Shown here: positions 1-47,419 of the stretch, piece after piece
Position numbering within the stretch: position 1 is the stretch's first letter
How the letters are laid out: every line of letters starts with the position of its first letter
DNA from: Candidatus Zixiibacteriota bacterium
GTDB taxonomy: Bacteria > Zixibacteria > MSB-5A5 > GN15 > FEB-12
Assembly: GCA_020344395.1 (NCBI GenBank)
Contig: CP070824.1
Coordinates: 2,823,609 to 2,871,027 of the forward strand
Length of the DNA stretch: 47,419 bases
Reading direction: 5' to 3'
The notes under the pieces: generated by a model
Told to the model about the DNA's origin: nothing
Seen by the model: only the letters and a program-made list of their open reading frames with translations
Database searches by the model: none
Position numbers and translations under genes: made by a program

Positions 1-1992
1 GGTCAGATAGAAATCAATGGAATCCAGTGGCACCTCGGACGGGTCGCTGTAAGGCGGCTCCGTGGCCTCAGGGTAAGACTTGACAATAGGTGTCTCCCAC
101 CCGAAAAGCGCCGCGTTGCAACCAATCGGCTCGAAATAGAAAACTGAGTCGTCAAAATACGGCATGCGGTATGGGTCCTCACGATAATATGCTTCCGGGA
201 TAAACGATGAGTCCCCGCATCCTGCGGCCGCATACTTGCACCTCAGTTCCTCAACGGTGAACCGTCGTCTGACAAGATCCCACTGAACGCTGGTTGGATT
301 CCAGACATACTTGTAATAGTCCTGAACATCGCAGGAAGCCACAAGCGTTGACGGACCTGTGCCTGGCTCCGGAGAGTAATAGATGTTGTAGCCTTCGAAA
401 TTTATCTCACGTGAGATAATATCCCGCGATGTCTCAGACAGGTGGCCGTTCCACCTCAATCGGAGCGCTGATGGGAGCGGTTCAACCCAAAGATGGGGAG
501 CCGGTGGTGCGACCACCGCACGATAATCGGGTACGCCGTCTCCCTCGGTCCAGACCGTATCCCCATTGCATACAACGTATTGACCGGCGTAGCCGTCGGA
601 ATCCGTATCCACACCCGGATTGTCGTAAACATATCCGGCCCACATGGCGTTGTACGTCAGATCACTGAAATCTAGAAACATGTAATAGACTTCGGGCTCT
701 TCCGGCAGGAAATCGGTCACACCCAGATTCTTGTGCAGGAACTTGCCGGCTACGTAGGCGAGGGCCAGAGGAACACTTTCACCCGGGCCGAGATCGAAGG
801 GACCAAACGAGAGCAGATATTTCGTATCCCATCCATCAGTTATGTCAGCCGCAATGGTCGGAGGCGGAGAGTACCATACGGAATCATCACTGAACACGGA
901 TCCGGTGTATATCTGATCGAAATCAATCTCGCCGTTGCTGAGCATATAGTACTTGTTACGATCTCCCTCGGGAGTGCCCATGCCGCCGGTTCCAAAATCC
1001 CTGTAGTTGTCGCGCCGCATCGGCCCCCAGTCAAGCGACGGGTTGCCGTTGGAAACCCACCAGTTAAATGAGACTACCGGGCTGTCAACAGGAGACTGCA
1101 GCACTCTCGTTCCCGTAACGTGCGGGCTCCATTGCGAAAAGGGATAATAGAGATCGCCGTCATTATCAGCAATCCACGCAAGATTCATCGGATATGCAAC
1201 GCCGCAGGTAACCGGCAGATACGGATCCCTTGCGGTCGGAATGAAGCCGGCCACATCGTCGAAAAATCCCGTGGGTATTACTTCTGAATGAACATCCCCG
1301 TCGACATATACGCCAAGATAGCCATCGGAAATAGCTGATGTACCGATGTTCTTGATCTGATAGCTGAAAATAACGAAATCATCAGTGTGCGGATAACTCC
1401 AGGCATACGTTTCCTGAGTGATCTCGATGTTCAGAGGCAGGTGCGGCCGACCATCAAGAAAATCCAGGGTCAATCCCGTGACGCCGGATGTAAAGGTATC
1501 GGTATAGACGGCAACGTAGTCCTGCTCGGATACCGCGCCCACTGCCTCCAGCCTTGTCGGGTCAACGGTCGAGCGAGAAATCATGTCACCGGCAGGCGAC
1601 TCATGCGGGTGCAGCTCGGCCCCGCCGCTCCAGCCGTCCCGGCCGGACGACACCAGCGTATCGGTTTCGATAATGCCGCCGATCCAGAAAGCAGCCCCGA
1701 ACAAGTATCGGCTGTTGCTGCCCGCAGGGTACTCCATGGTCGGTACCCGTTCGCCGGTAAAACAATCAAGGTCGCCGGAAGATGAGAATGGTGTCCCAAA
1801 ACTACCGTTATTGCTGACACCAAAGATGAGGTTGCCGACATCATGCTTGCCGATACAGTAAGCGGGGACAGCGGTGGCGATGGAATTCCCGGTGCTCCGT
1901 GGATATTCCGCCGACGTCCTGGCATGTACCGAAGGCGCGATAATCAGAACGGCCATGACAATCAGAAACAGAGTCAGTCCCGAGCGCACCAT
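1..1992 (-). CDS. Secreted hypothetical protein, 3'-truncated by the window edge (at least 664 codons); signal peptide, large unassigned domain, FN3-like segment near the edge
   Basis: Absent from the ORF track, presumably because it has no stop inside the window. I read plus-strand triplets 1-3, 4-6 ... up to 1990-1992 and found no tta/cta/tca, so the minus-strand frame is uninterrupted. The ATG at 1990-1992 lies 1 nt after the TGA of the upstream gene and is preceded by GGGGGAG. The N-terminus MVRSGLTLFLIVMAVLIIAPSVHA|R looks like a Sec signal peptide. Confidence 0.7.
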   Translation of the reverse strand, partial: MVRSGLTLFLIVMAVLIIAPSVHARTSAEYPRSTGNSIATAVPAYCIGKHDVGNLIFGVSNNGSFGTPFSSSGDLDCFTGERVPTMEYPAGSNSRYLFGAAFWIGGIIETDTLVSSGRDGWSGGAELHPHESPAGDMISRSTVDPTRLEAVGAVSEQDYVAVYTDTFTSGVTGLTLDFLDGRPHLPLNIEITQETYAWSYPHTDDFVIFSYQIKNIGTSAISDGYLGVYVDGDVHSEVIPTGFFDDVAGFIPTARDPYLPVTCGVAYPMNLAWIADNDGDLYYPFSQWSPHVTGTRVLQSPVDSPVVSFNWWVSNGNPSLDWGPMRRDNYRDFGTGGMGTPEGDRNKYYMLSNGEIDFDQIYTGSVFSDDSVWYSPPPTIAADITDGWDTKYLLSFGPFDLGPGESVPLALAYVAGKFLHKNLGVTDFLPEEPEVYYMFLDFSDLTYNAMWAGYVYDNPGVDTDSDGYAGQYVVCNGDTVWTEGDGVPDYRAVVAPPAPHLWVEPLPSALRLRWNGHLSETSRDIISREINFEGYNIYYSPEPGTGPSTLVASCDVQDYYKYVWNPTSVQWDLVRRRFTVEELRCKYAAAGCGDSSFIPEAYYREDPYRMPYFDDSVFYFEPIGCNAALFGWETPIVKSYPEATEPPYSDPSEVPLDSIDFYLT

Positions 1993-1993
1993 C

Positions 1994-4036
1994 TCACTCC
2001 CCCACTCCGGCCGGTGACGGTTCTGCCGATCGGGGCAGGCCTTGCCGGTATCTGTGACGCACAGCGGCAGTGTCAATCAGCACCGGTGCCCCGGGGTATC
2101 TCAGTTCTCGCACCGGTTCAGTGAGATAGGGATCATACAGCCAGCTCAGCATATCGTTGACGGCAAGCTGCGCTGCTGACTCTTCGAAAGCATACGGGGT
2201 GAACATCCACACCGCCGTCCGGAAAGCCGACGTCGCGTATCGCATAGCCACAGGTCGGCCGTGAAAGTTGTAGTTGGGATCGTTCAACCAGTGTTCTGCT
2301 CCAAACAGTGAATTATACAGGTACATCGGCACCGAACCTGGCTTACGAACAAACCAGTCCACCTCCGGCAGGACGGCAAGGGTATCAATCCACGGATAAT
2401 GATCTTTCCATGCGTAGCGCCGGTGAAGCAGTGCGGTGTCAATCGGCAGATCAGGCCATGAACCTGCATCGAGAGTAAGAGCGCCCGCGAAATCCTCGAT
2501 CCTCTGTGAGTTGACGAAGATGTGCCATTCCCAGCCCGAATACACGGAGTTTTCTATGCCGAAGTAGTACCCGAGCGCATCAGCGAACTCTGACCGCAGA
2601 GTCGGGAAAACATCGAAGTTCGGTTCCCCGCCATCACAGCCGTACCACTGAGCACGGCCGCACAACCAGACATTTACACCGAGATCGAGAGCAGTGAAGA
2701 GGTCCTGTCTGATCGTCAGGTCGGCCAGGCCTCCGGGAAACGAATTGTCGTTAAGGATCAGCAGCATTTTGCCCGACAGCATCCGCTGCAGCGTAAAACG
2801 ATCGCCGTTGGTCGCGGTCGGGACATAATAATCGCCGGCCGAATCATAGTTTACGGTTGTTCCCGTGGCGACGGCCCAGTTATCGATAGCTCGCGCCCAG
2901 AAGGCACGGGCACTGTCCAGAATACGACCGTTGACACTATACGCAATCTGCAGGTCAGCGATATAGATATCGTGTTCGAACTTCGGATCGATCACTATCA
3001 CCGGCACCAGAGCCGGAGTGGGGTCATACAGACCGGGATCCACCGGGTCGCGTGAACGAACCCAGAAGATGAATCTCATCATCTCAGTGGTATCTGAGAG
3101 TGCCGCCTGGAAAACATCGTAAAGCTCGTCAAGCGTGTCGGCCACCCATTCATCTGTCCCGTCATAAGAGTTTAAGGCAATCCGGTTGAACCGCTCGTCA
3201 GACTTGAACTCGTAATCGTCAACGGTCAGAATGGTGTCAAGCATACCCAGCGGACCACTAACCTGGATAGTATCGATCAGAACTGTATCGCAGACAATCT
3301 GAAAGCCGGTTGGATCGATCTCCACCGGCACCGGAATGGTATCACAGACCAGAAAAGTCTCGTTGTCCCCAACAAAGAAGATCTCACCGTTCAGTCTGCG
3401 GAACACTCTCCGGACAAACCTGTCCATCAGTTCTTCGTAGGTTGTGTCCCTCGCCGGATCGTACGATCCGGTCTGCTCCAGTGAAAAATTGGCTGGATAC
3501 GGCCCGTACAGCCTCCATTCGTAGTCGAAATCAGGCTGCGAGTACGGATGGTCCACCGGATCGGACCCCATCCACTCAGCAGGTATCCCGGTGGCCGGAT
3601 TACCCGGTTCACTTGCGTTTATGTAAGTCAGGTAGTCCCATCCTGCCGGACTCCTGATCTCTGTTCTTGGGGGTGTATTGAACGGCTCCGGGCAGCCGGG
3701 AAGCTCAGTATAGCTGATGAACAGAAAGTCTATCAGCCGGGTCAGGTCGCCGACATCGACCACCCCGTCCGGGCTGCCGTCGATATTGGCCTCGGCCCGG
3801 TTCAGGAGAGGCGCATGGGACATGTACAAATAGTCAATCAGGAGAGTAAGGTCGCTGATATCAACGAGGTCTTTGTAATCACAGTCAACGTTGCCGACCC
3901 TGCCGACACAACAGCAGCCGGCTGTGGAACTCACACAGTCGGTTTCGCCTCTGGCCGCCGGCAAAATACACGTAATGGCGAGACCGAGAAATACCGATAA
4001 TCTGCCATACCGCCCGATCCCGAACCTGTCAATCAT
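1994..4036 (-). CDS. Secreted protein with an N-terminal Cys-framed dockerin-like module followed by ~560 aa of unassigned domain
   Basis: 680-aa ORF with SD GGGAGGAATTAA before the ATG. Signal peptide is ...VFLGLAITCILPAARG. Residues ~39-116 (GCCCVGRVGNVDCDYKDLVDISDLTLLIDYLYMS...EANIDGSPDGVVDVGDLTRLIDFLFISYTELPGCP) match the module that is C-terminal in eight other island proteins. Confidence 0.85.
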   Translation of the reverse strand: MIDRFGIGRYGRLSVFLGLAITCILPAARGETDCVSSTAGCCCVGRVGNVDCDYKDLVDISDLTLLIDYLYMSHAPLLNRAEANIDGSPDGVVDVGDLTRLIDFLFISYTELPGCPEPFNTPPRTEIRSPAGWDYLTYINASEPGNPATGIPAEWMGSDPVDHPYSQPDFDYEWRLYGPYPANFSLEQTGSYDPARDTTYEELMDRFVRRVFRRLNGEIFFVGDNETFLVCDTIPVPVEIDPTGFQIVCDTVLIDTIQVSGPLGMLDTILTVDDYEFKSDERFNRIALNSYDGTDEWVADTLDELYDVFQAALSDTTEMMRFIFWVRSRDPVDPGLYDPTPALVPVIVIDPKFEHDIYIADLQIAYSVNGRILDSARAFWARAIDNWAVATGTTVNYDSAGDYYVPTATNGDRFTLQRMLSGKMLLILNDNSFPGGLADLTIRQDLFTALDLGVNVWLCGRAQWYGCDGGEPNFDVFPTLRSEFADALGYYFGIENSVYSGWEWHIFVNSQRIEDFAGALTLDAGSWPDLPIDTALLHRRYAWKDHYPWIDTLAVLPEVDWFVRKPGSVPMYLYNSLFGAEHWLNDPNYNFHGRPVAMRYATSAFRTAVWMFTPYAFEESAAQLAVNDMLSWLYDPYLTEPVRELRYPGAPVLIDTAAVRHRYRQGLPRSAEPSPAGVGE
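3689..3922 (-). repeat. Cys-framed dockerin-like module, N-terminal copy (in 1994..4036)
   Basis: AGCCCVGRVGNVDCDYKDLVDISDLTLLIDYLYMSHAPLLNRAEANIDGSPDGVVDVGDLTRLIDFLFISYTELPGCP. Confidence 0.8.
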
Positions 4037-4167
4037 TTAATTCCTCCCGTCAGAACGCACCTCATGCCAGAGACGCACAGCGATCCTGCCTGTTCAATAA
4101 AAAAACCCAATGAAGAACAACAAGTGCTGGTATGTCTGCAACCTGTCGATGTCTACCGAACAGGCGC

Positions 4168-4785
4168 TTATTTCAGGATTCGGGCGATGGCGTCCGCTAC
4201 GTAATCAGGCTTGACCTTATCATCTATATCCCCCCCAATGAACACTTCGCCGAGGACTTTCCCGTTATTGTCAAGGATCTTTATGTCCACCCTGCTGACA
4301 ACATCCCCTTTCCCCCATCCGACGGAAAGACTCCGATAATTATAATCATCCTCGACTGCACTGTATCCGTACTGGTGCTCCTCGGCCAATTCCTGGGAGA
4401 ATTTCTCCGCATCAGGGGTTGACATACCCCACGACCTGATCTTTTTCCCATAGAGTTTGATCTCGATAGTCCCCACGACCGGCACATTCTCGAGGAGCTT
4501 GATGTCATGCTTCGAGGTGAGTGCCTTCCTTATCGTCTCCACGTATTCAAGACAGTGATCCGCCACCGTGTATTTTGACTGGTATTCAGACAGATCAATC
4601 TCGACGCGGGAACTGTCCTGCTCCGCCTGTGCCTGCGCTTCACCGTCCCACGTGACCCGCCAGCTGTCGATGAACCGGGCCTCACCATAAATCGACGTCT
4701 GTTTGACGGCCGGTTTGGAACAGCCGGTCAGCAGAATGCACCCTAATATTGGGAACGCAAACAATGGAGCCAATAAATTGCGCAT
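4168..4785 (-). CDS. Small lipoprotein, function unknown
   Basis: 205-aa ORF with SD AGGAGA 5 nt before the ATG. Lipobox is FPILGCILLTG|CSKP. I recognise no family. It is the only small protein in the island and the only one besides the edge gene without the dockerin-like module. Confidence 0.75.
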   Translation of the reverse strand: MRNLLAPLFAFPILGCILLTGCSKPAVKQTSIYGEARFIDSWRVTWDGEAQAQAEQDSSRVEIDLSEYQSKYTVADHCLEYVETIRKALTSKHDIKLLENVPVVGTIEIKLYGKKIRSWGMSTPDAEKFSQELAEEHQYGYSAVEDDYNYRSLSVGWGKGDVVSRVDIKILDNNGKVLGEVFIGGDIDDKVKPDYVADAIARILK

Positions 4786-4837
4786 AGGCTTCTCCTGTCT
4801 CGGCCACCGCAGAGTGGCTCAACCACAGGAAAGTTAC

Positions 4838-4867
4838 ATTGTACACCCCGGTCAGGCAAGCAGTCAA
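4838..4867 (-). promoter_or_regulatory. Candidate sigma-70-type promoter for the lipoprotein gene
   Basis: Minus strand: TTGACT (4867-4862), 18-nt spacer, TACAAT (4843-4838), ~53 nt upstream of the ATG at 4785. This is a pattern match only. Confidence 0.35.
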
Positions 4868-4906
4868 TTCAGATGGCCTGCCCGGCCTCGTGCTGAAAAC
4901 CGCCCC

Positions 4907-5131
4907 CTACGGGCACTCCGCCAGCGGGTCGTAGCTGATGAAGAGAAAATCAATCAGGGCCGTGAGGTCTCCGATGTCAACCGGACTGATACCATCCACG
5001 TTGGCTTCAGCCATGCAGCCGGGCTCCTCAAAACTGATAAAGAGATAGTCAATCAGCCTGGTAAGATCACCAATATCGACAACATTTTCCGGGTCACCGT
5101 CGACGTTACCGACCTGCCCTGTACAACAAGA
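4907..5131 (-). repeat. Cys-framed dockerin-like module, C-terminal copy
   Basis: SCCTGQVGNVDGDPENVVDIGDLTRLIDYLFISFEEPGCMAEANVDGISPVDIGDLTALIDFLFISYDPLAECP-stop. Confidence 0.85.
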
Positions 5132-6259
5132 GACAATCTGTGTCCGGTTGAACCAGATTCTGGTAGCACCTCCATCAAAGTCGTTGACGACTAAATCGAC
5201 AAGGTGATCCCCATTCAAATCGCACCCTGATGGATCAGTGCTCAATATCTCCGTGCTAATGCCGAACTCACTCGCGACATATCCCCCACCGCCATCATTG
5301 ACATATAGCTGGTGCAGCATCCCATTGCTCGTCAGTACAATATCAGGGAACGCGTCGGCGTTAAAATCACGCACACACACAGCCCCGAAGTATGTGTTTG
5401 CCAGAACGAGGTCAGAAAAACTGAACGAGCCGGTGCCATCGTTCAGCAGAATTCTGGTCGGAGCAGCTTCGAGAGTAAATCCCGTGGTGACCACAGCATC
5501 GATGTCGCCGTCGTTATCCAGGTCGCCAAAGCCGACATCTCCCGCCAGAAGGGAGGGATCTTCGAGAAAAGACGATTGGGTGAAGTTTCCGGAGCCATCG
5601 TTCTCCATGGTCCTGTAGCCAACGGACGATACACATTCAATGCAGTCCAGGTCTCCGTCAGCATCCAGATCAGCGAAATCCGTGCAGTACGCGGCGATAA
5701 CACTGCTTTCCTGGAAATTACCGTTGCCGTCGTTCTTATAAATCACGTCGGGAAGAGAGAAGTATTCAACTATGATATCAGGGTCCTGGTCGCTGTCGAT
5801 ATCGTGCACCTGGACGTGGCCGCCCCCCTTGGATATGTCACCAAACTGTTGTCCCGACTTGGTGAAGTGCCCGCTCCCGTCATTCAGATAGATAGCACTG
5901 CCGTGGGAGGTGCTGGTCGAGGTAACAAAGAAGTCGATGTCACCGTCGAAATCGAAATCAGCCATACCTATTCCGTGTCCTTCCGTGTAAGGTAGGCTCT
6001 GCCCTGAACCGGTCAGGTGCCCGCTGCCATCATTGAAATAGACGATTATCACGTGCTGGTCGTAAATGGGGAACACAACATCCTGATCCTGGTCACCATC
6101 GATATCGGCCAGTCCTACCTCGAAAACCAACCACGGTCCGAACGTCTGCGGGCTGACCTCAAATAGGACGCTTGGGGGAGTTCCCCCATCCGAGCCGAAT
6201 CCGTTCACCAAAAACAGGGGCACAAACAGCATGCAAAATACTATGATTTTTCTCCGCAT
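4907..6259 (-). CDS. FG-GAP/VCBS-type seven-repeat beta-propeller protein with C-terminal dockerin-like module
   Basis: Track ORF is 4907..6292. I prefer the ATG at 6259 (MRRKIIVFCMLFVPLFLVNG, signal peptide) because GAGGAG sits 5 nt upstream. Seven Ca-loop repeats are visible (DIDGDQDQDVV, DFDFDGDIDFF, DIDSDQDPDII, DLDADGDLDCI, DLDNDGDIDAV, DFNADAFPDIV, DLNGDHLVDLV). The C-terminus is the module. Confidence 0.85.
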   Translation of the reverse strand: MRRKIIVFCMLFVPLFLVNGFGSDGGTPPSVLFEVSPQTFGPWLVFEVGLADIDGDQDQDVVFPIYDQHVIIVYFNDGSGHLTGSGQSLPYTEGHGIGMADFDFDGDIDFFVTSTSTSHGSAIYLNDGSGHFTKSGQQFGDISKGGGHVQVHDIDSDQDPDIIVEYFSLPDVIYKNDGNGNFQESSVIAAYCTDFADLDADGDLDCIECVSSVGYRTMENDGSGNFTQSSFLEDPSLLAGDVGFGDLDNDGDIDAVVTTGFTLEAAPTRILLNDGTGSFSFSDLVLANTYFGAVCVRDFNADAFPDIVLTSNGMLHQLYVNDGGGGYVASEFGISTEILSTDPSGCDLNGDHLVDLVVNDFDGGATRIWFNRTQIVSCCTGQVGNVDGDPENVVDIGDLTRLIDYLFISFEEPGCMAEANVDGISPVDIGDLTALIDFLFISYDPLAECP

Positions 6260-6429
6260 ACACACTCCTCGGGGCAAAACATTCATGCGCATATAGAACT
6301 ACAGTTATCAGCAATTGACATCACAGCCGCCCTCCCGCCGGAAGACCCGATTATATTCATGACCGGTCTGAGGTAATGGTACCAGGTTATCGAATACCGT
6401 CCTCTCAGACAGGGCTCTGATATATCAAT

Positions 6430-6457
6430 AGTATAACGGCTGTTCTCGGCCAAACAA
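6430..6457 (-). promoter_or_regulatory. Candidate promoter inside the conserved intergenic block, upstream of the FG-GAP gene
   Basis: Minus strand: TTGTTT, 16-nt spacer, TATACT. The homologous block at 10706..10733 conserves both hexamers and the spacing. Confidence 0.35.
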
Positions 6458-6486
6458 GCAGAAACTCAAATTTACAGCTCAGCCGA

Positions 6487-6714
6487 TCACGGGCACTCCG
6501 CCAATGGGTCGAAGCTGATGAAGAGATAGTCAATCAATTTGGTCACATCGCCGATATCGATCGATCCCAGACCGTCGACGTTGGCCTCATCAGGGCAAAC
6601 AGGCTCAACGTAACTGATAAAGAGATAGTCGATTAGTCGTGTCAGGTCACCTATATCGACGATGTGTGCAGGATCGTTATCGATGTTACCGGTGACAAAT
6701 AGACAGCAGTCGCA
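6487..6714 (-). repeat. Cys-framed dockerin-like module, C-terminal copy
   Basis: CDCCLFVTGNIDNDPAHIVDIGDLTRLIDYLFISYVEPVCPDEANVDGLGSIDIGDVTKLIDYLFISFDPLAECP-stop. Confidence 0.85.
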
Positions 6715-9700
6715 GGCATCTCCCGCACTATCACCATCCGTGTCAACCTGGTCCGCGTTGGCTGTCTCCGGACAGTTGTCGCACAGATCACCAACACCAT
6801 CAGAATCCATATCCTCCTGCCCCGAATTCCAGTCCAAGGCACAGTTATCCAAGACATCAGCCACACCATCGCCGTCATCGTCTTCGTCACAAGCATCGCC
6901 CAGCCAGTCACCGTCCGTGTCAACCTGATCAGCGTTATAGACGCCATCACAGTTGTCGCAGGCATCTCCGGCACCGTCGCCATCGCTGTCTGCTTGGTCA
7001 GGGTTGTAGACAGTCGGGCAGTTGTCCGACGTGGCATAGATATCATCAAGATCGCCGTCACCCAGCAAAAACACATATACGCGCCCAGCTTCATAACCAG
7101 CCGCGCCCTGCACATCGGCACCCACAATCAGGTCCTGGATACCGTCGCCGTTGACATCAGCAGTTGAAAGAGCGCACCCAAAACCATCACCATGTATTGT
7201 GGGGTAGATTATTTCTTCATGATCGAAGGACTGGAGTCTCGAGCCATCCAGGCCCGAAAACAAAGTGACTCGTCCTACTCTGCCCATACTGGCAATGGCA
7301 TAGTCATCATGACCATCCATGTCCACATCTCCCAGGCCACACATCGAATTGCCCAGGTACTCGCTATGAGTTTTGCCCAGATACTCTCGGATGACGGAGC
7401 CGTCCTGACCAGAGAGTATTCTCACCAATCCTCCAAATACAACCCCACTGAAGCTGTAACTCGCATATGACCACAACAAATCGGTGCTGCCGTCTGCATT
7501 CACATCACCTGCCGCCGCGACACGCCGGTTACCCCCGAGCAGTTGGACATAGAAGCTGTACATCAGACTATGATCTCGTCCCGAATTCACACGAGTTGAA
7601 GTGGCGCACGGCGCGTACGACGCCATCGCATAGTCTGCATAGCCATCACGGTCCATGTCTCCAACATCAGCCAGGATCCGTCCGAAAGTGTTACAGCCCT
7701 GTTGACGATGTAACAGTAAGCCGTCCGGACCGGAGAGTACATATACCCTGCCCAGCAAGCCCTCCCCGGGCTGCGGGGCCCCCACGATTATATCAGGATA
7801 GCCGTCCTTGTCCATATCCCCACCGCCGGAGACAGCTGTTCCGAAGAGGTCCGCTGATCTCTCTCCGCACATCGAGTAGACCTGTTTGTAAGTCGCACCA
7901 GAAACCACTGATATACGACCTGCAAGATAATCACATAAACTGCTGCGGGGCGCGCCGATAACGAAATCGGCTCGCCCATCATCGTCGATATCACCGATTC
8001 CGGCTACTGCTGAACCGAAAGCTTCGTCCGGAAAGGATCCGTCAAGGCGAGCAACCAGCTGACCCTGACTGCCACTGTACACGTAGACACAACCGGCATC
8101 CTGCTTGTACCCGGTCTTGAAGTCGTCAACATCGTGACCTGGAGCACCCACCGCTATATCGTCTATGCCGTCACCGGTCACATCACCTATGCCGGCTACC
8201 GAACGCCCGAAAAACTCGTTGGCCGTATCAGGTGTGAATACATAATAGTACTCTGCCTCTTCGGTACAGATATCACCCACGCCGTCACCGTCACTGTCAA
8301 GCTGGTCGGGATTGGCCCGGCCCGGACAATTGTCGCAGGGACCGCCAAAACTGTCACCGTCACGATCAGACTGATCCGGATTGGGAGTATCCAGGCAGTT
8401 GTCGCAATCATCACCGACCCCATCACCGTCCATGTCTGCCTGCTCCGGCTGATAGATGTCCGGACAGTTGTCACAAAGATCCCCCAGACCGTCAACGTCA
8501 CCGTCCGCCTGATTGGCGTTGGCTATCAATGCGCAGTTATCCTGAAGATCCGGCACTCCATCACCATCATCATCGTCATCACAAACATCACCGACACCGT
8601 CGCCATCAAGATCGGCCTGATCCTTGTTGGCCAGGCTCGGACAGTTGTCACAGGCATCACCTGAACCGTCACCATCACTGTCGGCCTGATCAGGATCATA
8701 GTCAGTCGCACATATGTCACATAGGTCACCAACACCATCGGCATCACCATCTGACTGGTCGGCGTTGGGAATGTCAGGACAATTGTCATCATCATTCGCG
8801 AAACCATCACCGTCATGGTCAGGATCGCACTCGTCACCGATGTTGTCGTTGTCAAAGTCGGCCTGTTCCCAGTTGGCCAGAGCGGGACAATTATCACAGA
8901 TATCTCCAATAGCGTCACCATCAATATCCGACTGATCGGCATTAGGATCATCCGGGCAGTTATCGCAATAATCACCTTTGCCGTCCCCGTCGGAATCGCC
9001 GCCACACGAAAACAGGATGGATGTCACGTCCGGAATACCCCAACCCCAGTCATTGTCCGGCTCGGAGGCCCGACTGGCTGTCTCGAGCATAGCCCGGCGC
9101 ACCATTCGAGGCGTCATATCCGGGTGGGCCTGAACAACAAGACAGGCCACCCCGGCGACAAGTGGTGCGGCAACAGAAGTGCCGCTTCCCCCTCCATTGT
9201 ACGAACTGTCACTGGTGATACCAGCACAGTATACTGCCTCCATCTGCGCACAGAGTTCCGGTTTTATCCGTCCATCATATGTTGGCCCTCGAGAGGAAGA
9301 CGAATGCAAAGCTCCGGATCGGTCTACACCTCCTACGGCGATTATGTCAAACGCATCAACAGGAGGGGCGATGCTGGCCGACGCCGGACCGTCGTTGCCG
9401 GCGGCGTTGCAGAGGACAATACCAAGCTCCGCTGCCGTATTGGCAGCCAGGGTCACCACCGCTGTTCGACCATCACAATCTTCCGGCTCGTACCAGACAG
9501 GGTAGCCCAGCGATGAACTGACCACATCCGCTCCGACCGAATCACAGAACTCCAGACCCGCCACCCAATTGTCTTCCTCGACAGGTGTCTCAGACCTCAC
9601 ATCCTCGGTCTTGCAGATGACGAAATTGGCCTCGTAAGCTGGACCATAGAGCCTCCCGTCAGCCTCACCGCCCGCTATTGACCAGATCGCTGTACCATGA

Positions 9701-10539
9701 ACCCAGGCCTCCGGGTCATCTTCAGGCTCGTTTGCGGTCTCACTGTCATCAAAGACAAAATCGTATTCGGCCAGCAGCCGCCCCTCGGCAATGATCCTAG
9801 CAAACGCCTCATGGCTTTTCCTGAAACCATCGTCCAGGATACCAAGTGTGACCCCTTTGCCGGTGAAATCTTCAAGGTGCGCAAACGGAACGTTCAGCAT
9901 GGCTAACTGATTATACGATGGCCCGTAGTCAAGTATACTCAAAGACTGGCGAAAAGTACCTCTGGTATCAACGCTGCTGTCCGCAACCTGAAGTTCCGGC
10001 CGCTTGCTCGCAGCCACAGGCTCAAGACGCACTACAAACGGCAACTTACCTATAGCATCAAGACGATCTGTCGGAATCTCGAAACTGGCTGCATTCAGCC
10101 AACGGGAAGTACGGCGAAGTCTCCCCCCAAGAGCAACCACCCGGTCGACATACTCCTGAACCACCGGCAAATCTGCGAACAGAATCCTGTCCCGGCCCAT
10201 CTTGGCCCGACGAGTCTTCGCTCGCACCGTGAGACTTACGCTGGAAACAAGACGAGCATACTCCTGATTGGTCGTGACCCCTTTGTCCGTGAAAAACACC
10301 CACACCCTGGCGCTCTCGCTATCCCGCGCGATCAAAAACCCGCGGGCGCGCTCCGACAACGGCTGAGCAGACCTCGCAATCCGAACCGGCCCCTCCGTAA
10401 GAGCCCCCTCAATAATCTGGCGTGAATTATAGCGGGCCGCTCCGTCAGAACGCTCCGCCCCGTAAACCTGAGTAGTCCCTGCGACTATCCACGTAATTAA
10501 GGCTAATTGCCCGAATAATCGACTTGATGACAATTCCAT
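6487..10539 (-). CDS. Subtilisin-family (S8) serine peptidase fused to thrombospondin type-3 repeat arrays, an FG-GAP integrin-alpha-like propeller and a C-terminal dockerin-like module
   Basis: 1350-aa ORF with SD AAGGAGAGGA and a signal peptide. S8 motifs read directly: GILDDG (Asp), HGTAIWSIAGG (His), AAGNDG (oxyanion Asn), GTSVAAPLVAG (Ser). There are many DxDxDGxGDxCDNC repeats and FG-GAP repeats (FGRSVAGIGDVTGDGIDD, FGSAVAGIGDIDDDGRAD, and others). Confidence 0.92.
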   Translation of the reverse strand: MELSSSRLFGQLALITWIVAGTTQVYGAERSDGAARYNSRQIIEGALTEGPVRIARSAQPLSERARGFLIARDSESARVWVFFTDKGVTTNQEYARLVSSVSLTVRAKTRRAKMGRDRILFADLPVVQEYVDRVVALGGRLRRTSRWLNAASFEIPTDRLDAIGKLPFVVRLEPVAASKRPELQVADSSVDTRGTFRQSLSILDYGPSYNQLAMLNVPFAHLEDFTGKGVTLGILDDGFRKSHEAFARIIAEGRLLAEYDFVFDDSETANEPEDDPEAWVHGTAIWSIAGGEADGRLYGPAYEANFVICKTEDVRSETPVEEDNWVAGLEFCDSVGADVVSSSLGYPVWYEPEDCDGRTAVVTLAANTAAELGIVLCNAAGNDGPASASIAPPVDAFDIIAVGGVDRSGALHSSSSRGPTYDGRIKPELCAQMEAVYCAGITSDSSYNGGGSGTSVAAPLVAGVACLVVQAHPDMTPRMVRRAMLETASRASEPDNDWGWGIPDVTSILFSCGGDSDGDGKGDYCDNCPDDPNADQSDIDGDAIGDICDNCPALANWEQADFDNDNIGDECDPDHDGDGFANDDDNCPDIPNADQSDGDADGVGDLCDICATDYDPDQADSDGDGSGDACDNCPSLANKDQADLDGDGVGDVCDDDDDGDGVPDLQDNCALIANANQADGDVDGLGDLCDNCPDIYQPEQADMDGDGVGDDCDNCLDTPNPDQSDRDGDSFGGPCDNCPGRANPDQLDSDGDGVGDICTEEAEYYYVFTPDTANEFFGRSVAGIGDVTGDGIDDIAVGAPGHDVDDFKTGYKQDAGCVYVYSGSQGQLVARLDGSFPDEAFGSAVAGIGDIDDDGRADFVIGAPRSSLCDYLAGRISVVSGATYKQVYSMCGERSADLFGTAVSGGGDMDKDGYPDIIVGAPQPGEGLLGRVYVLSGPDGLLLHRQQGCNTFGRILADVGDMDRDGYADYAMASYAPCATSTRVNSGRDHSLMYSFYVQLLGGNRRVAAAGDVNADGSTDLLWSYASYSFSGVVFGGLVRILSGQDGSVIREYLGKTHSEYLGNSMCGLGDVDMDGHDDYAIASMGRVGRVTLFSGLDGSRLQSFDHEEIIYPTIHGDGFGCALSTADVNGDGIQDLIVGADVQGAAGYEAGRVYVFLLGDGDLDDIYATSDNCPTVYNPDQADSDGDGAGDACDNCDGVYNADQVDTDGDWLGDACDEDDDGDGVADVLDNCALDWNSGQEDMDSDGVGDLCDNCPETANADQVDTDGDSAGDACDCCLFVTGNIDNDPAHIVDIGDLTRLIDYLFISYVEPVCPDEANVDGLGSIDIGDVTKLIDYLFISFDPLAECP
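6715..7029 (-). repeat. Thrombospondin type-3 (TSP3) calcium-binding repeat array, coding, inside the S8 peptidase gene
   Basis: Repeated DNCPxxxNxDQxDxDGDGxGDxCD units, for example DNCPTVYNPDQADSDGDGAGDACDNC. This periodic GAC/GAT-rich DNA leaves several alternative frames open. Confidence 0.85.
8263..9003 (-). repeat. Thrombospondin type-3 repeat array (about 12 units), coding, inside the S8 peptidase gene
   Basis: Runs from GDSDGDGKGDYCDNCPDDPNADQSDIDGDAIGDICDNCP to CDNCPGRANPDQLDSDGDGVGDIC. Boundaries were read from the reverse complement at ~9003 and ~8263. Confidence 0.85.
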
Positions 10540-10705
10540 AGTTTCCTCTCCTTAGGTCCCATTACAGACAACTGGCTGAACACTTCAACCATGTTACACT
10601 ATAAGGACCCCCCCCGCGGAACTCTGATTGCAGCAAGCTCCAGACTGAGACAATGGCACCGCGTATTGAATACCATCCTCTCAGACAGATCCCTAATATA
10701 CTACC

Positions 10706-10733
10706 AATATAACTACGTTCCCCGATCAAGCAA
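10706..10733 (-). promoter_or_regulatory. Candidate promoter inside the conserved intergenic block, upstream of the S8 peptidase gene
   Basis: Minus strand: TTGCTT, 16-nt spacer, TATATT. Homologous to 6430..6457. Confidence 0.35.
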
Positions 10734-10760
10734 GATGAAACTCAAGGCCCAACTATCGTA

Positions 10761-10988
10761 TCACAAGCAGTCTGCGAGCGGGTCATAGCTAATGAAGAGA
10801 TAGTCGATCAATTTGGTCACATCGCCGATATCGACCGATCCCAGGCCGTCAACATTCGCAGCATCGAGGCACTCCGGCTCCTCAAGGGTAATGAAAAGGA
10901 AGTTGATAAGCCCTGTTAGATCACCGATGTCAACGGTGCCGAGGGGATCGTTATCTACGTTGCCGGTTGTGCCGGTGCAGCAGGCCGA
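10761..10988 (-). repeat. Cys-framed dockerin-like module, C-terminal copy
   Basis: SACCTGTTGNVDNDPLGTVDIGDLTGLINFLFITLEEPECLDAANVDGLGSVDIGDVTKLIDYLFISYDPLADCL-stop. Confidence 0.85.
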
Positions 10989-12596
10989 TCCTCCGGATAT
11001 GGCATCCACCAGAACAGGCGCGTACTCCCCGGCATAGGTGACGAACTTCGGCAGGAAGACAGCATAACCGGCCATCGATATGTCGTATGCCTCCGGCGGC
11101 ACCGCCATTGATCCTCTGAAGAAGACCGACAGCACTGGCGCAGCACCCGGACTGAGCGAAGAACTGCCGTCGGAGGATGCCTTCATGGTGACCGTCAGCC
11201 GGTAGTGACTTATATCGAAATTGAGAATATTCTGGACCTCAAAGAACTCTGTCCGCAGACCTGCCGTGCTGATAGAATCAAAACTGAGAGTGTACGGGCC
11301 CTCCCAGCAGATGGGTATTATCATCTCGGTAAGCGGAACAAAATTACGCACAAATATGTCCACGCGCACGATCTGGTCCGGCAGACCGCCGCTGACATCG
11401 GCCCGCATGGTATCCGCATACGCCGAAACCAATCCGGGCAAAGTCTTGGTCCGCACACCGTCCGACGTGCTCGCTGTGAATTGGACGTTAAAGTGCCCCG
11501 GCTGCGTGTATTCGTGTGAACAATTCTGCATCGTTGAACCGGAGCCGTCGCCGAAGTCCCATTCACAACTGTCTATCTGTACACCCGGCACATCAGATGT
11601 GAAATCAACCAGCAGCGGAGTCGGACCGAAAGTGTTCACGGCCTCGACATGGACGGGTTTGTATTCTATGTAATTCGCGGCATAACCAATACTCGAATAA
11701 CCGTACGGGATGAGCATATAGCCGCCCTCTCCCCATCCGGGACCCCATGAGTTGCGCATAAACCAGACCCCGGCCGGGCCCTGGTTGTCATCCCAGCCAA
11801 CCAGCACCACGGCATGGTTGATCGTACCCTGCTCATTGACGTTGAACACGCCGCCGTTATATGCCTGCATAGCCGGACCGGCATAAACACACACCGAGAT
11901 CGGCCCATACTCCACGATAGCCTGCTTCATCGCCTGCACACTGGGTACGCCGGAACTGGTGCCGATGTACATCCAATCCTCGATCAGATAAGGATGCGGA
12001 TCCGGGCCGCCGCAGGGACCATCGGTGGCTGTATACGGATAATCAGATTCTAAAACGGCCCCGGTGCTGTCGTCCAGTCCCGGTTTCCACTCATGGTAAT
12101 CGTGTGCAAACCACCCCCCGCCGCAATCCCAGCCGTTGCGATTACATCTCAGGAGCCACTGCTCGGACAGATCAACACTCACCCCTTCCGCTATCCTGAT
12201 GTTACATTCGAGGGCTCCCACGGTGCTGAACGCCCAGCAGCTTCCGCAGCCTCCTTGATTTCTGACCGGGGTGACACCGTCCAGAGCGCGCCAGTCAAAA
12301 GTAGCCGGGAGCTCGACCGTCATGGCTTCCACCATCGGGTCGAAATCCGCTCCGTCACGCCAGTCCTCAGGCTCCACCATACCACAGAGTTCTTCAAGCG
12401 AGTATTGTGTGGCCGCATTCTCACCCACATCAAACGTCCACCCTTCAACGCGGGCTCGCTCCTGCAATTGCACCAGGTCTCCGGGAGTAAGCTGAGCCAG
12501 AGAGCGGTCGGCAATCATGCAAAACGATATGACTATTCCGGTAAGAATAATAACAGGGCAAGCTGTCAATGGTCTGCGACAAAAGGGGCGAATCAC
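10761..12596 (-). CDS. Papain-family (C1) cysteine peptidase with PKD domain, a beta-rich cohesin-like(?) segment and C-terminal dockerin-like module
   Basis: 611-aa ORF with a GTG start preceded by GGAGAGGAG, plus a signal peptide. C1 motifs: QGGCGSCWAFS (Gln/Cys), NHAVVLVGWD (His), NSWGPGWGEGGY (Asn/Trp). PKD signature is WDFGDGSGS. Confidence 0.92.
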   Translation of the reverse strand: MIRPFCRRPLTACPVIILTGIVISFCMIADRSLAQLTPGDLVQLQERARVEGWTFDVGENAATQYSLEELCGMVEPEDWRDGADFDPMVEAMTVELPATFDWRALDGVTPVRNQGGCGSCWAFSTVGALECNIRIAEGVSVDLSEQWLLRCNRNGWDCGGGWFAHDYHEWKPGLDDSTGAVLESDYPYTATDGPCGGPDPHPYLIEDWMYIGTSSGVPSVQAMKQAIVEYGPISVCVYAGPAMQAYNGGVFNVNEQGTINHAVVLVGWDDNQGPAGVWFMRNSWGPGWGEGGYMLIPYGYSSIGYAANYIEYKPVHVEAVNTFGPTPLLVDFTSDVPGVQIDSCEWDFGDGSGSTMQNCSHEYTQPGHFNVQFTASTSDGVRTKTLPGLVSAYADTMRADVSGGLPDQIVRVDIFVRNFVPLTEMIIPICWEGPYTLSFDSISTAGLRTEFFEVQNILNFDISHYRLTVTMKASSDGSSSLSPGAAPVLSVFFRGSMAVPPEAYDISMAGYAVFLPKFVTYAGEYAPVLVDAISGGSACCTGTTGNVDNDPLGTVDIGDLTGLINFLFITLEEPECLDAANVDGLGSVDIGDVTKLIDYLFISYDPLADCL

Positions 12597-12715
12597 TAAG
12601 AACTCCTCTCCAGGGCTGGTCTGTTCTGCCGCCAGCGGGCGCGTGTTGAAGTTAATCTATATCATAAAGATATGCAGCATTTCATCATTGTCAACAAATC
12701 ACTAACCAGGGACAC

Positions 12716-12946
12716 CTATGGACACGGCGCGGTTGGCGTATACGGCGGAATAAACAGGAAACCTATAAGTTTAGTCAGGTCGCCCATATCAACAGATCCA
12801 AGACCATCGGTATTGGCTTCCTCCATGCAAACCGGTTCCTCAAATGTTATGAACAGAAAATTGATCAGTTCCGTCAGATCGCCGATGTCGCAGATGTCAT
12901 CCGGATCATTATCGACGTTGCCGGTCAGTCCCACGCAGCAACCGGC
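12716..12946 (-). repeat. Cys-framed dockerin-like module, C-terminal copy
   Basis: AGCCVGLTGNVDNDPDDICDIGDLTELINFLFITFEEPVCMEEANTDGLGSVDMGDLTKLIGFLFIPPYTPTAPCP-stop. Confidence 0.85.
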
Positions 12947-15088
12947 CGAAGTAACCGAAACATCGTCAATGTACCAACCCTCCTGATTTACATAACCATC
13001 CGAACCGAACCGGAACATTATTTGCACTACCCCTGAATAGGCTGACAGGTCGAAATCGGCCATTGTCCAGGAATGACTCCCCGAGTAGCAGGGTGTATAG
13101 GGCTCGAACGGGCTGGCCACATTCGGTACGATGGCGTAAGGGTATCCGCCCGAAGGGGTGATCTGAGTCCACACTCCGTCCCCCGACGATATCATGACGA
13201 CAGCACCATCCCACGCCATGCCCGGTTCGGCGTCAATCTCCGCATCCATCCAGTGCCAGAAGCTCAGCGTCGCATTGATAGGAAGCAAGAATGGGGGCGT
13301 AACAAGACCGGCATCCATCACGTCAGCATAATTGCCTGTCCCGGTCCCCCCCGCCTTCCAACTGGTAACACCGCTGTAGGCTCGGCTTGTCTCCAGGTGC
13401 CACTGGTCGTTATAGGCCGGAGTAACCGGCGAGTGTGTCCAATAACCCTCACCGGATTCCATCATGTCTTCGAATCCGGGTGTGTCGCCGACAAAGACCC
13501 TGAGCGTATCGGTGATGGAATACCCTCCATCGCACGACACCTCCAGGACAAAGACAGCAATATGGGGATCAGGACAGGATGGACTGACGGAGAATTCAAA
13601 CGCGGATTGCGTCGTGCCGGTATCTCCCCATACAATGGTACTTTCGAAGTCGGCTGATGATACATCGATACTAATATATGAATCGTCTGTCGACAGCGTT
13701 CCGGTGGTGTTAGTGGCATCCCAGCCCCGATTGACGATATCAACGGAAAGTGACATCGACTCGCCGGGATCGGCATGCCCGTCGCCATCGCCCGAGTTCT
13801 CCGCCACCACCTGACCGTAATAGACAATCACCGGCTCCGTCTGCGGGTAGATGTGCGTTATCATAAACTCCTCTTCGTACGGACAGACCTCCCCCGTGAT
13901 CCAGTAGCAATAAAGGCTGTCGAGAACATACCAAGCTGTGGAATTACCGGCCCAGCCGTAGTTCATGTGATATTCGTATTGACCGCCTTGCTCGCGGTAG
14001 CCGTCACACACGATGGAGTGCATATTAATGCGGTACTGAATCGGCCGACTGTTGTCGATCTCCTCCTGGACCAGCCCGTACCAACCCGCCTGGTCGTAAT
14101 CTGCTCGATTCACTCGGCGGATCTCCGGGCTGTATTTGTAAAACGTGGAAAACACGGTCGTAGCTCTTGAGACCGAAGCGCCGGAACCACAGACGCCGTA
14201 ATTCATATCAAAAGCCACGCCCGTCTCATAGTTCAACTCGGCCAGCGCCTCTCCCTGTGCAGTCGTATAGCCCAGATCCACGCTGTCGATCATATTGGCC
14301 CAGTCATACGGATCGGAAAAATCCGCCGTCAGCAAACCGCCCCCTACATCACCGCCACATGACTGATCGCCATCCCATGTATAGGAATAAGATCCAAATC
14401 CGCTGGCGGGCCACTGCCAGTAATACAGAATCTGGGCAGCCGCTGTGGCGACACAACCCACAACGCAGGTGCCGCCATCACCCTCCGGACACAGATCGTT
14501 ATACGGTGGCCCCTGGTTCCAGCTTGACGTCAGCAAAGGTCCCGCTTGTTGTGGAGACTGAACACGCTGCATGCCCACATCCCGCACGAATTGCTCGTGG
14601 GAGACGGTCAGTTTGTCCCACTGTGCGCTCTGACTGCGCGCGAACAGCAGCTCGCCCGTGGTTGGTTGCTCTGCATCCAGACTGCCATACAACTCCACAT
14701 ATGCCGACAAACGCTCGGATAAAACCTCCCTGACAAGCTGGACCATCCCGCCGTCGTCACCAACGTCAAACCCTGAGTGTTCGGAGTACAACTTAACGGG
14801 CATCATTTCTTTAAGCACAGGAACCAGTACGAAGCCCGAGGGCGAAATGTGGTAACACCTGGCCAGCACAGTATCACCCGACTTCAATTCTTCTGCGTAC
14901 GTCACCTCCGGGTCATCGCTGCCGGCCCAGCTGCCAAAATCGTACACTACCTGAGTCAGCCAGTTTTCACTTACACGGTCCATCTCCTGTTCTGATGCCA
15001 CTGTCGCCTGAGCAGGTTGCCATCCCACCATCACAACCAGCATGCAGGCTGCCCAAAAAAGAATCTGCTGCCCTATGAACTCCCTCAT
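12716..15088 (-). CDS. Streptopain-family (C10) cysteine peptidase with N-terminal pro-region, CARDB-like and MAM/choice-of-anchor-J-like domains and C-terminal dockerin-like module
   Basis: 790-aa ORF with SD GGAGG 8 nt upstream. Signal peptide is ...VVMVGWQPAQA. C10 motifs: CVVGCVATAAAQILYYWQWP (Cys) and MHSIVCDGY (His). The assignments of the downstream domains are pattern-level guesses. Confidence 0.88.
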   Translation of the reverse strand: MREFIGQQILFWAACMLVVMVGWQPAQATVASEQEMDRVSENWLTQVVYDFGSWAGSDDPEVTYAEELKSGDTVLARCYHISPSGFVLVPVLKEMMPVKLYSEHSGFDVGDDGGMVQLVREVLSERLSAYVELYGSLDAEQPTTGELLFARSQSAQWDKLTVSHEQFVRDVGMQRVQSPQQAGPLLTSSWNQGPPYNDLCPEGDGGTCVVGCVATAAAQILYYWQWPASGFGSYSYTWDGDQSCGGDVGGGLLTADFSDPYDWANMIDSVDLGYTTAQGEALAELNYETGVAFDMNYGVCGSGASVSRATTVFSTFYKYSPEIRRVNRADYDQAGWYGLVQEEIDNSRPIQYRINMHSIVCDGYREQGGQYEYHMNYGWAGNSTAWYVLDSLYCYWITGEVCPYEEEFMITHIYPQTEPVIVYYGQVVAENSGDGDGHADPGESMSLSVDIVNRGWDATNTTGTLSTDDSYISIDVSSADFESTIVWGDTGTTQSAFEFSVSPSCPDPHIAVFVLEVSCDGGYSITDTLRVFVGDTPGFEDMMESGEGYWTHSPVTPAYNDQWHLETSRAYSGVTSWKAGGTGTGNYADVMDAGLVTPPFLLPINATLSFWHWMDAEIDAEPGMAWDGAVVMISSGDGVWTQITPSGGYPYAIVPNVASPFEPYTPCYSGSHSWTMADFDLSAYSGVVQIMFRFGSDGYVNQEGWYIDDVSVTSAGCCVGLTGNVDNDPDDICDIGDLTELINFLFITFEEPVCMEEANTDGLGSVDMGDLTKLIGFLFIPPYTPTAPCP

Positions 15089-15263
15089 CTATCAATCCTC
15101 CAGTTCAGGGTACATACATTTATCACGATTAGGTCAACGTTTAGTCATTAACTGTTCCGGCGCAGGCCGGCGAAGTGAAGGGCTGAGTGGGTAGACACGG
15201 GTCTAACCCGCAGTACCTATATAAGTTACTGATTTTTCAGACATTGTCAACGTCAATTCCGGC

Positions 15264-15303
15264 GCTAGAAAATGGCCCCTCGACTCGCGCCGGTCGAGGG
15301 GCC
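15264..15303 (-). terminator. Rho-independent terminator downstream of the 15332..19222 gene
   Basis: Perfect 11-bp GC-rich stem GGCCCCTCGAC / GTCGAGGGGCC (15274-15284 and 15293-15303) with an 8-nt loop. On the minus strand it is followed by ATTTTCT. It lies 29 nt after the stop codon. Confidence 0.75.
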
Positions 15304-15331
15304 AATGTTCTTTCAATTGCAGACTGCGACT

Positions 15332-15574
15332 TTACCGGCAGTTGACAGGCGGATCATTTGGCGGAATGAACAGGTAGATGATCAGGGCCGTAAGGTCACC
15401 GATATCGACTACTCCGTCGAGACTGCCGTTGATGTTTGCCTCCTCTTCGCAGCACAGCGGATCCGAGGCTCCTGTTATAAACAGATACTGTATAAGTCTG
15501 GTCAGATCACCCACATCAACCGCTTCACCGACATCGCAGTTGACGTTTCCTCTCATATCAATACAGCAGCCAGA
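15332..15574 (-). repeat. Cys-framed dockerin-like module, C-terminal copy (most divergent)
   Basis: SGCCIDMRGNVNCDVGEAVDVGDLTRLIQYLFITGASDPLCCEEEANINGSLDGVVDIGDLTALIIYLFIPPNDPPVNCR-stop. Confidence 0.8.
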
Positions 15575-18500
15575 ATATATGGTATGCATCACAGAGCCAC
15601 CTTCCTCAGGCGCCTTCAACCACGCATTGTAATCGAAGCGAATCCAGGCGACGTTGTGAATCTCGGTTCCGTTCTCCAGGCCGGGCACCGGTGAGATCGA
15701 GTATCGGAAGAAACCCTCTCCCTCAGGTGCTTCGATATTTGGCGGCAGCATGATGCTGTCGCAAAACCAGGTAATAACGCCCGTATACGGATCAAAATCC
15801 CAGGTACACTTGTCGGGATGGCTCATTTCTCCGATCACGAGCGTACCCCAGTCGAGCAGAGGATCAAGTGTATCGACTACTCGCACGTAGATCGCTTCGG
15901 CAGTAGCTTCCGGTTTGTTTTCAAACTGCACGAGGTAGTGGATGCGTTGTTCATCCGAAATCTCATGGAGCGGTCCCTCACCGGCCGGCGTGGCGCTCTT
16001 GTCATTGGGATCGATGGAGCCGATGATTTCATCTTTGAAAACTACATTGTTATTGTTGTAGTCACTCTCAGGGGTGGCGGTGGTCAGCCACATCTTGCAG
16101 GTCAGGCTGTCCCCGATCGGCACCCACTCCGGACATCGACCATAGGGAATGATAAAACCGCCATACCAGCCCGACGGCTCGATTGTTCCCAACGGGACTA
16201 CCATAGTATCACCAGCCATGTAGTAGCCGTCGTAATGGCCGGTGCCTCCCTCGACCACGTCAAAGGTGTCGATTATATGCCAGAATTCCATTTCCGGCGG
16301 CAGCAGGACCCTCAGAGAACAATTCTCGGCCGGATAGGTACCGATATTGGTCCACACCATCCAATAGGCCATCTCAAAGCCCGGCCTTGCGCCGGTCCAG
16401 GCGATCTCTCCGTACAGATCCGAGTAGGCTGTATCCACGCGCACATAATCGAGTTTCAGGAGACTGTCGACAAATGGACCGTTGGATACAACCAGTTTGA
16501 CATCGTAGAAACCTTCGAATGCATACTGATGGGCCGGATTCTGATCGTAGCTGGTGGCACCATCACCGAAATCCCAGAACCAACTGGTTGGGGAGCCGCT
16601 GCTCTCGTCGGTAAACTGGACGTTCAACCCCGGAATACCGACCCGCGGTGTGCCGGAGAATTCGGCCTGCAGGTCATTTACCACCACGTAGCCGGATTTT
16701 ATGACCGAGTCTATCTGGGTACAATCGTCGAGCTGGAGACGAACCCGCAGCATGACATCGAAAATGCCCTGCGTTTCATAAACATGAATGGGATTACGTA
16801 AATCGCTTGTGTTGCCATCACCAAAAGCCCAGTAGTATTCATTGGCCGCTCCGGTTAGCAGCGGCTCAAACATCACCGCCAGCGGAGTCTGTCCGTCGGT
16901 GGGCGTACCGATGAAGTCCGCCGAGACGCTGTCCTGCAGAACAATATATTCCGTCTTTATGAGAGAATCCTCGCGGGTCCCGTCGGAGATAAGCAGCATT
17001 ACATCAAATGCGCCCTGCGTTGTATATTCGTGCTGCGGATGCTGGTCAGTGCTCGAGCCACCATCACCAAAATCCCAGTACCAGGATACGATGCTGGTGG
17101 TGGGAACTGACAGATCCGTGAAGTTGACCACCAGAGGCAGGGTACCGCACCGACGATCAGCCGTAAACAGCACCTCACCCGGATCACAAGCATCACCCAG
17201 CCCGTCGCCGTCGGTATCGGACTGGTTTGCATTGGGATCGTCGGGACAGTTGTCAAACGGACATTCATTCACCCAGAATCCGGGATCACCGTAGCCGTCA
17301 CCATCGGAATCAGTACAGGTGTCACAGGAATCTCCCACTCCATCCATATCATAATCTTCCTGCGCCGCATTGTATACGGCCGGGCAGTTGTCTTCGGGGC
17401 AGGTGTTGGTCGGGAACCCGGGATCACCGTACCCATCGCCATCGATATCAGTGCAGGAGTCACAGACATCCCCGATGCCGTCGCCGTCGGCGTCAGCCTG
17501 GTCCTGGTTTGCGATGAGATAACAGTTGTCGCAGGAGTCGCCCAGATTGTCGGTGTCGGAATTGATCTGGAGTATATTATAGACTTCTGGACAGTTGTCA
17601 CATGCCGTCCCTACCTCGTCGGCATCGGGATCAGATTGATCGGTGTTGCTGACGTCCGGACAATTGTCACAATCGGTGCCGACGGAATCAGCATCAGGGT
17701 CATCCTGTGACGGATTATAGTCTTCGGGACAGTTGTCACAGCTATCACCGACGGTGTCCGAATCTCCATCGACCTGATCTGGATTGTACGCCTCCGGGCA
17801 GTTGTCGCAGGCGGTTCCCAGGCTGTCGCCGTCCGGGTCAGCCTGGGCAGGATTCGGAGTATCGGGGCAGTTGTCCTCCTGGCACGTATTGGCCAGAAAG
17901 CCCGGATCACCGTACCCGTCATCGTCGGTATCGGTGCATGGATCACAGGCATCTACGAGGCCGTCCCCGTCGGCGTCGTCACCCACCAGGCACGGGTCAA
18001 GGTAAAAGCAATGGGGGCCATCCCAGTCAGGAATGAAATTACCCTGAGCAGCGTTGCTCCACATCCAGGTGCCCCCGGGCGGGACCCACGAGGAATCCAG
18101 ACAAATATACTTGCCGCCATCTTCAACTTTCGTGTCCAGCGATATGGTGTATACCACTGAATCGTACCCGGGCGGCAGGCCTTCTTCCGCCGAGAACCCA
18201 AAAGCCGAGAAGCCAACTGAATCTGCTCCTGTGCCGTCGCAACTGAAGCAGCTTATATAGCTCTGGGTAAACATTCCCGGAGGAAATCCCAGGGTGTCAC
18301 CCTGGAAATTGTCCCAGGTCGCGCCTTCAGGTGAGTAAACTCGAAAGCCGTTATAGATATTCCAGTTGTACTCGGAAGTATTCGTCAGCCGGATATAAAA
18401 GACCGCAGGAGTCCCGGCCGCCAGTGCAGTATCGAAATAAAGGCCGTCTACGTGGTCAAGGCTGACCGAGAGCCCCTCAATCTCGCAGACGTCACCGATG

Positions 18501-19222
18501 CCGTCCTGGTCGGCATCAGCCTGATCAGGATTGTACCGGTAGGGACAGTTGTCGTCAGGGCAAGTATTGGCAGCATACCCCGGATTTCCGAACCCGTCAG
18601 CATCGGTGTCGGTACAAGTATCGCAATCATTGACCCAGCCGTCGCCGTCGGCATCGTCTTCTCCAACACACGCATCAATCAAGAAACAGTGTGGCCCGTC
18701 CCAGGAAGGAACAAGATTTCCGGAGGCTGCATTGCTCCACAACCAGGTACCTCCTGGACGAATCCACGAGGAATCCAGACATATGTGCTTACCATCGTCC
18801 TCCACCCTGGTGTCAAGCGAAATTGTGTACGGGACCGCATCGTAACCGGGCGGAAGACCTTCGGCCGCCGAAAAGCCAAAGGCCGAAAACCCGATCGAGT
18901 CCGATCCCGTGCCGTCACAACTGAAGCAGGCGATATACGATTGTGAGAACATTCCCGGCGGGAAACCCAGAGTATCACCCTGCAGGTTGTTCCACTCCGC
19001 ACCATCCGGCGAATAGATGCGAAACCCGTTGTAAATGTTGTAGTTATACGCAGAATCGTTGGTCAGTCTGATGTAAAACACTACGTTGGACCCGGCCGAG
19101 AGGACCGAGTCGAGGTACAATCCGTCGACATGATCCAGCGTGACTGAAGTCGCCCCTGCCGTGAAAGGCAGACTGACCGTAACGCTCAATACCAGGACCA
19201 GCACTTTGAAATGGCGTCCCAT
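15332..19222 (-). CDS. Giant secreted adhesin-like protein: two tandem LDHVDG-domain units, thrombospondin type-3-like Cys/Asp repeats, three PKD domains, DPNDK beta-sandwich region, C-terminal dockerin-like module
   Basis: Track ORF is 15332..19246. I prefer the ATG at 19222 (MGRHFKVLVLVLSVTVSLPFTAGA) because GGGGAGG sits 5 nt upstream. PKD signatures: WYWDFGDGGSS, YYWAFGDGNTS, WFWDFGDGATS. Confidence 0.88.
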   Translation of the reverse strand: MGRHFKVLVLVLSVTVSLPFTAGATSVTLDHVDGLYLDSVLSAGSNVVFYIRLTNDSAYNYNIYNGFRIYSPDGAEWNNLQGDTLGFPPGMFSQSYIACFSCDGTGSDSIGFSAFGFSAAEGLPPGYDAVPYTISLDTRVEDDGKHICLDSSWIRPGGTWLWSNAASGNLVPSWDGPHCFLIDACVGEDDADGDGWVNDCDTCTDTDADGFGNPGYAANTCPDDNCPYRYNPDQADADQDGIGDVCEIEGLSVSLDHVDGLYFDTALAAGTPAVFYIRLTNTSEYNWNIYNGFRVYSPEGATWDNFQGDTLGFPPGMFTQSYISCFSCDGTGADSVGFSAFGFSAEEGLPPGYDSVVYTISLDTKVEDGGKYICLDSSWVPPGGTWMWSNAAQGNFIPDWDGPHCFYLDPCLVGDDADGDGLVDACDPCTDTDDDGYGDPGFLANTCQEDNCPDTPNPAQADPDGDSLGTACDNCPEAYNPDQVDGDSDTVGDSCDNCPEDYNPSQDDPDADSVGTDCDNCPDVSNTDQSDPDADEVGTACDNCPEVYNILQINSDTDNLGDSCDNCYLIANQDQADADGDGIGDVCDSCTDIDGDGYGDPGFPTNTCPEDNCPAVYNAAQEDYDMDGVGDSCDTCTDSDGDGYGDPGFWVNECPFDNCPDDPNANQSDTDGDGLGDACDPGEVLFTADRRCGTLPLVVNFTDLSVPTTSIVSWYWDFGDGGSSTDQHPQHEYTTQGAFDVMLLISDGTREDSLIKTEYIVLQDSVSADFIGTPTDGQTPLAVMFEPLLTGAANEYYWAFGDGNTSDLRNPIHVYETQGIFDVMLRVRLQLDDCTQIDSVIKSGYVVVNDLQAEFSGTPRVGIPGLNVQFTDESSGSPTSWFWDFGDGATSYDQNPAHQYAFEGFYDVKLVVSNGPFVDSLLKLDYVRVDTAYSDLYGEIAWTGARPGFEMAYWMVWTNIGTYPAENCSLRVLLPPEMEFWHIIDTFDVVEGGTGHYDGYYMAGDTMVVPLGTIEPSGWYGGFIIPYGRCPEWVPIGDSLTCKMWLTTATPESDYNNNNVVFKDEIIGSIDPNDKSATPAGEGPLHEISDEQRIHYLVQFENKPEATAEAIYVRVVDTLDPLLDWGTLVIGEMSHPDKCTWDFDPYTGVITWFCDSIMLPPNIEAPEGEGFFRYSISPVPGLENGTEIHNVAWIRFDYNAWLKAPEEGGSVMHTIYSGCCIDMRGNVNCDVGEAVDVGDLTRLIQYLFITGASDPLCCEEEANINGSLDGVVDIGDLTALIIYLFIPPNDPPVNCR
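17180..17990 (-). repeat. TSP3-like Cys/Asp repeat array, coding, inside 15332..19222
   Basis: Units such as CDNCPEAYNPDQVDGDSDTVGDSCDNCPEDYNPSQDDPDADSVGTDCDNCPDVSNTDQSDPDADEVGTACDNC, interspersed with CTDxDxDGYGDPGF units. Confidence 0.8.
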
Positions 19223-19432
19223 TGGAACCTCCCCTTGCTGCTGCAAGCCGCTTGTTTGAAAGTATAATGCCTCTGATTATTCCGGATGCCTGCGCCCGTT
19301 CAATCGATCCGACACACCTGGACGTATGACCAGGTGACATGACTTGTCTGAAATACGAGGTGAACACCTTCTGTCTGTTCGTTATTCCTTGTTGTGCTCG
19401 ATATTTCTGGAGGTGCTCGATAAGACAAAATA

Positions 19433-19461
19433 AATATACGGACTGCTGACCCTCTGGGCAA
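19433..19461 (-). promoter_or_regulatory. Candidate promoter upstream of the 15332..19222 gene
   Basis: Minus strand: TTGCCC (19461-19456), 17-nt spacer, TATATT (19438-19433). It is followed by two copies of TATCGAGCAC. Confidence 0.3.
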
Positions 19462-19587
19462 GTGCTAATCTGCCGTATCCTCAAGTTCACAGAGAACGAC
19501 CCCCGGATCCCGGAGGTTGGGGGCCGCTGGATTCGCGCTGGGACCGTTCTGAGGCCGCTCTCACCTCAGCCCGGCGGGGTCAGATCA

Positions 19588-19815
19588 TCATGGGCACGCC
19601 GCCATCGGTTCATAGCTGATAAACAAGTAATCTATAAGCGTTGTCAGATCGCCGATGTCCACCGCGCCTTCACCGTCGGTATTGGCTTCATTCATGCACT
19701 CAGGCTCCTCATAACTGATAAACAGATAGTCTATGAGCGCCGTCAGATCACCTATGTCGACAATATCGCCCGGGTCGGCATTAACGTTGCCCGTAATACC
19801 CTGACAGCAGGACGC
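19588..19815 (-). repeat. Cys-framed dockerin-like module, C-terminal copy
   Basis: ASCCQGITGNVNADPGDIVDIGDLTALIDYLFISYEEPECMNEANTDGEGAVDIGDLTTLIDYLFISYEPMAACP-stop. Confidence 0.85.
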
Positions 19816-20991
19816 AACTATGACCTTATCAGTAGTTACTGTATCCGTCTCTGTTCCGTAGTCGCTGGTGTAAATCAACTCTAAGTAAAACGAGTCCATC
19901 TGGGTCTCGTGCTCATGTGGAATACTAAACTCAAGCGGGCTGCTACTGTTGCTTACTTCAGATCGTGGGGGAGCGCTCCCGATGTCCGCCGAACCCTGAG
20001 TGATTGTCAACCCGCCGGTCGTCGCGATCAGACCGATTGACAGGTCGGTCAGAGGCAAAAAGTGTGTGTTGGTTATTGTCACAACCAAGTCGATGGTTTC
20101 ACCAGCTTCGAGAATACTGTCTCCGTCGCCCCCGGCTACATCCGAGAAGGCTTGTGATACGTACCTGGGCCTTCCCATATGGACGAAGTCAACTGTGTCG
20201 CCCAGGAAACATGGCACCCCAAGGACATGATCTTGTGGATTATAGTCAATGTTGACAGGCCCGATATGGCCGGTCGAAACTACCTCCGGCGGGTTCGTGA
20301 AGGTCGAGTCATAGCGGTAGCAAACGCCAGCATGATAACTCGAGACATATACGTTGCCAAACTGGTCCTGGGCAATACCATCCATGAAGCTTGTAGGTGG
20401 AAGAACCAGGTCAGTGATGCTGGTGTCTTCAAGATTCACTGCCTGTATAGGAAAATTCGACGAATAGCCGACCACCAGCAGACGATTATGCTTGCTGTCC
20501 AGTATAACATCGCAGGGATTGTTCCCCAGGTCGCCTCCCGACACAAAGGTCGACCAGGTACTGTCGCTGAGGCGGATTTTGTAGATTTTATCCGGAAAAT
20601 TGTCGCTGTAGACCATGTCCACAACATAGAGGTTCCCCGCGGAATCAACAGTCATACCGCGAAGACGTTCGGTACCGGGGATGTTGATGAAGAAGACCTG
20701 ATCGCCGGTCGCCAGATCATATCCGGTGACGGATGTAAATCGAGACTGGTAGAAGACGTCGCCGTAGATGTAGCCGGAATACAGCCAGGACGTGCCTTCA
20801 TAGAAATACGATGCCCCACCGTTGGAGTCGATCTGAACAATGTCGCCAGTCGTCCAACAAGAAACCAGATAGCGATTGTATAGCGAATCCCAGGTCACAC
20901 ACTCTGCACCGATCAGAAGATTTTCGCCATGTGCGCTCGTTGTAAGCGCCAACACCGCAATGACCCCGAAAACACTGATTGTTCTCTTCAC
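19588..20991 (-). CDS. Secreted beta-propeller protein with CARDB-like domain and C-terminal dockerin-like module
   Basis: 467-aa ORF with a GTG start and GGAG 8 nt upstream. Signal peptide is MKRTISVFGVIAVLALTTSAHG. Repeated blade-like segments (GNLYVVD, NRLLVVG, GNVYVSS) suggest a propeller. The C-terminus is the module. Confidence 0.85.
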   Translation of the reverse strand: MKRTISVFGVIAVLALTTSAHGENLLIGAECVTWDSLYNRYLVSCWTTGDIVQIDSNGGASYFYEGTSWLYSGYIYGDVFYQSRFTSVTGYDLATGDQVFFINIPGTERLRGMTVDSAGNLYVVDMVYSDNFPDKIYKIRLSDSTWSTFVSGGDLGNNPCDVILDSKHNRLLVVGYSSNFPIQAVNLEDTSITDLVLPPTSFMDGIAQDQFGNVYVSSYHAGVCYRYDSTFTNPPEVVSTGHIGPVNIDYNPQDHVLGVPCFLGDTVDFVHMGRPRYVSQAFSDVAGGDGDSILEAGETIDLVVTITNTHFLPLTDLSIGLIATTGGLTITQGSADIGSAPPRSEVSNSSSPLEFSIPHEHETQMDSFYLELIYTSDYGTETDTVTTDKVIVASCCQGITGNVNADPGDIVDIGDLTALIDYLFISYEEPECMNEANTDGEGAVDIGDLTTLIDYLFISYEPMAACP

Positions 20992-21334
20992 CTAAATTTC
21001 TCCTGTTTTTGGGCTTTGTCGAAAGCGATGCGCACTGGTAAATCGGCGAACACCTGAGCGGCATCCGGGATTGACGGAACTGCGGTCGCTACGTCCAGGA
21101 TCCCGCCCATGCTCTCAACTTTATTTCACCATCGCCGTCGATGACTGACTGGCGGGCATTGTCTGCAGCAGAGGCAGTGACGAGTCTTCTCTGATAAAGC
21201 TTCCGATACCAATCAGATCTTACACGATTCTCCAGATCATTCGTCTCAGTAATGAAAAAACAATGGCTGTGACGAATTCTCGACCGCTATATTGCTTCGC
21301 AAGAGCGGATGAACCCTGATGATCGGATTGACCT

Positions 21335-21871
21335 TTGGATGTGGATAAGGCATATCATTCGGCTGTGAAGGGCGACGAAGATATCAGGCGCCAGCTATTT
21401 GAGTGGCTCAGCGTAAGATTCCGCCTTTTTGCCCGGCAAAAGATATGGAATAAGTCTGATGTGGAAGATGTAGTGCAGAATGCCCTCGCGGCGGTGCACA
21501 GCAAGTACAAGCAGGTCAACATCGTGCACAGTTTCTCCGCCTGGGCACATGGAGTGTTGGGCAAAGAGATACTCAGGTATACCAGAAACCGTTCACGCCG
21601 TTCCGCCACTTTTACTTCGCTTGAGGCAGGCTCGGAACCGCATGCCATTGGTACGGAAGACCCTGAGGTTCGTCGCCGGCTGCTGAGTTGCCTTGAGAAA
21701 GTGGCAAGCGCCAACCCCAGATATGCGAAAGTGTTACAATTGACATACGAAGGGTATGATACGGACTACATCTGCAAATCCCTGGGTATCACCCCTAATA
21801 ACCTGTATGTGATTCTTTCGCGTGCCCGAACAATGCTCAAAAAATGTCTGAAGGAAAGGACCCTGAAGTGA
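21335..21871 (+). CDS. ECF-type (sigma-70 family, group 4) RNA polymerase sigma factor
   Basis: 178 aa. Region 2-like segment is DVEDVVQNALAAVHSKY...FSAWAHGVLGKEILRY. Region 4 HTH-like segment is YAKVLQLTYEGYDTDYICKSLGITPNNLYVILSRARTMLKKCL. The start is uncertain: TTG at 21335 or GTG at 21341, with no in-frame ATG nearby. Confidence 0.8.
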   Translation: MDVDKAYHSAVKGDEDIRRQLFEWLSVRFRLFARQKIWNKSDVEDVVQNALAAVHSKYKQVNIVHSFSAWAHGVLGKEILRYTRNRSRRSATFTSLEAGSEPHAIGTEDPEVRRRLLSCLEKVASANPRYAKVLQLTYEGYDTDYICKSLGITPNNLYVILSRARTMLKKCLKERTLK

Positions 21872-24177
21872 CCAACCGCTGCACCGATGAAAGGCTGGGA
21901 AAACTGCTACACCAGTACGAACTGGGTATGCTCGGTGAAGAGGATCGCACGGCATTCGAAATGCATCTGTACGAGTGCGATACCTGTTTTGCGGAAGTTC
22001 AGGATCTCTGGGAAGAATCGCGACTGCTGAGGCACGACCCCGAAGCTCGATTAATAGCAGCTGCTGCCTCAAAGCGTGCCGCCGGGGATCAGGATTCAGC
22101 CGTTCAGAAACGCGAACCCATGCTATGGCGGCGATGGAAGACAATGCTGCCTACATCGATAGCAGCAGCGGCGGTACTGGTACTGTTGATTCTTCGGCCC
22201 TGGCAGATCAATATAAGAACCGCTGACGATGTTGCCGCCGCCGAATATCGACTGGTGGTGATGGCTTTTGAGAATGTACAAGATCCTGATGATCAGAGCC
22301 GCCTGGGTGAGGTTGTTGCTAACCTGCTGATCACCGATCTGTCTGAATCGAAGTTCGTCGAGGTCATTTCTCCTGAGAGGGTATCTGACATTCGAAAGCT
22401 GATCCTTCAGAGTGACGTGACGTCTGATTCGAGTGATCTGGCTGCCATGATAGCCGAACACGCGGGGGCCCGATGGATTCTGCGGGGCGATGTCATTCGG
22501 GATCAACAGGTTACAGCCATAACTTCCCGTTTGGTGGAATATCCCGGGCTGGAGGTCATCGCAACTCAGAAAGTAATAGGGAGGGTCGACGAACCGATCT
22601 TCAGTCTGGTCGATCGGCTTACCATCAGGATTAAGAGCGACCTTTCACTACCGGCTGAGGCGCTGGCAGAGATCGATCCTCCAGTGGCCGACATCACCAC
22701 TCATTTCCCGGAGGCATACCTCCGCTTCCTGGAGGGTGTCGACTTTGTTCAGAAGATGTACTTGCCCGAGGCAATAGAGGCTTTCGAATCCTGCCTGGCC
22801 ATAGACTCGTCCTATGCGATGGCATATTACTACCTGGCTGAACTGAAAGATAGCGATCTCATTGATCGTGCTGTGGAACACATCGACCGCGCCAGCCACA
22901 AGGACAAGTACTACATCAGAAGCCGAGCCGCATCGTATATTGGCGACGGCGTTGGTAGCAGGGCGGAGTTGGAAGAGCTATTGGTTCGCTATCCGGACGA
23001 AAAGGAGGCTTTGTTCCAGCTTGGCCTTTATGCCCACCAAGAAAGAGACTATGAAGAAGCTGTCGGTCGCATGACTGACGTCCTGAGGATTGACCCTCTC
23101 CATAAGCCGGCACTCAACCAGTTGTCCTACACCTATGATGCCGCCGGGAACTTCGAAATGGCTGTCAACGCAATCAACAACCTTATCAGACTGACACCGA
23201 ATGAGCCAAATCCGTATGACTCCAGGGGTGACCTGTTGGCTCGCAACGGACTACTGGAAGAGGCTGTTGAGTCTTACCGGATCGCCCTGGCAAAGAAGCC
23301 GGATTTTCGTCCTTCCAGGCAGAACCTTGGACATATGTACGTGTTTCAGGGCAAGTACGCGGAGGCCAGACAGCAGTATCTGGGCTTGATCGAAGAAGCT
23401 GACCTGCCATATATCGCTCAAAACCGCCTGAATCTCGCCTTTGTCTCTGCGCGCCGTGGCATGTTTGATGTAGCGCTTGACGCCCTTGATACAGCAATAA
23501 TCTCTTGCCAGGATGCGGCCGAACGAAATCTAACCCGTCAGCGCGCCTTGCCACATTTCCTTAAATTCTGGATACATCTTGAGATGAACCAGATAAGTAG
23601 AGCCGTAGAAGAAGCCGATTCCTGTATTTATTGGGCCGAACTGGCCCATCACAGCAGAACGGTAGGTTACCGGTGGATACAGGCCTACGCTCTGGCCAAA
23701 GCGGGTGAGTATCACCGTGCTGATAGCGTCATAGAAGGCGTCGCCGAGTTCTGTCGGCAGAACTCTTTAGAACCGACAGCCTACTACTGGACTGCCGGGA
23801 TGGTCGCTCTGGCTCGTCATGATGGACCAACAGCAGTATCTATGATGGAGAAAGCGGTGGAAGGGCACACTCCCGCGACAAACTTCATGGGTTTTGCCAG
23901 GCTCGGACATGCCTATGTTGAGGACGGCAGGTATGAGGAGGCGGTCACAACGCTTGAATCGACGGTCAAGGTGCTTGTGTATGACCGACTTTTGGATGGT
24001 GTCTACGGTGTCAAAGTCCACTACCATCTGGGTCTGGCCTACGAGGGTCTGGGGGAGTATGCGTCAGCGACAGATCAGTACACAAAGTTCCTCGAGATCT
24101 GGAAAGATGCCGATTCTAACCTGGCAGCCGTTGCGGGTGCTAAAGAGAGGTTGACCAGATTGGAAACCACCCCGTAG
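21844..24177 (+). CDS. Anti-sigma factor: zf-HC2 N-terminus, one TM helix, TolB-N-like periplasmic domain and TPR repeats
   Basis: 777 aa. HxxxCxxC motif is HLYECDTC. TM segment is MLPTSIAAAAVLVLLILRPW. The segment VVMAFENVQDPDDQSRLGEVVANLLITDLS resembles the TolB-N/CsgG-like sensor module. Multiple TPR-like repeats follow. It overlaps the sigma gene by 28 nt; an alternative GTG at 21868 would give a GTGA stop/start overlap. Confidence 0.8.
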   Translation: MSEGKDPEVTNRCTDERLGKLLHQYELGMLGEEDRTAFEMHLYECDTCFAEVQDLWEESRLLRHDPEARLIAAAASKRAAGDQDSAVQKREPMLWRRWKTMLPTSIAAAAVLVLLILRPWQINIRTADDVAAAEYRLVVMAFENVQDPDDQSRLGEVVANLLITDLSESKFVEVISPERVSDIRKLILQSDVTSDSSDLAAMIAEHAGARWILRGDVIRDQQVTAITSRLVEYPGLEVIATQKVIGRVDEPIFSLVDRLTIRIKSDLSLPAEALAEIDPPVADITTHFPEAYLRFLEGVDFVQKMYLPEAIEAFESCLAIDSSYAMAYYYLAELKDSDLIDRAVEHIDRASHKDKYYIRSRAASYIGDGVGSRAELEELLVRYPDEKEALFQLGLYAHQERDYEEAVGRMTDVLRIDPLHKPALNQLSYTYDAAGNFEMAVNAINNLIRLTPNEPNPYDSRGDLLARNGLLEEAVESYRIALAKKPDFRPSRQNLGHMYVFQGKYAEARQQYLGLIEEADLPYIAQNRLNLAFVSARRGMFDVALDALDTAIISCQDAAERNLTRQRALPHFLKFWIHLEMNQISRAVEEADSCIYWAELAHHSRTVGYRWIQAYALAKAGEYHRADSVIEGVAEFCRQNSLEPTAYYWTAGMVALARHDGPTAVSMMEKAVEGHTPATNFMGFARLGHAYVEDGRYEEAVTTLESTVKVLVYDRLLDGVYGVKVHYHLGLAYEGLGEYASATDQYTKFLEIWKDADSNLAAVAGAKERLTRLETTP

Positions 24178-24315
24178 CCACCCACGAGTTCCGCGGTGCA
24201 ATGAGTCGGGGAAGCACTATATAGAGCGTCTGTTGCCCTGTGGAGCTATAATATCGCTCCCTGGCTGGAGCTTCTTCCGCCTAAAGCAGTCCCACAGCGA
24301 ATGGTACTACGGGCT

Positions 24316-24543
24316 CTACGGGCATTCCGCGGGTTCCTCGAAGCTGATGAACAGGAAATCGATAAGTGTCGTCAGGTCGCCGATGTCGACTTCCCCTTCA
24401 CCGTCGGCGTTGGCCTCATCCATGCATACCGGCTCCTCGAAACTTATAAACAGAAAATCGATGAGCGCTGTCAGATCGCCTATGTCGACTATGTCTTCCG
24501 GATCGTTGTCAACGTTGCCGGTCAGGCCCCGACAGCAGGTGGT
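24316..24543 (-). repeat. Cys-framed dockerin-like module, C-terminal copy
   Basis: TTCCRGLTGNVDNDPEDIVDIGDLTALIDFLFISFEEPVCMDEANADGEGEVDIGDLTTLIDFLFISFEEPAECP-stop. Confidence 0.85.
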
Positions 24544-27500
24544 GCTGACAAGATCAAAACAATACGGCCCGTCCCACGCCGGCTCGAACATGAGGCGTAT
24601 GGGACCGTCCCAGCTCCACAGCCATGACACCGAGGAGGAGTCCAGGCAGACCGATCGGCCATCTTGATCGTTGTCGAAAGATGTCGCTATAGTGAAGAAG
24701 ACTTCATCGAAATCCTTGTCCAGACCGGTGAATGGATCATAGCTCCACCCGGCGATTCTAAAGGTATTGATTGACGGATCAGTGATCTGATCGACGACAA
24801 TCGATATGCCTGGCGTGCCTTCACCGTACGCACTGGCCCAGTCAATGGCCGCTGTGTCGACCACAATCGAATCCCACTGGGCGCCATCATCGGAATGCAG
24901 CTTGAAGGAGTGCTGGAAAGACCAGAGTTGCTTGTCTGGCATGCGCGTCCGCATCCGCAGGTGAAAGACAATCGGCGTATTTCCAAGCAGTGTGTCGGTG
25001 CCGAGAAGTCCGTCAACATGGTCCAGAACGATCCTGCCCTCGCAGAACGGGCAGGTATCACAGTCATCAGGTCTGCCGTCACCGTCTGCATCCTGGTTGT
25101 CATCGGACCCCGGGCACAGATCACACGGATCCGCCACACCGTCGCCGTCAGCGTCGACTGAATCATCATAACCTTCACAACGGTCACAGCCGTCGGGTAC
25201 GCCGTCGCCATCGGCATCAGCATAGTCGCCGTATTCCGGGCATACATCGCACCCGTCAGGCGTGCCATCGCGGTCAGAGTCAACAGCGTCATCGTAGCTG
25301 GCACAGAGATCACACAGATCGCCGAAACCATCATAGTCGGAATCAACCTGACCGGCATTGGGCGTGGTGGGACAATTGTCAAGGCTGTCCGCGATGCCGT
25401 CCCCGTCATGGTCAGTTACTTCACACTCATCCGGTATCTCGTTGGAGTTAGTATCAAGAGAGAAACCATCGGCAATATCACACTCGTCGAGGACAAAGTT
25501 GCCGTTGCAGTCATTCGGCGAGGCCGGCATGAAGGCCAGACCGGTCGGGTCGATCAGGTCCGGATCCTGTGTGATGAAGGGACGATGGAGGCTTCGTCCG
25601 GTGACAATATCGAACCCGATGACCCATGGCCCCGGCGGGAGGTTATAACCCGTGGCAACGGTGAACAGATCGCCGCTCGGTCCATAGCAGAGGCCCCACG
25701 GGTCGGTGAGAGGATAATCGTCATTGAACTGTCGCACAAAAGCTCCGCTCGATCCGTCGTATTCAAGTATCTGTCCCGTGTTGCGACTCACGACCAGGAG
25801 GTTTCCGTTCGGGTGGAAGACCATGCCGCGCGGTGAGCTGAGTCCCCCTGAACCCGCGCTCACGAATACTCTGATGAAAGTCCCGTCGGTGCCCGAATAC
25901 TCGCGCACAGCATTATCCTCGCCGCTCACGAACAGATTTCCATCGGGCCCAAAAACCAATCCAAAAGGTGCCACCAGCCCGCCCGAGGAAGGCTCCACGA
26001 ATTCGTCAACAAAGGCGCCGTCAGATGCGTTGAACTTCAGGACACTGTTGGTGAACCTGCTGGTGACGAACAAGCCCCCGTCAGTTTCACGGATGACCAG
26101 AGCCGTGGGCCCTGCCAGCCCGCCGGTGCCGGACGGCACCAGTTCTTCCCAGACGTCGTTGGACGGATTAACCCGGACGACAGCATCCTTCCCGTAGCTT
26201 GCCACATAGACTTTCCTGTCCGAACCCACGACCACGTCCCATGGATCTTCAACGAGGGCAGTGCTGCGAAACTCAGCCACGGGCACCCCGCTTGCTCCAT
26301 GATATTCCAACACTACGTCCGTCAAGCAGGCTACGTACAGGTTGAATTCCCTGTCGAGCTCCTGCCAGTCCTGGAAATAGTTCGAGTTGCAGTCCTGACA
26401 CATATCCAGCACGCCGTCACGGTCGATATCAAGATCCATCTCGAAAGCCAGCATATCCTTGATCTCTATCCAGTCGAGAACGCCGTTGTCGTTGCAGTCC
26501 GGATCGCACTCGTCCGGGACATTGTTGCCATCCAGGTCAGGCGCACTGCCGGTCGTAACTTCCCATTCGTCAGGTATATTATTAACGTTACAATCAGGCT
26601 CACAGACATCCGGTATGCCGTTGCCGTTCACATCGGGCATACCGTTGGTTATGTCCTGAGGGTCCAGTATACCATTGCTATTGCAGTCCTGGCATTCATC
26701 GGGTATCCCGTCCGTATTTACGTCGAGGCTTGTGCTTTCGAGAATATCTGTCACGTCGTCAATATTGTTCCCGTTGCAATCATACCAGTGACAGCCGCCG
26801 CTGGTCACCCACCACTCGATCACTTCCTGTACGCGAGAATGAAAACGCAAGTCAACGTTCAGGGCCGTGCCCGGATGATTAGAGCAGTAAGACATGATAG
26901 TGCCGCGCGAGGATACGGCCGGATCCCCGACGCAATTGTCAATCGGCGGATGATAGCCATTATGCGTGTGTAACGAACCGAAGTTATGACCCATCTCGTG
27001 GGCCACCAGAAACAGGTCGAAATTGTCGATGTGGGGCGAGGTCACCGGTGTTGGAAAGCTGCCCCTCATGCGGGAGACATAACTAATGCCGCTATTCCCG
27101 CATGTACCTCCCACGGCTGCGATACCGCTGAATGAAAGATCAGCTCGCCCACTCCAACCCTGAACCAGGTCATAATAGTCGAAGTCATATACCTCGCCTG
27201 CATATGACCAGTAACCCGTGTAATCGGTGACATCATAGGGCTCGCCGTGAGGCCAGAGGGAAATACTCTGCAAAACGAGTTTGACATTCATGTCACGCTC
27301 GTAGATGTCGCTGACCGCACCGAGCACCTGGATCATATATTCCTGCGCCGCAGTTACATTGCCGAATATCTCAACGTACCAGTGGTCTCCCTCGGTACCG
27401 ACTAAAGCTACCTGCACGCCGGCGGCGTCCAATGTCGGCGCCGTCTCCGGGGAAACAGGAATCGTCAACGTGTCCATCGCGGCTTCTACGCCGCAGAAGT

Positions 27501-28062
27501 TGAACGTTTCCAAAGAACTTGAGATGACACTTGCGGCAGCTACCGTCACAGTTGGCTGACCGCGCCGATAGGATTCGGCGGCTGTGCCGACCCAGCGTCG
27601 GTCACTGCCCGATATGTCGACGTACCCGTTGACCAGTCCCGACCGGGAGACAGCCAGATACACGTGCGACTTCGGTTCGCCTGCCACTTTGCCCCGGTAC
27701 AGGGCAACATCTGCAGCCGGATGATCAACCAATCGGCCATCCACCATGAACCGGGTCGACGGCGAGAGGATGCTGAAGCGCTCCAGCTCGAGCTGTAAAG
27801 TTTCCGAGACGGACACAGGCAGCCGGATTTCCCTCACCATATCTCCGCGGAGCATGCGATCCAGACCCTCCGGATGGTGCTTGAGTGAAACTACTCCGGT
27901 CTTCCCGGGCAGAGTCTCCACCCTGAACGGCTCCAAGGCGTCGGAAGCAGGAGCGGTGGAAATCATCAGGACTGCAAACGCAAGAGCTGTCACAGCCGGG
28001 TTCACCCTGCCGCATCCTCCCTGCACCCAGTCCAATGACATGTTTCTGATCAATCTGATCAT
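24316..28062 (-). CDS. Metzincin (reprolysin/M12B-like) zinc metallopeptidase, paralog 1: pro-region, catalytic domain, Cys-linked EF-hand-like loops, NHL-type propeller, TSP3-like repeats, LDHVDG domain, dockerin-like module
   Basis: 1248 aa with SD GGGAGGG. Motifs: VAHEMGHNFGSLHTH (HExxHxxGxxH) and Met-turn-like GTIMSYC. NHL-like blades: APFGLVFGPDGNLFVS, SPRGMVFHPNGNLLVVS. Confidence 0.9.
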   Translation of the reverse strand: MIRLIRNMSLDWVQGGCGRVNPAVTALAFAVLMISTAPASDALEPFRVETLPGKTGVVSLKHHPEGLDRMLRGDMVREIRLPVSVSETLQLELERFSILSPSTRFMVDGRLVDHPAADVALYRGKVAGEPKSHVYLAVSRSGLVNGYVDISGSDRRWVGTAAESYRRGQPTVTVAAASVISSSLETFNFCGVEAAMDTLTIPVSPETAPTLDAAGVQVALVGTEGDHWYVEIFGNVTAAQEYMIQVLGAVSDIYERDMNVKLVLQSISLWPHGEPYDVTDYTGYWSYAGEVYDFDYYDLVQGWSGRADLSFSGIAAVGGTCGNSGISYVSRMRGSFPTPVTSPHIDNFDLFLVAHEMGHNFGSLHTHNGYHPPIDNCVGDPAVSSRGTIMSYCSNHPGTALNVDLRFHSRVQEVIEWWVTSGGCHWYDCNGNNIDDVTDILESTSLDVNTDGIPDECQDCNSNGILDPQDITNGMPDVNGNGIPDVCEPDCNVNNIPDEWEVTTGSAPDLDGNNVPDECDPDCNDNGVLDWIEIKDMLAFEMDLDIDRDGVLDMCQDCNSNYFQDWQELDREFNLYVACLTDVVLEYHGASGVPVAEFRSTALVEDPWDVVVGSDRKVYVASYGKDAVVRVNPSNDVWEELVPSGTGGLAGPTALVIRETDGGLFVTSRFTNSVLKFNASDGAFVDEFVEPSSGGLVAPFGLVFGPDGNLFVSGEDNAVREYSGTDGTFIRVFVSAGSGGLSSPRGMVFHPNGNLLVVSRNTGQILEYDGSSGAFVRQFNDDYPLTDPWGLCYGPSGDLFTVATGYNLPPGPWVIGFDIVTGRSLHRPFITQDPDLIDPTGLAFMPASPNDCNGNFVLDECDIADGFSLDTNSNEIPDECEVTDHDGDGIADSLDNCPTTPNAGQVDSDYDGFGDLCDLCASYDDAVDSDRDGTPDGCDVCPEYGDYADADGDGVPDGCDRCEGYDDSVDADGDGVADPCDLCPGSDDNQDADGDGRPDDCDTCPFCEGRIVLDHVDGLLGTDTLLGNTPIVFHLRMRTRMPDKQLWSFQHSFKLHSDDGAQWDSIVVDTAAIDWASAYGEGTPGISIVVDQITDPSINTFRIAGWSYDPFTGLDKDFDEVFFTIATSFDNDQDGRSVCLDSSSVSWLWSWDGPIRLMFEPAWDGPYCFDLVSTTCCRGLTGNVDNDPEDIVDIGDLTALIDFLFISFEEPVCMDEANADGEGEVDIGDLTTLIDFLFISFEEPAECP
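25036..25416 (-). repeat. TSP3-like Asp/Cys repeat array, coding, inside metallopeptidase paralog 1
   Basis: DHDGDGIADSLDNCPTTPNAGQVDSDYDGFGDLCDLC...DADGDGVPDGCDRC...DADGDGVADPCDLC...DADGDGRPDDCDTC. Confidence 0.8.
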
Positions 28063-28188
28063 TTCTTCTTCCCTCCCAGAACTGAACGCACTAATAGATA
28101 TGCTTCATGTTCTGCATCACGGTGTCATATAGCCAGTCCGGTGTTCTTCCACCCCGGAACGATCGTGTGTCGGTCAAAGCTTTCATGT

Positions 28189-28416
28189 TCACGGACACGC
28201 CGCAGGCGGTGTGAAGCCGATGAACAAGAAATCTATCAGAGACGTCAGATCACCTATATCCACGGGACCTTCACCGTCGATATTGGCCTCATCCATACAC
28301 TCCGGCTCCTCAAAGCTGATAAAGAGGAAATCGATCAGCGCTGTCAGGTCGCCGATGTCGACAATCTCATCCGGGTCAGCATCGACATTGCCCGTAATAT
28401 CACGACAGCAGGATGC
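28189..28416 (-). repeat. Cys-framed dockerin-like module, C-terminal copy
   Basis: ASCCRDITGNVDADPDEIVDIGDLTALIDFLFISFEEPECMDEANIDGEGPVDIGDLTSLIDFLFIGFTPPAACP-stop. Confidence 0.85.
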
Positions 28417-31400
28417 ACTCACGATCTCGAAGCAGTACGGGCCTTCCCAAAGAGGATAGAAGGTGCGGTGGAAGGTCGCCATCCACTGCCACAGCCACTG
28501 GTCGGAAGTCGAGTCAAGGCAAACGGACTTACCGTGCTGGCTGTTGTCGATGGACGTCGCAACCGTCAGGAATATCTCATCAAAGCTCTCGCTCAGCCCG
28601 GTTTCGGGATCGACACTTGACCCCGCAATGCCGAACTCATCCGATCCCGGTGATGGGTTGACGTAAACAGAGAAGCTGGGCGATCCGGGCCCGTACGCTG
28701 CCTGCCAGTCGATGCTGGCCGTATCAACAATGATCGGCTGCCACACCGCACCGTCCTCGGAATACAGCCTGAACGAGTGCTGGAACGTCCATAGTTCCTG
28801 ACCGGCCAGACGTGTCCTTAACCTCAAGTGGAATACGATCGGGGTATTGCCCATGAGCGTGTCTGTGTTGAGAAGGCCGTCCACGTGATCCAGCAGGATC
28901 CTGCCCTCACAGAACTGACAGGTGTCACAGTCATCCGGACGTCCATCCTGATCGACGTCCTGATTGTCGTCAGACCCCGGGCACATATCACACGGATCGG
29001 CCACGCCGTCGCCATCGGCATCCACAGCATCATCGTATCCCTCGCAACGGTCACATCCGTCGGGCACTCCATCGCTGTCGGCATCGGCATAATCTCCGTA
29101 GCCATCGCACACATCACATCCGTCCGGTGTGCCGTCGCGATCAATATCCGCAGAATCGTCGTAGCCGGAGCAAAGATCGCACTCATCCCCCGCTCCATCA
29201 CCGTCCGAGTCAGGCTGGCCGGAATTTGCAACCGTCGGGCAGTTGTCGAGGCTGTCCGGGACGCCGTCTTCGTCGATGTCGAATACCTCGCACTCATCGG
29301 GCACACCGTTAACATCCAGATCTTGCGAATAACCGGAGGTGATGTCACAACTGTCCAGAAATCCGTTCTGGTTGCAATCCCTTGATGACGGCGGCATCAC
29401 GGCCAGCCCGGTCGGAGCAATAAGCAGGGCATCGCCCGTAATGAAATTCCGATGGTGCGGGTGTCCCGTTTCCAGGTCGTATTCGAGGACGGCACCGTTA
29501 TTAGCCACGACAAACAGCGACCCTCTATTGCTGTATTTCATCCCCCAGGGTCCGTTCAAGGGCCAGTCATCGTTGAACTGTCCGACAAAAACGCCGGAAA
29601 CACCGTCGTATTCCAGGACGGCGTCCGTTCCAAAACTTGCCACCAGCAGGTTTCCATTCGGGTGAAACACCATGCCGCGCGGTCCGTTCAGGCCACCGGA
29701 ACCGGGGCTGACAAACTCCCCGACAAAGCTACCATCGGTTCCTGAGTATTCCCTGACCGCGTTGTCCTGGGACCCGACAAACAGGTTGTCGTTGGGCCCG
29801 AAAACCATTCCGTGAGGATTATCCAGTCCGCCCAGCCCGGGCGTGACAAAAGTGTCAACAAAAGCACCGCTGGAAGCATCGAATCTTAATATACAGTCGT
29901 TGACGCTGCTCGCCACAAAGAGCAGACCGTCGGTGTTCCTTATAAGAACGGCGGTGGGACCGTCCAGGCCGCCGGTCGCTGGAGGTATCAGCTCCTCAGA
30001 GCCGCCTGTAGCGGGATCACTGCGCACAATATTGTCATTTCCGAAGCTTGCCAGGTACAGCTTTCTATCCGGACCCACGTCAACATCATACGGATTACCG
30101 ATCAAGCCGCTGGCCAGACGACCGATAATCACTCCGCTGGCACCGTCGTATTCCCGGATCGAATTACCCGAGACCGCCACAAAAACATTGTGCTGCCGCT
30201 CCAGTTCAATCCAGTCCTGGACGTAGTTGCCGTTGCAGTCCTCACACATGTCGATTATCCCGTTGCGGTCAACGTCAATATCCGATCCAACCACCAGAGC
30301 CGATAATATCTCGTCCCAGTCTAACCGGCCGTTGCCGTTGCAGTCGGGGTCACACTCATCGGGGACATTGTTGCCATCCAAATCCGGTGCGGCGTCTGTC
30401 ACAACCTCCCATTCGTCGGGCACGCTGTTATCGTTGCAGTCGGGTTCACATTCATCAGGAATGCCGTTGCCGTTGACATCCGGCATCCCGTTTAAGATAT
30501 CCTGAGGGTCCAGGATGCCGTTGGTGTTGCAGTCCTCGCATTCATCGGGTATTCCGTTAGAATTCACGTCGAGGCTGAAGCCTTCTGAGATGTCTACATC
30601 ATCCTCAACTCCGTTGTCGTTGCAGTCATACCAGTGACAGCCGCCTGATGCCACCTGTGCTTCTATGACCTCCTGTACACGTGAATGAAAACGAATATCC
30701 ACATTCAAGCCGGTCCCCGGCCAGATGTCGCAATAGCCCATTAAAGTGCTCCGCATGCTCATCGGATTGGGCACTGTGCTACTGTTAAAACAGAGGTCAA
30801 TCGGCGGATCATAGCTGTGGGTATGAAAAGAACCGAAATTATGGCCCATTTCATGAGCCACCAGATAGAGATCCCAGTTCCATCGATCCGGCGAGACGAC
30901 CGGCAGAGGAAAACTACCCGTCAGTTTGCCCTCTATACCAACGCCCCAGTCCCCGCAGGTCCCTCCCACCCAGGCGATTCCCGAGTAGCCCAGACCGTTT
31001 CGGCTGCTCCAGAGATGAATCAGGTCAAAGTGCTCAAAGTCGTAATCGGCCCGAACCCAGTCGGTGAATCCATAGAGGTCGGCAGCGTCGAACGGCTCGC
31101 CACCGCCAGGCCACAGGCTAATATGGGTAAGAAGCAGCTTGACATTCAGATCTCTCTCATAAATGTCGCTTATTGCAGCCGTCAACTGGACAACATACTC
31201 CTGGGCGGCCGTTAGATTGCCAAATGTATTCACGAAAGCCTGATCACCTTCTATCCCCAGCCGGGCCACACGCACGCCTGCAGCTTCCACTGTGGGTGTT
31301 TCGGCCCTTACCTCGGGCTCGAGGAGAATCAAATCATCCGTTAGTCCGCATATAAATTCGCTTTCCGCGTCCTCCGACTCCACAGGGGCCGGGTGGACAG

Positions 31401-31917
31401 TAACAATCGGGACACCCTCACGCACTGATTCAGCTGCAGTAGCCACAAAATATGGTCGGCTGCCGGGAATGCTGATATAGCCGTTGACCAGCCCGGAACC
31501 CGAAAGGGCCAAAAACACTTGAGATTCCGGTTCGCTCGCAACCTTCCCCCGGTACACGGCAACATCAAGGTTCGGCCGATCCACCCGGTTGCCGTCGATG
31601 TAGAACCGCGCCGACGGCGACAGCACATCAAACCGCTCCAGTTGCAGGCTCATGGTTTCGGATACCGATACCGGAAGCTCAATCTCCTGGGCGGCCTGTT
31701 CCTCAAGCAATCTGGAAACCGCCTGAGAATTCTGGCTGAGTGTAATGCCAGTTCCCTCCTCGAGCGGTTCGATCTGTTCAAACAAGAGCACGGCATCTGA
31801 ACCTGACGCCACCGGCACCAGAAAAAGGAATACAATGAATATTCTGAGGGACAGGTCAAAGGCGACGCATCCCCTGCGCCGTGGCTGCGGGTCATTTGGT
31901 TGTGGGTGCAAAAACAT
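28189..31917 (-). CDS. Metzincin (reprolysin/M12B-like) zinc metallopeptidase, paralog 2, with the same architecture as 24316..28062
   Basis: Track ORF is 28189..31965. I prefer the ATG at 31915-31917 (MFLHPQ...) because AAGGAGG sits 6 nt upstream. Motifs: VAHEMGHNFGSFHTH and STLMGYC. It is collinear with the neighbouring paralog over its full length. Confidence 0.9.
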   Translation of the reverse strand: MFLHPQPNDPQPRRRGCVAFDLSLRIFIVFLFLVPVASGSDAVLLFEQIEPLEEGTGITLSQNSQAVSRLLEEQAAQEIELPVSVSETMSLQLERFDVLSPSARFYIDGNRVDRPNLDVAVYRGKVASEPESQVFLALSGSGLVNGYISIPGSRPYFVATAAESVREGVPIVTVHPAPVESEDAESEFICGLTDDLILLEPEVRAETPTVEAAGVRVARLGIEGDQAFVNTFGNLTAAQEYVVQLTAAISDIYERDLNVKLLLTHISLWPGGGEPFDAADLYGFTDWVRADYDFEHFDLIHLWSSRNGLGYSGIAWVGGTCGDWGVGIEGKLTGSFPLPVVSPDRWNWDLYLVAHEMGHNFGSFHTHSYDPPIDLCFNSSTVPNPMSMRSTLMGYCDIWPGTGLNVDIRFHSRVQEVIEAQVASGGCHWYDCNDNGVEDDVDISEGFSLDVNSNGIPDECEDCNTNGILDPQDILNGMPDVNGNGIPDECEPDCNDNSVPDEWEVVTDAAPDLDGNNVPDECDPDCNGNGRLDWDEILSALVVGSDIDVDRNGIIDMCEDCNGNYVQDWIELERQHNVFVAVSGNSIREYDGASGVIIGRLASGLIGNPYDVDVGPDRKLYLASFGNDNIVRSDPATGGSEELIPPATGGLDGPTAVLIRNTDGLLFVASSVNDCILRFDASSGAFVDTFVTPGLGGLDNPHGMVFGPNDNLFVGSQDNAVREYSGTDGSFVGEFVSPGSGGLNGPRGMVFHPNGNLLVASFGTDAVLEYDGVSGVFVGQFNDDWPLNGPWGMKYSNRGSLFVVANNGAVLEYDLETGHPHHRNFITGDALLIAPTGLAVMPPSSRDCNQNGFLDSCDITSGYSQDLDVNGVPDECEVFDIDEDGVPDSLDNCPTVANSGQPDSDGDGAGDECDLCSGYDDSADIDRDGTPDGCDVCDGYGDYADADSDGVPDGCDRCEGYDDAVDADGDGVADPCDMCPGSDDNQDVDQDGRPDDCDTCQFCEGRILLDHVDGLLNTDTLMGNTPIVFHLRLRTRLAGQELWTFQHSFRLYSEDGAVWQPIIVDTASIDWQAAYGPGSPSFSVYVNPSPGSDEFGIAGSSVDPETGLSESFDEIFLTVATSIDNSQHGKSVCLDSTSDQWLWQWMATFHRTFYPLWEGPYCFEIVSASCCRDITGNVDADPDEIVDIGDLTALIDFLFISFEEPECMDEANIDGEGPVDIGDLTSLIDFLFIGFTPPAACP
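28903..29280 (-). repeat. TSP3-like Asp/Cys repeat array, coding, inside metallopeptidase paralog 2
   Basis: DIDEDGVPDSLDNCPTVANSGQPDSDGDGAGDECDLC...DADSDGVPDGCDRC...DADGDGVADPCDMC...DVDQDGRPDDCDTC. Confidence 0.8.
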
Positions 31918-32113
31918 GTGAGTCCTCCTTAATACCATACGCTGATAGTAAACCGTCAGATGCATCTTCTTTCATAGTTGTCCGCGCACGCACGATCATC
32001 TCAGACTTGCGGCCTTGACGAGCGATCGCAGCACGCATTACCACGTTGCAGAACGCCAATATGACGAACGGCATTATCTAAATGTTGTGATGTAAACGAC
32101 TGCCGGCCTCCCC

Positions 32114-32146
32114 CATACAGAAAAGTCCCCGAGGTCACTCAGGGGC
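32114..32146 (-). terminator. Terminator-like hairpin in the long leader upstream of metallopeptidase paralog 2
   Basis: Minus strand reads GCCCCTGAG-TGAC-CTCGGGGAC followed by TTTTCTGT. The stem is 7 bp with one bulged base. Confidence 0.35.
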
Positions 32147-32198
32147 TGTTCCGCAAACAGTCGGAAGCTCTTCTCAAGCGGAAGTGCTTCTAATCCTT

Positions 32199-32226
32199 AG
32201 TCTACTCCAAAATGCCGGTTTGTCAA
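32199..32226 (-). promoter_or_regulatory. Candidate sigma-70-type promoter at the head of the island
   Basis: Minus strand: TTGACA (32226-32221), 16-nt spacer, TAGACT (32204-32199), ~280 nt upstream of the ATG at 31917. Confidence 0.35.
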
Positions 32227-32380
32227 GGAATTTCCATTCCGCCGGTCTCACCCGCCGGTGCCCGGCGATCACCCACCAACATCAGTGAAGTCATGGAATA
32301 CTGGATTATCCGGACAAAGACGATCTATGTACACCCCTATTCCGAACATCACATGGATGCGCTGAAGGTGCTTTGACCCC

Positions 32381-32430
32381 AGGCAAAGCAAAACCCCCAG
32401 ATCTCATTGACTTGGGGGTCTTTTGTCTTT
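32381..32430 (-). terminator. Hairpin with T-tracts on both strands, just 3' of tRNA-Leu (possible bidirectional terminator)
   Basis: Stem CCCCCA (32394-32399) / TGGGGG (32413-32418) with a 13-nt loop. The minus strand continues TTTTGCTTTG and the plus strand continues TCTTTTGTCTTT. The stem is short and the loop large. Confidence 0.45.
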
Positions 32431-32431
32431 A

Positions 32432-32513
32432 TGCGGAAGGCGGGATTTGAACCCGCACGGATTGCTCCACTACACCCTCAAGATAGCGTGTCTACCGATT
32501 CCACCACTTCCGC
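32432..32513 (-). tRNA. tRNA-Leu, anticodon GAG, long variable arm, CCA not encoded
   Basis: Reverse complement reads GCGGAAG-TG-GTGG-AATCGGTAG-ACAC-G-CTATC-TTGAGGG-TGTAG-TGGAGCAATCCGT-GCGGG-TTCAAAT-CCCGC-CTTCCGC-A. It has a 7-bp acceptor stem, a canonical T-loop and a class II variable arm. The D-arm pattern matches bacterial tRNA-Leu. The anticodon stem has one C-T mismatch. Confidence 0.85.
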
Positions 32514-32528
32514 AAATCATACTTGTCT

Positions 32529-32975
32529 TCAGTTGCTGTCCGGTGGCGTCGCCGGAGCTTCCTGCATCAGATCTTCAATCGACGTTCCACTCTCCTGGGC
32601 AATTGAATCCTGACGCGCCCGCTCCTCGGCCTGCCGCTGTTGTTCCAGATAACGATCCTGCTCCTCGGACATCTTCCGACCAACCACCGATTCGGTCGCC
32701 TGAGACCCATCGGTGGCCACGATGCGATCGGACGACATAAAGGCCAGGGCACCGCAGTTCAGCATAAAGACAACGGCCAGCACAGTCGTCGCTTTGGTCA
32801 GAAAAGTGGCTGCTCCCCGACCGCCGAAGACAGCGCCGGACATGGCACCGCCGAAGGCCGTGCCCCCGGCCAGTCCTTCACCCTTGGCCGACTGCATGAG
32901 AACCACTATGATCAGCAGAAAACAAACCAGAACATGAAATACCATCAAAATGGTGAACAAAGAATTCACCTCCAC
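32529..32975 (-). CDS. secG: Preprotein translocase subunit SecG, with a ~65-aa acidic/Gln-rich C-terminal extension
   Basis: N-terminus ...MVFHVLVCFLLIIVVLMQSAKGEGLAGGTAFGG...ATFLTKATTVLAVVFMLNCGALAF matches the SecG two-TM pattern. The GTG start directly abuts the tpiA stop, and tpiA-secG synteny is conserved. Confidence 0.85.
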   Translation of the reverse strand: MEVNSLFTILMVFHVLVCFLLIIVVLMQSAKGEGLAGGTAFGGAMSGAVFGGRGAATFLTKATTVLAVVFMLNCGALAFMSSDRIVATDGSQATESVVGRKMSEEQDRYLEQQRQAEERARQDSIAQESGTSIEDLMQEAPATPPDSN

Positions 32976-33725
32976 TCAAACAGAATTAATTATCGCAATG
33001 AATCCATCCGCTTTCAACGAAGCTCCTCCAACCAGGGCGCCGTCAATATCATCCTGGGCCAGAAGGTCGGCTGCGTTATCAGCATTGACCGAACCACCGT
33101 AGAGGATTCTAACCTGCTCCGCCGCGCTCGTGTCACGTTCGGAGAGCCTTTCGCGGATGAACCGGTGCACCTCCTGAGCCATCTCGGGCGTGGCCGTCCG
33201 GCCGGTCCCAATCGCCCAGACCGGCTCATAGGCGATCACCGTCTTCACCAAATCTTCAGTTGTCAACTCCGCCAGAGTTCCGGCCACCTGCCCGTCAACC
33301 ACCGACTCGGTCTCACCTCGTTCCCGCTGCTCAAGTGTTTCTCCAACGCAGATAATCGGGATCAAACCAGAGTCAAGAGCACGCCTTGCTTTGGCGCTAA
33401 CCAGTCGGTCAGACTCGGCATGGTACTGCCGCCTCTCGGAGTGGCCCAAAATAACAAAGGCTGCGCCTACTGTCAAGAGCATCTCGGCCGACACCTCTCC
33501 CGTGTAGGCACCCGATTTATGCTCGGACATGTTCTGCCCGCCCAGTCTGACCGGACTTCCGTCAAGTAACCGGGCGGCCGTTCCAAGCGCGGTAAATGGG
33601 GGACAGACCACCACTTCGGCTCTGCTCGTGTCAAACTCACCGGCCAGCAGATCGGAGATCAGCTTCTCGGTCTCAGCGACCGTACAGTTCATCTTCCAGT
33701 TGCCGGCAATGATCGGCTTCCGCAT
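32976..33725 (-). CDS. tpiA: Triosephosphate isomerase
   Basis: 249 aa. Motifs: IIAGNWKMN, ILGHSERR, AYEPVWAIGTG. Lies in gap-pgk-tpiA order. Confidence 0.95.
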   Translation of the reverse strand: MRKPIIAGNWKMNCTVAETEKLISDLLAGEFDTSRAEVVVCPPFTALGTAARLLDGSPVRLGGQNMSEHKSGAYTGEVSAEMLLTVGAAFVILGHSERRQYHAESDRLVSAKARRALDSGLIPIICVGETLEQRERGETESVVDGQVAGTLAELTTEDLVKTVIAYEPVWAIGTGRTATPEMAQEVHRFIRERLSERDTSAAEQVRILYGGSVNADNAADLLAQDDIDGALVGGASLKADGFIAIINSV

Positions 33726-33726
33726 C

Positions 33727-34941
33727 CTAACCTACCCTCGCTGTTGACTTGTCAGTCAGCGCCGCCACGCCCGGAAGTTGCTTACCTTCAAGGAATTCCA
33801 GCGAGGCACCGCCGCCCGTTGAAATATGAGACAGTCGGTTTTCAAGTCCCGCTTTGGCCACCGCCGCTGCTGAATCACCTCCACCTACCACCGTCACACA
33901 GCCTTCGTCGGTCAAGCGGGCGAGCAGATCCGCCATGGCCATAGTCCCTTTCGCAAACGGCTCACATTCAAAAACACCCATCGGTCCGTTCCAGACTACC
34001 GTCCCCGCGCCGGCCAGAGCCTCGGAAAACCGCTTGATCGTCGCCGGACCGATGTCCAGACCCTTCATGCCGTCGGGAATCTTGTCAATAGCTACCACTT
34101 CCGTCTGGGCAGCCTCAGCTATGTCAGCAGCTACCACCGCGTCAGCGGGCAGCAGCAACTCAACGCTGGAGGTTCGTGCTCCTTCAAGGATCTCACGGGC
34201 CAGGTCGACCTTGTCTTCTTCGAGCAGAGAATCCCCGATCGGATACCCGAGTGCCTTGCCGAAGGTGAAAGTCATGCCACCTCCTATCAACAGCTTGTCG
34301 ACCTTCTGCATCAGAGATTTGATAACATCAATCTTCCCGGAGATCTTTGCCCCGCCCAGCACCGCGGCGAAGGGCCGTTTGGGATCCGAAACTGCCTGAC
34401 CGAGGTATTTCAACTCCTTCTCCATCAGATAACCGGCCAATGCCTGGTCAAAATGCGCTGTAACCCCGACGGTTGAAGCATGAGCACGATGCGCCGTACC
34501 AAAAGCATCGTTGACATAAATGTCCGCCAGAGAAGCCAGTTTGCGGGCAAATTCAGGATCGTTCTGCGTTTCTTCAGCATGAAACCGCAGGTTCTCCAAT
34601 AGGAGACAGTCGCCGTCAGACATTCGCTGCACCAGATTAGCCGCTTCGGGGCCTATGCAGTCCTCAGCGAACTGCACCTGCTGCCCCAGTAGTTGCGTCA
34701 GATGCCTGGCTACCGGCTCCAGTGACATCTCAGGGACCGGCTTCCCCTTTGGCCTGCCCAGGTGGGAACAGGCGATCACCCGTCCGCCGTCGTCTAGTAT
34801 CTTCCTGATCGTTGGAAGGGCCCCGCGGATCCGCCGATCGTCGGTAATATTCCGGTTGGCGTCAAGCGGAACATTGAAATCCACCCGCACCAGCACGCGG
34901 CGGCCGCGAAAGTCCAAATCAGAAACTGTCACTTTGTTCAT
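33727..34941 (-). CDS. pgk: Phosphoglycerate kinase
   Basis: 404 aa. Motifs: [39 protein letters not shown]. Confidence 0.95.
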
Positions 34942-34962
34942 TGCCGAACAGTCCTTTCCGCT

Positions 34963-35949
34963 TTAAAGCATCATTTGCATCATGTCGACCATGCGGCACG
35001 AAAATCCCCACTCGTTGTCATACCAGGCAAACACCTTGGTCATTTTTCCGTGCGTCGAAGTCAAAGCCGCATCGAATATCGAACCGTGCGGGTTACCCAC
35101 GATATCGCATGATACCACGGGATCCTCGCAGTATTCCAACGTCCTTGCAAGATCCCCTTTCGAAGCCGCCTTCTTCACCGCCGCGTTAATTTCGTCGGCT
35201 GTCGCTTTCTTTTCCAGGATGACGGTAAGATCCACCAGGGACCCATCCGGTGTCGGCACGCGGATAGCACTGCCATCCATCTTCCCTTTCAACTCCGGGA
35301 TCACTTCGGCGATTGCCTTGGCCGCCCCGGTGGTGGTTGGAACCATCGACAGGGCCGCCGCCCGGGCCCTCCGAAGATCCTTATGAGGAGCATCCTGCAG
35401 CCGCTGGTCGGCCGTGTAGGCGTGGATAGTGGTCATAATGCCGCTCTCGATGCCAAAATTATCAAGCAACACCTTGGCTACCGGCGCCAGACAGTTAGTG
35501 GTGCAGGATCCGATCGAGACCACATGATGCTTGCTCTTGTCATACTGGTCTGAGTTGACACCAAGAATAAATGTACCGTCATGACCCTTGGCCGGAGCCG
35601 ATATCAGCACCTTCTTTGCCCCGGCTGCAATATGCTTGGAGGCGTCCTCCTTCTTGCGAAAGAGACCGGTGCATTCGAGCACAATCTCGGCGCCCAGCTT
35701 CCCCCAGGGGAGGTTGCCGGGATCCCGCTCCGACATCACCGGAATAGACTTGCCGTCTACCTTGATTTTGTCGCCATCAACAACTACGTCTGATGGGTAC
35801 CGGCCATGGATGGAATCATACTTCAACAGGTGACCGAGCGTCTTCGCATCAGTTATGTCGTTGACGCCAACGACCTCAATATCTGTATCTCTGGCGGCCT
35901 TCAAAACCAGGCGGCCGATACGGCCGAAGCCATTGATGCCTACTTTCAT
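34963..35949 (-). CDS. gap: Glyceraldehyde-3-phosphate dehydrogenase (type I)
   Basis: 328 aa. Motifs: INGFGRIGR, active-site SCTTNCLAP, WYDNEWGF. Confidence 0.95.
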   Translation of the reverse strand: MKVGINGFGRIGRLVLKAARDTDIEVVGVNDITDAKTLGHLLKYDSIHGRYPSDVVVDGDKIKVDGKSIPVMSERDPGNLPWGKLGAEIVLECTGLFRKKEDASKHIAAGAKKVLISAPAKGHDGTFILGVNSDQYDKSKHHVVSIGSCTTNCLAPVAKVLLDNFGIESGIMTTIHAYTADQRLQDAPHKDLRRARAAALSMVPTTTGAAKAIAEVIPELKGKMDGSAIRVPTPDGSLVDLTVILEKKATADEINAAVKKAASKGDLARTLEYCEDPVVSCDIVGNPHGSIFDAALTSTHGKMTKVFAWYDNEWGFSCRMVDMMQMML

Positions 35950-36686
35950 GGTCCCTTCTCTCCTCGCTTGCGTTCTGTATCCTTCTTGTTCTTCTTTTTC
36001 GATTCGAATAAATACTTAACGCCGACTGTGACCGTAAGTCCGGTCCAGTCCTTGGTCTCGAACATGCCGTTTGAAAACCTCACGCCGATGTACTGCACCT
36101 GAAAATCCAGGCCGACGACACTGGCCAGTGGCCAGTCCGCGCCGCCCCCGAGCACCAGGCTTCCGCTCACCGCCGACTCTTCCTCAAGGTAACCCGGGAA
36201 GTAAGATTCCGAACTGGCGGCGAATAGATCATGGCGGGCATACGAGATACCTCCGCCGCCTGTCAGGTAAGGGTTAAGCCTTCCTAAACCCTGTCTTAAC
36301 GGGTAGGCCTTTAGCTTAACCAGAATTGGATAGAGGATGAGATTCCCGAAGTAACTCGTGGTTCCGCCGAGGTCGGTGTATTTCAGTTGCACGCTTCCGC
36401 GGTTGACTATCCCCACCGATAATTCCCCGACCAGCAACCTGGAGATGCGATAGGCCGCAAAGGCCTCGAAATGAAAGCTTCCGCTGCCAATGTCACTGAT
36501 AAAAGAGGAGCTGCCGACAGAATCTTCTTTGAGCGGTAAATCTCCCAGATTAGCCCAGGCACCGATTCTCACACCGGCCTGATGTTGCTTGCCAAAAAGT
36601 ACGGCAGGATCAACAGCCTGGGCGGTGGCGGTGACCACCAACAGCAAGAAAACACTCAGTGCAACCGTCATGTACTTTATACACAT
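35946..36686 (-). CDS. Outer-membrane beta-barrel protein (OmpW/porin-like) with a Lys-rich C-terminal tail
   Basis: 246 aa. Signal peptide ends ...VVTATAQA. Alternating-hydrophobic beta-strand pattern with aromatic residues. The ATGA overlap with the gap start suggests co-transcription. Confidence 0.7.
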   Translation of the reverse strand: MCIKYMTVALSVFLLLVVTATAQAVDPAVLFGKQHQAGVRIGAWANLGDLPLKEDSVGSSSFISDIGSGSFHFEAFAAYRISRLLVGELSVGIVNRGSVQLKYTDLGGTTSYFGNLILYPILVKLKAYPLRQGLGRLNPYLTGGGGISYARHDLFAASSESYFPGYLEEESAVSGSLVLGGGADWPLASVVGLDFQVQYIGVRFSNGMFETKDWTGLTVTVGVKYLFESKKKNKKDTERKRGEKGP

Positions 36687-36701
36687 ATCCTGAACACTCC
36701 T

Positions 36702-38294
36702 TTAATCGGTCGATCGACTGTCAGTGCTCACAGGATAGAATATCAGCAACCCTTCATCATAATCAAACAGAATCGTGAAATTCTGGAGCAAAAGGTTGCC
36801 AATGTTGCCGGCTAACTCCTCTGAACCGGTGATCCCTTCCCCCGCGTCCGGCAGCAGTACTGGCACATCCTGAAGACTCAGATCCCCGACATCAAAAGTG
36901 CGGGCCACGGCGCGCTGACCGCTCAGGCCCGGACCGATTCCACCGAGCACACGCGACAGCGGTTCGACCTGCAACAACTTCCCTGACAGGTCGTGCGACT
37001 GAACCCAGTGACTGTGAAGCAAGAGACCCAGGGCGTTGCCCAGATCCACCACGAATTTGCCGGAAACACCGTCCAGCTCTGCATCCACGGTTGGTACCTG
37101 CATGGTCAGCGAGAAAGGCACGCTGCTGCCACCGGTCGGCGGGACGAATTCATCAGGATCAAAAACCGTCAGCGTACTGCAGGCATAGTTGACCATCATT
37201 GGAAATCTGGCAAGAAAATCAAAGCCGAGGACGCCACCAAAGGGGACACCGTCGGGGCTGCTCCGACCAATGCCGGCCAGATCAAGTCTTCCTGCTATCT
37301 GCCCAAACAGCACCAGGTCTCCGATGACGATCGAATCGGTCCGGACCAGATCAGCTTCTTCATAACCACCGATTCCCTTTGTCGGAAGTGAACCCACCAC
37401 CTTGAGGTCCAGGTCAGTAATGGCGGCCTGGTGCAGGATATTCGCCGAGGCACCGGAATCGAGGATAAGCCTGACTTTGCGTTTGCCGTTTACTGAAGCC
37501 GTCACATAGATGTGTCCGTGCGAATAGTCGAAGGGAATTTCATAGCGATTCGCACCGTGAGGAAAACGATAATCTACCTTCTGAACACCCGGCAGCCGGT
37601 ACAGCGAAGCATCAACAGGTTGATTAATAATCACCGTATCGACGACAAACTCTGTCACCAGGCCCGCCTGCTCGGCCACCGCCCTGGAGACAAACGGCAT
37701 CACCATCCCCGACACCTGGCGAAAATCAGAGTTGTAGGTAATGGTTTCGAGGTTATCAATCCTGCTTGTCAACATCACCTGACGCGCAGTCTCCGGGTCA
37801 AGGTACAGATACAGCGTATCCAGATTCAGCGGCGTCAGGGCCACTAAATGATAATCTGTGCCGTCCCTTTCCACCAACCCGAGGTATTTCCGGCCGCCGG
37901 GAAGTCTGTCATCAAACAGGTAAGAATACGACTGAAGATACACCTGCCTGCGGATCTCATTTTCTTCATAACCGGACACCCGGCTGTATGCTCCGTTCAG
38001 ATCGCGCTTCCATGCCACCACGCCGTCGTAGGCCTGGACCAGTGAGAGCAGCCCGAACGTCACTTCCAGATAGATCTTGTCGGGGGAAGTATAGGCGATG
38101 CGGAACTCTCCCACCTGATCGTTCAGAGAGAACGCTCCCCGAGCCCGGAGAGTGTGAAGCGTCGCTGCCGTTCGGCAGGCTTCAGGTCCGCCGATTGACT
38201 GCACCAGAAGGGAGTCCAGATCCTGAGCGGCCGGAAAGAAAGACGGTGCCGCCAGGGCAACCAGCAGGAGTATTGTCGTTCCCGGATTCTTCAT
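36702..38294 (-). CDS. Secreted retropepsin-like (clan AA) aspartic protease family protein
   Basis: The track ORF extends to 38627 but overlaps rodA in another frame. The internal ATG at 38294 gives MKNPGTTILLLVALAAPSFFPAAQD, a signal peptide. Motifs: VRLILDSGASANILH (DSG active-site motif) and a second, degenerate lobe FVVDLGNALGLLLH. Confidence 0.75.
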   Translation of the reverse strand: MKNPGTTILLLVALAAPSFFPAAQDLDSLLVQSIGGPEACRTAATLHTLRARGAFSLNDQVGEFRIAYTSPDKIYLEVTFGLLSLVQAYDGVVAWKRDLNGAYSRVSGYEENEIRRQVYLQSYSYLFDDRLPGGRKYLGLVERDGTDYHLVALTPLNLDTLYLYLDPETARQVMLTSRIDNLETITYNSDFRQVSGMVMPFVSRAVAEQAGLVTEFVVDTVIINQPVDASLYRLPGVQKVDYRFPHGANRYEIPFDYSHGHIYVTASVNGKRKVRLILDSGASANILHQAAITDLDLKVVGSLPTKGIGGYEEADLVRTDSIVIGDLVLFGQIAGRLDLAGIGRSSPDGVPFGGVLGFDFLARFPMMVNYACSTLTVFDPDEFVPPTGGSSVPFSLTMQVPTVDAELDGVSGKFVVDLGNALGLLLHSHWVQSHDLSGKLLQVEPLSRVLGGIGPGLSGQRAVARTFDVGDLSLQDVPVLLPDAGEGITGSEELAGNIGNLLLQNFTILFDYDEGLLIFYPVSTDSRSTD

Positions 38295-38347
38295 AACACC
38301 TACAACACAGATTCGGCCTCGCCGGGTCTCATCTGAAGCACGCACCC

Positions 38348-39565
38348 TCAATACTCCTGCCAGCGATAGTCGGCTGAGACTATCAAACCTACCAGTCCCC
38401 AGACCAGCATCAGGGCGGTGCCGCCGTAGCTGATAAATGGCAGTGCCAGCCCGGTCACCGGCATGAAACCGAGCGTCATACCTACGTTGACGAGGAACTG
38501 AAACAGAATGAGACCGGCTGAGCCGACCACCACCAGTGATGCGAATTGTGAGCGGCAGCGGACGGCAATGCGAATTGCCCGGTAAAAAATAAAGGCAAAC
38601 AGGGACAGGACGATCAACGGCCCCCATAGTCCAAACTCCTCGCCGAGCACCGAGAATATGAAGTCGGTGTGTCTTTCGGGCAGGAAATCCAGACGCGTCT
38701 GTGAGCCGTTGAGAAACCCTTTGCCAAAGATGCCCCCGGAGCCGATGGATATCTTCGACTGGATTATCTGGTAACCGGCTCCGCGCGGGTCTCGGCCCGG
38801 ATCTATGAAGGTGAGGATACGCAGCCTCTGGTAGTCAGCCAACCTCGACCAGATTACGGGCGTGATAATCCCCGAAGCCAGATTGGCGACCACAACCAGA
38901 ATACCAAACAGCATGCCGGGTCGCAAAAAAGCCAGAAAAATCAGGAGCCCGGTCAGATAGACCGCCCAGGATAACCAGTGTGAGGCTGCAATCAGGGACG
39001 CAATAGGCGAGAGTATGAGCAACAGATACCATGGCGACAAACCGGACCAGAACCAGAGCACCAGCAGTACGGTTGGGAAAACGAGAGATGTCCCCAAATC
39101 AGGCTGCCTCAGAATGAGCATCACCGGAATCAGAGCCAGCATTGCCGTCAGGCCCAGACGCCGTTTGGATACAACCGACAGCCTTGTATACGCGAGGAAG
39201 CGCGACAGGGCCAGGATCAAGGCCAGCTTCGCGATATCTGAGGGGGCGAGGTTTATCGGTCCGAATGAAAACCATCGAGCCGGGCCCGGACCTGACCCTC
39301 CCACCACCAGGACCAGAACAAGGAGTATTATGGCGACCCCGTAAAGAAGGTAGGCTGAGATGTCAAAGATTCTCAGCGGCACATGGATAACGATCGTGAA
39401 AAGAACCAGAGAAAAGCCGAGCCAGAGAAGCTGTCTCTCAAAATAAGTTCTTTCGTACTCAGAACCCGCGTGATACTGGGCCGACATGATCAGCAACACA
39501 CCGATGAGGGAAAGAGCCAGAGCAGCACCAACCAGTTTCCAATCAAGGTCGCGGTAGGCCAGCAT
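38348..39565 (-). CDS. rodA: SEDS-family peptidoglycan glycosyltransferase RodA
   Basis: 405 aa and polytopic. Motifs: RQPDLGTSLV, PERHTDFIFSVLGEEFGL, FISYGGTA. Immediately downstream of mrdA. Confidence 0.9.
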   Translation of the reverse strand: MLAYRDLDWKLVGAALALSLIGVLLIMSAQYHAGSEYERTYFERQLLWLGFSLVLFTIVIHVPLRIFDISAYLLYGVAIILLVLVLVVGGSGPGPARWFSFGPINLAPSDIAKLALILALSRFLAYTRLSVVSKRRLGLTAMLALIPVMLILRQPDLGTSLVFPTVLLVLWFWSGLSPWYLLLILSPIASLIAASHWLSWAVYLTGLLIFLAFLRPGMLFGILVVVANLASGIITPVIWSRLADYQRLRILTFIDPGRDPRGAGYQIIQSKISIGSGGIFGKGFLNGSQTRLDFLPERHTDFIFSVLGEEFGLWGPLIVLSLFAFIFYRAIRIAVRCRSQFASLVVVGSAGLILFQFLVNVGMTLGFMPVTGLALPFISYGGTALMLVWGLVGLIVSADYRWQEY

Positions 39566-41373
39566 TACCTTTCCTCCACGGCCGCATTCGAAGCCACGGA
39601 TACCGGATGCCGCACGCTCATATAGACCCCTATGACGTCACCTACGACCGGCGCTGCCACTTCAGAACCGTGACCGGCGTTTTCAACGATAGCGCAGACC
39701 ACTATTTCCGGAGTTGTCAGGGGGGCCACTCCGACAAAGAGGGAGTGATTATCGCCGTGCGGATTCTGAGCCGTCCCGGTTTTCCCGCCAATGCTGTAAT
39801 CGGGATTCTTCAGACCCCGCGCGGTTCCATCCTCCCCTTCCACCACGAGCCTTAATCCCTCGTTTAGAATCGCCAGCGTGTTCGGCGAGAACGGCAGCCT
39901 GAAGGAGACAACCGGGGAGATCGTCATTACCTCGCCGCTGATTTTAGATTCTCTCTTCACGATGTGCGGACGGAACACAATGCCGTCGTTGGCCAGCCCG
40001 CAATACAACTGAGCCAGTTGGAGGGGAGTCGACAATATTTCGCCCTGCCCGATAGCATTGTTCAGGACCAGCGCCCAGGTCCATTTGCCACGACCGTACC
40101 GCTCATTATAGTACCGGCTGTTGGGATTAAGGCCGGCCGCCTCGTTGGGCAGATCCACTCCGGTGGCTCTTCCGAAACCGCATTTGCCGAGGTAGTCACT
40201 CAGAACGTCCACGCCCAGTTTCCGACCCAGTTGGTAGAAGTAGACATCGCAGGATTTCTCAATGGCACCGGTGATGGTCAGCGTCCCATGACCGCCGAGT
40301 TCCCAGCAGTGGAAGTTGCGGTTTCCAAACCGCATAGCTCCAAAGCATGGCTGAAAAGTCGTCTGAGCGGCGATAATCCCCTCTTCCAGACCAGCTCCCG
40401 CCGTGACCAGCTTGGTTGTTGATCCCGGTGGATAACGCCCGGTCAGCGGCCTGTTCAACAGTGGCGTCGAGGAATCACCGGACAAAGCCTGCCACAGCGA
40501 ATCGGGAATAACTGATGAAAATATGTTGGCGTTGTAGCCTGGTACAGAAACCATCGCGAGGATCTCCCCCGTTCTTGGATCCATCGCCACCACAGCTCCG
40601 TTGCGCCCGGCCATAGCGTCTACGGCAGCCTTCTGAACGTCAATATCGATGGTCAAAGTGAGGTCGGTCCCTGGATCAGCGTCGACCCATTTGCGCCCCT
40701 CGTACGGACCAAGAATCTGCCCTGAGGCGTGGATCTCCTGGTATCTGGTACCCTCAGTACCGCGCAGCAGCGGGTCGTAGTATCGCTCCAGGCCTTTCTT
40801 TCCGATCATACCTCCGAGGCGAAGATCTCTCCTCTGAGTTTCCTGAAGGTCACCCTCCGAGACTTCCCCGACGTATCCCGTGAACGATTCCGAGGCAAGC
40901 GTATCGGGATAAAGCCTGACCCGCTCCATCTGTATACTGACGCCCGGGAATTGAGTCGCCTGCTCCTCCAGAACGGCCACCACCTCAAAAGGAACATCTT
41001 TTTTGACCAGCGCCGGCTGATAACGGTTAACCAGATTGCGTCGAATGCGCCTGCGGATTTCCAGCGTGTCCAGCCCTATCAATGCCGAGAGATTGGCTAA
41101 AGTGATTTCCGCGACTTCTTCGGCAGGCACCACCGAAACGGTGTACGAAGGACGGTTGTCGATGATTACCCGGCCATGACGATCATACACCAGCCCCCGA
41201 CGCGGCTCCACCGGAACCACGCGTATCCTGTTTCTCTCCGAGCGGGCCTCGAGTTCCTGATATTCGAACACCTGCAGCTTGGTAAGGCCGGCCAGCAACC
41301 CAATCGTGATGAGAGCGACGGCCGCCAGACTTATTCTCTCTCGACTGACCAGCGACGTTTTGAATCGCTCCAT
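39565..41373 (-). CDS. mrdA: Penicillin-binding protein 2 (elongasome transpeptidase)
   Basis: 602 aa with an N-terminal TM anchor. Motifs: PGSTTKLV (SxxK) and GKTGTAQ (KTG). Lies in the mreC-mreD-mrdA-rodA context. Confidence 0.9.
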   Translation of the reverse strand: MERFKTSLVSRERISLAAVALITIGLLAGLTKLQVFEYQELEARSERNRIRVVPVEPRRGLVYDRHGRVIIDNRPSYTVSVVPAEEVAEITLANLSALIGLDTLEIRRRIRRNLVNRYQPALVKKDVPFEVVAVLEEQATQFPGVSIQMERVRLYPDTLASESFTGYVGEVSEGDLQETQRRDLRLGGMIGKKGLERYYDPLLRGTEGTRYQEIHASGQILGPYEGRKWVDADPGTDLTLTIDIDVQKAAVDAMAGRNGAVVAMDPRTGEILAMVSVPGYNANIFSSVIPDSLWQALSGDSSTPLLNRPLTGRYPPGSTTKLVTAGAGLEEGIIAAQTTFQPCFGAMRFGNRNFHCWELGGHGTLTITGAIEKSCDVYFYQLGRKLGVDVLSDYLGKCGFGRATGVDLPNEAAGLNPNSRYYNERYGRGKWTWALVLNNAIGQGEILSTPLQLAQLYCGLANDGIVFRPHIVKRESKISGEVMTISPVVSFRLPFSPNTLAILNEGLRLVVEGEDGTARGLKNPDYSIGGKTGTAQNPHGDNHSLFVGVAPLTTPEIVVCAIVENAGHGSEVAAPVVGDVIGVYMSVRHPVSVASNAAVEER

Positions 41374-41380
41374 GAGCTTC

Positions 41381-41866
41381 TCAGAATATGGCTCTAAGTT
41401 TCTTGTAGGTTATCAGGCCTTCCTTCAGGGCGAAGAAGAACCACGTCATGGCAGCGGTGTACACAGCACCGGGAAGTACACTTGACCAGAGCAGGTAGAT
41501 AAACCCGTCAGCCTGATCAACCAACACTCTTAGAACATTATGGACCAGAATACCGGCCAGCATCAACAACAGTTTGGCATATATAGAATCAAGATTAAGT
41601 AGCCGTCGAACATGGTAGGCACTCAGGCCGATGATAGTCAGAATGACGGCATGCAGACCAAACGAGTGCGGCAATCCGGCGGCCATCATCAGACCCGCCA
41701 GAAAGCCGAACCAGAGAGCGATCATCTCGGACTTGTAGATCGCCACGGCCACAACGACAAACGCTGTAAAATTGATCGAAACACCATAGATCGAGGTCAC
41801 ATCGCGCCAGATCACCTCATGCATGGCGATAAGGAACAAATAAAGTATGTAGGGTGCTATTCTCAT
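41381..41866 (-). CDS. mreD: Rod shape-determining protein MreD
   Basis: 161-aa polytopic membrane protein between mreC and mrdA. Confidence 0.8.
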   Translation of the reverse strand: MRIAPYILYLFLIAMHEVIWRDVTSIYGVSINFTAFVVVAVAIYKSEMIALWFGFLAGLMMAAGLPHSFGLHAVILTIIGLSAYHVRRLLNLDSIYAKLLLMLAGILVHNVLRVLVDQADGFIYLLWSSVLPGAVYTAAMTWFFFALKEGLITYKKLRAIF

Positions 41867-42654
41867 CGGGCATCCGGAATAAGGACAAAGAGCTCTTCAA
41901 GTGAACTGAAATTGGCGGCCGGATATAGCCGGATCTCGCAAAAAGCCTCCTCCTCGGGTCGTATCACCGACGCCACACTGCCTACGACCAGACCCGGTGG
42001 ATAGACTCCGCCCAGACCGGACGACAAAATCAAATCCCCCTGGGACACACGTCCCTGGACGGGAAAATTGTCCACCATCAGGCCATCACCCGGAACATAC
42101 CTCGCTATGCCCATCTCCCGGCTCGACGCAACCCGGACAGCAACCCGGTTCATTGAGTGGGTGAGCAATTGAACGGTCGCATAGTCAGGTGTAACCGACA
42201 CGATTCGCCCGATCAGCCCCTCCCGGTTGACCAGACATTGATTGACAAAGACGGAATCGTTGATGCCGCGATTGATGGTAGCCTCGATGGCCACTCTCTC
42301 TCTCGATACAGACAGGACACGGGCAGGCAAAAGGCGGTAATCCGGAGGCGGGTCGAATCCCAGCATCTGCCTCAAACGACCGTTCTCAAGGCGCACTTCG
42401 TCAAGCTCGGTCAGGCGCAGAGAAGCCTCGACCAGGGATTGCCGCAGCTGGAATTTCTCGGCGGCAACCGCAGTCAACTCTAAATAGGAATGTTTCAAGG
42501 CGGCAAAGGGAGAGTGAAAGATCGAAAGGGCGACCTGACTGATATATTGGTTTTGCCCGGCTGCGTCAAATATAAGCAGAGACGAAAGCAGTAGAAACGA
42601 TACAAAGTGAACGTTACGCCGGTATCTCGACAGAATGCTCGAAATCCATCTCAT
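41863..42654 (-). CDS. mreC: Rod shape-determining protein MreC
   Basis: 263 aa. It has an N-terminal anchor, a coiled-coil segment, then GLIGRIVSVTPDYATVQLL and GGVYPPGLVVGSV, which are typical of MreC. Confidence 0.85.
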   Translation of the reverse strand: MRWISSILSRYRRNVHFVSFLLLSSLLIFDAAGQNQYISQVALSIFHSPFAALKHSYLELTAVAAEKFQLRQSLVEASLRLTELDEVRLENGRLRQMLGFDPPPDYRLLPARVLSVSRERVAIEATINRGINDSVFVNQCLVNREGLIGRIVSVTPDYATVQLLTHSMNRVAVRVASSREMGIARYVPGDGLMVDNFPVQGRVSQGDLILSSGLGGVYPPGLVVGSVASVIRPEEEAFCEIRLYPAANFSSLEELFVLIPDAR

Positions 42655-42681
42655 AAATCCTGCTTCCCTGTCGAGAAGAAA

Positions 42682-43134
42682 TCACTTCACATTATCCACC
42701 AGCGCCAGTACATCTCCCGGAGAGGCCGCCTGCAAAAGCTTCCCGCGGTTCTCTTCAGATTTCATCGCATACGAAAGGATGGCCATCACATTCAAGTGGG
42801 CACCAATGGCATCCTCGGGCGCCGCTATCAGAAAAAACAACCGTACTTTCTTCTGGTCCATGGCATCGAAGTCGATTCCATCGTCGCTGCGGCCGAAAAC
42901 TATTACGATTCCCTTAGCCGCCTTCGTCTTGGCATGCGGAAAGGCCACCCCGTGGCCGACCCCGGTGGTAACCAGCTCTTCGCGCTCTTTGACATCGGCC
43001 AGCAGCGCATCGCGATCCTTGATCATGTTCGAACTGGCCGCGAGTGCTACCAGTTCCTCTATTACCTCGTCTTTGTTTGTGGATTTCAGATCGAAGGTTA
43101 CCAGGCTTTCGTCGCAGAATTTAGACAGTTTCAT
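42682..43134 (-). CDS. ptsN: PTS EIIA-type-2 domain protein (nitrogen-regulatory EIIA-Ntr-like)
   Basis: 150 aa. Phosphorylation-site context is TGVGHGVAFPHAK. The length is typical for PtsN. Confidence 0.8.
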   Translation of the reverse strand: MKLSKFCDESLVTFDLKSTNKDEVIEELVALAASSNMIKDRDALLADVKEREELVTTGVGHGVAFPHAKTKAAKGIVIVFGRSDDGIDFDAMDQKKVRLFFLIAAPEDAIGAHLNVMAILSYAMKSEENRGKLLQAASPGDVLALVDNVK

Positions 43135-43154
43135 TCGAACACCTTACAATAGTC

Positions 43155-43319
43155 CTACTCTTTCGTTTCGTCCAGCAGCAATACAGGGATATCATCCATC
43201 ACCTGAAACTTAATCTTGCAACGATGACACAGAAGTCTGTTATCTCCTGCAACGTATTCAAGCGAACCGCGACACTGCGGGCAGGCAAGTTTGTCAACCA
43301 ATTTATCCGAAAGAGCCAT
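43155..43319 (-). CDS. Trm112/YcaR-family small zinc-ribbon-like protein (54 aa)
   Basis: Below the track's size cutoff. Translation is MALSDKLVDKLACPQCRGSLEYVAGDNRLLCHRCKIKFQVMDDIPVLLLDETKE. It has the CPxC...CxxC and IPVLL motifs of the Trm112 family. GAGGAG lies 8 nt upstream, inside the accA 3' end. Confidence 0.8.
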   Translation of the reverse strand: MALSDKLVDKLACPQCRGSLEYVAGDNRLLCHRCKIKFQVMDDIPVLLLDETKE

Positions 43320-43331
43320 AGTTGCAACTCC

Positions 43332-44291
43332 TCACTCCTTGAATTCTCCCATCGACCGATACTTCTGAAGGCGCTCCACCAGAAGCTGCTCCACGGGCAC
43401 CTTTGACAACTCCGACAGAGCCTGCCTGATCACGACTTTGATACTCTCTATCGCATCCCCCGGCCTGTTGTGTGCTCCGCCCGGTGGCTCAGGGATAACA
43501 TCATCGACCACCCCGAGGTTTTTGAGATCTTCCGACGTCACTTTCAGCGCCTCTGCAGCGGCCGAAGCCTTGGCCGCGTCGCGCCATAGGATGGCCGCAC
43601 ACCCCTCCGGGGATATCACCGAATACCATGAGTGCTCCATCATGTAAACCCGGTCGCCCACACCAATCCCCAGCGCGCCGCCTGAGGCACCCTCGCCGAT
43701 GATGATCACAACAATCGGAATCCGCAGGGTAAACATGAACTGGATGTTCTGCGCAATCGCCTCCGCCTGGCCGCGCTCCTCCGCTCCGATTCCGGGAAAG
43801 GCTCCCGGAGTATCGATCAGAATGACTATCGGAACATCGAACTTCTCAGCCAGACGAAACAGTCTCTGCGCTTTACGATAACCCTCAGGGTGAGCCATAC
43901 CGAAGTTGCGATAAAGTTTCTGCTTGGTATCGCGGCCCTTCTGCTGGCCGACAAACATGACCGGGTCACCGTCTATTCTCGCAAACCCTCCCACCACCGC
44001 CTTGTCATCAGCAAAATACCTATCACCGTGCAGCTCGATGAAATCAGTGCTCATCCCCTTTATGTAGTCGAGCGTATAAGGACGACGGGGATGACGTGAC
44101 AACTGCACGCGTTGCCAGCGGGTGAGGTTGCCGTAGATCTCATCCCGCAGCCGGTGCAGCTTTTTTTCAAGCGATACGATTTCACTGTCGAGCTTCAGAT
44201 CCTCTCCGACGGAGAAATCCTTCATATCGGAGATCCTTTTCTCCAACTCGACAAGAGGACGCTCGAACTCAAGATACAACTGATCGGCCAT
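43332..44291 (-). CDS. accA: Acetyl-CoA carboxylase carboxyltransferase subunit alpha
   Basis: 319 aa. Motifs: HPRRPYTLDYI, FVGQQKGRDTK, IDTPGAFPGIGAEERGQ. Confidence 0.93.
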   Translation of the reverse strand: MADQLYLEFERPLVELEKRISDMKDFSVGEDLKLDSEIVSLEKKLHRLRDEIYGNLTRWQRVQLSRHPRRPYTLDYIKGMSTDFIELHGDRYFADDKAVVGGFARIDGDPVMFVGQQKGRDTKQKLYRNFGMAHPEGYRKAQRLFRLAEKFDVPIVILIDTPGAFPGIGAEERGQAEAIAQNIQFMFTLRIPIVVIIIGEGASGGALGIGVGDRVYMMEHSWYSVISPEGCAAILWRDAAKASAAAEALKVTSEDLKNLGVVDDVIPEPPGGAHNRPGDAIESIKVVIRQALSELSKVPVEQLLVERLQKYRSMGEFKE

Positions 44292-44345
44292 CTACTGACT
44301 CACCCGGCGTTTTTGAGCCACCCGCACTGTCGAACAATTCTGTAT

Positions 44346-45395
44346 CTATCGTTTGGGTCGGCTCAGGCTGGTCATAAAGATATAGAAAGCCACGAAAATG
44401 ACAACCATAAAAAGGGCCAAAAAACCAAAGACCCAGCGGAGATCCAGATATAAAGCAGCTACCGTAAACAAACCAAAACAGACTGAGACTATATAGAAGA
44501 TTACCACGATCCGGCGCGGCGAAAGCCCGGCCAGGGCCAGGTAATGGAACAGATGCCGTCGGTCGGCTTTCAACACATTCTTGCCCGCGATCAGGCGACG
44601 TGAAACCGATACGAACGCCTCCAGAATCGGAACTCCCAGACTCACCAGGGGCAAATAAAGCGCCGCCGCCGTGTACGTCCTGATCGGAACAAGCAGAGAC
44701 ATGACCGCAAAGTAAAAGCCGAGTTGCAGAGCACCCGAATCTCCGAGGAAGATCCTCGCGGGATACCGATTGTAGTAGAGAAACACCACCAGAAACCCGA
44801 TCAGTACGAAAGCAACGGCCACTAAGGCCGGATCACCATAGAATGCCGCCACCGCAGCCAGTGAAGACACAGCAACCAGGGATACTCCGGAGGCTAATCC
44901 GTCCAGTCCATCAATGATGTTCACCGCATTGCTCAGGCCCACCACCCAGACGATTGTAATAAGCGGCCCGAATAGCCCGGTCTCGACCGAACCGACCAGT
45001 GGAACGGTGATCGGATCGATTTTCAACCCGCCCGTGATAAGCACGTAGGCGGCCGCAACCTGAGCGAACAGCTTGGTCCATGCTGAAACAGGAGCAAGGT
45101 CATCGGATAACCCTACCAACAAGATTATAAGCGAGCCAGCCAGAACGTATGGCCCGTAGCTCCGGTAGCCTGACAGCAGGTCCGGAAACAATACGTGCGC
45201 AACCACCATACAGGCCCAGAAGCAGATGAACAGCACCGGACCGCCGAGAACGGGCACCGGGCGCTTGTGACGCTTGTGCCGGCGTGGAAAATCCAGCAGT
45301 TCATAGCGGTGGCCCAGCCGGATAGCCCGGGGCAACATCAATCGAGCCAATAACCCACTGACTGCAACCAGTACCGGCGCGAACAGCCAACTCAT
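44346..45395 (-). CDS. MraY/WecA-family polyprenyl-phosphate N-acetylhexosamine-1-phosphate transferase (GT4 family)
   Basis: 349-aa polytopic protein with the motif NAVNIIDGLDGLASG. Confidence 0.85.
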   Translation of the reverse strand: MSWLFAPVLVAVSGLLARLMLPRAIRLGHRYELLDFPRRHKRHKRPVPVLGGPVLFICFWACMVVAHVLFPDLLSGYRSYGPYVLAGSLIILLVGLSDDLAPVSAWTKLFAQVAAAYVLITGGLKIDPITVPLVGSVETGLFGPLITIVWVVGLSNAVNIIDGLDGLASGVSLVAVSSLAAVAAFYGDPALVAVAFVLIGFLVVFLYYNRYPARIFLGDSGALQLGFYFAVMSLLVPIRTYTAAALYLPLVSLGVPILEAFVSVSRRLIAGKNVLKADRRHLFHYLALAGLSPRRIVVIFYIVSVCFGLFTVAALYLDLRWVFGFLALFMVVIFVAFYIFMTSLSRPKR

Positions 45396-46267
45396 GTTCG
45401 CTCCCGACGCGGTCTGCCGAAAACAAGCGATGCCGGCAGATTGACACTCAGCAGGAGCGCCAGAACTGCCAGCGATCTGCGATCCTCATGATGCTTTCTG
45501 AAGAACTTCCATACCGACCGGTGCTGGTACCATTGCCTTTTAGCATGACCCGAGCGACTGCCACGCCCCCAATGATGGACGCCGCCGGCTGCCGGTACAA
45601 AAACATTGACATAACCCTGCCGGTTCAACCGCAGGGAAAGGTCCGTGTCTTCCATAAATAGGAAAAACCGTTCATCAAAACCACCGATCTTCTCAAACAG
45701 ATCCCGCCGAACCATACTCATAGTTCCCGCCACCGCATCCACTATGGTTGTCTGATCATAATCCGGCAGGGTATATATGTGTTCCGGCCTCTGGCTCCGT
45801 GAGCCTGAAATCTGTCCGATAACAGATCCCCGCGAGTAGACCAGGTTTGATATGGTCGGAAACTTCCGGCAGGTCGGTTGGAACATTCCCGAGGGATGTC
45901 GCAACCTTGCACCGGCCAGACCTATTCTGTCCCGGGCAGAAAACACCGCCCTGAGGTTTCTGATGGCATCCTGATCGACCAGGACATCGGGATTGAGAAA
46001 GAGCAGAAATTCCCCCGAAGAGCGCTGTGCCGCCTGGTTGCAGGCGGTGCCGAAACCCGGGTTGTCCCGGTTGACAATCACCTTCGCTTTCGGAAAATAA
46101 CGCACCACGACGGTGGCGGAATGATCGACGGAGTTGTTGTCGACAGCCACGATCTCGCCTGGAATCCCTTGCATGGCTGCCTTGAGGTTGGCCAGGCATT
46201 CCTCCAGCAGCGGCATCGAGTTGTGGGTAACGATAATGACCGAGACAGAATTCTTGCCAGGAGACAC
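45392..46267 (-). CDS. Family 2 glycosyltransferase
   Basis: 291 aa. Motifs: VSVIIVTHNS, VAVDNNSVDHS, NPGFGTACN. Has a 4-nt overlap with the downstream gene. Confidence 0.85.
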   Translation of the reverse strand: MSPGKNSVSVIIVTHNSMPLLEECLANLKAAMQGIPGEIVAVDNNSVDHSATVVVRYFPKAKVIVNRDNPGFGTACNQAAQRSSGEFLLFLNPDVLVDQDAIRNLRAVFSARDRIGLAGARLRHPSGMFQPTCRKFPTISNLVYSRGSVIGQISGSRSQRPEHIYTLPDYDQTTIVDAVAGTMSMVRRDLFEKIGGFDERFFLFMEDTDLSLRLNRQGYVNVFVPAAGGVHHWGRGSRSGHAKRQWYQHRSVWKFFRKHHEDRRSLAVLALLLSVNLPASLVFGRPRRERT

Positions 46268-46275
46268 TTTAAGAT

Positions 46276-47004
46276 TCAGCTCAGTTTGCCAAAAATCGAC
46301 TTAAGGCGAAGCCACCACACCATCCAGATCGCCTCACGCATGATTTTCTTGGACATCTTGGAGGCTCCGGCCACACGGTCGATGAAGATAATGGGAATCT
46401 CTTTGATCCTGAAACCCTTCTTCCACACACGCATGTTAAGTTCAATCTGAAATGAATAGCCGGAAGAGTGAACGTCGTCAAGGTCGATGGCCTGCAGGAC
46501 TTCGCGGCGAAAACACTTGAACCCGCCGGTCGCATCGCGAATCGGCATACCGGTAATAACCCGGCTGTAGACATTGGCGAAATAGGACAGCAGAAGACGG
46601 GTCATCGGCCAGTTTATCACGTTGACACCTGAAATATACCGTGAGCCGATCACCAGGTCATGTTCCTGAATCTCTCTGAGAAAGTCTTTGATGTACTCCG
46701 GTCCGTGGGAAAAATCCGCATCCATCTCAAAAATGAAATCATACCCGTGCTCAATGGCCCACTTGAAGCCCGCTATATAGGCTTTGCCCAGACCCTCCTT
46801 TGCCTCCCGATGCAGGACCTGGACCTTGCTTTCCTTCTGGGCCAGTCGATCAGCAATCTGACCCGTACCATCGGGCGAGTTGTCATCGACTATGAGCACG
46901 TGAATCCGTGGGTCCAGAGGAAGGACGGCGTGAACGATCTTCTCGATATTGTCCTTCTCGTTGTAGGTCGGAAAGATTATCAGCGCGCGTTGTGTCTTAG
47001 GCAT
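46276..47004 (-). CDS. Polyprenol-phosphate mannosyltransferase-like GT2 (Dpm1/Ppm1 type)
   Basis: The track ORF runs to 47058. The ATG at 47004 (MPKTQRALIIFPTYNEKDNI...) avoids overlap with the upstream gene. Motifs: VDDNSPDGT, LGKAYIAGF, EMDADFSH. Confidence 0.85.
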   Translation of the reverse strand: MPKTQRALIIFPTYNEKDNIEKIVHAVLPLDPRIHVLIVDDNSPDGTGQIADRLAQKESKVQVLHREAKEGLGKAYIAGFKWAIEHGYDFIFEMDADFSHGPEYIKDFLREIQEHDLVIGSRYISGVNVINWPMTRLLLSYFANVYSRVITGMPIRDATGGFKCFRREVLQAIDLDDVHSSGYSFQIELNMRVWKKGFRIKEIPIIFIDRVAGASKMSKKIMREAIWMVWWLRLKSIFGKLS

Positions 47005-47008
47005 TAGA

Positions 47009-47419
47009 TCATCCAGCTTTCTTGTTTCGCCACACCCTCGCCCGAAGGCCGTGACCACCTATGATAGCCACCAGAAACAGCATCGTCAACACGGTCACCA
47101 GACGTCCGGTTCGGTATCGCTCGGATTCAAACTTAAAGAGCACCTGCCTGCTGCCTGCAGGTATCTCCACAGCCCTCAGGGCTCCGTATGATCGGAGCAA
47201 CCGGCCCGGGACGCCATCGATATATACCTTCCAGGCATCATAGTAAACATCGGTTAAGACCATTATCTTGTTGGCAGCACAAGTCACCCCTACCAACACC
47301 GAGTCCGGCTGATGGTCGATCAGCCATGCCGAATCCGTCCCCAGAGTGTCCTTCGGAATCTCCAGCTCAGGCTCCTCCTCCAGAATCACGACCTCCCCCA
47401 GAGTTCTTGTATCTGTCAC
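47009..47419 (-). CDS. C-terminal fragment of a membrane protein (YfhO-like), 5'-truncated by the window edge
   Basis: The frame is open to the right edge. The segment YYDAWKVYIDGVPGRLLRSYGALRAVEIPAGSRQVLFKFES followed by a terminal TM helix resembles YfhO-family C-termini. The family call is tentative. Confidence 0.5.
   Translation of the reverse strand: MTDTRTLGEVVILEEEPELEIPKDTLGTDSAWLIDHQPDSVLVGVTCAANKIMVLTDVYYDAWKVYIDGVPGRLLRSYGALRAVEIPAGSRQVLFKFESERYRTGRLVTVLTMLFLVAIIGGHGLRARVWRNKKAG

Follow-up and report, generated by a model that had tools for sequence, protein, structure and literature searches.

A cysteine-framed module with a predicted dockerin fold recurs on proteases and other signal-peptide-bearing proteins of Zixibacteria

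Nine proteins encoded in the window (the whole stretch of DNA analysed, 47,419 nucleotides of a Candidatus Zixiibacteriota contig) share a small, cysteine-framed module that, judged from structure prediction, very probably has a dockerin fold. The module is also likely to be disulfide-bonded. Taking fold, cysteines and genomic surroundings together, we favor, with moderate confidence, the reading that it is a disulfide-closed, lineage-specific dockerin that tethers proteases to cohesin-type surface proteins; the part of this reading that we hold with the least assurance, at slightly better than even, is that binding to a cohesin-type partner is how it functions.

Translation of the nine ranges given in the preliminary description yields the module in every case, with 74–80 residues per copy and always on the minus strand. 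Consistent with this count, a profile built from the nine copies finds exactly nine matches in the six-frame translation of the window (E-values of 1e-33 to 5e-43), with no tenth copy above noise. The target module (6490..6714, profile E=1e-40) forms the C-terminus of a 1350-residue S8 subtilase with TSP3 and FG-GAP repeats (ORF 6487-10539); its stop codon occupies positions 6487-6489, and the ranges originally quoted for the eight C-terminal copies include the stop. The other seven C-terminal copies are carried by an FG-GAP repeat protein (module at 4910..5131, ORF 4907-6292), a papain-family C1 peptidase with a PKD domain (10764..10988, ORF 10761-12596), a C10 (streptopain-family) peptidase with a MAM-like domain (12719..12946, ORF 12716-15088), a PKD/TSP3/DUF7619 protein with a six-Cys form of the module (15335..15574, ORF 15332-19246), a beta-propeller-like protein (19591..19815, ORF 19588-20991), and two paralogous M12B reprolysin-like metallopeptidases with NHL and TSP3 repeats (24319..24543, ORF 24316-28062, and 28192..28416, ORF 28189-31965). 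The ninth copy (3689..3922) is N-terminal; it spans residues 38-116 of a protein of unknown family (ORF 1994-4036), lies directly after the signal-peptide-like segment, and is followed by ~560 residues of no known family. This architecture recurs in three related loci (L077, L063 and L042). All of these ORFs and modules are on the minus strand.

The majority of the nine module-bearing proteins are proteases, and all nine have N-terminal hydrophobic, signal-peptide-like segments, as read by eye. No glycoside hydrolase is encoded in the window. The remaining genes, which include tpiA, pgk, gap, secG, mreCD, PBP2, rodA, accA and a gene for an OMP beta-barrel, are a chromosomal housekeeping set of a diderm bacterium. 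Three further module proteins carry JSU65_ locus tags in a Candidatus Zixiibacteriota MAG; we take this MAG to be the source genome, which would place more module copies elsewhere in the genome.

Aligning the nine copies reproduces the consensus of the preliminary description. Specifically, the CC doublet, a G-N pair, three Asp residues, both D-L/V-T-x-L-I motifs, and the last Cys are invariant, and the four-Cys set (doublet, linker Cys and last Cys) is complete in eight of the nine copies, as had been stated. The exception is the N-terminal copy, which has CCC and a loop Cys and lacks the linker Cys. The module had also been described as ending just before the stop codon, and this holds for all eight C-terminal copies in the window, in each of which a single residue (P, L or R) separates the last Cys from the stop. 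The internal duplication is real as well, with 10–15 of 16 positions identical between the halves of each copy over the segment formed by the loop end and the helix. The mean identity among the nine copies is 63% at the amino-acid level and 42% at third codon positions, indicating that the copies are old paralogues under long-standing purifying selection. The third-position value rules out recent duplication or gene conversion of the copies, and a low-complexity or tandem-repeat artefact was rejected as the source of the module.

Our AlphaFold2 model of the module (82 residues, built from a 105-sequence alignment) has a pLDDT of 90.6 and a pTM of 0.79. It contains helices at residues 28–40, 48–51 and 61–73, which correspond to one helix after each loop and a short linker helix, and a beta-bridge from residue 14 to residue 80 that draws the termini close to each other. 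The alignment and the predicted helices together reveal two tandem F-hand segments, each composed of a putative calcium loop followed by an alpha-helix. When the model is searched against the PDB with Foldseek, the best 30 matches are all bacterial dockerins, with probabilities of 0.75–1.0 (at least 0.95 for the top 19), target-normalised TM-scores mostly of 0.67–0.82, and rmsd values of 1.5–2.9 Å for the best-ranked matches. None of the Foldseek E-values lies below 0.025, which is weak but not surprising for so small a domain.

Sequence profiles point to the same family. Pfam PF00404 (Dockerin_1) is the only Pfam family that recurs among the nine copies; it scores below threshold in six of them (13.9–19.3 bits against a gathering score of 22.9) and has no match at all in the other three, so that none of the nine reaches the gathering score. 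The best PDB profile match is a dockerin, 4fl4_A (E=0.047). In the wider family, PF00404 is matched at E<=1e-3 by 25 of the 67 longer representatives, and only 2 of 120 short members have a precomputed PF00404 match. Both the predicted fold and the continuity of the profiles place the module in the dockerin superfamily, yet it lies below the Pfam threshold; neither Pfam-A nor NCBIfam holds a dedicated model, and standard annotation does not recognise the subfamily. The preliminary description had called the module a dockerin variant. Neither a predicted structure devoid of an EF-hand-like fold nor a closest family of another kind was found, and that reading stands.

Two details of the earlier account, both concerning the loops, hold in part. 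Loop 1 has 14 residues, with D/N at positions 1, 3 and 5, Asp at the equivalents of positions 9 and 12, and a 2-residue insert, and loop 2 has 14 residues in about 60% of the family. The first loop had been described as 2 residues longer than the second; this is true of seven window copies and fails in copies 3689-3922 and 15335-15574, in which both loops have 14 residues. The second half had been said to align position for position with the type I dockerin loop, and the correspondence breaks at EF-hand position 5 of loop 2. Four window copies, the target copy with Leu among them, have Leu or Ile here, and three have Glu. Full calcium ligation by loop 2 is therefore doubtful in the four copies with Leu or Ile. 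From the loop sequences we infer that the module may bind calcium.

The cysteines of the family occur in even numbers. Of 229 distinct full-length modules, 208 (91%) have exactly four or six Cys, with 97 four-Cys and 111 six-Cys forms. The fifth and sixth Cys are located at loop-1 position 4 and immediately before the conserved linker Cys, and they vary together: the loop Cys / extra linker Cys counts are 116/6/2/105 in the 229 modules (Fisher p=6e-55, not phylogeny-corrected) and 50/5/1/49 in a smaller set. Furthermore, four family modules keep only the first doublet Cys and the terminal Cys, and the linker Cys is absent in six modules, four of which also lack the second doublet Cys. The even counts, and the gain and loss of the third pair as a unit, suggest that the module contains two or three disulfides, one of which joins the N- and C-termini. 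Specifically, we infer from these patterns a bond between the first Cys of the CC doublet and the penultimate Cys, a bond between the second doublet Cys and the linker Cys and, in about half of the family, a bond between the loop-1 Cys and the extra linker Cys. The disulfide-stapled character proposed at the outset thus gains indirect support from the even Cys counts, the covarying pair, the reduced variants, and the signal-peptide-like segments of the host proteins; an oxidising compartment would provide the rationale for such bonds.

The four invariant Cys, arranged as CC...C...C, could in principle form a tetrathiolate, and the four to six Cys of the module might accordingly coordinate a metal ion or cluster and form no disulfides. 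We regard this as very improbable. Cys are gained and lost strictly in pairs and forms with one pair exist, behaviour that is usual for disulfides and unusual for metal sites, and the host proteins have signal-peptide-like segments and are probably extracytoplasmic; the pairwise changes and the location both argue against a metal-binding role. The neighbouring extracellular domains, among them TSP3 repeats and a cohesin family, are Cys-rich as well.

The module is widespread under names that do not reveal it. A profile search of 1.84 billion cluster representatives (clusters counted at 50% identity) returned 11,510 matches at E<=1e-3, 4,279 at E<=1e-10, and 231 at E<=1e-30, of which the weakest presumably grade into ordinary dockerins. 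The named members are almost all from Zixibacteria, and all source names seen are "hypothetical protein". With the nine-copy alignment as query, 169 loci were confirmed in species-representative genomes, and the best 80 of these 169 are almost all in Zixibacteria MAGs, at 10–16 loci per MAG. A few MAGs among the best 80 loci bear other labels and look mis-binned or mislabelled. In the literature library searched, we found no papers linking Zixibacteria to dockerins or cohesins, and a broader query that took in the cellulosome and scaffoldin gave none among the papers listed.

The terminal position of the module is nearly as strict in the family as in the window. A Cys-x-stop ending is present in 84 of 101 modules read from the DNA of related loci, and among the 138 best cluster representatives, 121 have exactly one residue after the last Cys. 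Together with the eight of eight in the window, these counts could be taken to mean that the module does not dock and instead acts at the C-terminus as a signal for export or sorting, read by an outer-membrane machinery for secretion or attachment and standing in for the T9SS domain. Such a signal would fit the many paralogues per genome on unrelated passenger domains, and the members of a family of cohesin proteins end in a T9SS domain or else in a Cys-ended dockerin-like module, the two being seemingly interchangeable. We nevertheless consider a sorting signal unlikely. The N-terminal version of the module (3689-3922 and its counterparts in L077, L063 and L042) is conserved, and some proteins with a genuine T9SS domain at their C-terminus, P0122 and P0139 among them, contain the module internally. 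Moreover, the predicted pair of helices and calcium loops differs from the T9SS beta-sandwich and has no hydrophobic anchor or sorting motif, and the dockerins of cellulosomal enzymes are typically C-terminal too. None of the nine host proteins matches the T9SS C-terminal domain (PF18962 / TIGR04183); this result and the predicted helical fold led us to reject the module as a T9SS C-terminal domain in its own right. A sortase- or exosortase-type sorting signal was ruled out by the lack of a hydrophobic tail.

If the module is a dockerin that docks, cohesin-type partners are to be sought. Pfam detects no cohesin among the proteins of the 47-kb window. An orphan lipoprotein in the middle of the cluster (4168-4785) was rejected as the receptor; it has no Pfam family and, among the matches listed from a search of 5.8 billion proteins, only itself. 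A search of the module loci with CipA cohesins (the query cohesin sequence matches 1AOH in the PDB) revealed four sites with cohesin-like domains, distributed over three Zixibacteria MAGs. In L030, two paralogues are composed of a signal peptide, a cohesin, an internal Cys-less dockerin pair, and a C-terminal Cys-framed module, and cohesin and module also share a polypeptide in L130. In L040 and L074, a module gene is adjacent to, and convergent with, the gene of a cohesin protein that ends in a T9SS domain (Por_Secre_tail).

The cohesins of L030, L040 and L074 have weak PDB profile matches (E of 1e-3 to 0.05), nearly all to cohesins, and hhalign assigns the locus cohesins a probability of 93% over 50 columns. 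A homologue search with a three-sequence cohesin alignment returned nothing at a database-wide E-value. A metagenome scan retrieved 109 loci related to the locus cohesins, with candidate cohesins in 80 metagenome loci. In this wider family, 33 of 74 members match PF00963 (best E 7.5e-13), four match Dockerin_1 through the internal pair, and all 17 PDB matches of the family profile are cohesins or dockerins. The PF00963 and PDB matches confirm the cohesin assignment of the locus proteins. The cohesin family has five invariant Cys, and about 70 of 92 cohesin-bearing ORFs end in a T9SS domain, while 11 end in a Cys-ended dockerin-like module. These cohesin-bearing proteins are from other genomes and have their own internal Cys-less dockerin, which weighs against a simple assignment of them to the module as partners. 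The candidate receptors of the module are T9SS-anchored cohesin surface proteins and, possibly, other module-bearing proteins.

Within the window, a second kind of domain is a candidate docking partner on the strength of its predicted structure. This 165-residue beta domain is located directly upstream of the module in both M12B metallopeptidases, at 24544..25038 (the modelled copy) and at 28417..28905 (61% identical to the modelled copy), and occurs twice in ORF 15332-19246, at 18668..19150 in the N-terminal region (E=9e-71 with the domain profile) and at 17990..18472 (E=4e-72 with the same profile), all on the minus strand. The AlphaFold2 model of the domain has a pLDDT of 87.5, from only nine aligned sequences. 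Its top 22 Foldseek matches are all cohesins, with E-values of 7e-6 to 1e-3 and TM-scores of 0.5–0.68 at a loose rmsd of 4–7 Å. The domain has no Pfam match and no PDB sequence match, and comparison with profiles of CipA cohesins and of the FCB cohesin family by hhalign gives a probability of 0.2%. As the profile comparison is negative, we refer to it as a cohesin-like fold and not as a cohesin. The same domain is also present at the N-terminus of several T9SS-anchored cohesin proteins.

The scarcity of cohesin genes bears on a further alternative, that the module is a stand-alone calcium-binding domain without a cohesin receptor, which stabilises its host or binds matrix and might bind polysaccharide, LPS or mineral. 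Many non-cellulosomal dockerin-like modules are without a known partner, and the host proteins here are rich in other calcium-binding repeats (TSP3 and FG-GAP). Furthermore, module genes far outnumber the cohesin genes seen, a cohesin gene being nearby in 3 of 83 genome loci, and the window lacks a Pfam-detectable cohesin altogether. Set against this reading, conservation of the putative helix surfaces is very strong, both among paralogues and between the two halves, which a common protein receptor fits better than a diffuse ligand does, and cohesins either share a polypeptide with the module (L030 and L130) or adjoin module genes (L040 and L074). On balance, we judge a stand-alone role doubtful.

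Under the preferred reading, a dockerin that tethers proteases to cohesin-type surface proteins, the host proteins would be exported by Sec, two or three disulfides would form by oxidation in the diderm periplasm, and the module would fold in a calcium-dependent manner. The peptidases and the adhesin-like FG-GAP/TSP3/PKD proteins would then dock to cohesin-type beta-sandwich modules outside, and the outcome would be a multi-protease assembly on the cell surface. By analogy with dual-binding-mode dockerins, the near-identical halves of each copy may be counted in support. A bolder version envisages a self-assembling, disulfide-hardened "proteolosome", in which enzymes equipped with the module as well as a cohesin-like domain would chain together and onto T9SS-anchored cohesins; pairing might form in the periplasm, with cargo hitch-hiking outward on T9SS substrates. 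We offer this version as speculation with a small chance of being correct.

The closest known relative of the module is the type I dockerin (PF00404; Clostridium thermocellum, PDB 4FL4, 1OHZ and 2MTE). Both have ~70 residues, two tandem repeats of a calcium loop plus helix, a short linker helix, near-symmetric halves, and the usual C-terminal place on secreted enzymes, and their profile similarity is weak but specific. The module differs in the four or six conserved Cys that frame the domain, in a loop 1 of 14 residues where the dockerin loop has 12, in loop-2 position 5, which is hydrophobic or Glu in seven of the window copies, and in an end exactly one residue past the last Cys; its window copies also stay below the gathering score. 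In addition, its host is a diderm bacterium of the FCB group, and its cargo consists mostly of peptidases and not of glycoside hydrolases. Anaerobic-fungal dockerins (CBM10-type) are likewise small, Cys-rich, disulfide-bonded docking modules on secreted enzymes; their fold is unrelated and without EF-hand loops, so that the likeness is one of name and Cys content alone.

Peptidases tethered by dockerins have precedents. In clostridia, peptidases of the subtilisin-like and papain-like kinds are attached through their dockerins to cohesins bound to the cell (PMC12484212). The S8 double-dockerin protein of C. thermocellum (8X39), which is among the top Foldseek matches of the module model, and a papain-like protein of Ruminococcus flavefaciens are alike in this respect. 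These cellulosomal proteases are accessory parts of Gram-positive, polysaccharide-degrading cellulosomes, whereas in the window the peptidases are the main catalytic cargo. Closer still is a cellulosome-like system inferred for the Cloacimonadota "Ca. Stygibacter", with dockerin-bearing peptidases and a T9SS-anchored cohesin scaffoldin (Williams et al. 2021, PMC8542988). It too belongs to a candidate phylum of the FCB group and has enzymes with signal peptides and C-terminal dockerins, S8 and cysteine peptidases among them, as well as cohesin proteins with T9SS domains for surface attachment. It differs in having standard, InterPro-detectable dockerins, for which no Cys frame is described, and one giant tandem-cohesin scaffoldin (PMC8542988), whereas the Zixibacteria cohesin proteins have one to three cohesins and an internal dockerin, and some module-bearing enzymes of Zixibacteria carry cohesin-like-fold domains themselves.

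The fold, the clasp concept discussed below, and a comparable system in an FCB candidate phylum all have precedents, and no new principle is involved. If the preferred reading is true, the module represents a large unannotated dockerin subfamily of about 4,300 clusters at E<=1e-10, and cohesin–dockerin assembly would extend to surface protein degradation in a diderm candidate phylum, coupled to T9SS anchoring. This would bear on the feeding of these widespread sediment bacteria. The module is useful for annotation and for the engineering of stable docking pairs.

The putative bond between the first doublet Cys and the C-terminal Cys would make covalent the "intramolecular clasp" that connects the N- and C-termini of dockerins. 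In this clasp, contacts of C-terminal residues with residues just upstream of the first calcium loop hold the termini together and lend stability to the form that has calcium bound and binds cohesin (Slutzki et al. 2013, PMC3821032). The known clasps are non-covalent stacking or salt-bridge interactions at positions -1 to -3 (PMC3821032). In the module, by contrast, the clasp would be a disulfide that links position -6 or -5 with the penultimate residue, accompanied by one or two linker disulfides. A natural disulfide-clasped dockerin of this kind, if confirmed, would be a template for hyperstable docking pairs. At present, such disulfides are added artificially in the engineering literature. 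Multi-dockerin proteins such as P0121 have one Cys at each end of every repeat, a placement which suggests that the clasp idea reaches beyond this subfamily.

The module-bearing proteins of the window contain a 165-aa beta domain in four copies (17990-18472, 18668-19150, 24544-25038, and 28417-28905, all on the minus strand), which occurs nowhere else in the window. The domain carries the motifs LDHVDG, CLDSSW, and P-W-GP-CF, and a Pfam search assigned it to no family. Cohesins are the top 22 PDB matches to its predicted fold, and a profile comparison of the domain with cohesins was negative. The same domain is also N-terminal in T9SS-anchored cohesin proteins encoded by metagenome loci L090, L117, L119, L139, L148, and L163.

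The cohesin-bearing family is widespread, being encoded in module-family loci L030 (1095-2621 and 2871-4400), L040 (1831-4743, minus strand), and L074 (4225-6216, minus strand), and in metagenome loci L084-L163. Its conserved cassette is composed of a cohesin, an internal pair of dockerin units devoid of Cys, and a beta domain, and the cohesin family PF00963 is matched in 33 of 74 members. The C-terminus is usually a T9SS domain and sometimes a Cys-ended dockerin-like module. In an alignment of four sequences from Zixibacteria MAGs, five Cys residues of the cohesin domain are invariant.

Many tandem dockerin units are present in the relatives P0121, P0132, P0133, P0140, and P0190. Specifically, P0121 comprises up to nine units, each with one Cys at either end, and P0132 and P0133 contain at least three half-repeats in succession. 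An NCBIfam scan of all nine module copies detected a weak likeness (E down to 1e-4) to the last ~60 positions of NF045500 ('Omp28-related selenoprotein'), a sequence resemblance suggesting that proteins of NF045500 likewise terminate in such a module. Selenocysteine could possibly be exchanged for cysteine.

Module loci, one to many per MAG, are also found under the labels Ignavibacteriales, Sedimentisphaerales, Aenigmatarchaeota, Acidoferrum, and Gammaproteobacteria (L010, L014, L016, L029, L042, L071, and others). Apart from these MAGs, the module is specific to Zixibacteria. The outlying labels likely reflect mis-binning or mislabelling, and horizontal transfer may be an alternative explanation.

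The protein encoded by the ORF at 1994-4036 (minus strand) consists of a signal peptide, an N-terminal module copy with a CCC and a loop Cys and without the linker Cys, and ~560 aa of no recognisable family. This architecture is found again in L077, L063, and L042, and the protein therefore represents a conserved orthologue group. A further signal-peptide protein (1-1992, minus strand) starts at ~1992 and continues beyond the left window edge; at least 664 aa lie within the window, with no Pfam family in this visible part, and a tenth module may be present at its C-terminus beyond the edge.

Embedded in the secreted-protein cluster is a gene for a predicted 205-aa lipoprotein (4168-4785, minus strand; lipobox LTGC), which has no Pfam family and only itself among the matches listed from a search of 5.8 billion proteins. 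The sole plus-strand gene within this minus-strand cluster (21844-24177) encodes a 777-aa TPR-repeat protein. A single tRNA gene (32432-32513, minus strand; Rfam RF00005, 47 bits) is flanked by secG and the cluster's first metallopeptidase gene.
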